In this document: positions 1-64,000 of the stretch, in pieces
Layout of the letters: each line of letters starts with the position of its first letter
Position numbering within the stretch: the stretch's first letter is position 1
Source of the DNA: Sphagnum compactum
Lineage: Eukaryota
Assembly (NCBI GenBank): GCA_965153455.1
Contig: OZ234493.1
Location: 10,220,213-10,284,212 of the forward strand
Length of the DNA: 64,000 nucleotides
Reading direction: 5' to 3'
Notes under the pieces: model-generated
Database searches by the model: none
Told to the model about the DNA's origin: nothing
What the model saw: only the letters and a program-made list of their open reading frames with translations
Made by a program: the position numbers and the translations under genes

Positions 1-59
1 TATTGAATTTAGGGTGTTTGACAGAAATAATGTTTTGCAAGATGTCTTGTTGCTTGCAG

Positions 60-903
60 GTTAACATCCTTTATACATGAGTTCATTATTAACAAGGGGG
101 GTACCAAGGAACCAACACTCTCATTTTAGATCCAACAACATTATGCAAAATTGAAGCTTGATGCGGATATTTCCCTTTTAGACAACCCCACCAAGTGCCT
201 AAGCATGGATGCCATGGATTTTTTCAGGTTGTGATTCTCACATTTTCATATTGATTCACAGCAAATGTACATCACACATCCTCACCTTTGGGACATTGTA
301 AAAAATTGGACCAAGGAAAGAGGGGAATCAGAATAGAGTGTACTACAATTTGTCCAAAAGAAACTAGAAATCCCACTCTATGTCAAGGACCTCATAATCC
401 CACTGCAGTATGCCAACCATTGGAGCATGATTATAATGAATGAGGACCAACTCCTACACTATGACCCTCTAAAGATTGAAAACATCATCCTGTTTGCATT
501 GGTGCACTATTGTTTTGCCAAATTGTGGGTTGTTAGGCAAGGTCCCATGTCTTGGAATGCCACTTGGAAGTGGGCCACATCAAACAACTCTTGCGTGTGG
601 CTAGATGGGCCACAACAAGAATTAGACTAGGAATGTAGGTTTTATGTTATGAAGTTCATAACTAGTTATTGCAAGTGGAAACCTACGAATCCGTTTAATA
701 GCATTTAGGTATGTGTATGTTTGAAATCTTGGTAGATCTATATGTGATTGTAGCCCATTCTATGGTGCAACCTAACCTACTAGGTTTGGTGAATGTAGGT
801 GACACCAAACATGTTCTCGAAGGTGGTAGTCGTTCAAGCATGAAACACATTGCGATCTACAGTTATAGATGCCCTACAACAATCAAGGTAATTAAAAACT
901 AGG
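60..903 (+). pseudogene. Ulp1-like (peptidase C48, SUMO protease-like) pseudogene, probably cargo of the adjacent MULE element
   Basis: The frame of ORF 427-630, extended both ways, reads LIIPLQYANHWSMIIM..LLHYDPL..DGPQQELD*ECRFYVMKF. This matches the C48 H-W / D / Q..ECG.YV catalytic pattern. TAG at 628-630 is probably a mutated TGG. Acceptor TGCAG ends at 59. Confidence 0.75.
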
Positions 904-1859
904 TGGATGGTTGGGGTGGACCTACCGATTGAAGGTGTATAATCAAATTCAACACACTCTCACAACATAATAAGAGCATGACGAAGTGGCAAAACAAAGA
1001 AGCTTGGTTCCTATGTTTCTCAGACAACAAATATATATATATATATGGCATTTAACATATGTTTTGGTTTTTTTTGTGCCAATAGATTTTGGTTGCCCTT
1101 CAACTTCAACATTGTGTATTATGTATTGTTTTGCTTTGTAAGGCCAAATGTTATGTGGGATTTATAGCCAATGTATGGCAATGACACATTATAGACAACC
1201 AACTTCAATTATTAATTGTGCCCTTTCTATGGACTATTTAAACTGAAGGGTATCACTTGTTGTAGTTGTTGTTGCATTGTTGGTTTCCAAGTTATAGGTG
1301 TGATGTCCAAATCTATTCATTACATTGTTGTTGGATTATTGTTGCATTATTGGTTTCTAGGTTGGCTATGTGGTTCTAAAGTGTATGTATAGGTTGTATT
1401 TGAGTGAATTACAATGTGGCATTCATGGTGTAAGGCACATATTCATTGGGTGTATTGCAACAAGTTGCAAATGGTACAATTGAACAACAATAGCATGCAT
1501 AAGATAAATGGATCGAAAACATTGAACACAATTTGCTTGCCATAGTTGCATCCATCACACAATAAACCACTTCAATCTACAACAATATATTCCCATATTA
1601 AACATACACTTAAACCCCAAAGTAGAAGCCATAGAACATTGATTATGTCTACAATGTGTTATTACATATTTTGTGACAATAATGTCTACCAAATGTTCCT
1701 ATAATTCCTTGTACAATGTCCCATAAAAAATGTATAAATCCAATATTTGTGTTTAAATTGTTTTCAGATTCCAGCAAACATTATTTGGTACATAAAAAAA
1801 CCCCAACAAATCACAAAAAAAAACTTAAAATTGACCCCACCTTAAGGTACCACATTTCA

Positions 1860-2215
1860 GATGTGCCTATGCCTTGTTGTTCTATCCTTCAAATGGTTGT
1901 GTTTCTAGGCAGGGGATTCGAGCAGTCCTCTATGCCTTTTTAATGCATTATCACTTACTACGTATGGGAACAAAGTTGTGGTAGCTTGGTGTGCCAAGTT
2001 GGCAATAGCCTGCACTAACATGTTTTGTTGTTTGCCTCTCAAAACTCTCAATGCTTAAAGCAAATGCAATTGCAAGGTTGGATGGTCGTGGCTTTAAGGT
2101 TAGAAAAGACCTTGTTGATGACATCAATTACATCCTCATCTTTTGTGGATTCAAGATGATTTTTGAGCTCCGTGCTAATCTTTTGGCCATGTTGTTCATC
2201 ATTGGGATCATCATC
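1860..2215 (-). pseudogene. Displaced 3' end of the MULE/SWIM transposase gene whose main body lies at 24677-27840
   Basis: The minus strand from 2215 reads DDDPNDEQHGQKISTELKNHLESTKDEDVIDVINKVFSNL. This continues ...GLGNDDTIN (ending at 24674) in frame once the CACTA element is removed. Confidence 0.6.
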
Positions 2216-2419
2216 CACTTTTATAAATTAGGGGTTTTATGCTGTAAATTTTGACTAAAATTTCAGTCATGACATACAATGGACAAAATGTCCTAAATTA
2301 AAATGGACTAGTCATTTCAAACTAAAATCTAACTAAGTTTGTTTTGACTGAATGTATGTTATGACTAAAATTTGTAATGTATGTTTTGATAGACCTAACT
2401 AAGTACCTAACTAACTTGG

Positions 2420-2880
2420 TTGCAAAATGGCATGTATGTTTTGACTAACCTAATTAACATGTTGGCCTATACCAAGGTGACACCCGGTATGTACATTTTG
2501 ATTGAACTAACTAAACATGACTAATACATTGGCCTACATTTTGGTACCACATGGAATATATGTTGTGACTGAGATGACTATTAAGTTTGCTAATACCTAA
2601 ATGCCACATGGCATGTATGTTTTGACTAAAATGATTTAAAAATGTGCCAATATCTAAGAGCCACATGGCATGTTTGTTTTAGTTAATAGGACTACCAAAG
2701 ATGCCAATAATTAGGTGCCACATGGCATGTTTGTTTTGATTGTGATGATTGACAAATGTGCCTATACCTAGTTGACACATGGAATGTATGTTTTGACTAA
2801 GATGAATAATGAATTAACTTATATTTATGTGCCACGTGGTTGTCTATTGTGATTAATTTTGTGACTAATATTGATTATGT
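2420..2880 (+). repeat. Subterminal tandem repeat of CACTA-A, ~57-bp period
   Basis: GCCACATGGCATGT(A/T)TGTTTTGACT-like units recur at about 2547, 2603, 2660, 2717, 2774 and 2830. Confidence 0.65.
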
Positions 2881-5789
2881 GGATGACTATAGGGCATGCC
2901 AAATGTCTTTTAACTATTCGTTCATTCTTTAATTGATTAATTATAAATGTATACCAACAATCAACTTAACTTATAGCCTAATTAACCTTACAATATATTA
3001 CAAATATATGCCTACATTAATACATTCACTTATTATCTACTTTGAACTTGTACATACCCATATCTCACACAAACATTACATGGATCATTGACACCGCACA
3101 CATGTATACTATTGCACAAACATATAAGAATTGCAAGCCAATATTTCATCACATTGCAAAAGTTTCAAAGCGTATTAAACATGATTTGATCCAAGGTTTA
3201 CTTGAGTCAATGAACACTATATTACACAATTGTAGAATGAAGTGGTTTGTTTCGAAGGCCAAAACACAAAATACCTAATTGCATATTCAACAATATGAAA
3301 AGGAAGGTCATGGTCTAAATTTGGAATTGGCAAATGAACACCTCTTATCAAGCAAATTGTAATGCCAACAGGAAGGCAATGTTCTGGCATTGAATGATTA
3401 TGATGTACAACTCCTTCACCCCCAAACTTGATGAAATTTCCAAGTGTACATTGTTTTCCTCCACTTGAACTAAGGTTGATATAATCATTCCTACGATACT
3501 ATAAAACAAATGTACAAATAAAACATTACAAGGAATTTGCAAATATATGATTGGATTTATAGCTCATTTTTTGTTGTAATTACCACATGTGACTTGCTAT
3601 AATGCCTAATCACCTTGGACAAGTCGCATAAAATTCTAGTCACAAAAGACAATATGTGGCACCAAGTTGCAAAGGTAGTCACATAAAGATGTGACTTACA
3701 TGAACTTTTCATCCATCCAAACTAGCTCATGTGGCATCGTCATTTTGTGACTGATTTTATGATTAAAAAATGTAGTCACATTATTTATATATTTTAAATA
3801 TTTTAATATTTTAATAATAAAATATGATTATATTATATATGTATATTATTGTTAATTTCATTAAATTCAACTTGTACCATGTTGACACATGTCATTCCAT
3901 AGGCTAGACTTTAAAAGCTAGTTTAGGTTGTTAGGTAGGCCACCTATTGTGCCTATTTAAGGTCACCTAATAGGTACTTGCCTATGTTGGTTACATAGGT
4001 AAAAAATATTCAGTCAACATTCTAGCATTCACCATAACCCATGCCATTCTTGAAGATTGATCCTTGAACCCCAAGGATGGAGATCAATTCCTTTACGACC
4101 AAGCCACCCCACTTGTGGAAAAGAAGTAACATGCATTTTATTTAACCTTTTTGATTTCAAACATCATATTTGAACTTTGATATCTTATTACGATTTTGTT
4201 CAAATGACAAGATTAAAGTTTAAACTTAAATTTTTTTCAATATTGTACATAAACATTTTTTTTTCCTCTTAAAAATATAAATCAATTTGAAAAAAATAAT
4301 ATTTGAATTTCATTATTCAATACAATTTCACAAACCATTATGTGGAAAAAAATTCAATCACATGATTTATAAATGGATAATATAATAACAAATACATAAG
4401 TAAATTTCATATCTTAAACATTCATTTGGTTCTAAAATTTATATTATACAATTTTTTTGATATATCATTATTTTCCCAACATAATTTAATTAAAACGTGT
4501 GATATATAATTTATTCACATATAATATTTATAAATGAATCATAAATAAGTTAATAAAAAATTTATGTAAAAATAAATTATATTTTTTCACATCTCAAACA
4601 TCTATTTGATTTAAGAAATTATTTTATACAATTTTGCTTATAATATATCATAATTGTACCAACAAAATGTAATTTAAATGTATGATATGCATGGGGTCAT
4701 AAATTACTCCTATTACCTAACATATTCAATAAATAAATTACATTGCCTACCCAATATAGTAATTAATTCAAAAAAATCACATATATCAACATGATAAAAT
4801 ATTTATTACTTAACCCACATACATATGACCTACTTGCTACTTATTACGTATCCTACTTATTTCCTATTTAATACATTAATTGCATAGCCAACCTAATTAT
4901 TTAATTACATTTACTACCTAGACCCTAACCTATTTAACAAATAAATTACATAGCCTAATTAATTAAATAATTAATACAAGAACATTATCACATATTAACA
5001 ATATGATAAAATACCTACTATTTAACCTTATTTCTACCATTAATTGCCACGGGTCCTTTGAAATTTTCACAAACCCACCAAACCTTACTACACATTTAAT
5101 GGCTAATTCACTGAAAAAAGTTAAGGGAAAACAATTAGACCATTAAATCCAGCAATTTCATGGCCAACTCGTTTTATTTTCACATTTAATTACATGTGCA
5201 TTTGCAACTAAAATTTATAGTCGCAAATCAACTAATTGAAAAGATGCCACGTGGTATCCAATGGCCTTTGAACCACCTTCTAAGTCACAAAAACAACTAC
5301 GTTTTCATCTATTTTGGGATGCCATTAAAAATGGATAATATAAGTGTAATTTGCGTTTTCATTTTCATCCAAATTGACATTAATCACAAGTATAAGTTGC
5401 ATATGCAACTACAAACCACTTTGTAGTCATTTATGTCAAGTGCCACAAGGGACAGTCTATATAAAGTCGCAAAAATGGTTGATTTGGATAGAAGTTGTAA
5501 ATGCATGGGTTGTAATGAAGGAAGTTAATAAGACAAAATAAATGAAATGTTTAATTACAAAGAACCATTTAATTCACTTTTGATCTAAAACATTTAAAGC
5601 ATACATACTTATTCTAAAACTTAAAAAATACAATCTACACATAATACAACAAGAACATGACAAAGGCAAAAGAGAAAACATGGTGATGTAAGGAATGCAA
5701 ATTAAGTGTTGACAGATGGAAAAGAGCAAACAAACATTGCAAATGATGTAAGCAATTCAACATGGTAACAATCAATGGCTTACATTTGG

Positions 5790-8700
5790 CTGGGTTTCTG
5801 CTGCCCTTTTTATAGCTGCCTCATCTACTACTAACCTAGTAGCTTGTTTGTAACCAATATTGTCTCGTATGGAGCCTTTTTTATTTGTCAAAACTATCCT
5901 TCATGATGTACTTCGCTTTGCCATGTGGCTTTGGAGTTCCCCACACAACTTTAAAACACCACCACATAAAAATCATAACAAATTGGCTTCATGACATTTG
6001 AATTACAAAAATTAGAACAAGTGGAAAACCATGGAAATGAAAGTCTAATGGGTTTTAGGTTGCAAGTCGTTTTAATCACCTAAGTAGGAGCAAACCGTGC
6101 AAAAGCTCTTAGGGCTTTCCAATGCAGGTTTTGTCTGCTAATTTGTTGCTGCCCATTTGGGTTGAATCCAACATACTTTAAAGCACTTGGAGCCTCAGAC
6201 AAGCCAACCAAGTAAAGCCACAGTTCCTCCAATAGATAGTTATCGTTGTATTCGTTATTAAATGGATGGGGCATGATATAAGAATAAAGAACATTACCCA
6301 TGCACTTGTATAAATAGTCATCAATCAACATGTTATTAGGACCCGATTGCTTAAACTCGGGACTAATTTCCTTCCACACCCTATCCATGTTTTTCGGAAC
6401 CAATGACCGGTCTTTGTTTAACGAATGGGGAATGCATGTGTCTAGACACTTCTCAACACCCCATAAAAAATAGGTTTGAACCCTAACAAACCCCTTAATA
6501 GTAAATCAACCATGAGTTTTAGATTAAGTAGAGTTGGTTGATGACCAAATGCTAATGTCAAACTTACTACTACACAACTCCAAGAATTATTGGGAATTAA
6601 GGCACAAGCTTACAAGTTTGTTTCCACACCTCTATGGAGGAATTAATGGATGCCATAGTTTCCTATATTTCACATGAATGGCTTCACATAACAAGCCATT
6701 CACATCTAAAACTAAGAGATGACGTTCCCTATGCATAGCTAGGGACATGTCATGGCATGAAATAGTGCAAGTGCCTGTTGGCAAATCAAACCTCATTTCT
6801 TTTGTTGTGTCCACATGGTGATCTAATTTCATGTGCATAGGAACATTTGCACCCATCAACATTATTTTACTAACTTCCAGCATATTTATCCCACAATTGC
6901 TAGATCCAGTCACATTTTGATTTGGCAATGTAAAGCCTTCATGATCAGATGCTTGGACCATCACCACTGTTAAATTGAGCTCCTTGCTAGTAGGCACATT
7001 AGAAGTTGATGGTGGTTTTGTAGGTAGGGAAAAATCTACAAATCCACAAACATTTTCATTTAACAACTTATGGATGATTGTTATTTTAGCTACATCAAAC
7101 TTTTGAAAAAAAAAACATTGAAAGAAAACAAATCAAATTCAACAAAAGCTATATGATAGGCCCACCTTCTACCCACCATTTGTCAATATGTTTTCAATTC
7201 ATATTACTCTTAAGAAATGCTAGTCATTTAGAAAACATTAACAAGGTAGCACCTAGAAATTCATCCCCTTTGACCTACTCCGGATTTATCTATTTAGCAA
7301 CCTCATTAGTACGCTTTATTGATGAAGTTAGGCCACCGCCCTAGCAACCCATCCCACAACATCCCTTTAGCCTAATTAAAATTTTGATTTAGAAATGAAA
7401 CTATAATGATAACTACACATGATATATCACATTTTGGAAGACAAACAAATTAGTTGGGTAATATTTCTTACCACTCCCATGTTACCATCATGATTAGATG
7501 AAATTTTTGTAATACCATCTAACAAATTTTCCCCCTTTGATCCTAAAAAACTAACATGAACAATTGATAATTTCATAAATGCACGGAGTTCTTCCATGAT
7601 TGTGTTCATTTACTTTTCTTGGTGTTTTAGTTGATCCTACAAGGTGGATTTCAACTCCTTAGTGCCCTTCACAATCTCATCATGGTTATTCTCCATGGCT
7701 CCTAGGCACATCTCTAGCTTAGATGTCAAGGAATGGCTTAGCTAGTCCATGTTTTCCTGTATTTGAAAGGGTCGGGACATAGTTCAATTCACAATGAATT
7801 CAATGGACCTGGAATGATGCAACATCCTTACTTGTCTTGATAATTAACCCTAGATGCATTTGAAATTATGAAACATATGTGAGGCACATTCCAACATCTA
7901 CAGATAGCCAATTTAAAAAGCACAACAGAAATCACCCATTTCAGAGTTTTGTGTACTTGGAAGATAATAAACCTAGCTAGGAGCCCAATTCTTAGCCTTC
8001 ATATAAAAATCTCTCCTAATATATTACCTCAAATTTCAAATTTAAGGACTTAGGATAGACTTTTTGCTTTAACATCTTTTTCATCCACCTCTGGCCTTTT
8101 CTGATTATAGGGTTTCTCTTGTTCACTTTCCTTTTGAAGCTCCACCAATGTGGGCTTACATCCTAGCCTTGCTTCCTATAGACCCCAACCAATTTGTAGA
8201 CCATTGCAAAATTAAAATCTAGCAAATTGTTCAAGGAAACCAAAAATAACAAGTTTGAAAACATGGTGGGAATTTTAAAAATTACCATCCGTTCCTCCAA
8301 CCCAATGTCACCTCCCCATTCAACTCGGGATGGAATCTTCTAAGCTATTTGAATTTTTGCCATTTGAATGGCCCTTACAATATTCTCCTATTATGTTAAA
8401 ACTTCAATCAGTTGTTTTTACTATGTTTCAGAGCAATTCCACGATCTCCCTTCACCTTTTTCCCATTTTTTTTCAATCATCCACACCTACTTTTCAAGAC
8501 AACAACCACTTGATCTTTGATGTACATGTAAGCAAGGGGATGGTCCAAGTACTCAAACCCCATCTCCAAGGCCTCTTTTATTGCCTCCAACTCTTTAGTA
8601 GATTGCGTATGAATGTCATCAATAGTCGGATTGAGTTTCAAGGCATAGCCTTGAAGTGCAGTTAACCAACTAACTCTGCCACCACCAACGAATTTGCCCT

Positions 8701-11700
8701 CTGGATTACAATGCACAACAGGTTTTAGATCTTTACCACGAAGTTCAACTGTTTCTATCCCAAGCCTTTTCATTACCTTGTCCAATGGCCAATGCCTAGC
8801 CTTTTGTTTAACTTGCCAGGAGGGTGTTTGCACACTACGATGACCTTATATGGATGTCACAATGGCAGTTTTTCCTGTATTCCTTAGATACAAAAATAAA
8901 ATAAAATAAAACTCATTGAAATAATAAAAAGGGACTCACTTATCTAAAGCTATCATAATCAACTTTCCAAGAATGAAAAAATCAAATCAAAATCATGGAT
9001 AACCAATTAATAATGGACTTTTGAATTTTGCTCACACTTTTTGTCACACTTGCAAAACTCACGAATATGGATTTTTATCTTACAATGTGTTAGTCTTATG
9101 CGTTTGAAACTTTGGGATATTGGATGAATTATGTTTTAAAAACTAAAGATCCATTGAATGAATGGAATGTGATTTTAATTTATTATGTTATGGACTTTTT
9201 AAAATCCCAAAAATTGTATTTATTTTAAAAGCATTTTCAAGCATTTAAAATTTATTATTAAAAAAATCTTTTGTGATATTTTATATATGTTTTATAACAT
9301 CATGATTTGAAATTGGAAATGGAAAGAAGTTACTTTCAATATCATCTAAATATTCATATTTTAAGCCATTTTTCAATTACATTAAAAAAAGACTTTGAAA
9401 AGGGAATTTAATTTGCCGAAATTGTGAAACCCTAATGTGCTTTCACCCAGAATGCGGACTAGATGAGACCATTGTGTTATCTAACTGGGTAGATGCACCT
9501 GTAATAGAATTGACATCTACATTGGATTGACCTCCATGTGTTTTTGGTGCATTTACAATATATGTAAGGCTTGTTGGATTACTTACTGTAACAAGCAACC
9601 CTCCTTGCACATGCATGGGTCCTAAAGTTCTAAGCCATGTTAAAGGGGTTTGCTACATTTGCAAGTACTAACTAGAAGGCACCAATGGGATTTGGGGGTA
9701 TTGATTAAATGGTGTAGAACTTGGATATGGGGTTGGGGGGAACTTAGTGGGTGGTGTCTACCGGATTGGGGTGTACTAAGAAGATGGGGGGTATTGAGAG
9801 GAGGGTGCACACCTAAAGTGTATTAAGTAGATGTTAGCAAGGGTTATGGGTATTGACTGGTTGCTTAAGACATTTGTGGGTACAGAGGGTTCTGCAATGG
9901 CATATGAATATATTAGTTTCTGCTATCGGCACATGTGGGTACTGATTGGATGATGGTTGTGAACGATAGGTAGCAAAAGTTGGTATAGTTGTGGAGTTGT
10001 GGGGAATAGTAGGCATGGGCCATCTAGGAGGCATGGGCCAACCAAGAGGTAGTTGCAAAGTCAATATATTGCATACAACACCTCAAGTGGGCCTTGTGGT
10101 ACAACATGTGGAAGTTGCTATGCATTCTCCATCACATGCAATCTAATATTGTGAGATGATTTTACATTAGTCAAGGTAAAACAAAATGAAACATCAACAA
10201 CATAAATAATAGTAAAATCAAAATCAATAAAAAATTGGATTAAAGGGAAATCCATCCAAGCCTACGTCATCTTGAGGTAAATGTTGAGTAAAACTGCCAG
10301 TTTCATAAAACTTAGTCAAGACAATTATAGTAGGCAAGGAATTTATAGTTTCTTTTCTTGTTTGTTTATTCAAAATCCTTTCACCACTGGAGCTATATTC
10401 ATCTTGTTGTGATGTAGGGGGTTAAGCTGCAACAACTTGGTGACCCACAAGCTTGTCAAAAAGATTTTACTTTAGTTGTTTCTGCATTGTCCACTGCTTT
10501 GGTTGGAGGTCTACACATTGTCCCTTCTTTTAAAACATGAACACCAAATGTTAGTCTTAGGTTTTAGTTTAGTGGAATTCTATTGGGCCATTATAGAACA
10601 CAAAGAATGTTTGGTACCTCAAGCTAAAAACACATTAATGTAAAATAAAATTGTAGTTCAACAAAACTTACAAAGAGCACCAACACTGGAATTTGTGATT
10701 TACCTAGGCTTCTACTTGCAAAACTTCAGGTTGTCAGATGCAAAAGGCAATGTGAAGAAAACCCCAAAACAAACAAGGAATGAAAAATTGAAAAACAAAA
10801 ATGGGACACACAAATATCATAATTATGGAACTAGAACAAACTAAGGATTTTCAAAAGGAAAGGAATTTTGACAATAACAATTTGGTCATCAAAGGAAACA
10901 TTTTGGGACAAGAGGTAGGGTTTTAGGAAGAAAAACATGTTTCCAACTTTTTCCTCCTCTAAATTATCATTAGATGTATCTTCAGTTTCATCTTTCACGT
11001 CTTCTTCACCAAATTCCTTGTCAGAGTCCAACTTTTGTTCTTGATTAGATTCTGAACATAATGGCCTAACTCCTTTGCTTGATTTAGAATTATTCTCAAC
11101 CACAACCATTGCAGACTTGCGGAAGTGCGTGCTACGTCAAAGCTTAAATGTTGGGTTGATGTTCACTTTCAAACGTCGAATTCAAGCAACAGCCAAAATG
11201 ACGTTCAAGCTTTCCGATGTATTTTTCCCTATAACATTCAAAACCACAACAAAAAAAGGGGGGAAAAAAAACACCAAAACTATTATAAGTGCATGTGAGA
11301 GTGAGAGCAATGAAGGGAGAATGAAGATGAATGTAAAAAGATCAAACAAACAGATTAAAAAAAGGCATTGGAGAAGGCGAAAACCAAAAATGAATCGTAG
11401 CTAAAATTCAAAATTTCAAAGTACCACACATTGGATGAATAGGCAAGCATGGATTGTTGAACTTTATCTAGAAATGAGATGAAAAGTAGGTTTAAAGAAG
11501 AAACCTATTTACCTTAAACACAAATGGTGCCCAATTCTCTAACCTTATAAACTTTGGCAAATAAATTATCCTGCAAGAAATTCAATTCCAAAGTTCTCTA
11601 AACCTATAATGCTCTACAAAGAAAGAACTTGAATTAGGAGCTCACTTCCAATTTGCTTCGAAAATTGATGCAAACTTTGCCTCATTTTTTGCAATTGTGC

Positions 11701-12110
11701 ATAGACATACCTAATCATATAGTCCCCTACAGGTTCAGTTGACGCACTTGCGACCTCCATCACCTCCTTATTAGTTTGGATTGCAAATGCCAATGCATGA
11801 GGTAAACAACAACCCTTATCCCACATTACAATGTTCTCCCACCCTCCATTTTCCCTTCTAACAAAAATGTGACTTTGCCATCATATTCCCACTTTGCACC
11901 TTTTACACCAAATACATTGACAAGTATATTCGCGCATGCTCCCTACTATTTCCCTCTTCAAGTGACACTTGTAACTTTTTAGTTAAAAGCTCCATTGCTT
12001 TTTTCTTTGCTGCCCACCTCAAAGTTGTTCCAATAATGCACATGTAGTTGTGTGCATTGCCATTTGACTACATCTCATAAACTGGAAATATAACTTTCTT
12101 AACAACCATT
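5790..12110 (-). pseudogene. Decayed multi-exon accessory gene(s) of CACTA-A: unknown N-terminus, Pro-rich linker, TnpA-like/ORF2 segment, coiled coil, C-terminal FCP1/NIF HAD-like domain
   Basis: A chain of minus-strand exon-like segments, several with AG/GT borders (ORF pieces 11614-11826, 10831-11109, 9834-10064, 8477-8833, 7427-7609, 6632-7066, 6080-6403), with scattered stops. It is transcribed divergently from the transposase. The TnpA-like call for 8290-8880 is from recalled similarity only. Confidence 0.55.
6080..6730 (-). pseudogene. FCP1/NIF (CTD-phosphatase-like, HAD superfamily) domain, frameshifted
   Basis: Motifs in order: RHLLVLDVNGLL, FDISIWSST, FLWGVEKC, PKNMDRVW, NNMLIDDYLYKCMGN..YSYIMPHPF. 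These match the plant FCP1-homology subfamily pattern LLVLDLNGLL..VGIWSS..K.L.K.W..NTLLIDDSPYK..NP. Confidence 0.8.
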
Positions 12111-13129
12111 TGTTAAAAAGTCTGATTTTTTTGCGTTTATATGGAATTGTGCAATGTGTACTGCCCTAGTAACATGTTTAAATGCTTCAAAGTACTATGA
12201 CAGAGTTAATCACATGCTTGTATGCCTAAAAACACTAAATACCCCTTTTAATATTAATAAATAATGCTTGTACATATTGTTTTCAATTTTAATTTTCAGT
12301 ATGTACATTGCTCGATACATATTAGTTTATGTTCTCAATTATATTATTACTACTTTAAATAATATGTACATTTCATAATCACAAAACCCTTTCCATTAAA
12401 TATGGACTATATTATTGCAAGCTTGCCATAATTACCAAATTAGCATAACCAATAAGCTATTACAATCCACACAATTTGTGTTTATATTCTATACCTAATG
12501 TATAAATTACAAATTATGGGTACATTGTGTTGCTTGGAAGTTGGGTTAATTTTAAAAATTTGGTGTTATTTCTTCCAAATTATGTTAGTCACTTGCAAAT
12601 TCAACAATCCTATGGACACTGAATTCCTTCTACTACCAGATTAATGTATCATGGCATGGTCTAACTTGTATTCAATGTATTACATGTTTTTTACAAGTTA
12701 TTGTGTGCAATGGCAAGAGTACCATTGCCCAATGGACAAATCCAATGGCGTATTGACACCTAAACACTATTTGATTTCAAAGATTTTGAGGCAAATCGAC
12801 AAGGTTTAATTAGTTATGAATGCCCTTGTACATGTTGCCATGGTGTAAGAATACAAACTTGTGGCACAATTAAAAAACATTTGAGACAAAATGGACATGA
12901 CCCATATCTCCGATGGCCAATGGTGGTATGGATTAATGTTGTGCGTGTAAATGGTTTGGGACTTACATTCCATGTATGTACAAATCCCATAATGAAATTT
13001 ATTTACACTCCGTACAAGTGTAAATGTATAAAATTTATTTACATTCACTATTAAAATTCTTGGTTTTTAAACGGTCCAAGTTGATTAATTCGTCTTTTTT
13101 GACTAGTGAACATGTACATTTTGACTAGA

Positions 13130-15907
13130 CAATAGTATAAAGTGGGGTGTAGTCCACTAGCTTAAATCATTATGGGACTTTAAAAGAGAAATAAGTTCAC
13201 TGCACTCTAGTGATTTCACCTTGGTTAAAGTTATTTCATTATAATATCAATATGTAAACATCATGTTTCACCATTAGTTGACATAATTCATTATTATAAT
13301 TTACTGTGGTAAATAGGTTTATTTTTATGTTGTTGTTTTAAATACCTTATGCTACTTTATGATATACCTTATATTATTTTAGGCTACCTTAGTTATTCTA
13401 ACTTATACCCTAAATTATTATATGTTATTCTATTTTAAGTTTTTTTAATTAAATTATTCAACTAACCTTAAGTTATACTTTAGGTTATTTTATTTTTAGT
13501 TAATATATGTTATTTCAAGTTATACTTTAAATTATTCAAGGTCATTCTATTTTATGCTATTATTAATTACTTTATCCTAAGTATAATAATTTAAAATAAT
13601 CTATAATGAAATATAATGACCTAAAGTAAAATAATTGGAATAATCAATAATAACATATGAAAAATATTTAGAATAACTTACAATAAAATAACTACTAATA
13701 GCCTATGATAATATAACTTAGAATATTCAACAATAACTCATAATATAATAATCATCAATAGTCGTAATATAACTTGTAATAACCAAATATAACCACTAAT
13801 AACCTATGATAATTTAACCACCAATATCCACTAATAACCATTAATAAATAGTTCCATTAATAGTCATTAATGGCCTATGGTAATTTAGTTTAAAATAACC
13901 ACTAATAGCCACCAATAGTCATTAATAGAATAACCACTAATAGTCATTAATAAAATAACCACCAATAGTCATTAATAAAATAACCACCAATAACCATTAA
14001 TAAAATAACCATCAATAACCATTAATAAAATAACCATCAATAACCATTAATAAAATAACCATCAATAACCATTAATAAAATAACCATCAATAACCATTAA
14101 TAAAATAACCATCAATAACCATTAATAAAATAACCATCAATAACCATTAATAAAATAACCATCAATAACCATTAATAAAATAACCATCAATAACCATTAA
14201 TAAAATAACCATTAATAAAATAGCCACCAATAGCCATTAATAGAATAACCACAATAACCATTAATAGAATAGCCACCAATAGCCATTAATAGAATAACCA
14301 CCAATAATCAGTAATAAAATAACCATTAATAACCATCAATAGAATAATGACCAATAACCATTAATATTAATAGAATAGCCACCAATATCCATTAATAGAA
14401 TAGCCACCAATAGCCATTAATAGAATGGCCACCAATAGCCATTAATAGAATGGCCACCAATAGCCATTAATAGAATAATCACCAATAACCATTAATAGAA
14501 TAATCACCAACATTTAGTACTAAAATAGCCAATAATAACCATCAATAGAAGAACTACCAATAACCATTAATAAAATAACCATTAATAACCACAAATAGAA
14601 GAACAACCAATAGCCACCAATAAAATATATAGGCACTAATAGAATAGGCACCAATAACCACCAATATAATAACCAAAAATAGCCACCAAACCAATAGCCA
14701 TAAATAACCTATGATAATATAACCTAAAATAGTCAATAATAACATAAGGTAAAATAACCAACAATAGCTTCATATAACCGTAAATAGTCTAAGAAGCTTA
14801 AAATAACAAAAAAAACTTATAATAACTACAAAAAGCTAAATGAAATAGCCTATAATAGCTAAAAATAACACAGAATGGCCAAAAATAACTTACAATAGTT
14901 GAAAATAGTCTAAGAGGAAATAACTTGAAATAGCCAAAATAACATAAAATAACTAAATTAACTTAAAATAATCGAAAGTAATTTGGGATGAAATAGTTTA
15001 AAATAACCAAAAAAATTTAAGAATAACTATAAATAATGTAGGGTGAAATAATTTAGAAGAATGAAAAGTAGCCCTAAACTAGCTAAAAATAACTTAACAT
15101 AGGTAGTAATATTATTTTAGTAAAAATCTTATACATTTATTAAACTTTTTTTTTCAAAAAAATGGTCATTGAAATGTTATTGAATAATGATATTCAAAAT
15201 AAAAATTCAAATGATTTTACACTTTCAAAAGGAAATAAATGTAATATTGTACATTATTGAAAAAAATAAATTAAGCTTTAATTATTTCATTTGAACAAAA
15301 TTTCAATAATATATGAATTTTCAAAGTTTATTTTTTGTAATGTTTAAAATGAAATATTTAATAAATAAAATGCAATCTAACACATTATCACAGAAAATGT
15401 GGTGGCTCGATGGTACAGGTATTTCCCTCCATCCTAAAGGTGAACTGTTCAAACTTCGCAAATGGTGTGTTTGTGGTCAATAGTGGTAAGTTGACCAAAT
15501 ATTCTCCTATGTAGCTCCTAGAGTAGTAGAGTATGTGCTTACTTGGGTTGATTACATGGCCTATGTACTTAGGCTAGGTTTATAACCTAGCCTAGGTAGT
15601 GGCACGTGTCAATAATCCAAAGGTTGAAAATCATGAAATTATCAATAATATTAAATATTAAATAATTTAAATTTAATTGATTTCCATGTTGTTTAGTTAA
15701 TTAATTAGCAAGTGAAATGGCTTGTTAAATTTGTATTTCACTTGAAAATAATTTTGTTTCACTAGATACTAGTGGACCAATTCATTGTTTGTAACAATTG
15801 GTCCTCGTTCATTAAGGGGTTGACTAGTTTCACCATGGTAAAAATGCATAAATTTACTCAAAATATAGTGAAATCCATAATGAACTAGGACGCATTTTGG
15901 TGTAGTG
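13130..15907. mobile_element. Probable non-autonomous CACTA element 'C' nested in B
   Basis: Right end TTTTGGTGTAGTG. Left end CAATAGTATAAAGTGGGGTGTAG, whose equivalent in the second copy reads CATTAGTACAAAAGTGGGGTGTAG. TTCAC/GTGAA subterminal repeats. TIRs are imperfect and the TSD is not clean (AGA vs AAG). Confidence 0.6.
13880..14640 (+). repeat. 25-bp minisatellite (TAACCATTAATAAAATAACCATCAA)
   Basis: Eight perfect units at 13991-14190, flanked by diverged units. Confidence 0.95.
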
Positions 15908-16179
15908 AAGGGCTAGGGGCTTGAATGACATGTGTATCTTTTAACTAATCAACTTGGTTGAAATGACATGTTTGACTATTTGTTAACTTGGACATATAGT
16001 CAAATTGGACAAAAATTTGACCACCTTGGTCAAAATGACCAATGATGTTTAATCAATTGGAATATTTAATCAAGTTGGACATAAACAAATGACACTTTTG
16101 GTCAAAATGGCTAATGGGGTTTCAATCAAGTATAATATTTAATCAAGATGACCAATGTTATTATAATCAAATGGGGCAT

Positions 16180-16440
16180 CCTACCTACATATCTACCATA
16201 TTCTACAACCTTCTTACCTACCTATTTATTGACTTATTGACCTACCTGCCTTTGTATTTACCTATTTATTACAACCTACCCACCCACCCACCCACTTACC
16301 TATCGACTTATCAACCCGCCCACCTACCCACCTACTAATTATTACCTACTTATTTACCTAGCTACCCACCCACCTACCTCCTTACCTACTTACTTACCTA
16401 CCCACCTACCTCCTACAACATACCTACCTACGTACCTCAT
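16180..16440 (+). repeat. (ACCT/ACCC)-rich low-complexity tract in CACTA-B
   Basis: Runs of acctacct, acccacc and acttacct. Similar tracts occur at 40780-40950 and 63790-63960. Confidence 0.7.
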
Positions 16441-19400
16441 AGTCTTGTAATGATGTGTCAAAATAAACATGTGAAATAAAAAACTTGACAAAAGTTGAAC
16501 ACCTTTTGATGGTGTGGTTCATTGGTGAAAGATATGGTTTATCATTGGGGAGGTCAAAGGTTCAATTCCTAATATTTGTAATTTATGTATATGTTTAGGG
16601 GTTAAGGTAGGTAGCTAGGTAGGTTAGGGTAGGCTACCACCTACCTACCTACTTACTTGCCTATATATATATTTTTTATAATAATATTAAAATAAATTAT
16701 TTAAATCATTTGACTAATCAAATGGTCCTTATTTTGCCAGTAAAAAAAACCACCCTAATCACACTAAACATGTTAAAATCGACTTGTCCAAAATGACAAG
16801 GGGTCGTTTTGCTCCCCCCCCCCCAATTTGGTATTTTTTTACTAGAATTCCTAGTTTCAAAAACCAAGAATTCTAGTAGTGATTTGTGTAAATGTAAGTG
16901 TAAAAATAAATTTATTTATATAGTTTTACATGGTCTGATAAAACAATGTAAATATTATATATATGTGTGTGTGTGATTTTACATGACTATGTAGAAAATG
17001 TAAGTTTTACTTGAGGAGATTCAAAAAAATAAAAAACATCAGCATTCAAAGGTGGGGGGGGGGCTTAGTTTTTGTGGTGAGTTAAATTTCACCCTATCTC
17101 TCCTTTTTCTTAACGCTTCCACTATTGCTCCTATTTGTAAAGCCAATATAATTAGTCTTGAACCTTGTGCATTAAATGTTGATTTTCAACATTTCATTCC
17201 TAGATCCAATAAATTTCCTTACTTTATGGATACCCTTGAAAGAAGGGTTTGGGGTGAAAGGAGGCCCAAATATAGGGTAACTTTACACATAATTTTAGTA
17301 TTTACACTTACACTTCCCAAAACATTTACATGGGGTCATGTAAATGTAATAAAATTTGGATGTGTAAGTGTAAATGATTTACACTTGCACTGGATTTTCA
17401 CGTTATATATATGGCTATTGACACTTACACGCATAACACTAGTATGGATTGCCCCCACTTATTCCATTCAATTTTGAATTTCTTAATTTTAAATAATAAC
17501 ACATAATTTTAAATGCCCAAATTGTGTAAGGGTTATAGAACATGGGAAGGAACCATTGTGGATTTAGAAAATTGCAGTTCAAAAGATGTTACTGATTTAG
17601 CATAAGTGCATTGTTTGATCCATGGACAAGAAGCAATACATGAACCTGCACCACATACTAATGGTTGCCACATGGATGTACCAGTTAGGAACCCAATAAC
17701 ACCCATGGCTAATGTTCTTAGGCTTGACCCAAAAGTTCAAATTCACAAGATGGTTGTTGAAGCATTTACCAACTTTGACAATTTACAATAGGGGTCTAAA
17801 GAACAAAACCCACCGATCATTGAGCCCTTGGAGAATCCACAAATGGACTTTCACATCCTAGATGACCAAGGATGACATCAAGCTATAATGGATTCAATGA
17901 TCATTAAAGCATCAACCCTATTGTTTGAAGGATCTTCAATAAACATGTTGTCCACCATGTTATTATTATTGAATTTGAAGATGGTCCATGGGCTAAGCAA
18001 TGTTTTCATGGATGAATTATTTTCCTTGTTTGCGAAAAAAACTGCTACCAAAGGGGAACACCATACTAGTCACAACTTACGAGGCCTTTAAGTTAGTTAA
18101 AGAACTTGGTTTGAATTATGATTCCATTCACAACTGCACAAATGGTTGTGTCCTTTTTAAGGGCACCTTGAATCATTCAAGGGTGTGTCCAAAATGTAAT
18201 ACTAGTAGGTTTGTGGAGAACTCATAAAGTGTTCCAAGGAAAGTGCTTTGGCACTTTCCTTTGATTCCACGACTATTATGGATGTATAGGTGCAAAACTT
18301 TGGCGGAATTGTTGATTTGGCACAAAGATGGAGCAAGCACAGATGGCCTAATTCGGAGTGTGTTGGATTCCCAAAGTTGGAAGCACATTACTAGAAAATG
18401 GTTGGATTTTGTAATTGAAGTAAGAAACATTCGATTAGGGTTAACACTAGATGGGGTGAACCCTTTTGGTGACTTGAGTTCGTGTTACATGGCCAATTGT
18501 TCTACTTTATTACAGTTTGCCCCCTTGGTTGGTAACAAAACATTACTTTATGACGTTGGCCTTAATAATTCCTGGCAAGGAATCTGCAACACCTAGAAAC
18601 ATAGATGTGTACTTGGAGCTTGTCATTGAGGAATTACAAATGTTGTGAAATGGTGTTAAAGCTTATGATTCATTATAGGGGGCAACATTCAACTTGAAGG
18701 CTATGTGTATGTGGAGTATAAACGACTTTCTAGCCTATGGACTGTTTGCAAGGTGTGTTACCAAAGGTCATGTGGGATCCCCATCTTGTGGCCCAGCTAC
18801 AAAAGCTCGTTTTTCAAGGAATTTTTTTCAAATGATTTATTGTGGGAGTCGGCGTTATCTACCAAGGACCCACCCCTATCGGCGAACTTGGACTACTTTC
18901 AACGGTGAAATAGAAAACATGGTGGCTATTGTGTGAGTGATTACATGAAATATCATAAAGTGGGGCAAGGAACGGGAAACATGGTTGCAAGGTCCATGGA
19001 ATAGAGCTGGCTCAAAACATGACCATGTACACAAACATGGCATCAAGCAGCATAACATCATGTTCAAATTTCTGTACTGGGAGGTAAGCATTACAAGCCA
19101 AAAACATTGGACTGAATTAGTTATGTTACATATTAGCATGGATTTTAGCTAGCCTATTAATTTACATGTCTAAGTCATATAAAGATTACATATTTGCAAT
19201 AATGATTAGTGTGATTAATGTGACTAATGTGGTCCTTATTACTATTAGGAATTGTTCATCTGCAACACCTTGGATGTCATGCACTATGAGAAAAACTTGT
19301 GTGAAAATTGATAAAAACTATTTTTGGCATTAAGGATATTGTAATAGTCCGGGAAGATATGGAACAATGTGGAATCTAGCCATATTTGTGGCTACAATCT

Positions 19401-20414
19401 AATGGGGTTGGGTTCATTAAACCTATAGCTCCATATGTTCTAACACGTGAGGAAAAAAATTGGTTCATGCAAATTATTGTAAACTTGAAAACTCCCACTC
19501 ATTATGTGTCTTCATTCAAGAAATGGGTCCAAAAGGATGGTGGTCTCAAGGGAATGAAATCACATAACTTTCATGTGATGATGCAAGACATTTTGCCATT
19601 ATGCATGCACCATTTAATGGCAAAAGGTTACAGAATGACCATCATCTGCTTGAGTCATATGTTCAAAAAACTATGTGCCAAAATTGTGGACCCAACAACA
19701 ATGGTTGAGCTCAAGAATGATGTGGTAGTCACACTAGTATTGTTGGAGAAGGAAATTCTTCCTTTCTTTAACACCATGACCCATCTTCTAGTCCACTTAG
19801 TTGAAGAATTGGAAATTTGTGGTCTAGTACATATGCACTAAGTGTATCCTGTGGAACATTATATGAAGACATTAAAGGGATATGTGAGGAACAAAGCAAG
19901 GCTTGAAGGATCCATGGCAGAAAGCTACACAATAAAGGAGGCATTGGGATTTTGCATAGAATATTTGCAAGATTTTACAGCCACAAAACAAAGGGTGTGG
20001 GATGAAAAAGAAGACCAATGTATGGTTGATGAGGTGGTTGAAGGAAACTGCCACCCACGAAAATTGAGTGCCGACCTTCGAGACATGGCCCATTCTTTTG
20101 TCCTTCAAAATGTGGAGTTAATGGTTCCACGACGCTTGTATGCCACTTTAAACTTTATACTAAATATTTTTAAGTTCCAAACATAAATTGGAGCTTTGCA
20201 TTAGATACAAGTCACAACATTATAACTTGTATATCTTAGTTGTTATGCTTGAACTAAACCATGGCTAAATTCTGATGGTAGGAAGCACACTATAGAAGTT
20301 GGGATATGAAATGAAGGAAGACAAAAGTTTTTACGAACTATTGGTCAATCCCAAGGTATAATTCATGTATTCCCAAACCACCTTGTAGAAGTTGTCTCAT
20401 TTCCAATTTGGATA

Positions 20415-22974
20415 CACTACTAGAAATCTTGTCATTTGCAACCAGTCACTATGCAACTGGCATGCAACTGGTTGTCGTTTGTAACTATCTTGGTCATGTT
20501 TGCAACTACAAATTCGGTATTGTATAATTTTTGGGCCATATGGTTGTGTGTGCAACTAACATGCAACTAAATGTGTACAACATGGACACGTGTCATAAAA
20601 ATAATGGCCCAAACTTATACATACTTAAATTATTATACTTAATATATCTACATAGGCTATATATAATAGTATTATGTACCTCTAGTACTAAGGGGTTTAA
20701 AATAACCTCTAAACTAACCTAGGTTAAAATAACCATGGTTAAACTAACCTAGGCTAAATAAACTAAAAAGTTAAACTAACCATGGCTAAATTAAGTTAGG
20801 CTAAATTAATTATGGCTAATTTAAATTAAGTTAAATTAACCATGGTTAAATTAAGCTAAACTAAATTAATTATGGCTAAATTAAATTAATTAAATCAAAT
20901 TAAGCTAAACTAACCATAGTTAAATTATGTTAGGCTAAAATAATTATGGCTAAATGAAATTAATTTAAATTACCTATGGCTAAATTAAGTTAGGCCAAAC
21001 TAATTATGGCTAAATCAAGTTATGCTAAATTAAATTAGATTGATATTAATTATGGCTAAACTAAATTAAGCTAAATTAAACTAGGCTAGAATAAATATGG
21101 CTAAATTAAGTTAGGCCAAACTAATTATGGCTAAATTAAGTTAGGCTATAATATTTATGGCTAAACTAAATTAGACTATATTTATTATGGCTAAACTAAT
21201 TAGGTAAAAATTAACAATGGTTAAATTAAGTTAGGTTAAAATAATTATTGCTAAACTAAATTATGCTAAATTAAATTAAGTTAAACTAAACCTTGGTTTA
21301 AATATGTTTGACTTTATTTTATTTTGGAATATTTTATCAGAAAATGTACATTTGATTAAACAAAAAATTATTCAAAATCAATTAATATGATAATATTAAA
21401 AAATTATTATAAATAATCATAATTATTAATTAAATGTTTATTATAATTATAGTGATAATCAATTATATATATATAATCAACAGGTATTATATATTTAAAT
21501 TTTATTATTTATGTTAAAATATTAATGTAAATAGGCTACATTAATTAACCTACAAGTATACAAACGTCCTAAGCTAATTATTAATTTAAACTAGATAATA
21601 ATATTAAAATCATATTTTCATTAAGTAATCATAATTACTAAAAATATCCTATAATCACCTTTGAAGTGCAAAAGAAAAGGAGTAATGAAAAACTAATGAG
21701 AAGAAAAATAAGAAAAATAAGCTTTCCAAGTTATAAAACGTTTTGTTTTTTTCTTTGGACCCCTCCTACTTTCAAAGCTCATAACTTTCTTATTTCTTAT
21801 TCATTTTAAACGATTTAAAGTGCTATAGGAGCGCCATCTGAAGTCCTACAAATCACATTGGAACTCTAATAGCAAAAAAACAACATAAAATGAACTTTCT
21901 GGGTGTTTAAGAACTGGCCATTGTAGTGTTCAATAGTTTCTTTTTTGAATTTTTTGACCCCCTTTACTTTGGGGGGCCATAACTTTCTCATTTCTAATCT
22001 GTTTTCAACGATTTTTAGTGTGTTAGATGCGCCAAGAGGAGGGCTTCAAGTTTTGTTTGGACACCAAAAGCAATAAAGCCATCCCCTGGCTGGTATACGT
22101 TAATACAGTAGTTGCATCTAATGTGCAACTAGGTTGGTTCATGAGGTTTGCAATGGAATGTTTTAACCCATATCCTTTGGCTTCCAATTCTATTTGGTTC
22201 AGTATATAAGTAGGAGCAATAGTTTTGTTGAAACCAAATACCAAGTGCCATTGGGGATGAGTGAATGAAAAAAACTTGACCTTTATGAAATGGTCAAACC
22301 TAAAAATAAAATTGGATTATTCTAAACCTATTTATATAACCTAAGCCTAGCTATTTTTCAACCTACTTACATACCTAAATAAATCTACTTACTTAATAGG
22401 GTTTAATTATTATCTACCTACCTAGGCACCACGTGTCAACATCTTATTAGCCATAAATTGGATGACGTAGATTTCATTAATTAATATTTAAAAATTTAAA
22501 AATAGGTGGGCCTTGATTGCCACGTGTCACCATATAATTGGTGTTAAAAATGAACACGTGTCAAATGGTCAATGAACGTCCCATGGTGTGCCATGTGTCA
22601 TCATCCTAGTGGCAAAAATATTAATGCTTGAGATTAATCCAATGAGTTTTTAATTTTGAAAACACAAAAAAATAAAATAATGACACGTGTCCACAAGCTA
22701 GTTGTCTAATTTTTAAACATGCGTCATATTTTGATTAGTTGCATTGTAGTTGCAAGGAAAGTTGCACATAAGGTGCAACTCATTTGGATTAGTATGTATG
22801 TATGAACATGTATACTAACATCGTATATACATGTTGCATACGTAGTGTCGCATGCAACTGCATGTCATGTGCAACTTGTCTTATGCAACTACACAAATTT
22901 GCAGTTACATGTGTCGCATGCAACTGAATTTTAGTTGCAAACGACAGTTGCAAAACCCAAATTTTCTAGTAGTG
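20415..22974. mobile_element. Non-autonomous CACTA element 'D' inserted in the transposase coding sequence
   Basis: Perfect 12-bp TIR CACTACTAGAAA. 3-bp TSD ATA at 20412-20414 and 22975-22977. TGCAAC subterminal repeats. Removing it restores the reading FPIWI-RTTICSTIKDG. Confidence 0.93.
20705..21295 (+). repeat. Degenerate AT-rich tandem array (GGCTAAATTAAGTTA/ATTATGGCTAAA units)
   Basis: Dozens of 10-15-bp variant units inside CACTA-D. Confidence 0.8.
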
Positions 22975-24676
22975 ATAAGGACTACCATTTGTTCAACCAT
23001 CAAAGATGGTGAAATAATTGACAAAGATGTTGTGCATATGTCCATGCCGCCAACATTGGAAGCTACAACATATCGTGCAATGTATGCTTTTGGAAACCAT
23101 TTATGTGTTTCAAGTGGTGAAGAACATTTGACGACAAGGGATAATGGCATTGTTGATACGTTTGAACAAGAATGTGTTTCAGGACCAAATGCTCAATGAC
23201 CTATCTTTGCAAAACTATAATATGTAGGCTGGATTGAAGAGATATTGGAGTTCAACTATGAGGTATTCAATACTATAATGCTTTTCTGTAATTAGGTGAA
23301 AGCAAATTACACGAGGAGTGTGCAACAATCAAAATAAACTAGTATGGCTTCACACTTGTTAATTTCAATTTTCTAATTCCCATATTTGATTAATCTTTTG
23401 CTTTTTCAATTCATGTCAAACAAGTGTTTTTTTTTTACTGATCTAAAGGAGAAAGGGTGAAAGGTAGTCTACACAAAGATCCATGTGGGAAAGGAGTAAC
23501 AAGGGGTGTTGACTTTGACTATATTGATTTGGATATGTTTAGAATTGAGAATGATGATAGTTACACTGGTTTACAAGCTCCAATTTCAATTCCCAAGGTA
23601 ACTCAAAGAACAACTATTGTTGGAGGAGTTCCATTCATGCCTATAGTTTTGGTAGATGTTGCTATTGTTGGAACGAATCAAGATGGTCATGATAGTGATC
23701 CACAAAGTGCGGATGAGTTTGTTGGGCCAAACAACTTTGACAATGATGGTTAACTAAACCTTAATTTTCTACAATGGTTTTACTTTCAAATTGCGATGAA
23801 GGTTCAAAACAATGTTCAAAACCATGTACATGTGTTACTGTAATTTTGTAAATCATCTACTTGACTTGAAGGCCTTTTTGTGACATTTGAAATATCCATA
23901 ATGTGGATTGTATGTTCAAAATTTCTATAGTAGTGTTGAACCATATATCCAAAAGTATAGGCCTTTAGGGTTAGATGATGAAGATCATCACATATATGGT
24001 CATCGGTGTGTGGTTCAATATTAATGTAATTTGGAACTACACATGATGTGTTCACTTTATTCATTACAAATATTAACTAAATAATGGTATTTGAATAGTT
24101 CAAAATTGATATATAGTAAATGGTTAATAATTATAATATATTTTGTGAAATATTAATATATAAGTATGTATAAAAATTCAAATTAAATATATTATATATT
24201 CCATTTTCCCATTTCATTTTTTTAAATTTCAAATTATTGTCCCTTTATTATAATTCTTTATTGCATGTGAAATAATCATTAATAATAGTCGATAAACATG
24301 TGAGCCTAACTATGCTAGTAGATTTTTTCTGTGATTAACACAAATAATAAAACATAAAATAGTTTTTTATTTTAATATTGCCACATCATATTATGACATT
24401 ATAGTCACATCAATCATAGTTTGATGACTAATTCTAGGCACATTAATCAACATAGACAACTGTGCATTGGTGCCATTTCCGCCACATGTGAAACTTGTTG
24501 TTTGATTTGACTGCAATGCTAGTTTTTTAGTCAAAACGAACATTGTTATTTTTAATGTTAGTCATAATGGACACCCTTAATCACTTCATACTAGAACTCT
24601 ATCCTATATCATGATTGTATAGTCATCTCAGTCATAATGTTAGTAGCAAAAAAACCATACTTTTGTAGTAGTGGTT

Positions 24677-27600
24677 TATGGTGTCATCATTTCCAAGTCC
24701 ACGCTCAAGATTATTGTGTTCGGGAATTGCACCACCCCGTGCGACCTCATGCAAGGTACCATTCTCTCTAATAATTGAACCATCCCTGATGTTTGGATGA
24801 AGCATCTTGAAAACTTTCATGACATGTTTATAAACAATGCCTTGTGCTTCAAGGGGCTAATCACATTGCAACCATTTTGAAGTTGGGGCGTGTACAGTCC
24901 ACACTTTTCCCAGGTGGTTGATGATGCCACAAATGCAATGTCATCCCCATCTGGATATAATAGGACATTTGTATTTGGAATATCATGAGCTCGTAAAAAG
25001 GCACTGGTAACAATACCTTATTATTTTTTGTTTCTCACATAACCAAAAAATTTGCATTGCACCCTGTACCAATAATGAGTTAGAACATTACCAACAAGAT
25101 TGTAGATGAGCCAGTCCATCTTACATCCTGTAAGCTTTTCTTAGGAAGAATACAAAATTCACTTCATGTTGTTGTGAAATGATTCCATAATTGCATTGGT
25201 GTCTTGTCCTGCATGGGGGATGTTTCAATTTCCATGCACCATATCCTTGCTTTTTGTAACAAGTGTTATTTTAGGTATTCATAGAAGTGGGCTAAATCAA
25301 GGTGAGTGGTTGCGAACAACTCAAGTTGTTCTACCCACAAGACAAGTTCTACATGAAGTGGACAATCTAGGGAATACATGATGCTTCCAAGAGTAGATAA
25401 AAATTTTCACCTCTCCTTCACACTAGTAATCTTCTTGATTGCATTCTCAACCAAAGCTTTGCGGACATGCCATAGGCACAAAAACACTTTGGCTCTGAGC
25501 CAAATGTTGCTACAAATGCAACCTTAAGAATTAAACTCTGATGTTTGGGCTCATAAAAAAAAATCCTTCAACATGGGATGGAATGAAAGTAAATATCAAA
25601 AGTCCTTGATTTGTAGCACAAGGAGAATTGTGGGTATGAAATTGTTGAAGCCACAATTTCTTACCTAAGGACATTGATTTCGGCTTGCGCATTGTGTCCA
25701 CAATTTTAGCATTGGACATCCAATTGATTGGGAGGTGTTTTGATAATGCTTGGAGAACTGGATGTAAGTCATTCTCCCTACTTTTTCCAATGACAATGAA
25801 AGCAACTAGTATGCCATTTTGCCATTCATCAAACACCATCAAGGTATACAAAGGGTACTGCAAAGAACATGGAACAAATATTATGTCTTGCATTCATAAA
25901 CAATGATCTTGTCACTATATTTCATGTAATGGAAGAGGACATTCAACGGAAGAGAAAGGCATACTCTGCTTTGATTCGTTCAAAAGGTTGCATCGAATGA
26001 AACTGAGCTACGGTCTCCAAATTTTTCCATCATTTCAAACTACCATGGAGTTTGAATTCTAAATGTGAATGGTGTGTCATGAATGTGAATGGTGTGTCAT
26101 CTTGGTTCGGTAGATTTAGGTCCAAAGGGGCATGTTGAACATAATAAAAAATTGAATAAACCCAAATTCTGACACCAATGGGATCCTTGGGGTGTTTATG
26201 CCATAACTCATTAGTTTTATTCTTTGCCAAGTTTTTGACATCAGATGGGAGCACAAAAGTGTCATGGGTCACATGTTCATTGTTCAATTTGCCTTCTCCC
26301 TAATGTAGGCCCTATGATGAGCCATTACTTGAGTAGGATAAAGGCCTTGCCTTATAAGTCCCATCAAGTGTGCCTTCATACCAGCTAACAATTGAGATCC
26401 CAAAGCATGGTGGTATTCGAGTAGATCTTTCCCGTGGCATATTTGGCCTTGTTTGTTTTTATGTTCTCCATGTAGGTATACTAGTCTTGACAAAGACTTG
26501 TGTTTAGATATGGTTGCTTGGCAATGAATGTTCTTTGACAGTCTCACTTGATGGACATACTTGACATTTTATTCCCAATTCAAGATTTGGGTTGTGAATG
26601 TTGGCTTGATTTTGGAAACTCATTCAAAGATTTTCTTCCCTTTTTTTTGGCAGTAGTATCATTCCTTTTCCTTTGCATGCAATTTTGTTATGTAGACAAG
26701 AGAAACTTTTGCATGTTTGCAAGCAGAATGTTGGTTCTATCTTCCGATCCAAAGTTACAAGAATATAGGTATAACAAAAACAATGGCTTTAAATGACCTG
26801 CCAATGGAAGGAATATAAAGAAATGCCCAAATTGACTTTATGTGAATAGTCCAAAAGTTTGGTTGGTGAATCAAATTAACAATCAAACCCCATAAGAAAT
26901 TGAGGTCTAGGATACGACATCAAACACCACATGAAATTAAGGTCTAAGGCAAGACATCAAACCCCATATGAAACTAAGGTGTAAGGCAATATAACATAGA
27001 AAGTTGTAGGACATCATAATCCATATGAAAGTAAGGTATAGGACAGACAATGTGGGAAATGCTTAATTTTGGAAATAATAAATGAAGAATGAAATAATTA
27101 AGAATAATGTCAGATCATGAATAGATGTGAGGTACACTAAACATTGGAAATAGTTAGGGGTGGAGAGATTGGAAAGGGGTTGATAGAGTCTGCCAATCAA
27201 CAACTCAAAAAAAAAAGCTTGGATGTTACTAAATTTTACACAATGGTGCAATTTTGTTCTGGACCCAAAATTTATCAAAGTCATTTCAACTTGGGGCCTA
27301 AAAAATAGAGATCTTCACATATGGAACATTTCAAAACTTGGATGTAAAAGAAACAATGAATGGCATCAAACAAATATAAAAAAATACATTGCTTTGAAAA
27401 AGGATAACCTTAGAGATAAAATAACACCTATAAACAAGCGTTGCAGAATTTGTTCTAGGGTGTGTCAATGTGTTTCGGGGATTACAAATTTTGTGTTCTT
27501 TGTAAATTTGTAAGGGAATTCAAGGTAATTTTATTCCCTTTGGACAAAATCCTCGAGCCGATCCCATGGGATGACTACAATTTCAGTGTGGTTATAGAGG

Positions 27601-27840
27601 CCATGCCCGATTGTGACATGAGGAAGCCACTTGATATCGTGCTTTTGAAATTGTCGAGGAGGAGGAAATTGCACTCTTTCCTTCAAAGCTTGAATTAAAT
27701 CCCTTTCCCTTGAAGCAAGAAATGGTTCATTCTGCAATGTTTTTGTACCGACAACATCCACAACAACTTTGTCATCTTTGCGTGCCATTGCAAAAATGAA
27801 ATTCTTTAGTCCCACAAATGATTTGCCACTTTGGTTATGT
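24677..27840 (-). pseudogene. Mutator-like (MULE) DDE transposase with SWIM zinc finger, multi-exon pseudogene
   Basis: N-terminal IKWLPH..VIPWDRLEDFVQ; KFGDRSSVSFDATF*TN (first catalytic Asp region); YPLYTLMVFDEWQNGILVAF; KVFLCLWHVRKA; SWIM-like WLQCD*P..QGIVYKHVMKV. Confidence 0.85.
26884..27050 (+). repeat. ~37-bp tandem repeat in a MULE gene intron
   Basis: About four diverged copies of AAACCCCATATGAAATTAAGGTCTAGG..AGACATC. Confidence 0.65.
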
Positions 27841-29157
27841 ACCCTAGTTTTTAAAGAAGGTTATACAAGAATTAGAATATGGGCTAAATGTGAATTGTAA
27901 TTGGAAGTTTTTTTCAATTTCAAGCCGAATTAGAATCTAGGCCAAATGGAAGCCTATAGGTCGAATATGCATTCTTGTGCCAAAATCTACGTTGGATGTC
28001 ACAAACTGAAAAAAACAAAGGTTTTGCAAATAGTTAAACATGATAGAACAAAGGATTAATGTACCCCATAACAACTTTGTTGCAAGTTATTGGGCTCAAA
28101 TTAGCCTAACTTAATTTTGATTAAAAAAAGGTAGGATGGCTAAAGAAATTTTGGGGTTAACCTTAAGTTTAAGGGGATTAGGTTAAGACATATGTCTTTA
28201 TCCTAATAGGGCTTGAGGGGAGGTGGCCTGGTTAAAATAAGGGGGGAAGTAGGTTGGCCGAATTAAGATAAGGTCAGATTTTTTCTCCTTGTCCAAAACC
28301 GGTTAATGTTTCTGGGTAAGGGGGTATGAACAGGGTGAAGGATGTTTCCTATAAGCTTCTAGCAATTAAGGTTAGGGCAGGACAATACTATTGGCACTTC
28401 CAAGGAGTTGAAAAACAAGGAACTTGTTGCTAATTTTTTTTCTTGAGTGATGAATGGGGCATGAAGGGGTTGTGAAAAGGAGGGAGTAATGATGATAATT
28501 GTAAGGAGGGGCAAGAGATCTTGGCATATCATGAGAGGGTGAGATAGATAAAGGTGGGAGGCCACAACATCATGAAGCAACTAACTTCTCAAGGTGTGGT
28601 CAAATCAACCTGTGTCTTGGTGAATGGAGACAAGATCCACAAGTGGTGACGATTGTGGGCAGTGCAAGTGTGGGGAGGAATTCATGAGTATGGTGACTGG
28701 GAGGTGGTTAATGGAGGTCAAGAAAAGGTGCCCAAACCTTTGTTGAAGTGAGAAACTAGGAGTAGAAAAGATGAGGAAGTTTGTGATTGTTGGGAGACTT
28801 AGGAACAAAGGTAAAGGTCTGCCTTCTTGTGTAGCAAGAGCAAGAATAACTAAAACTTAGGCTATCTAGTAGAGGAGAATAAAGAAGAAGACTGTTTTGG
28901 GGATGTGGTAAAGAGTTCGGGAGATATAGGTAGTTGGGAGGAAATGTGTAGCGAAAGAAAGTAATGTAAGACGATGTTAGGGTTTAGTAATGAAGAAGGA
29001 ATGGAAGATTTGAAAATTGAACCAAAATTACATTGTAATCACTTTTTGGAGATGTGGCACTTGTTTTGTTGGTAAAAACTTGTTGTACTTTTGGTCTAAG
29101 GATGCTTGCATGAGGCTAACCTGGTTTAGGGTTGTAACTAATTAATTGCAAGGAGAA

Positions 29158-29295
29158 AGGAGTGGTAAAGAAGTAGGATAACTGTTTGTAGCAAACAAGG
29201 GAAAAGGATAGAGAAGGGAATGGTTAAAAGAAGTAGGATAATTGTTTACAACAAACAAAGGGAGTGGTTAGAAGAAGTAGGATAACTCTTCGCAA
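29158..29295 (+). repeat. Three diverged tandem copies of a ~45-60-bp unit
   Basis: GG(A)GTGGT..AAGAAGTAGGATAA(C/T)T occurs three times. Confidence 0.6.
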
Positions 29296-29457
29296 TAGAC
29301 ATGAGAAGAAATAATAATAATAATAATAAAACAGAGGGGAGAGAAGGATTTTACTAGGGTTTGAACATAATCGGGCCATGCCCTTTGGAATGGTTGTTGG
29401 ATAAGGGAATGGATAGGAAAATCTATAGAATAATTAAATAAGAAATTAAAGGGTAGA

Positions 29458-30625
29458 TGACGCACTCCCAAGCTCCTTGATAGACTTAGATGTGAATCTA
29501 AAGTGAAAACAACAGAAGAATAAGGAGTTGGGGCACGCTCCTTGGTTCATAGCACTTCGGGGGTAGAAGGGCATGCTGGAGCTCCAGGATGGGGACTAGG
29601 AAGAGTGACAAGCAATCAATCACTCACACAGACCTGCACAAACCAAACAACAAGTTTGTTAATGCGGAGTTGCAACACTTTTGGTGCATGGACGAGCCAC
29701 GGGCACACATGAACTCACAAAACTCACAACGGCCCGGACTTGGGGGAAGCCACCACCTTCCCCCTTATAGTAAACTCTGTGCATGGCCATAGGCCAACGC
29801 CCAAATGTCATTTTTGTCCTGGGACTCCCGAACATCACAAACTTGCCCCCTCCATGTAAATGTGTTTTTACAATATTTTAACAATGTGTTCAAGGTTAAA
29901 TGCTAATGAAATATTGATACAATCTTTGATATGTTGTAATGACATTGTAATACAATGATCAATCATCAAAATGTGTTACAATGTCATCACAACATCATAT
30001 CCATGATTGTATCAACACTTCATTAGCATTGAACCTTGAACACATTATTAAAGTGTTATAAAAACACATATACATGGAGGGGGCAAGTTTGTGATGAAAT
30101 TCCCAAAATTGAGTCTTCCACGACTTTGGAGGCCCATAACTTTGTGTGAAAAACTCTGATTGAGGTGATGTTTGAAACAAAGTTGTAGCCCTCGTTAAGA
30201 GCTTTCCAACGATATGTGGCATGCCACCTGCACGCAAGGAAGTCAGGGCGTTCTTGACTTTTAGTGGTCGGGAGTCAAATTGACAATTTGACTCCCGACC
30301 CTTCTTTTGGCCATAACTTGTGTTTTAGTTACCCAAATGGGTCATGTGAGCCCAATTTAGACATCTAAGTTCCAAGAACTTTCCAATGATATAAAAAACT
30401 TTTCAATTTAATGGGTTTTGACCTCTGCAATCGCTCTTTGACGATTCGGGAGTCCATTAGTAGTCCAATTCCCAAAGTGGGAGCTCACTTGGGAGTGTGG
30501 AGGTTCATTCCCTCACACTCTCCCACACTCCCGGGAGCATGAAATGTGACTCCCGGGCTTCAACCTTGGCCCGCGCCTTTGCAAGCCCTTGCCTTGGTCG
30601 CAAGCCCAAGGTTAAGGTTGCGATA
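29458..30625. mobile_element. Solo LTR of an LTR retrotransposon (with internal MITE)
   Basis: Begins TGACGCA and ends TTGCGATA (CA mutated to TA). Perfect 5-bp TSD GTAGA at 29453-29457 and 30626-30630. No internal domain. Confidence 0.85.
29833..30096. mobile_element. 264-bp fold-back MITE inside the solo LTR
   Basis: CATCACAAACTTGCCCCCTCCATGTA is a perfect inverted repeat at both ends, and pairing continues imperfectly for more than 100 bp. AA flanks both sides (possible 2-bp TSD). Confidence 0.88.
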
Positions 30626-31504
30626 GTAGAGGTGGTGGGAATTGGTCAAGAATTTGTGATTCCCCCCTTTGATAATCTCGAAAGGGATAAGGGGGAATGG
30701 CCTAGGACAAGGTGTTGAGGGCGCGCTAAATTTGTGCTTAACACAAGCATGGATAGGAAATGGGTTTTTGAATTTGTTTAATGTAATAATCATGTTTGCA
30801 GATGGAGTTGAAGCAAACAACAATTTTTTTACAAAAATTTTGTGTTTCAAGTTTGTCCCAAGAAAATTGCAAGTTGTGGCAACTTATTGTGTTGGTTTGC
30901 ATCAATTGTATGGTTGTGGGTTGGCCATAAATCTTATCACAATTAGTTTAATTTTAAATGCAAGATGTGAACTGACTTTAAATGTGGTTCTGATGCAACC
31001 AAAGTCTAAAGCTTTGCGCAACAAAAACTGAGGACATTGAAGGCATTATTTATGCACACGAGTAATGTTGCCTAAAACATGGGAGTGTTCTACAGACAAA
31101 AAACGATCATAGTCCACAACGAATGTTTAAAAAGAGTTTGATGACATTCTTCAAAGGCGATGGGTAGGACCCCTGGTGGCCAGATGGCAACTCCGGTGGT
31201 GGGTCAGGGTGTCCAAGAACATTGGCTGACAGAGCTCGATGGGGGGGGGGGTTATTTAGCGTCTCACCATTCAATTGGTTATGCTTACAGTTATGAGCTT
31301 GTAAGTAGAGGACATGTTCACGTGTCCTACTACAACAACAAAGGAGATCACTAATTTTTTGATGTTGATGAAATTTGTCCAGAATTCAATATAGTCAAGA
31401 GAACAAAACCTTCAATCCCATAGTCAGGCAGGGTTTCTAATGGTTGTTATTCAGCACCATTAATATGACCAAAACAACGACAAACAATTTTGGAAACAAA
31501 AGTT

Positions 31505-31920
31505 TCATGCAACCAATGAGAAGGCTCAACATGCATTCATGAAGGGTCTAGTTTTTTTTCTTTTGGAGGGGGGGGGGAGGGATCTTTTGTATTTCCTTGT
31601 GCCCAATGTGTTCCCATATCAAGTTCTCAAAGTGTTAATCAAGTTCCCAAGTTGTTCCTCAAGACATTCCCAATAGCACCTCAAATTTATCCCATATGGT
31701 TTGCCCAAAAGTTTAACTCTCATGTATATAAACTGAAAAGATGGGCTCTACGGAAATACATTTGTTTCTATTTTGCAACTGGCATCCAAAGATGTGCTTC
31801 CATTGGAGAATGCCCAATGTTCCAAAAAAATTTGATGATAGCCCAATAAATATGGCTCTTTCAAAACAAGGAAAAAGTTATGAGCTTTCATGAACCAATT
31901 AATATGAATCACAATAGGCT
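31505..31920. repeat. Dispersed non-coding repeat, copy 1
   Basis: Collinear motifs shared with 54875-55165: CCCAATGTGTT, AAGTTCCCAAG, CACCTCAAATTT(T)ATCCCATAT, TGCC(C/T)AATGTTC. Confidence 0.7.
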
Positions 31921-33709
31921 ATGTCCCACATACTATAACCACAGCCAAGGTGGAAATTTCTGGATTTAGGCCCCACCCACTTAGCCATAGACTCTTCTTT
32001 GACTATCACCTATGCAAATAATATACTTACCTACGAAAAAGGACAAAGCCTCACTTTGACCCAAGCCCATTGTCACCAAACTACAACCTGCCTTGGTGAC
32101 CTTACTCATTGTCCACACTATTAGAGATTTCCCAAGTTTTAAGATCCTTGACTACTCTTGTAGTACAACCCTTGAGTAATTTACTTGAGAAATACTTGAA
32201 AGTGTTTTTCCCAATCTCATAGCTTCTTGATAGGACCATCCTGGGTAGACACTACGTTCCATACAAATCCACATTTATATCCAAGATCCCACCCAATCCC
32301 ACACTTCAAACTTCAAACCCCTTTAAAGAGTGCCTGTCCATGCTTGTACCAATTATTTAACATCACATTTTTATTCGGATTTCTTGAGTATAGGGGTTTG
32401 AGGGTTGGACTGGAGTGAGGTGCAAGACACAACAAGCTCCTCCAAAAGAAAGCAAGATGTTGTTGCATTTGTTCCTCCCCATTGGAGTAAAGCCTGTATT
32501 ACGGATCAACTTCTGCATAAATTTGAAAGTGTCTACGTAGCAAAATAACAAAGACACACCAAATGAAAGGAAGGAAAGAAAGTGGTGGGCATTGGGGGGG
32601 TATGTGGGTTTTCCCACTTTTACAGCCAGAAAAAGCAAGTAGAACAAAAGAGTCCTGCAAAAGTTGGCTATAATTGACAAAGAGAAAGAAAAACCAAACA
32701 AGCATCTTATGGCATGCGTGTGTTATTAAAGGGCTCTGGTCTTTATTAATTCGAACCCTTCAGGGTGGACAGTCCAAAGTGGAGACATTAGGATGCCTTC
32801 GGTTAAGTTTGGTGTACCTACATTTCCGGGGTCATGTGGTGGAGTGCGCTATAGAAACATTTTTGGCTTAATGGGTGCTTCACCATGCTAACCACACTGT
32901 TTTTCCGATTTAGTATGTTGAATATTTGACATCCTTACCAATGTCATTTGAAGGTTGGAGCCATTTGCAAAGTTTCAAACTGGCAAACAACAATTAAAAT
33001 AGAATACTTTTTACCCTAAGGTCAGTTTTGTGATTAAATAATCTTTAAAATAATGAAATGAATTTGCCTGAAAACATGAAGAAGTGAGGTGTTGAAAACC
33101 ATCATAATTATCACAAGCTACAATCAGAATAATTTCACTCATTATATGAAAAAATCATATTAGATCATGAAAAATTAATAATTTCAAAATTTTTTAATTT
33201 TTAAAATTTTTTTTTCCAAAAGATAATTATTCGTTTTGTGGATGTGGAAACTGAACTGAACTTGGGCTACAGTAATGAATGATCCATGAAGTTCCCAAAA
33301 GGATGAAGTGACTCAGTTGATTATTAGTTCACTGAACACTGACACCACCAAATACCAAACACTAAACACCTTGTGTTCAACATTCCTCAAAATGTGGGGG
33401 AAAAAAATGCAAAAACCTCAGTAAGTAGGTACTCTCTTTCTTTCCAATTCAAAGGAAACTTTGAAAGCAAATTCCCCTTGTATGCTTTTTGCACTTGCAG
33501 AACTGTTGTTTACACCAGCTTGTTGACGACTCACCAAAGATAGCAGCATCATCCAAAGCAAACCAAAACCAAAACCCACCCCCCCCTTGCTTTCTCGTTA
33601 CCCATATCCCTTGACTATCCATCAGGGATGAAGTCGCTCACAAAACTTGCTAAACTTTCTGTTGCTTCTTCTTCTTTTCTTGTTGATGAAAGAGTCTGAG
33701 ACTATGTAA

Positions 33710-33980
33710 AAGAGAGATATATATATTGAGAGAGAGAGAGGAGATTGGGGTGGGGTGTGGAGAAAGAAAAGTGCTAAGTTTTTTTATGTTCTAAGGGAAG
33801 GAAGGAGATTGCAGTTGTGAAAAAGAAAGCAGATCTGCAGAGATCATGGTTTGATTGCCCAAAAGTTGAGGAACATCTTCTTGGGGTAAGTGAGTGAGAG
33901 AGTGATGGGATGAGGGGAGTTTAGTGGGTGAGGATGGTTTTTGCCAAGAGGAGGAGGAGGAGGAGGAGGAGGAGGAAGAT
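33710..33980 (+). repeat. (GA)n and (GGA)n microsatellites upstream of the 34813 gene
   Basis: GA run at ~33728-33742; about 10 GGA units at ~33948-33976. Confidence 0.8.
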
Positions 33981-34812
33981 GCTTGCTTGGTAGTAGAATT
34001 GTCTTGTAAAAGGGTGGTGATCATGTTGTGGAGGAAGTTGTTGTTAGTGTGGGAAATGGGAGTGGTTGGATTGGGTTGTAAGGGAAAGGAGATGGAAATG
34101 TAGTGTGAGTTTTGGGGCTTAATCATGTGCAAATAGGTGGGCGCCCAATACTTGATGCCTCAAACTTGACAAACTCTGAGAAGGTGATTTCCACTCGACT
34201 GATCGAATAGAAGAATCTGATTGGAAATTAGGAGAAGGGAGACAATTGAACTGGAGAGCACTTCAAAGTGAAGATGATGAAGAAACTCATGTCTCCCACA
34301 TCCTCCTGTGACCCCAATAGGTATTCATTTGTTCAAAGAAGTTCAAAACTTGAGGTGCTTGCAAACTGGTTAGAACGTTTACTCTCACTTGTACAACAAG
34401 CTGCAACTTCAAAGGCTTTTTTTCATTTTGGAGATAAAAATTCTCTGCAATCTCATTGTAATTCTGTTGCATATCACCACCTGCGGGAATTGAAAACAAC
34501 TTTTCCAAATATGATCTTTGTTGATTGTCTTAAAATGGACCTGCTCTAAAGTCTTTGTGAAAATGACCAGAACCAGAGGTTTTAGAAAAATCCAAAGAAC
34601 CAGTCTCAGGAAGCAAGAGAAAACCTGAGCACAGATCAGCAGGAAACAATCATATGCTCCTGCAATTGTTGGGTGTATGACAGGTACCTGAAGGAAGTGA
34701 TAGACATTCTTGAAGATGGTGGCGGCAGTGGGAAGACAAGCAGACTACTAGAGATGAGCTGATTGCATTGTGATGGATTTGGAAAGTCAAGACTAGAATC
34801 ATCATCATCATC

Positions 34813-35274
34813 ATGGGTAGGAAGAATGCTGCTGCAAGTGCTGCAGGGGCCTGTGTAGGTAACTGTGTTGTTGTTGCATGCTGTTGCCCATTCATCATCC
34901 TGCATCTCTTGGTGCAGGCATGCATCAGAGTACCCATCAAGTTGGCTAGTAAGGTCATATCCAAGTATCAACTCTCAAAGCAAAGAAAGAGAAAAACCAC
35001 TGCTATGCCAGATTTTCTACATGATTCTGATGCTGATGAGGTGGACACAGACATGAGTTGCAAGGGTGAAGAAACTGGTAGTTGCTATTTTTCTTCAACC
35101 TCAGTCTGGGGTAGATCAGGGGAAGAAGAATCTGAAGATGAAGACATAGATCTGTGTGATGTCACAACAACAGCACCAAGTCTTGACTATCATGATCAAG
35201 TTGCTTGGCTTGAGTATGTCCATTCCATCACCTCTGACTTTGGGTTTCATTCTCTTTCGATGCGGAAGGATTAG
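34813..35274 (+). CDS. Single-exon 153-aa plant-specific uncharacterised protein (CCCP motif, basic then acidic region, C-terminal W..GF..S motif)
   Basis: Intact ORF in non-decayed sequence. The layout CVVVACCCP-hydrophobic helix-RVP.KL..K, acidic middle, W...GFHSLS resembles a known family of small Cys-rich plant proteins of unknown function. Confidence 0.8.
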   Translation: MGRKNAAASAAGACVGNCVVVACCCPFIILHLLVQACIRVPIKLASKVISKYQLSKQRKRKTTAMPDFLHDSDADEVDTDMSCKGEETGSCYFSSTSVWGRSGEEESEDEDIDLCDVTTTAPSLDYHDQVAWLEYVHSITSDFGFHSLSMRKD

Positions 35275-35777
35275 AAGTTTGCCATGGGTTTGGGAGGAAC
35301 AATTTAAGGCTTATCTCCCACTGTTTCCTTAGTAACTTGTGAGGATGATGAGGAGCTGCTGCTGCTGCTTCTTCAAATCTCAGCAAGATTTCGAGGTGTG
35401 GGATTCCAGGTTTTCTCTTCGAGCTGACATTTCAGCATGCACATTTCAGCACATATTACAGCTCCCTGGTGCCAACTTCTAATCGAAATGCTCTATGAAG
35501 CAGCAAAATTGGAGCTCACAATGAGCTAAAATGTGCCCCCAAAATGCAATCTGGGTTTGAGTAAAAGGCTGGAGTTTTATGACCTTGTGAGTAGCCAGGG
35601 CATAATAAGCCTCAAGATGGCACTTAGGTGGTGTGGCATTCTAACATGTCTATGTGCAAAATTTCAGAATGATTTGAAACTTTGGTGTCAACCCACTTTA
35701 CATGAAAGGCTCACTCATGGGGCAGTAGCAGCAAGATGAAGAGGCTCTTATTTATGATGGTGGTGTTGGCAAGATTG

Positions 35778-35822
35778 TCTTCTCTGTCTCTCTGTCTCTG
35801 TCTCTCTCTCACACACACACAG
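35778..35822 (+). repeat. (CT)n(CA)n microsatellite
   Basis: tctctgtctctctgtctctgtctctctctcacacacacac. Confidence 0.8.
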
Positions 35823-37474
35823 CCCACATAATCAATTTAAGATCTGTGTGAGAAAAAATGGAGAAATTTTTATTGACCTTCGATTTCTCAGTTCTTTAAA
35901 AAGCTATGTATAAACATAGCTTAAACCTTCTAATCTTCCAAATTCCAAATTTCTGTGTTCATTTTAGATCTTAGCTGCCAGGAGTCCAAATTGAACAAGG
36001 CATCTTTTGTGACTCTTAAATATTGGACATAATTCTTTCAGCTCTAGAATTTGCTCTAGATAATGGAATCAAAAACTTGGTTTACTTCACACGGGAAGCC
36101 CTATTGCTGCATTGTAGGGGAAAAAAAAACAAAATGAATTCTGAGCTGTTGGATTTGAGCCATCATTTTCATTTTCATTCATTGTCTTTTCTAGTTTTCA
36201 ACTTTCTTGGATCTTAATTTTCTCAGTTTTCATTTCATTTAGTGCGTTTCTTGGATTTGTACTTCCCTAGATAATATTTTTCTGACTTATATTTCATTCA
36301 TTAAAGGTATCCATAAGGTCAGGCGATTAGGGGGCGAGAACGGCCAGTTTCTGCATAAAACGCTTAACTGGGAATGAAAATTTCACAAACCGAAATAACT
36401 GGGACCCAAACTAGTTTTTCCACCAATTTTGGTGGTAAACTGAGTTTCATGCGGTCTTTCCTTTTTCCTGAGCGCCTCCACTCCTGCTACATATATTTTC
36501 ACTACCTGTACAGCTACTATAATTATTGTCGAACTTTGTGCATTAAATGCTGAGTTTCAACATTTCATACTGAGATTTAATAAAATTTCATTTTATTGCA
36601 GATATCACTGAAAGAGGGGATAGGGGGTAAAAGAGATGGTGACGTTATGGATAACTCTGTTACCATCCTATATTTACTGATTATCGTTACATGCTTCATT
36701 ATTTTTTCCTGAACTCAACTTTTTCAGATCCCATCTCTCATGCCCTTTATTTCATCCATTGTGTCTCCCGGATTTTGACATTTTGAAATCTTTTACTTTT
36801 TCGACATCATCTCATTTATTATCTTTCTCAGCTAAAAAATTCTTGAATTATATATTTCCCATGACCCATAAACCCAATAACCTGCACACATCCAAAACAT
36901 ACTTTTTTTCAATTAGTTTTTCATCCCTTTTCTACTTTTCCAAATCATATATCACTCAATAAACCTATCATTGCCTTTAGATGGAAGCGAAGGTCTGTAA
37001 CCGAAAAAAATTGCAAGACATTTTACACAATGTTGATCATGGGAAAATTGAAAGTAAAGAAAGTCGATTGCTTTAGGAAAATGAATATGCAATAAAATGT
37101 TCTGCCATTAGATTCAATTTGGCACTCATCCACTCAAAGAACTACCCTTAATTAGCATATCACACAACCTTTATTGAAAATGGATTCAATTCCCAAAATA
37201 ATGAAATGAGTTCAATTATAAGATCACCATTAGCATGCCTTGAGTTACTCTAGGGTCTGAACAACTGTTGTATGGGTTTTCTTAAAACCCTGAATATGCT
37301 GGCCAGAGTGGACCAGCACCCACCATTGCACCATCCATTGGATGCACATTATGACTCATTTGTGGATGAACCTTAACCAAGTTAATATCCGGTTTCACCT
37401 TGGTAACCCATTCTGCAATTATTAGGTCCTATATATGGGTAGAGATAGGTAAGAAAATGGTGATTATTAATTAA

Positions 37475-37829
37475 GGCCCACTTTAGACGAGGGTCCAGGG
37501 TCCAATTTCCTTGGAACCAATTTGGACTGATTTGAAGCAAATCGAATCCTTGAGTTGGACTGTACCTTGGTCCCTAGCCTGATTCTCGGTTTTCCAAATC
37601 AGGAGCTCTCTCTCCTTTTAATGTTTTCCCTCTCCGTTTCACACTGTTTTTCAGTCCAAACCAATTGATTTTCCCTCCAAAACAGGTGCCATGTAGGTTT
37701 ACCTCAATTTGCCACTTTTTGGTCTTGGACGCTTGTCTAAAGGCCTTGGGACCAATTTAAAGCTTTCGACCAATAAGATTTCTTGAATCCATTGGTCCCT
37801 GGAGCTTGGACCCTCATCTAAAGTCGCCC
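37475..37829. mobile_element. Tourist-like (PIF/Harbinger) MITE, 355 bp
   Basis: TIRs GGCCCACTTTAGACGAGGGTCCA vs reverse-complement GGGCGACTTTAGATGAGGGTCCA (20/23). TAA TSD at 37472-37474 and 37830-37832. Confidence 0.88.
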
Positions 37830-39134
37830 TAATAAGTAGATGGATTATACATAGTTAAGGATGAATACCTATCTACTAACCCAGGTTGACAGTAGGTGGG
37901 TAGTAAAAGAAGCAGCTGAGCTAACCACCATGGTTAGCTAGGGAACTGCAACAGAAAACTGTTTCCTGATCACTTATCATCCATCCTTCATGGTGTGCTA
38001 GTGGGTGCTGGTTCACTCTGGCCCAATATACCCACTGGATATATATAATATATGATATACCTGAACCTATTTTCTCAAAATTGATATACCCTAAACATAT
38101 GGATACCTTTCTTTTTCCACATGCAAGGATTTTTATAACCTGTTCATACCCATTTTGCACATGTAGGAGTTCTGCATATTCAAGGATGGATATGATTGAG
38201 AGTTTGGGTAAATAGGTCTTACGGTAAATAGGGTCTAAACCTATATTTCATGGGAGACAAAGTCCATATTCATATTTGTAATTTGTAATAAAAAAATCTA
38301 CAAATTTAAATACAATGTAATTTTTTTAATTGTAAAAATGCCTTATGCATTACATCACACATATAAATTACTATACGTATTTGAGTCCAAATTATAAAAA
38401 AAGTCAATACAATTATCTCATAGTCTTCAATTACATTTCATTACTTGTAAAAAATAGTCATTGTAATGTCCATTTTGGTCCAGTGCACCATACTTTTGGT
38501 CTAGTTGTTTTTTTTTTCAATATGTGATTAAATCATGTGGTGTTTATCGAGGCAAATATCATGACTTGGGTATGGAAGGCTAGAGGATGTGGCTTTGCCA
38601 AATCAACATGAAGGTAATTTTTTTCTTTTCAAGGTTCTTCCTATTTTTGAGTGATAGTCACAAGGTTTTAATTACACTCATTCTTTTGACATTTGTTTTG
38701 GTTTTTGTTGAAATTGACACAAATAATAATAGCCACCTTCAAAATGTTATTGCATAGGGTTTTTAAAAAACTTTCTCTGCACATTCATAGAAAATATGTC
38801 TTCAATAGGCTAGAAGGGGAGTGGTTTCAAAAAGATATTAAATGATGGGTAAGTTTGAATTGTTTGTGGATTTGTGAACAAAATCCATTGTAAAAGTGGG
38901 AATGGTGATCACATTTCATTATAAAGCTTCTATTATAAGTGTTTGCTATATATGGGTAAAAACTATAACAAATTGTTATGGAGGGAAAACTTTCTTGCAA
39001 TATATGTGATCTTGAATACATGCAATAAGGCAAATTATGCATTAATTAGTATGTACACAATGTTTGTTTTTGTTTTTTTTTGTGTGTCATTATCCAATTT
39101 TTGATTTTGTCTTTACATGTTTTCAATCAAGGGC

Positions 39135-40362
39135 TAATCACCTTAGGTTATTTTCGATTATTGTAAATTATTTTTGGTTATTTTATGTTATTTTTGGTTA
39201 TTGTAGGCTATTTCACTTTAAGTTATTTGCAGTTATTATATGTTATTTTTAACTATTATAAGTTATTTAATCTTAGGTTATTTTCAGTTATGTGAGGCTA
39301 TTGTTGGTTATTTTTTGTTATTGAAGACTATTTCACCTTATGTTATTATTGGTTATTCCAAGCTATATTACCATAGGTTATTTTTGGCTATTCTATTGGT
39401 AGCCATTGGTTACTCTTCTATTGGTAGCTATTAATGGTTGTTCTATTAATGGTAATTGGTAGTTATTCTATTGGTGACTGTTAATGGCTATTCTATTAAT
39501 GGTTATTTTATTGGTGGCTATTAGCGACTATTCTATTAATGGTTATTAATGGTTATTTAAAGTTAAATTATCATAGGCTATTGGTGGTTATTAATGGTTA
39601 TTATATTAATGGTTATTCTATTGGTGGCTATTTTTTGTTATTCTAGGTTATATTACGACTATTGATGGCTATTTTATTATAAGATATTATTGGATATTTT
39701 AGGTTATATTATCATAGGCTATTAGTAGTTATTTTATTGTAGATTATTCTAAATTATTTTTCATAGGTTATTATTGGCTATTCTAGGTTATTTTACCTTA
39801 AGTCATTATATTTTATTTTAAATTATTTTAAATTGTTATACTTATGATAAAATAACTTATAATAAAATAAAATTGAATAACCTAAAGTATAACTTGAAAT
39901 AATATATATTAACTTAAAATAAAATAATTTAAGGTATAGCCTAAGGTTAGTTGAATAATTTAATTTAAAATAATTTAAAGTAAAAAATTTATAATAAGAT
40001 AGTTAGGATACCTTAAGGTAGAATAACATATAATAATTTGGGGCATAATAATTTATAATAACCTATAATAACTTCTAATAACTTGGGTATAAGTTAAAAT
40101 AACTAATATAGTCTAAAATAATATAGGGTATATCATAAAGTAGCATAAGGTATTTAAAACAACAAAAAAAAAACCTATTTACCATAGTAAATTATTATAG
40201 TGAATTATGTCAACTAATAGTGAAACACGATGTTTACATAGTGATATTATAGTGAAATAACTTTAACCAAGGTGAAATCACTAAAATGTAGTGAATTTAT
40301 TTCACTTTTAAGATCCCATAGTGATTTAGGCTAATGAACTACACCCCACTTTTGTACTAATG
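39135..40362 (-). mobile_element. Inverted, truncated second copy of CACTA-C
   Basis: The reverse complement of 40080-40362 aligns by eye with 13130-13410. Similarity continues through a shorter version of the 25-bp minisatellite. Confidence 0.85.
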
Positions 40363-41228
40363 TTTTGACTAGTCAAATTGGACAAAAACGTGGGCAACCA
40401 AAAAAAATTAATTAAAAAAATAGTTCAATTTGTAAATATATAAATGCAAATAATAAATAAATAGTAAGTATTTACTTACCCAAGCACCCATGACCTACCT
40501 ACCCACCATGGCCTCCTATTAACCTATCCACAACCCACCTAGATACTATACATTTACACACATGTACAAGGTATATATACAAATATACATACTCCACATA
40601 GTATATGTTGGTAAAGGGGATTGAACCTTGGTCTCCTTGGTTCCACACCAATGTCTTGGCCATCAAACCACCACACCACTTTGTAAAACAATATGATACC
40701 AAATGGATTTAACATGTATCCATGAATTTTTTTGTCAATGTGTATAACAACATTTAAACTTCAATTTTTTCATAAGTAGGTTAGTAGGTACCTAACTAGG
40801 TAGATAGGTAGGTATACATGCCTACCTACTAATGTTTTTAAATGTTCATACCTACTTATGTAAACTATAGGTAGGTATGTAGGTAGATAGTAGATAGTAG
40901 ATAAGTAAATATATAAATAAAATATAGGTAGGTAGGTACCTTAGTAGGCATAACAAGTAGGTTAGTTAACCAAATTGATATGGCTAATTTGACTAAACAT
41001 GGCCATTTAGTATGGCCGATTTGATTAAGCCATGGGCATTTTAATGGACAATTTCAAAAATTTGTTCTTCTTGATTAGATGTATGACTTAACACTTGGTC
41101 AAAATGGTTGCTTCAATCAAAAACACCAACCAAAAGAACCATATGTCTTTCATGACGAACATCCTTTTGGTCAATGTGGACATTTTAGTCAAGTTGAACC
41201 TTTTAAAAAACCATGATTTCTTATAGTG
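40363..41228 (-). mobile_element. Terminal arm of a CACTA-B-related element
   Basis: Reverse complement from 41228 reads CACTATAAGAAATCATGGTTTTTTAAAAGGTTCAACTTGAC, similar to CACTATTAAAATTCTTGGTTTTTAAACGGTCCAAGTTGAT at 13046. Same TTGAC repeats and ACCT tracts. Confidence 0.7.
40609..40678 (-). pseudogene. tRNA-like relic with Pol III A and B boxes
   Basis: GGTGTGGTGGTTTGATGGCCAAGACATTGGTGTGGAACCAAGGAGACCAAGGTTCAATCCCCTTTACCA. D stem GTTT/AGAC, anticodon-like stem TTGG/CCAA, T arm AAGG-TTCAATCC-CCTT. The acceptor stem is poor. Confidence 0.55.
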
Positions 41229-42258
41229 CTTTCATCAGCTCTATGTTGGGCTAAATTTTTCTCCAACTCCTTTGCAAAATACTCCCCTACAACTTCCCAC
41301 CATTCCTTAGACGTTGCATCAAAATCCTTCATCTTGTTTTTTGTCCTCATCAAAATGTAATACTACAACATCTGTTCATAATCCTCCAACATTTTCTTCA
41401 CACCAACTGGGTCCAGACTCTTCTTCTGCTCATTTGCAGTCTCCAATTACTGCCTATAGCTACTACAGATTCCTCTAACACTATTGCCTCCATCAACTTC
41501 TCTTTTTTTGCTTGTGTTGTCCTTTTTCTAAGTTCTTCAAAATTAAACAGAAAAGCACTCTTTAGATTCACCAATTCCAAATCAGTCCAAACATTCTCCT
41601 TCTCCTTCCTCTCTTTAGTCAACTTATGTTTCCACTTGAATACCCAAAGCCTCCTGTTGCTATCTGTAATGGAACAATGGGGTGTTTGCAAGGTATGGTG
41701 TAGACAGATGGAGTCAAAAGGGTCAATATTAAAAGTACACAACTTGTATAATAATGTACACATATAACATTTTATGCTAAAAATTGTTTGGTCCATTGAT
41801 TTAAACTATGGTCCTAGTTGAGCCAATATTGTTTTAAATGAAAGTTTTGTTTATTCAAATATAATTGGTCACATGATTAAACACGACAAAAATAAATGAC
41901 ACCTAACTCATAAATGTGCCAAATTGATTTTGGCCTATATTATTTTAGGAACCCATCATGAAACAAGAAATGTGAGGTATAAGCTCAAAATGGTTTTTCA
42001 CTCAACCTATCTGGATAGGTGTCAACACCCTAGATTTCATCAAATTTGTTTCCTAGGCCCATCAAAATAAGGTCATCTTTCTTAGCCCAACATGTCCCCT
42101 AAGGTTTTCTTGGTTTGTCAGATTATGTTTATCTATTACAATGTGCAGGTTATAGAGCTACAACAATGATTCATAGCAAATACTCACACATCCAAGTTAA
42201 CATTTTTTTGGGTTTTGTGTGATGTTGCTAACTGTTCATAATACTTGAGTTAATTTGT

Positions 42259-43689
42259 TTGCTTTTGAAAGAGGTGAGGTTCGAAAAAATGAAGTTGAAA
42301 AACATTGAAAATCATTTTGAAGAAGAGGAGGGTTTTGAAAGCGATGACATTACCCTAGAGACAAAATCTAATAGGTTTAACAGTGCAAAGAGTAAAATGG
42401 AGCTAAATCAAAAAATGGAAAGGTTGAAAACACCTCCTCCAAAGAAAGACTTTGGTCATTTCATGAGGATAGGCTTGAGTGGAAGTGGTACTAATCCCCA
42501 TAAATTGAAGGCAAGAAGAAACATTACACAAGAAAAGCTTGTGGAGGTATTCGGTAAGGGCACTCCTCAGTCGAGTTTTCGATACACCAAGTGTCGTGAC
42601 CTTGAGATCAAAACAAAAGTTGAAAAAATATGGCCCTTATGTTATGGAAATATGGAGATGCCTTACACAAAGCTCATCACAAAGGAGTTTGTTCTTAGCA
42701 TTATCGTAGAGAAGTTCGGGACACCCATTAGTTGGGCGACACTTGCTGAGGAAACTAACACCTACTAACACTCCAAGTTCTTCAAATTGTTAAAAAAGAT
42801 GGAGCTACAAAGGAAGGAGTTGAAAGCACTAAAATAAGTGCATGGGAAGCGGGAATTACACCTTGAAAGTGAGTCTATAGCAAAAGCAACAAAGTCTGAG
42901 ATAGTTAAGACATCGCGTGCATTTGAAAGACCATCGATTTTGAAGGAATGGAATTTGAGATTGGCGAGTGAGGTGTCTCAATTGTTGCAATTCGCGTCAA
43001 TGGAACTTGAAGCCTTTAAGTTTCAAGTTGAATGTGTGATGAAGGAAAAACAATGGCTTGTTGATCAAACATGCACCATTTGGATGCTTATGGAGTTAGT
43101 GCAAACATCTTTGCTTGAAAAGATGGGAAAAAAAAAAGCCTTGGAGGCTGATGAGCTTCGATGAGAATTGGCTTGCAACTTGAATCCCATAAGTGTTGAA
43201 AGACCCTCAGAGTCTTTGCCAAAGGATTCCATTGATCCTGCAGATTTGGGTAATGTAGTTCCTTTGTCACTAAAACCAATTGTGTAGGGGCAATTGAAGT
43301 TGGAATCAAATGTTCTACTTGATTAGAGGATGCATGAGAAGTGTTTAAGGAATTTAAACATCAAACAATGTAAGAAAGTGGGAGTTGAATTAGATGTGAA
43401 GGAAATTGAGCTAAGGGAATTAGAGCAGAGGAGGGTATTTTGTGAGTTGCAGTATGCTTCTTTGGGGGAACAACATGTTGCTCTCATGAAGAAGGGTGAT
43501 GGATTATCCTTATACCCCCATCCTTTATGTAATCTTGATGTTAAAGTTGACAGGCTCAATTTCTTGAAAATCTTGCCTTGTGCTGTTTGTCTATGTGCAT
43601 TCCTGCACAATAACATTGTGATTTCTGCATGTAAACACTTCTATCATCCTTGGTGTGCATTAATCCATTTCAAAGCTTTAATATTATAA
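42259..43689 (+). pseudogene. Decayed gene with unknown N-terminal domain, coiled coil and C-terminal RING-H2-like zinc finger (truncated), probably TE-borne
   Basis: Three consecutive ORF pieces separated by stops and frameshifts. PCAVC..ACKHFYHPWC supplies the first six RING-H2 ligands; the last CxxC is missing. Confidence 0.65.
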
Positions 43690-44049
43690 TTTTGAAAAAT
43701 GAACATCTTCATGTATAATTAAGTAGATTTTATTAAAATTGCATCTACTTGCAAGAAGTTTTCGATCTTACAAAATGGGTTGCAAGTAGATGAAATATTG
43801 AACTTTTTTTACTTTCAAGTTAATGGAGCTTTAAAAAATACTTGTGTATTATTAAATTATGCATGTTATCTGTGGTATCAAAAACAAAGTTTGTAGTTTT
43901 TGCTACACAAAGTACCTACATCTATCCTTACTTCAAAACTATGTGTCTAAGAATGAATCATTTCATTATATTTTTGATATTACAAAAAATTCACACTACA
44001 ATATGAATATGAAAATCACTGTAGAAGTCTGTACTTCTCTTGTTTATTG

Positions 44050-44525
44050 AAAAATTCAATTGAAAATATTGCAAAAAATCCCATGTTATGTTGAAAATAT
44101 TGTATCAAATGATGATGCAATCATGTCCACCTTAAAGAACAAATTACAATTATATTGGCAGTTGGTTGTGTGACCAATTGAAATTGAAAACCCTTTAATT
44201 TGGTGGGCAGAACATGTTGTCCAATTCCCCCATGTTTCATTCCTCACTCATTAAATACTTGGCATTATGGGATCACAAATTGAAATAGAATGGATTTTCA
44301 ATGTTACAAGTGTCATCATTAACTTGATGCGATCTAGCCTTGGGATTGAGAATTTAGACTAACTCATTTTCATCATCAAGAATTGGCTTAGTGACACTTG
44401 TATTGGGTGTGATGGACCTTTGAAGCCTAAAGCCATGGCTGAATTTTGGAAAGGGATTTTGCTATGATTGAAAAGCACAATGGATTGATTGAAGAACAAG
44501 ACTTCTTTGAAAAAAAATTCAAACT
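44050..44525 (+). pseudogene. hAT transposase C-terminal dimerisation domain fragment
   Basis: ENPLIWWAEHVVQFPHVSFLTH*ILGIMGSQIEIEWIFNVTSVIINLMRSSLGIENLD*LIFIIKNW matches the hATC pattern PL.WW..FP..LA..IL.I..S....ER.FS....R..L...N. Confidence 0.85.
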
Positions 44526-45920
44526 TTGATTTTTAAAAAAAATTTAGATTCAAGTTTTTTTTTTCATCCTTAATTTGTGGTTATATTTGTTAACATTTTT
44601 CTTGTGCAAAAAAACAATTTAATTGTGTTTTTTTCTTGGTGTAGTTGCAGCATTGGAGTTGATCAAGATTGAAGACTCACTTTATGTTGTAACATAGGTA
44701 TTTCCCTACCTCACATTTGCTACTAAATTCCTTATGAGGAAATGGGTTGAACCCAAGAATGACCTAATGGTCTTCAATGTGGGTTCATTAATTAAGGCTG
44801 GAAGTTGTGTGGTCTTTTGTATTAGTTTTGATTTGGAATCATATGTGTTTGGCTGAAACCTAAAACCTTTTGTGAATTATGTCATTCATATGCTGTAATT
44901 GTTGTCCTTTTACAAATGTTTTTGTGCATGTGCATTGCTTTAGGAGGTTAATTTTATTCTATTTTGCAAGTCATATGTTTTTCATTTGTGGTTGGATTTG
45001 TCCTTGGGTGAAAGCATGGTCAAGTAGATAGCCTTTGTACCTTGTCACGAAAAATTTCAAGTATGCACAAAAGATTTTTGATGCATTGAAAATAGAAATA
45101 TTATTTATTCAATGATTAATATGAAGATAATCTTTCCTTTCTCCAAAACTCCCATCTTTGGGCAGTCCCCAAATCACCATCATCATGACCAAAACTAAAC
45201 CAAAATTCAAAAATTTAAACTTCCAATGTCCAATGATCAATCCCTATCCATAATGCTTTGTTCATCCAAAACAATGTAATCAGCCTACCCCCTTAACAAA
45301 GATTTTGTGGGCAGCCAAAAATATAAAAGGATTCTCTTTTTTTACTTTTATGTCTAGTATGTAGCCAAATTTGGCTAAATCATCTTATGGATGATCACCA
45401 CTTCAGCTAATTAAAAAATTGAAAAAAAAGAAAAACCCTAGGGTTCTACTAAAAACGCTAGGGCACCCTAGCAGTTACCTTTTGGTCCTTCAAGCTCAAA
45501 CCCTAAGAAGTTAGAAACCACAACAAACTTCCAAATGATTCTTATTTCCTATTGGGAAGGAGAGCCAGCCCTACCACTACACACGCCACCAGGAAACAAA
45601 CAGAAAGAACTTACCCAGCCAGTGTCGGTGTTGCATCCCAAGAACATCATCCCCCTGCCCTGAGAGGAAGTTTCATTCTCGGGGTTTGTCTGTGCCGTCT
45701 GTTGCAAGTTGGTGATGTTTGAAATAAGAATTTGATTGTTGAATTCTCACACTCAAGAACCCAAACTGACCAAACCAAAGAATGTGAAGTAAAAGCTCAT
45801 GTTTTATTATCTATAATTGGACTGGCGAGGGAGGGAGGGAAGGAGGAACAGAGGAAGCAAGCAAGCAGGGGGCCCATTTCTAACTCTCATATTTGTGAAC
45901 TTCCGTGTCGGCAGGCAAAC

Positions 45921-48310
45921 ATGTGTTGCACAATTTTGAATGGTAGTAAAAGTCTGCCGACATTGTCATCCTCCTCAGCAGCAGCAGTAGTGGTCTCTTG
46001 GGAGAAAACCTTGAATTTAGGGTTAGTGCTTCCAGCACACAACAAGTCCACTAGTTCCCAAGAGTTAGGGTTATGTTTGAAAAGGAGAAGGGCATTGAGG
46101 TCTGGAAGGAGGAAGAATTGGGTGCATCATTTTCATGGACCTGTTGCTGGTGGGTTGTTGACAAAGAGGTTTCTGAGCAAGCTTAATGACAGTTTGCCAT
46201 CTGCCAATTGCACAGGTATCTACGTATTATCAGCTCCTTGAAAAGTTTGATTCTCTTTTTCTTTTTCTTTGTTTGCAGTTTCGGAGAAATGCTTTGAGAG
46301 TTCTATGGAATCCAAATTCAGCTTTGAAAGATTGTGTAGCCATTTCGTTGGTTGAATGTGGCTTCATGTTACAGCCTGACATGCAAGATTTCCTTCTAAA
46401 GTGTGAGAGATGAGGAAATTCTTATTAGATTGGGCTCACACATGCTTGGACAGTGAGGGGGATTTTGATGTTGTTGAAATCAATTGAGACGTAATGCAAT
46501 TCCATAATGGGGGTCTCCTTTACACATTTGAATACACTTATACCAGTGCTTCCAAATTATTGTGGGTCTGAAAGGATCTTGAGTCTTTGCAATGACCAGA
46601 AGGTAATGAAGAGCTTGCCTGGATTATTGTATGGGGGTTGTTTACAGACCTGTCAATGGAACAGGGGGAGACGGTGCTGGATTCGGATGTAGCAAATGAT
46701 TTGAGGTTTGTGCACAAGGTGTCTTTAGATGTTGCAGCACCTCCTGATCTGGTATGGCACCTATGGATGGATCTCAAGAGGGCTCCACAGTGGTAAGGCC
46801 ATCAACTCATCCCTAAAGCTTGAAGGTGAACCCTTTTCAATTCCAATGATTTGCAAGCCATTGATTTGTTGGAAGCTATTGCATTGAAATCAGTTAGTCA
46901 TGGCTACAGAGAGCCTATCACAAGATTTGGTAGGCTTACTATCCTCCCTGCCACTCATAACCACTGTGGTAAACATGTGAAATCATAACTTTGTAAACTG
47001 AGTTCTGCTAGTCTAGCTTGCTGAGAAAAGCCCCCTTCCCCCACAAAACCTGTTCTAGTGATGGAGTGAAGTCATTTTGAACTGGATGTGGCAGGATGCG
47101 ATGGATTGATCGGGTTGAGATTTTGGCAGAAGATGGAAGCATTGAGTCTGAAGAGTTGCAACTGGGGCTTAGTCAGCTGTCTCGGTGGATTTGTAGTACT
47201 GCTGGTTTTGAGGTTTGCTTTCACACATTACACATGCTCAATGACAGTAGGAGCAGGTTTCTTGCATCTGCATGTGTACCATATTCTGGACAAGTAAATT
47301 GGCTGCAGATATTCTGTATGACATAGTTGTGGAGTATCTAAAGAGGTTCCTGGGGAAACTTCTGTAGGTGATGTGGTTGGCCCGTATTGAGTTTGTGGAA
47401 GCTGCTCCTCCTCTTCGGGTTGTACGGTGGGCCACAGTGGAAGGTCTTCAAAGCAAAGGCGAGGTGACTTTCAAGGAGAGTAGCAGCAAAGGAACAACAG
47501 TGGAACTTTCAGTAAGAGATGCTGACAAGTAACAATGTCATCTTACAAATGTTTCAGACTCATAAGATGTTCTAAATACATCTGTTATAAAGCATCAAAT
47601 TGTCCTGCAAAAGTTAAGATTGAGCATCAGGAAGATACCTGCAGAGGCACCCATCTGGAAAATCACATGAATTGGTCATTCGAACTGAGGATCATGTATG
47701 AAACTTTGTCCTCATATGTATGTCTTCATGTTGTTTATGCAGATATTGCACTCACTGCCTGCAGCTCTTGGTCAAGTCATGAACTCACAAGCTCTCAGAA
47801 GCCTAGTACAGGTATGTATGTCTCTTACTGCAAGTATGGGACAGGTGTACTCTCTTGCTGTGGATTATTGAGACAACAGTGGCGCCTACTACACACTCAG
47901 AACTCCCCTGAGTATTTGCAAACTTGTAATCTGTTTGGTTGCAGGCCACACTCCAAAGTGATTTGGAGCGCTTTCAGAAGGTAAGCGATTCCACAAGCAA
48001 ACTTAATGTATCCACTGGAGTTTTTTTAAACAGTAGACTTTGTCATCTTGTGAGGAATCTAGCAAAGATAGCTCAAGATATTATTTAAATTCTGCTTGCA
48101 TGTAACAATATAGTATTACTCATGATATGCTCAACTCAAGCACTTGATGATATGGCTATGTCAATCTTTCTTACAAATTTGTATCTGTGATCTCAGTATG
48201 TTGCAGAGGCAGCAGATGAACAGAGTATCTGCTATGGTGGCAAGGAAGAAGGTTTACAAGACAGGAAGACGCTCCCAGAATCAGTAACAATTGCAGTTGA
48301 GCGTCGTTAA
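45921..48310 (+). CDS. SRPBCC/polyketide cyclase-dehydrase (START-like) protein, ~306 aa, probable plastid transit peptide
   Basis: Phase-consistent GT-AG exons 45921-46215, 46648-46792, 47095-47212, 47368-47511, 47743-47811, 47945-47980, 48197-48310. Translation: HKVSLDVAAPPDLVWHLWMDLKRAPQWMRWIDRVEI..SRW..WLARI..VRWATVEGLQSKGEVTF..TTVELS..LQSDLERFQKY. Ser/Arg-rich N-terminus. Confidence 0.9.
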
Positions 48311-48697
48311 TGTTTTGAGGTGGTGTTGTACAATAGAATACATTTGAGTGTATGCTAAGACGTCTCCATGGACTGGTGATGGCCAGTTTTCAGGAAAATC
48401 GATTGTGTCATAATGTATAGGCCAAGTTTGAGATCCAACATCTTTGTGATGCTGAAGCTTGAGAATATTGGTGAAATTGAGGAGTGCCAAGTCTTCCTAC
48501 GTGACAAACTTTCTAGACAAGGAGTAAGAGAAAACATTAGCATAAATGTTTGTGTTGTATTTCCTTATGGGAAGGACATAGGCCATTTGATTAACTTAAA
48601 ATTATTTGCATATATTACTTTGCAATTAGAATTTTTATCAATTCTTTTGAAGTTACATTGCTAGATGTTGATTTGCAAAGCCCTCATGAGCAACACA

Positions 48698-49009
48698 TCT
48701 GTATATTAAGATAGGTGTTTATTTTGTTTGGTGACCACACCTTAACCCTCCCAACCCATGGGGGCCCCTCACTGTGCCTTTGGTACTGTTGAAAGGCCCT
48801 TGATGAAGTGGTGTCCATGTTTGTCAGTTCACAATTTTCAGACCAATGGAGCAAAAGTTACTGAATCTTTAGAAATTTTGGTCTTTGGAAATTAATTAGA
48901 AAGTAAAATAGTGAATTTTTTTCCCCCTGTAAGAACTCTGAAGTTAAACCCACTTTGATGTGAATAGTATTCGGATGAGTGACCTTGTGCCAACGGCAAT
49001 GTGCACTAG
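48698..49009 (+). mobile_element. Small non-autonomous Helitron-like element (312 bp)
   Basis: 5' A|TC at 48697-48699. 3' hairpin TGCC-AAC-GGCA followed 7 nt later by CTAG|T (49006-49010). No TSD. Confidence 0.65.
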
Positions 49010-51668
49010 TAATTGTGAATGAAAGGGTTGATTATAGCCCCAATGTCGTCAAGTTAGGAGGCTATCTGAATGAAAAACCCACAACAATTTTGATTTATCC
49101 AATCAGATTGACAACTTTCCTTATTCCAAATCATGGTAGATAGATGTGGACTGGAACCAATTGTTGACAAGACCACTACTACCCTACTACTCCTGGGTGG
49201 AATTATTGGGACCATGAATGGTCGAAAGAAACCTCATGATTAGGGGCACTTGTTTTGTATGGAAAACAAAGAGAATAGGCACAAATGCATGGGCTACAAA
49301 CATCTAAACAAAATCATTGTGAAGCATAAATTTTTTCATTCTAATTTTGTATCAAAGACAAAAGATCCTTGTAACATGGGGAGAATGTCACATAGGTCAT
49401 GTTTGTGGAAGAAGCTGGGATGGATGTTATAAGTGACATGGAATGTGGAAAAGTGTGTCCACAAAGCATACAATGATGTTAATCTTGGTGGTGGCAAAGA
49501 TTGGAGATTTGTAATTGAATGGTGTGTTTTCAATGTGCATATGGAAAGTCTTAAAAAACTTTTAAAGTCACACGGATTATGAAAAGTCAGTTTTCTTTGG
49601 GTTGAGGTTGTGAAGCCTTGAAATGTAGTGTGAGTAGCATGAAAAGAAGAAAAGAAAAGCGTAAAACAAGGACTTGAAGAATGTGATCTTTCAAAAACAA
49701 AATGTGCGTGAAAAACTCCTTGCTTAGGATTAAAAGATTTCAAAATTTGAAGATTCGAAGATAGAAATACCAAACATAAATCATTCTCTGTTTAAGCAAA
49801 TCAAAGATAAAAGTTTGAAAACTAACATTTTCTTTTCTTAGGGCCAAGCTCATCGTTTGAGCTATGAACCACTCTTTTTTGAGTTGCAAAGCTATAAGTA
49901 CTAGTAAAAATAATTACTGATAATTCCAATTCAGTACAATTTTAAATATTGGGATCCAGATGAGGTTTATTAATCATGCAAATGCTTGCATATTTTGGAT
50001 GAAAATACTTGTACAAAACATCAATATTCAGGCCTTTCAAATCTTGGAAATTGAAACACTGGGACTCAAATAGTTTGTATCATTAGAAATTTCAATCAAG
50101 ATTTGGAACCTAAATAGGTTAGAACTCTACATAAGAAGTTACAGAATCAAAAGTTTGCAGCAATTGGGGAGGTGATATGGTAACATCAGCAATGCAAAAA
50201 CTCAATGAATTGATGAGTTAATTTACTTCTGAGGGCTCTTCAAAAACACATTCTTTCTAAAAGGATACATAAACTTCTGACATATTGACCACATACAAGT
50301 CATTGACCACCAACCATATTGATAATTGCTATATTAAGGAGTTTAGCATTTAGAAACTTCCCTAATAGAACTTCAATAAATAAAAATAGAATTGGCCATG
50401 TATATAATAAACTTTGGCTTCATGGGATTTTGTGGACCTTCCAAGATGCACAAAGGAAAAGTAAAATGAAAGTCACACTTTGCTAAACTTCTTAGTAGCA
50501 TTGAATGAGCTACTATGCCCACAATCCTGCAAATCTTTTTGTGCAAACAATATCAAAAGAATGTTGTAATCTCTAAGAATCAATGTAGCGCATGAATTGG
50601 TGAATAAACTCTACAAAGACTAAAACTGTCAAGATCAGATCTCTTGACAAAACCAAAGACTTCCGGTCTCTTTTAGGACTCAAGATTTCAGATTCCATGC
50701 ACCACTAGGAGCTCTTCTTACTTAAGATAAATTTGAAACTGCTTGTAACCTGGGCTTCCTGAAAAGACAAACCATGCAGAGAAGACCTTAAATTGAGAAA
50801 AATATCAGTAAAATTGAGGTTTGAAAGAATGTCTAGCCCAGTTGAGATTATATGAAAAGGTGAGGATTAATAAAACTTGGCAAATTCAAGATGCACAATC
50901 AACGTTCAAAAATGTCAAGACCTATGAAAAATCTCTACATTAAAGTATTATTGACCTAAAGATTGATCATACACCATGAAAATCTTCCCAACATTGAAGA
51001 AGATGGCCCACTCCCATTAGAAAAGATGTTCAGTACAAATGAGAAAACTACAAATTACATGAACATTGATAAACATGCTGCCCTCCAAATACACTAGGAG
51101 ATTTCTCTGAGTTCTTCACCTAAATAAAAGATAGTTTGGAAAATGGGCAATCATAACAAATATTTGCAAATGGCAAAGTGAGTGGAAAAGCCCCATCTGT
51201 CCTTCAAATGGGTATATTGTTGAACAAGCAAATCAATGAATTGAGAAAAAAGGATAGGTCAGGCACTGAGCTGATGATTTGACTAAGAACAGGTGCAATA
51301 AAAGTGAAGTAAAAGGATTACTTACTACTTTGGACTAAAATGGTTCAAAGACTGGGAACACACATTTCATTTATGTGTACAACAGATGCACCACCACCAT
51401 TGTAAACCATATATTCACATAAGGACAAGATGAATGAAAAATTACTAACACAGCCCAAGATAGATAACTACAGATCTGACAATGAAGTATTGTAACCTTA
51501 CCCAAAAAACGCCCAGACAGAATTGCACCATGGAATATGGAAGGAAGCCTGTCTCTAAATCATAAAAGATTGCATATTGAAGTAGGTGCTCTCTTTCCCT
51601 TTGCCATGTTTTTCTCATTCTGAGAGAAAACTAGTTTGGTACAGAGAGAATTGATCAACATAAGACTT

Positions 51669-54333
51669 TTATGAATCCTCTTTCACAGATTTTGTGTTGA
51701 AAGACTTGGGTGCCAAAAGTGAGGGTGGTAACCTGGAAGAGATGAACAAGCAGACACACAAAACAAAGGTGGCCAAAAATCCTACCCACCATGCCTGCTT
51801 GGGGATTCCCAACATCACCTCCTCGCACACTGCAACTCAATTCAAAAACCAAGTCACAATGAGCCAAAAGTATACAGGAACTTCTATGAACCAAATGTCC
51901 ATTGAAGGTTAGATTTGGATTTGTTTTCTTCTTGAACATGACTAACAAAGACATCCTAATGCTGATGACCACAATTGAACCTTTGAACTTGCATGGAAAG
52001 TTCTGGAGAAGAATCCACAAATTGCATAATTTGAAGAAAATAATTGGTCCACAGATTGAAGGTCATGTCATATTCACTCACATATGTTATAAATAATGAA
52101 TGGCTGATCTGAGAGTTGGTATTTTGATAAAATGCCTTCTGGATGCACCGTGACTATAACTCTTGCATAATATGTCCCTGCTCTCATCTGATCCAAACCC
52201 ACAGAATTTCACAAGAGCATGATGTGGTCTATGAGTGTCTGCTCATATGTCAAAATTATTTTCATTATCTTCTTTCCTTTAACTGTTTGTTTCACTTGAT
52301 GTCACCCTAATTTTCCAGTCTAGGTTACAGCATTGTTATCTTCAACATTCCTAAGGATCATTTTTTGAAATTTAAAATCGGAAACAAGAACAAAGAAGCC
52401 ACAGAAAATATGTACAAGCAACTGCACATTAGACCTTTATCTGATATTACAAAGAGCTGAAATTCCATTCTAAAAGATTTGCAAGCAAAGGAGATTCAAA
52501 TTAAGTCCATACAATGGAAAAAATCAAAATATATGCAACACAATTGAACTCAAGAGAGAGAGGATCTTCCACATCCATACAACAGGGAAAAAAACCTTAC
52601 TTGTTTGGGAAAAGTGTTGTCCACATGGAACATCAATTTTTCAGTATTGAGTAATTTTCTTGCAGACCCGCGCAAATTAGTCATGCTTTCCCGCACAAGG
52701 GTTATATCGAATCTTGCAGGTATCTGCCAACACATTCAATTACAAATTTGAAGTGACATTCTGTACCACAGAGGCAAGCTCAATGTGATAACCATAGAAA
52801 AACCAAGAGGGTGCTATGTAAATAAGAAGAGATCACTCAATGTATGAAGACCATAGACATATCTCTGCAATTGTAGAGAAATCTCTCCACAGCAACTCTT
52901 TGAAAATCACACAACAATGGGTGCCACAATGAGTGCTATAAAATCTTGCAGGTACCTGTCATAAGACATTCAAAAAAAATACTTATCGTGACATTATGTA
53001 CCATAGAGGCTAGCTCAGATAACTACAGAAAAATCAGGAGGCATGCTAAAGAAATAAAAAGGGATGACCCACTCTATGAAGACCATAGACAAATCTTTTA
53101 TGGTCTAACTAGTTCAACCTCCTCTGCAAAGCAATAGTTATTCTCTACATTCTTTGATTACAGTCAGCACATTGAAGTTTCCCTCGACCATAGTTCTTGC
53201 ATTCCAATTATTGCTATGGTGATTTGGTTTTTTGCAATGGTATGTCATCTTTAAGTCTCTGCTCCTGCACCCAACTGTATGTAACCTAAAGTTGTTGGAA
53301 AAACTTGAAAAACTCAACACCACAAAAATTACTTTGTTGAAGCATGGGTACACGATACAAAACTCAATGTGCTCTACTATGACTGAAGAAGTGTTCACAG
53401 TTGCTCTTTGTAAACCTAAAGTTGTTTGAGAAATTGGAGGTGGAGGTGGAGAGGAGAAACATACAGAGGCAGGGTAAGAAATCTTGATTTCATACCACTT
53501 GCTTAGTTGCAAGCCTCGAACTTCATATTCATAACTGCTCCCTTCCTGTAATGCCAATTTCTCCTTCTTTACCTCTTCCCCCACTCTTAGAATCAACAAG
53601 TCTGGTCTATTTCTGCACAGAAACCATAATAGATGCTTCAGTGCTACTTGGGCTTTGAGCATTAAAAGATCATTTTCTTTTGCCACTATCCTGGTGGAGC
53701 TCATAAAAAATTTCACTACCCAACAACTACGAAAACCGAGGATACTTCAGAAATGAGACTTCAGAAGCTCAGCCTGAATCTCCCCTCGACAGTGCCCAAA
53801 AATTGAACATCAGGGAAAATTTGGTGGTGCACTGGAAATCATCCTCATAGAATCGTGAATTGCAGACACAAAGATTGCATTTCTAGAGTCTTCGTAGCAT
53901 CCCTGAAGAACCGAGTTGAATCTCATACCCGATTCCAAAACCCTAAAACTGTGACCTGTGAAATTTAGCTCAAATCTCAAAATCGGCACAGTGACCCATC
54001 ATCGCGAAGTCATCTGTCGTCTCAATTACAACATTGTAAGGAAAAATTCCACACGAGGATCAAATATCAAACCACAAAATTTGGCCCAAAGACAAGGGTC
54101 AGAAGTTAGGTTTTTAGGTCAGAGCAGAGAGGTCTAATTCCTAGGGTTTGGAGAACTGGAAACAGCACATGAGAACGGAACCCTATTTTCATTTGCTGTG
54201 ATTTTGTTGAGGTCTCTAACCTGTTATTGAACTCCAACCCAAAGGATTCATCAAAGCTGCTTCCCAGGAACAAAGCACACAACAATAGCAGCCTCGTCGA
54301 GGCTCCAGCATACGGATACCGCTTCATCTGCAT
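51669..54333 (-). CDS. Conserved uncharacterised plant membrane protein, ~216 aa (signal peptide, lumenal domain, C-terminal TM helix)
   Basis: Phase-consistent GT-AG exons 54333-54221, 53612-53465, 52723-52601, 52187-52082, 51829-51669. Translation: LLLLCALFLGSS..LRVGEE..WYEIKISYPASIPARF..RKLLNTEKLMF..VTVHPEG..IIYNILCEEVMLGIPKQAWWVGFLATFVLCVCLF. Confidence 0.9.
52755..53097 (+). repeat. ~110-bp diverged direct duplication in intron 2 of the minus-strand gene
   Basis: GACATT.TGTACCA.AGAGGC.AGCTCA...TATGAAGACCATAGACA occurs at ~52755-52865 and ~52990-53097. Confidence 0.7.
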
Positions 54334-54874
54334 GGTGGAACCAAAATGTATACAGCCTCGAATCTGCACCCACTTTCTCCTCTAGTTCATCATCATCGGA
54401 AACCCAAAATTGTAATAGAAGGGAGCAAAATTTGTGTGGTAATCCTTACGGAAACAGAAGAGAGCCACTAGACTTTGTTGCGCACACTCTCTCCCTCTTT
54501 CTCTGTTCGTGTGCTTCACCGTGTGGACTCGACGGAATAGACGAAGAAGACGATGACGACGGCAGAGCGACGGCATCCAAAAAAGAAGATGACAGAACGG
54601 ATGTAAAAGCACTATTCAATCCGTGATTACATCACGAGGTATTATGCTAACGAGGAACCTTGACCATCGATTTCAACTAAGATCAGGCATTCAACTAATA
54701 GAGCTCCTTGGTTGTTACTAGTGTTGTCCGGTTATACTAGTGTTGTTACTAGTGTTGTCTTGGTTCTTGTTGGTTCATGGGGGTGGTTTTGGTTTCCCTG
54801 ACCCAACAAGGTCCTAAATTTATATCTATAACAATGGAATTGGACTTAGGAATGGCCTCGGGGATTTCTATTTT

Positions 54875-55165
54875 ACTGTTCCCAATGTGTTTCATCAAGT
54901 TCCCAAGCAGTTCCCAAAGTGTTCCCCCACGTGGTTCTGAATAACACCTCAAATTTTATCCCATATTGTTTGGCCGCATTTCAACTTCCATTGTATATGA
55001 AATGTAAATGGGTGCCAAAAAGAAGCATATCTATGTTTTTATTTGGGTGAGTGCCTAATGTTCTAGAAAAATTGGTGATTGTTCAATCATGCCGTTCCCT
55101 TCTTTAAAAATACAAGAAAAGATTGAGAGTTAACCCACCATTTAATTAATACAAAGATGAATAAG
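54875..55165. repeat. Dispersed non-coding repeat, copy 2 (same family as 31505-31920)
   Basis: Same ordered motifs as copy 1, in the same orientation. Confidence 0.65.
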
Positions 55166-58100
55166 TACAAGAGTACAATATTGAACAAAGGATAAGTTAT
55201 GGGATAAAATCTTGTGTGTGTGAAGAATTGGGTCTTCCATCAAAAAAAATTTAAATACGTAACTCGGACAAAACCTAGAAGCTCTATCAAAAAAATATTT
55301 AAGTTTGAATTGAGACCAGACTTCTCTTTGGAAGGCAAAGCCCCACAACACTCATTATGAGTGAACAAATTGAGGCATCATTGTAGGCCCTTATTCTCAG
55401 AATGCCCTCACCCAAGGGCTTTACACCTTGTAAAACATAGCAAAAATCATCATGAACCTAGACATACATAAGATCATGTCCCATAGGAGGCCTTACTGTA
55501 CCTAACCCAAACTCTAGAATATATTTTTAATTTGGGAGTACCAAGTTTGTTCTGCCTTCCGTTGTCTAAAGTGGTGCTTGATAAAATCCATTTTTAATTT
55601 GATTGAGTTTGGTCGAATATATTAGACAAAATAATTATCAAGGACTCCTGGGGCCTAGCAGCTACCCTTGCAGTTACAAGCTGGGAGATCAAATTGTTAA
55701 TAGGGGTCATGCAACACCTAAGACATAGCCCTCAAGGCCCACAACACCAACTATAATTAATTAGGACATCTTTCCATTTAGGTGATCACAATAACTTTCT
55801 GATTTTGATGAATGAATTCATTGCGAAGAGGAAAGAAGCAAACATCTTTCTATTATTTTGTTCTAGTTATTTGTGATCATAGTCACATGCTAGCTCTATC
55901 AATCAAACATTGACCAAATGCAAGAGTTGAGAATTAAATTATGACTCATCTGTCTTTGTTGTTAGAGGGAACATGTTTTTAAAATTTTAAATATTGATTA
56001 ACTAAGTAAATTGACATCTATCTTTTTATATATAATGGGAACATGTTTCCATAGTTCTTAGCATTGATTGAATAAATATTTTCAACAAATCAACATCATT
56101 TTAATGGAAAAGCGCATGTCCATACAACACAAAAACAAGGCCTTATCTCAATGGCTTTCTATTAAGTTGTTCTGATCATGGCGCAATGTGTGTAACTGGG
56201 ATCACAACAGCCTAATGGAAAGAGACCTTCAGCGGCACTTCTTCGTTGGATAACGAATCCCGTATACCAAAGTGTGACACAAACTGCAACCCTAAATTCT
56301 TTTAACCCCTAAAGACTTGCAAAAAGTTCACTAGTGTATTTGGATGGCACATTCTAAAACCAGAATTTGACCTCCAAGAAATGCCCAGGGCCTTCTATAT
56401 TTTCAAGCAGTGCTCTTCCACCGAAGGGAAAGCATCTTCCATTTTTTGGGAGATAGGTAGGTATGTGCCTTTTTTTTCACAGCGATCCTCCAATTTTTTA
56501 CCCTTAATAGATATGATCCACCTCGAGATTTCCTGGATAATTTCAAATGCATTTGGCAGATCTTCACATTGGGTAAAGCCCTGGACCTCAGGCCCTTATA
56601 AAAACTAAAGAAACCCTAAACCATAAATGGAAATAAAGCACGAAGTTACCAGAGTGAGCATTAAATTACAAGTAGTACTTAATTTTACATCGCTCTGTGT
56701 GTTAGTTAAGAAAGTAGTTAGTACGAATAGGGGGCGGCCCAAGGGGCGAGTGGGGAGTCGTGTGCACTTGGTACTGTCCGGACCTGGACACAAGTTCCCA
56801 AGATGATCGCTAATCCTAAGTGTACGGGTACCGGGGCGCAGACCCCACCTCCCAACCCTTTAGGGAAAATAACAATAACTTCAAAACAAGAACTTACCTT
56901 GTACGTATGTCGGTACTTACTATCTTGCCTTTTCACTCTTCGTAAAGTCCTGGAGACTATTTTTTTCTAGTGTATTTTCGGGACTACTTACTATCTGCCT
57001 CGATCTGAGCGGGCCCACCACCTCCTCAAAACAGTAACTTCCGTTTTCCAGAAGGCCCTCCTCATTTTCAAAATAGTAACTTCTGTTTTCTGGAATGCTC
57101 TCTCTCAAATTCCTTCCTTTTCTTCGTCTTTTTTTTACCTTTTTTTCAATTTCTTTTTCTTTTCTTGAATCATTTTCCGTTCATTGGGTTTTTTCTTTAC
57201 TCCAGATTACCTCCATGAATTTTTTTTAATATAAAATTTATTATTAATATTCAAACTAGCAATGGATTATTTGCAAAGTTTGAATTTTAAATGACCAATT
57301 TTCACCCCCAAAAAAAATTATAAAGAAAATTCAAATCAGCAATGCTATATTAGCCAACTCAAATTGAAAAGCATGATTTAAATCCCAAAAATTACAAAAA
57401 ATATTCCACATTAAATGCCATGGCCAAAATATTTAAATTTCTAAAAAACTCCTTTGAATTTGTAAACAACATGTAATCTTTGTATTACTACATTTATGTC
57501 CATGTAAAAATCTTTAGAATGAAATCACAAAAAAAACCAAAATTTGAAAATCAATGGATCTCTGAAAAAAATGATATCAAACTACAAAATCATCAATATG
57601 TCAAAATCAAAAGCTAAAATCATGAGCTTTCAAGTTTGTTAAAAAAAACTCAAAAAAAAAAAAGACCAAATTCAAAAATGCAATATATGTCACATTGTCC
57701 ACCTCGTGTCTACAAACTTGGAACTAATTATGCATTCAACACCAAACTTGGAACTAACCTCAAATCAACAACAAGGTTGATGGTGATTGGGCAATTTTGA
57801 GGATGACTAAACACATTATTAGAAATCGAGTTCACATTCATAACCTCAAGCGATTGCCGCCCATCGGAAATAGATTATAGCCATTGTTGGTGCTCATTTT
57901 CAGCATTAAAGTGTTCATTCAAAGCATCATCATCCAAGAAATTTTCCTTGCTTGGATATTGATCTGCATGGACCACCCTCTTATCATGAAAAACATGTCA
58001 CGAGCAACAACCTTGCCAGGGGAAGGAACAACACCATAAGAAGTAACACCCATTTAAGATTGCCCATGAAATAAACAATGGAAGGAGAAACATTGGCAAC

Positions 58101-61100
58101 AAGCTTAAGCTTGCTTGCAAAAGAAAAAACACTAGCAATAACCTTGCCCATGGAAGAAACATTAGCAAAATAAGAAGCATGAATTGGGTTTGATCAAAAA
58201 CACCTTAATCAACAATGTTTTTTTCATAGAGTTATTATCAATAATAGTACATCATTGAGCAAAAACATCAAGAACACCACCATGTCTACCAAGACCAACC
58301 AAATCAACAACATTAACCACATCACCATCATTTGTAACAACCCGCCAAAAAATTATTACAAAAAGAAAACGATAATAATTATGAAAATAAAAAACAAAAA
58401 CCTTTTTAAAAAAAAACATTTTCATTAGAGAATTTCAAATGAACATGAACACCATCACCAAAATTTCAAATGATCTTTGGTGCATGTGTAGGCAAAAATG
58501 AGTCAACAATTGAAATCGCATAATTTTTTTAAAAACAAAAAAAAACAATGAAAAAAATGATGAGAAAAGAACTAAAAATCAAAATTCAAAAATGAAAATG
58601 AGTTTATTTTTTCCTTTTTAAACGTTTTTTTTTTTTTCATTAAAGGCTTCATCATAACAAAAGAGGCAATTGGTTTTTAGCTCCCAACTAATGATGTGTT
58701 GCAAAGCTTTATCTCGTAAGTGCTTGTCAATATAATTGTACCTGCAAAAAAAATCTAGAAGCTACAAAGGTTATTGAAACAAATACAAAACCATAGAAGA
58801 AAATGAAATAATGAAAACACCAACAAACAAAAAATGAAAGCTATAAAAGAGGAGAAATATAAAAAAAAATTAAAATTTCACTTCCTATAAGAAATTAGGT
58901 GTCAATGATTGATCACGTCCATACCATGTTCTCATGGAACCATAGTTTTTTCCATTTGAATGATATTAACACTTTGGCCTATTTCATTTGACATCTTTTT
59001 TTTCAACTTTGGAAAATTTGTTGTCAACTTATCAATAATAAGTTAGAATTAGTTGCATATAATCAAAAACATTATAAGCCACACATCCTTAGTCCTCCAC
59101 CATTTAGGTTTAGTTCGTAAAAATAATGGAGTAAGAAGATCAACCTATGAGCAAGCCAAGAAATAAGCCAATGTTTGGCCAATTTCTTTGAATGTTATAA
59201 TGATGTCTTCAATTAGATAATTGACAATAGGATGAAGGCAATTAATAAAACATTTGGTGATCTCAATGCGCTAGTTTTTGAATATTCCTTGGAAAAATTG
59301 TAAAACCAACCTTACAGGTAATTACACCAAGGAAAATGCCTCAAAATCAACGTTCCTCAATTCAAAACAACTCCAAATGAAAAAAGTCCACATGCAAAAG
59401 TAGTCAAATCTTAAGTTCAGCCTTATTGGTGATTTGACTAACATATTGAATGTTAAAGCATCTTTCACTCTTCTTTAATTAACAACACATCCGACTTCTT
59501 GATAAATTTCCCAAACCAGTCCATGATGACCACAATGTGTTTTCATCACTTGCAAATCTTGACATGATAGAAATGCACATTAGTAAAAATATTGAAAAGG
59601 ATAAATGTTGTTGTACTTCTCTCAACAATGCAATGATTTTATCACCACCTATTCAACCTTTCAATTCCTTTAATCAAAAATTGGATGTGACATTCAAAAA
59701 AAACATTTTAATTAGAAAGGTTATTAAGAGACATCAACATTGTAACAAAAAAATGATAACCCTAAACCTATTTTTTAAAAACTTCAACCAAAAACAAAAA
59801 CCATAAATAACATGATGGCAAAACAACATAATAAATTGGGGAAGGAATTATTAAGAAGAAAAAAAACTAAATTAAAATGGGACAACAATATGTATAAAAT
59901 AGTGATTGATTAAAAGATCATAATATAAAATTGTCAAAAAAAAGAAAAAAAAGCTAAATATGCATGTTGCATATGTGCATGGGAATTGTAAAGCAGTTTA
60001 TGTAAGCATCAAATTATTATTATTTTTACATGCACTAATCTTACCCAAAAGTATGTCATAGATTATTTTAACACATGGTTTGGATCTGATCATGGAGGCA
60101 TGACACCCATGTTTAGGGATGGGCACAACATATTTTAGAAGATTTGGATTATTTTAATGATCACAAACTTATCATGTTTCATAGGTTCATACAAAAATTG
60201 CATAATTTTATGCAAAATTACATCACAGTAATTAAATGTGTTTAGTTAAAATGTAAATTATATGTACTTCACATCAAAACATCATAAGTAGAAAGGACAC
60301 ATCGATTATATATATATGATACAAATTATCAAAAGATATAAACAAAAAAGGCCACGTTTTGTGACCATGCCACTTCATTCATGAGAATTATGGCATTATA
60401 TATACGAAACATTCATTTCGCAAGGGCAAACGGATGATTACACCCAAGAATGATGATTTTTCACATGGAAGATGGTTTAGGCAATTTTATTACATAAATG
60501 GAACATTGGCATGAAAGAATGGTCATGCACACAAATGTTCATAATAAAAAATATCATTCTTCACCCAAAATAGAGACATAAGACTTACATAAAAATAATT
60601 TTAAAAAAAAACTAAACACAAAAACTCAAAAACACAAGAATGAAAGTTAAAATGAACAACAAAATTACACGAGACAAAAAATCAAGGGGCCTAAGATGAG
60701 GCACAAGCAAAGTTAGTTTCACATTTTGAGAAAGTCCTTCATATATTGGAAAACACAAGGTGAATGTTATCATGAACCTATTTAACATACATAAATCAAG
60801 AGGTGTAGGAGTGAAAGTGCGTAAATCCCCTTTCTTTTCTAGAAAATATGTTCACAAATATGTTCAAAGTGGGTTTTGAACCCTCACCTTTGAGCATAAC
60901 AATTATACTAGTATTTTGGTAATCTCACGATGAAATTAATTTCATTTCTGAAATTAAATAATTAAAATTCTCATGTCCTTAATTTTGTAAAAGAATTTAT
61001 TAAAAAATAAATAAAATAAAATAAAATAAGTTTAAGTTTCACATGTACATTAGTTATGTTTAATTTTTAAATAAATTATTAAAATTTAAATCAGTTTTAT

Positions 61101-64000
61101 TTTCCATTTTTTAAAATGACATTTTGTTATATTTCAAATGTTGTCCCATATTTTTAATTTTATATGAATAATAAAAAATACACATGAAAAGATGAAATTC
61201 ATAAGTCAATTTTGTTTGTTTTGGTAATTTAGTTCATAAAATAATTAAATAATAATTTCTTAAGTTTAATATTGTCGCATCATCAAAAATAACATTATGA
61301 GCATAATTAATCATATTTAAATGATTGATTTAAATCACATTAGTCACATTTTTCAAATCAAATAATTTCACATGGGTGTCACAAGCGCTATGTGTCCAAC
61401 TTAATGTTCACTTTAATTAAAGAACTAAGTTTTTTTTAGTCAAGAGCCCAATAGTCATGTGGTTGTTTACACATAAGAAAATTGACTTCACATACCCAGC
61501 CCATTTCCACTAGATTCATTCATAATAGAAGTTGGACAAAGAGATACAATGTGATATTCTAAAAACATAAATTTTCCCATGCGCCCATAAATAAACCTGA
61601 AATCCCTTTCTCTCCAGGAGCTCCCACAAATTAATTAATACTATCTTTCCCAAATTCAGCCAAACTGATAGGTCCCTTCAAGATTCCCAACAATTCAAAA
61701 ATCCGCAAATAAACCACATGGACCGTTAAGAAACCTTTAGACATTGTCATCATCTCCCATGAATCAATCTTTACATCCTGACATTACTCCTTTTTCTTTT
61801 GTCCTAAAAACTAAAGCACAACGAAAACATTATTTCAAGATAGAAGAAGATGTTAATAGAGAAGCATTCTTCCTTTCTATTTTACAAATACACTCTATCA
61901 CCAAGAATTTTTATTTTCTAACAACAATCAAGATGAACACTGAGTTCATCTCTTCCATTCACCTTCAAAAAGACATGCATTCCCTTGTTTATAGTCCACC
62001 ATCAATCGTCACCCACCTTCACTAAATCTATTGCACTAACTAGTCTTTAGCTTTGTGATCCACATTTTTCATTCAAGAGCTAACCAAAAACAGCTACAAA
62101 CTCGTTCCATCACCAAAACCAATTTAGTAGTTTAACTCAATTGAAGAGTAAACATCAAACACAATAAACCTATAAACAAACAAAACACACCCAAAACACA
62201 TAAAAGAATAGTGGACATTAGACTTTCGACACCTTCAACAATTCATGATGAACAATTGTCCTGTATTTTGATGTTTTTTGCCACACACCCATCATTAATT
62301 ATGGTTTTTTCTTTCCTTTCATCCACATGCATATACTCACAAAAAGTTCTTAACACTAGTTTTAAGTCACATCATTTTAACCATTCTTGGATGAACTATA
62401 ACCCCAATCCCACAACATCCCAAACCTAGTTAGTTTCTAAGCCTTCCCTTTCCACCTACTTCCTTCCCTCCCCTTTCCTTTTGTTTTGGTTGTTGCCATC
62501 ACCACCTCTTTCTTTTGCCCCTTTTTCTCTCTTGCCACTACCATCAACATGGAGGTTCAAGTTTGAAGAGGAAGTGCTTGTGCAAGAAAAGCCTCAGTGA
62601 TATTCATGGAGGAGAAAAATATTTTACAACTCCAAGTGAATGAAGAAGGTTAAGTTTTTCCTCCTTCTTCCTCCTTCTTTTCCCTCCTTCTTTACTTATT
62701 TTTTTGTTATTATTGATGCCCCTTATAACTCTTTTGTCTCCATTGATTTTTGTGGTGTAAATGTGATCATGAAAAAACTTTTGTAATTTTTTTTTTGCTT
62801 AATGTTATGTGGACTTATGTTGAAGTTTCCTTTGAGGTGCAATAATTCATGGTTTTCTATTTGCTACATTGCTTGAGAAGTTCTTCTTTATTTATTTTTG
62901 GTTTGTGTATCCAACTTGTTAGAAGGGCTTTTGGTTTTTTTTGTTGATCAATGGTCATGTTGTCAGTTTGTTTCAAATGTATCCCCAATAATATAAAAAG
63001 AATATTTTTACTATTTAAAATACACGTGAAAAAAATATACCCAAAATATCAAAAAAGATTTTAAGGGTACTTAATTTGCTAAATTAGCAAATTATGTGAT
63101 ATGGATAAAAACAACAAGATGTGAATTGTTGTGGTTGATTTGTCGTCATTGTTTTCTTGGTTCAATGTGTTGTAATTTGGTTTACCATATTGTGATCCTT
63201 CACATACACACACATAATAGGACCAAATGCAATACCCACATGTGGGTCACAAAATTTGCATTGTTTATTTGGGCTAATTTTACAAAATGTACATCCATTT
63301 TTAATTTTGTATTTAAATGACATATGTTGAAATTTAATGAAAAAAGAAAGAATAAGAAAAACTTGGAAGAGTAAACACTCACCCTAAAAAATAATATCTT
63401 ACAATAAGAAATCCCAAGAAATGAATTAACAATGAGATAGTACACTATTTTAAGCATTTTCCCATTGCTCATCCAAGTTTTTAATGTTATATGAAGATAT
63501 TACAATCATTTAAATACTCCAACATTTTGATATTTATGATTAGAATTTCTAACTACATAAAAATACTACATTTTGCTACCCACCTCTTGTTGAAACCCGT
63601 GTTTAGATGGTGGTTGATAATTTTGTAATGTACCCCAAAAATAAATGTATTGCAATATAGCTTTGTGTAATGTCTACATTTGGGGTTCACCTTATATCAT
63701 CATCAAAGTGTTAAAAAATATTTAAGTGGAAGACACCAAGGTTTTTGTAATCCTTACATGTGGTGATGACAACATTCAATCTTTTTGTGGTGATAGGTTT
63801 AGTAAGTTTAAGGGATAATATGTAGGTAGGCAGGTAGCTGGGCCCATGTGGATAAGGCTATATTAGTGGATAGAAAGCTTAGGTAAATTGTGTAAGTAAG
63901 TAGGTAATCAATATGTAGTAGGTTTGTTGTAAGTAGATAATCAACAAGTAGGTATGTTGTTAAGTAGTTTGCAAATCACTCGGAAAAAAATTGTAATTTA

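What the first reader, a model, noticed from the sequence alone, without database searches (positions are those of the whole stretch)
2216..24673. Giant CACTA element carrying a divergently transcribed accessory gene that ends in an FCP1/NIF phosphatase-like domain
Seen: between two matching CACTA-like termini lie a TnpD transposase (+, from 12710) and, ~600 bp away head-to-head, a ~6-kb multi-exon minus-strand gene whose last large exon is an FCP1-homology HAD domain. Known: CACTA elements usually pair TnpD with TnpA, and FCP1/SCP enzymes dephosphorylate the RNA Pol II CTD. Inference: this may be a CACTA lineage that has stably recruited a CTD-phosphatase-like module, possibly fused to the TnpA-like protein, to act on host transcription or silencing. 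I do not know of this architecture being described, but I could not search. This copy is dead.
Basis: partly seen in the sequence, partly recalled or inferred. Interest (0 to 1): 0.8.

Follow-up and report, generated by a model that had tools for sequence, protein, structure and literature searches.

The report
Moss CACTA transposon carrying phosphatase-like gene
This is a dead copy of a moss CACTA DNA transposon whose second gene ends in an FCP1/NIF phosphatase-like domain that was kept under selection across many related copies, so the element family appears to have used a host-derived phosphatase-like module for its own purposes.

Summary
Window 2216-24673 is one decayed CACTA element. About 14.1 kb is the element itself and 8.4 kb is three nested non-autonomous CACTA insertions. 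Both ends are confirmed by comparison: homology with related copies stops at 2221-2227 and exactly at 24673. TnpD (Transposase_21, DUF4218, weak Transpos_assoc) lies on the + strand. An approximately 5.9-kb minus-strand gene made of collinear conserved blocks starts about 795 bp away, head to head. Its last exon (about 7099-6083, four in-frame stops) is a NIF/FCP1-homology domain. Pfam alone gives only E 0.12, but the best relative scores E 1.6e-44 and is itself a clear NIF protein.

The family-level claim is supported. In moss-derived metagenome contigs I found 45 distinct copies in 12 subfamilies. TnpD lies upstream on the opposite strand in 9 of the 21 copies with at least 9 kb of flank. 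All 39 usable transposon NIF sequences form one clade. Their pN/pS is 0.38-0.56, against 0.85-1.1 in shifted-frame controls and 0.33-0.47 for TnpD.

The domain has D-V-N-G in place of the catalytic DxDx(T/V), as do its uncharacterised plant relatives, so CTD-phosphatase activity is not shown. No TnpA (PF03004) match was found. No copy is intact, and RNA evidence could not be obtained.

The parts
2216..24673 (.). Whole decayed CACTA element (22,458 bp; about 14,068 bp without the three nested insertions)
   Evidence: Homology with related copies ends at 2221-2227 and exactly at 24673. The flanks form one ORF across the junction.
2216..2246 (+). Left terminal inverted repeat, degenerate (CACTTTTATAAATTAGGGG...)
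   Evidence: Homologous ends in L008, L017 and L056 read CATTA(C/T)TACA.ATTAGGG. L020, L059 and L001 read CACTACTACA at their NIF-proximal end.
24643..24673 (-). Right terminal inverted repeat (CACTACTACAAAAGTATGG...)
   Evidence: L032 carries CACTACTACACAACATGGG at the aligned position.
2547..2809 (+). Subterminal 57-bp tandem array (4.6 copies) carrying the TTTGACTAA motif
3524..5517 (.). Nested non-autonomous CACTA-like insertion (ends CATTACAA...TTGTAATG)
   Evidence: Absent from the aligned site in L008, L017 and L056
6083..7099 (-). Last exon of the accessory gene. The NIF/FCP1-homology domain spans about 6730-6113. In-frame stops lie at 6634-6632, 6589-6587, 6526-6524 and 6508-6506. The natural stop is at 6082-6080. 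The acceptor at 7100/7099 is inferred.
7613..7758 (-). Conserved coding block (helical, '...LEAMENNHDE...')
   Evidence: tblastx, same strand, up to 8 of 10 distant copies
8064..8181 (-). Conserved basic block
   Evidence: Up to 6 of 10 distant copies
8236..8825 (-). Block B, the largest conserved block upstream of NIF. No known family. It has a frameshift near 8477 in this copy.
   Evidence: Up to 9 of 10 distant copies. pN/pS 0.46 against 0.69 and 1.02 in shifted frames. 43 fragmentary relatives, none with a Pfam domain.
10948..11103 (-). Conserved acidic block ('...FGEEDV.DE.E...')
   Evidence: Up to 7 of 10 distant copies
11654..11958 (-). Block A, the N-terminal Cys-rich block. The putative ATG is at 11937 (MREYTCQCIWCKRC...), with one in-frame stop.
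   Evidence: pN/pS 0.52 against 0.83 and 0.91.
11938..12731 (.). Approximately 795-bp spacer between the two divergent start codons. A role as a shared promoter region is inferred.
   Evidence: Positions. The head-to-head layout recurs in L005, L010, L020, L047, L056, L059 and L066.
12732..13045 (+). TnpD 5' part (Transpos_assoc, sub-threshold)
13046..16881 (.). Nested non-autonomous CACTA element, TSD ATT/ATT. A related copy lies at 39142-40363.
17876..20186 (+). TnpD core in several frames (Transposase_21 at 18228-18596; DUF4218 at 19380-20186)
20415..22974 (.). Nested non-autonomous CACTA element, TSD ATA/ATA
22975..23753 (+). TnpD 3' part
   Evidence: Collinear matches in L010, L029, L032, L056 and L066

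Best explanation
Window 2216-24673 is a dead copy of an old moss CACTA (En/Spm) family with three later insertions nested in it. The family has two genes that diverge from a short central spacer. One encodes the TnpD transposase. The other is a multi-exon accessory gene whose C-terminal domain is a NIF/FCP1-homology HAD domain.

That domain entered the lineage once, from the plant D-x-N-G branch of FCP1-homology proteins. It then co-diverged with the transposase and stayed under purifying selection as strong as that on the transposase. It therefore served the element and was not a passenger.

Inferred, not shown: the accessory protein works as a phospho-protein-binding or slow phosphatase module. 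The nucleophilic Asp, the Ser/Thr motif and the DD motif are kept, but the acid/base Asp is Asn. It may act on RNA polymerase CTD-type substrates or on host FCP1-family silencing pathways, to favour transcription of the element or blunt its silencing. The upstream blocks may supply element recognition. Every copy seen is now a pseudogene.
For: ELEMENT AND ENDS.

TnpD DOMAINS.

NIF IDENTITY. phmmer gave 515 hits at E<=1e-3 and 239 at <=1e-10. The best full-length hit, P0002, scores E 1.6e-44. All 10 of the long hits I scanned carry PF03031, with E from 1e-15 to 1e-42.

FAMILY-WIDE PRESENCE. The search returned 80 loci, which reduce to 45 distinct copies.
- Of the 21 copies with at least 9 kb of upstream flank, 14 have block B, 8 have block A, and 9 have TnpD on the opposite strand. 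In 7 of those 9 the TnpD 5' part is head to head with the accessory gene.
- TnpD-linked copies occur in 6 of 12 subfamilies, and block B in 9 of 12.
- A CACTA-type end lies 1.1-2.4 kb beyond the NIF stop in L001, L005, L008, L017, L020, L033, L056 and L059.

SINGLE ORIGIN. All 39 transposon rows form one clade (SH-aLRT 100, stem 1.14) among 165 rows.

SELECTION.
- NIF pN/pS is 0.38 for the C half, below 1 in 860 of 860 pairs. It is 0.56 for the N half, below 1 in 660 of 666 pairs. Frames shifted by 1 or 2 give 0.85-1.11.
- Between subfamily majority sequences the ratio is 0.39-0.41, against 0.92-1.18.
- TnpD measured the same way gives 0.33-0.47.
- The majority sequence of the window's own subfamily has no stop.

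CO-DIVERGENCE. TnpD and NIF distances correlate (Spearman 0.45 over 33 non-independent pairs), and the nearest pairs are the same for both.

MOTIFS. D-V-N-G or a near variant, WSS and LIDD are conserved across copies.
Against: - No RNA or splice evidence. The only read-laying run returned nothing, so one transcript joining blocks A, B and NIF is an inference.
- No copy with an uninterrupted NIF exon was found among 45. The longest ORF over the C half is 170 aa. Of 42 aligned copies, 41 have at least one in-frame stop.
- Several subfamily majority sequences still carry 1-5 stops. Some 'copies' are therefore duplicates or orthologues of already dead copies, or were mobilised in trans. The number of independent copies is below 45.
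- Copies were ascertained with NIF as the query, so elements of this family without NIF would not have been seen.
- Of the 21 copies with long flanks, 12 show no TnpD within 10 kb.
- The canonical DxDx(T/V) motif is absent, and the host branch is uncharacterised. Any substrate is a guess.
- The 3-bp target duplication of the window copy does not match (ATC against GTT).
- pN/pS rests on tblastn-anchored alignments and on saturated pS (about 0.7). The pairs are not independent.
Confidence: 0.78

Rival explanations
1. Passenger capture. The NIF exon is a transduplicated host gene fragment (Pack-CACTA style). It was carried along and amplified without any function for the element.
For: CACTA elements are known to pick up host fragments (recalled, not from a call). 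Every copy seen is broken. Some subfamilies share stops, so they spread or were duplicated after the domain had already died.
Against: pN/pS is 0.38-0.56 in the true frame against 0.85-1.18 in shifted frames, which equals the constraint on TnpD. The whole domain with its motifs and its natural stop is retained across 12 subfamilies that differ by a median 39% at the nucleotide level. The copies form one clade with a long stem.
Confidence: 0.08
2. Separate genes. The NIF exon is its own small gene, or an alternative 3' exon, inside the element. It is not the C-terminal domain of the protein encoded by blocks A and B.
For: No RNA evidence was obtained. No database protein joins the blocks: all transposon-type hits are short single-ORF fragments. 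Twelve of 45 copies have NIF with at least 2.5 kb of upstream flank (8 of 30) or at least 9 kb (7 of 21) but no detectable block B.
Against: Same strand, fixed order and similar spacing: block B ends 1.5-2.9 kb before NIF in 21 of the 22 copies that have it. The NIF exon's open frame extends upstream to a polypyrimidine-AG with no conserved ATG of its own. Coding constraint is seen in all blocks.
Confidence: 0.15
3. Chimera. The 2216 end and the NIF gene belong to a different element from the TnpD and the 24673 end, and the two were joined by nesting or recombination.
For: The 3-bp flanks differ (ATC against GTT). The two ends are only 62.6% alike over 139 bp.
Against: The same order (end, NIF, block B, block A, divergent TnpD) recurs in seven distinct copies (L005, L010, L020, L047, L056, L059, L066). 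The L032 group has the 24673-type end, the TnpD 3' part, block B, NIF and left-end homology on one 9.2-kb stretch. The flanks form one ORF across the junction. The subterminal motif is shared in inverted orientation.
Confidence: 0.03

Closest known systems
CACTA / En-Spm superfamily elements (TnpD plus TnpA)
   Same: CACTA-type termini, subterminal repeats, 3-bp duplications on the nested members, and a TnpD-type transposase with Transposase_21 and DUF4218.
   Different: The second gene is transcribed divergently from TnpD. It matches no TnpA family (PF03004 not found). It ends in a NIF/FCP1-homology domain.
Plant 'FCP1 homology domain-containing protein C1271.03c-like' proteins (D-x-N-G branch of PF03031; source names)
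   Same: Same domain, with E down to 1.6e-44. Same D-[VLI]-N-G first motif (118 of 126 host domains) and the DD fourth motif.
   Different: About 30% identity. Own signature residues (CGNK, YKC.GN.P.SYI). A separate clade on a long stem. Multi-copy and located inside transposon ends.
FCP1 / SCP1 / CPL RNA polymerase II CTD phosphatases
   Same: HAD-type NIF fold family. The nucleophile Asp and the motif II and motif IV residues are kept.
   Different: The second Asp of DxDx(T/V) is Asn. There is no BRCT or dsRNA-binding domain. Activity is untested. Plant CPL1 and CPL2 are tied to DNA methylation and H3K27me3-linked repression (PMC3776750 and PMC7718874; I saw only the search listing and abstract starts). 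That link is the basis of the silencing idea and nothing more.
Transposon families that keep a host-derived accessory domain (ULP1/Peptidase_C48 in MULEs, VANC in VANDAL, PMD)
   Same: A host-type domain retained in an autonomous DNA transposon and thought to help it against host control. PMC12973397 (passages seen) names VANDAL accessory proteins, Peptidase_C48 and PMD among active plant TIR elements.
   Different: A different superfamily and a different domain. 'Phosphatase' and 'NIF' have 0 occurrences in that paper's main text. Its Table S6 of Pfam domains could not be read.

Membership tests
CACTA / En-Spm superfamily | Terminal inverted repeats beginning CACTA/CACTG | tested here: met
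   The right end is CACTACTACAAAA. The left end is decayed to CACTTTTATAAA, but it is homologous to CA(C/T)TA(C/T)TACA ends of relatives.
CACTA / En-Spm superfamily | 3-bp target-site duplication | tested here: not met
   ATC against GTT for the large element. It is met for the nested elements (ATT/ATT and ATA/ATA). The two differences are both transitions, so decay is possible, but that is inferred.
CACTA / En-Spm superfamily | TnpD-type transposase (Transposase_21, with DUF4218 and Transpos_assoc) | tested here: met
   PF02992 at 49.4 bits, PF13960 at 34 and 48.8 bits, and PF13963 at 20.1 bits (below its 27.7 cut-off).
CACTA / En-Spm superfamily | TnpA-like second protein (PF03004, Transposase_24) | tested here: not met
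   No Pfam match in any frame of 7100-12700 on the minus strand, in block B of 9 copies, or in 6 natural block-B ORFs.
NIF / FCP1-homology domain (PF03031) | Significant match to the family profile | tested here: inconclusive
   The window copy alone scores E 0.12 and 12.5 bits against a 21.8 cut-off, although the match spans profile positions 2-154 of 160. Its relatives at E 1.6e-44 to 1e-14 score 58-146 bits on PF03031. Homology is therefore established transitively.
FCP1/SCP CTD phosphatases | Catalytic DxDx(T/V) motif | tested here: not met
   The window has D-V-N-G. This exact motif is found in 19 of 39 transposon copies, and the rest are mostly decayed variants of it. The host branch has DxNG in 118 of 126 domains.
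FCP1/SCP CTD phosphatases | Dephosphorylates the RNA polymerase II CTD | not testable with these tools
   Needs an enzyme assay on an intact or ancestral-type domain.
Pack-type gene-fragment capture | Captured fragment evolves neutrally and is restricted to one element or subfamily | tested here: not met
   pN/pS is 0.38-0.56 against 0.85-1.18 in controls. The domain is present in 12 subfamilies.

The most novel reading that the evidence does not exclude
The accessory protein is a transposon-encoded FCP1-homology pseudo-phosphatase or slow phosphatase. It docks on phosphorylated polymerase CTD-type repeats, or competes with host CPL-type enzymes. It thereby drives transcription of the element or blocks its silencing. 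This would be a CACTA counterpart of the VANDAL anti-silencing factor, and the first transposon-borne CTD-phosphatase-like module.
Probability: 0.2. Interest if true: 0.85.

Novelty: new variant of a known kind. Interest (0 to 1): 0.62.

Why it matters
DNA transposons rarely keep host-derived enzymatic domains for long. The known cases (ULP1-type protease in MULEs, the VANDAL anti-silencing protein) have been informative about how elements fight host control.

Here a whole CACTA lineage in mosses kept an FCP1-homology domain under selection comparable to that on its own transposase. That gives a concrete candidate for a new kind of transposon-host interaction at the level of polymerase CTD or phospho-protein signalling.

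It also gives a functional hint for a widespread but uncharacterised plant branch of FCP1-homology proteins that carry D-x-N-G in place of the catalytic DxDx motif.

I found no paper linking CACTA/EnSpm elements with this domain. The searches were made, run over the held library only.

Tried and rejected
- No whole genome is held for this window. The proposed genome-wide count of PF03031 and PF02992 co-occurrence could not be run.
- Sequencing runs: no RNA holder is listed. There is therefore no expression, splice or depth evidence.
- The word-indexed protein search with the read-through NIF exon found nothing at near lengths. The exhaustive search did find relatives.
- The sequence search of solved structures gave only chance-level hits, E>=0.06.
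- Block B and block A have no Pfam family. Block B has no relatives among 287-2000-aa proteins. It has 43 short fragment relatives, none with a Pfam domain. The protein atlas gave no usable hit.
- The AlphaFold model of a block-B ORF was poor (pLDDT 58.5, mostly helices). I ran no fold search on it.
- Earlier findings of this scan: nothing by place, sequence or words.
- A donor host gene could not be named. The transposon clade sits on a 1.14 stem, sister to all sampled host domains under midpoint rooting.
- The first alignment given to the locus search (A1) was too diverse. A narrower one (A2) worked.
- The L032 NIF-side end is too decayed to place to the base.
- Pfam on the two flanks did not identify a shared family. 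It gave only weak MULE and ZSWIM RNaseH-like hits further out.


Full report
WHAT IS THERE

The window is AT-rich eukaryotic DNA, and no whole genome is held for it. Public runs of one coded organism hold 68-89% of the sampled words of 6000-12700.

On the + strand, Pfam finds three pieces of a TnpD-type transposase:
- Transposase_21 at 18228-18596 (49.4 bits).
- DUF4218 at 19380-20186 (34 and 48.8 bits).
- Transpos_assoc at 12764-13054 (20.1 bits, below its cut-off).

The gene is in pieces, for two reasons. Two non-autonomous CACTA elements sit inside it: 13046-16881 (flanks ATT/ATT) and 20415-22974 (flanks ATA/ATA). The remaining parts also lie in several frames.

THE ENDS

The right end is CACTACTACAAAA at 24673. 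The left end at 2216 is decayed (CACTTTTATAAATTAGGGG). It matches the right end only weakly, at 62.6% over 139 bp, although this is the best inverted match in the window.

Related copies settle the matter.
- L008, L017 and L056 are about 85% identical to the window. They align from the NIF exon down to window 2221-2227, then run into unrelated flanks. At that point they read CATTACTACATATTAGGGG or CATTATTACAAATTAGGG.
- More distant copies have CACTACTACAAA-type ends at the matching place, 1.1-2.4 kb beyond NIF.
- L032, L035 and L039 align to the right end starting exactly at 24673, and read CACTACTACACAACATGGG there.

The same comparison shows that 3524-5517 is a third nested insertion (ends CATTACAA...TTGTAATG), because L008, L017 and L056 lack it. 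Without the three inserts the element is about 14.1 kb.

The 3-bp flanks differ (ATC against GTT). On the minus strand, however, the two flanks read as one ORF of 115-116 aa across the junction. That ORF lies inside a decayed MULE-like remnant. A 57-bp subterminal array lies at 2547-2809. The TTTGACTAA motif is enriched (9 found against 1.55 expected) and occurs at both ends in inverted orientation.

THE PHOSPHATASE-LIKE EXON

Positions 7132-6080 on the minus strand form a single frame with four internal stops. Pfam NIF alone is sub-threshold (E 0.12), but the match spans almost the whole profile. The word-indexed search found nothing.

The exhaustive phmmer search found 515 proteins at E<=1e-3. 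The best full-length hit is a 588-aa moss protein with two NIF domains, at E 1.6e-44. All 10 long hits that I scanned are clear PF03031 proteins. The source names include 'FCP1 homology domain-containing protein C1271.03c-like', and some are mislabelled as TIM50.

The many short hits at 44-79% identity are ORF fragments of other transposon copies.

IS IT A PROPERTY OF THE FAMILY?

A scan of metagenome contigs with an alignment of those fragments returned 80 loci of up to 20 kb. Merging at 97% identity or more leaves 45 distinct copies. These fall into 12 subfamilies at 25% nucleotide distance, and the median pairwise distance is 0.39.

I compared translated window ORFs against the loci. Among the 21 copies with at least 9 kb of flank upstream of NIF:
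- 14 have block B (window 8236-8825) on the same strand.
- 8 have block A (11654-11958).
- 9 have TnpD pieces on the opposite strand. In 7 of these the TnpD 5' part is head to head with block A.

TnpD-linked copies occur in 6 of the 12 subfamilies. The L029 and L032 groups are internal-deletion derivatives, in which the TnpD 3' part abuts the middle of the accessory gene. The remaining 12 of the 21 show no TnpD within 10 kb.

All copies were found with NIF as the query. Elements of this family that lack NIF would therefore have been missed.

GENE STRUCTURE

tblastx of the window against 10 distant copies gives collinear same-strand blocks:

| Window coordinates | Copies matched (of 10) |
|---|---|
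| 11958-11744 | up to 7 |
| 11719-11654 | up to 4 |
| 11103-10948 | up to 7 |
| 10540-10475 | up to 4 |
| 8825-8236 | up to 9 |
| 8181-8064 | up to 6 |
| 7758-7613 | up to 8 |
| 6806-6082 | 10 |

Block A begins with a Met followed by a CxCxxCxxC run, at 11937 in the window. The TnpD ATG is at 12732, so the two starts are about 795 bp apart.

The NIF frame opens just after a polypyrimidine-AG at 7100. It ends at a stop whose position is shared by other copies.

None of the upstream blocks matches a Pfam family. That includes the TnpA family PF03004.

That these blocks make one mRNA is inferred. The read-laying run failed and could not be repeated.

SELECTION AND ORIGIN

I built codon alignments anchored by tblastn and masked the stops. 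Results by region:

| Region | pN/pS, true frame | Pairs below 1 | pN/pS, frames shifted by 1 or 2 |
|---|---|---|---|
| NIF, C half | 0.38 | 860 of 860 | 0.95 and 1.11 |
| NIF, N half | 0.56 | 660 of 666 | 0.85 and 1.08 |
| NIF, between subfamily majority sequences | 0.39-0.41 | not counted | 0.92-1.18 |
| Block B | 0.46 | 209 of 210 | 0.69 and 1.02 |
| Block A | 0.52 | 43 of 45 | 0.83 and 0.91 |
| TnpD, three regions | 0.33-0.47 | not counted | 0.62-1.37 |

The pairs are not independent, and pS is near saturation.

In a tree of 165 domains, all 39 transposon rows form one clade (SH-aLRT 100) on a stem of 1.14. No particular host sister can be identified.

TnpD and NIF distances between the same copies correlate (Spearman 0.45, 33 pairs), and the same pairs are nearest for both.

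No copy is intact. The longest ORF over the C half is 170 aa. Of 42 aligned copies, 41 have in-frame stops, with a median of 3.5. Several subfamily majority sequences keep stops of their own, so part of the copy number arose after the domain had died in those lines. The majority sequence of the window's own subfamily has none.

WHAT THE DOMAIN CAN DO

The copies conserve several motifs:
- LLVLDVNGLLC.
- FD.GIWSS.
- NTLLIDDCPYKC.GN.P.SYI.

These correspond to the HAD nucleophile Asp, the Ser/Thr motif and the DD motif. The second Asp of DxDx(T/V) is Asn.

The same D-[VLI]-N-G motif occurs in 118 of 126 host domains of this branch. The feature is therefore inherited, not a product of decay.

From general knowledge of HAD phosphatases (recalled, not from a call), that Asp is the general acid/base. 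Efficient turnover is therefore doubtful, and a binding or trapping role is plausible.

Host FCP1-family enzymes CPL1 and CPL2 are linked to DNA methylation and H3K27me3-coupled repression in Arabidopsis. The sources are PMC3776750 and PMC7718874, of which I saw only the listing and abstract starts. This makes an anti-silencing or transcription-promoting role a reasonable guess and no more.

COMPARISON AND NOVELTY

The element is a CACTA member by its ends, subterminal repeats and TnpD. It fails two features: the 3-bp duplication in this copy, and the TnpA family match.

The accessory domain is a NIF-family member by transitive homology. It is not a canonical CTD phosphatase.

Seven literature searches combining CACTA/EnSpm/transposon with NIF, FCP1, PF03031, CTD phosphatase or haloacid dehalogenase found no report of this architecture. 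A recent survey of active plant TIR elements names Peptidase_C48, PMD and other added domains, but 'phosphatase' has no occurrence in its main text (PMC12973397, passages seen). Its supplementary domain table could not be read.

VERDICT

This is a real, old, now extinct-looking CACTA lineage of mosses with a selected FCP1-homology accessory domain. I rate it a new variant of a known kind. The function is unproven, and the transcript structure is inferred.

Noticed in passing
window 24674-27000 and 1-2215, minus strand: The CACTA element sits inside a decayed MULE/FAR1-like transposase remnant. The ORF at 25531-25893 gives weak hits to the MULE domain (E 0.08) and to the ZSWIM1-3 RNaseH-like domain (E 0.019). 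The two flanks of the CACTA element join into one ORF of 115-116 aa.
   Followed up: partly
window 39142-40363: A second, inverted copy (71-89% identical) of the non-autonomous CACTA element that is nested at 13046-16881.
   Followed up: no
window 61164-61443: A 280-bp stretch 62% similar, in direct orientation, to the subterminal region 24278-24534 of the element's right end. It may be the end of another family member.
   Followed up: no
window 4159-4352 and 15148-15335: The nested inserts at 3524-5517 and 13046-16881 share about 190 bp in inverted orientation (76-82%), so they are related non-autonomous elements.
   Followed up: no
window 14000-14210: A 25-bp tandem array (AAATAACCATCAATAACCATTAATA-like units) inside the nested element. 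It appears as a ladder of inverted-repeat hits.
   Followed up: no
proteins P0008 and P0010 (sunflower-family hosts): Some host relatives combine two NIF domains of the D-x-N-G branch with a C-terminal DUF724 domain. This architecture may hint at what the uncharacterised host branch does.
   Followed up: no
L056 and L017, NIF-side flank: These two loci share the element and also about 40 bp of nearly identical flank. They are therefore the same insertion seen in two related genomes or haplotypes, not independent copies.
   Followed up: partly
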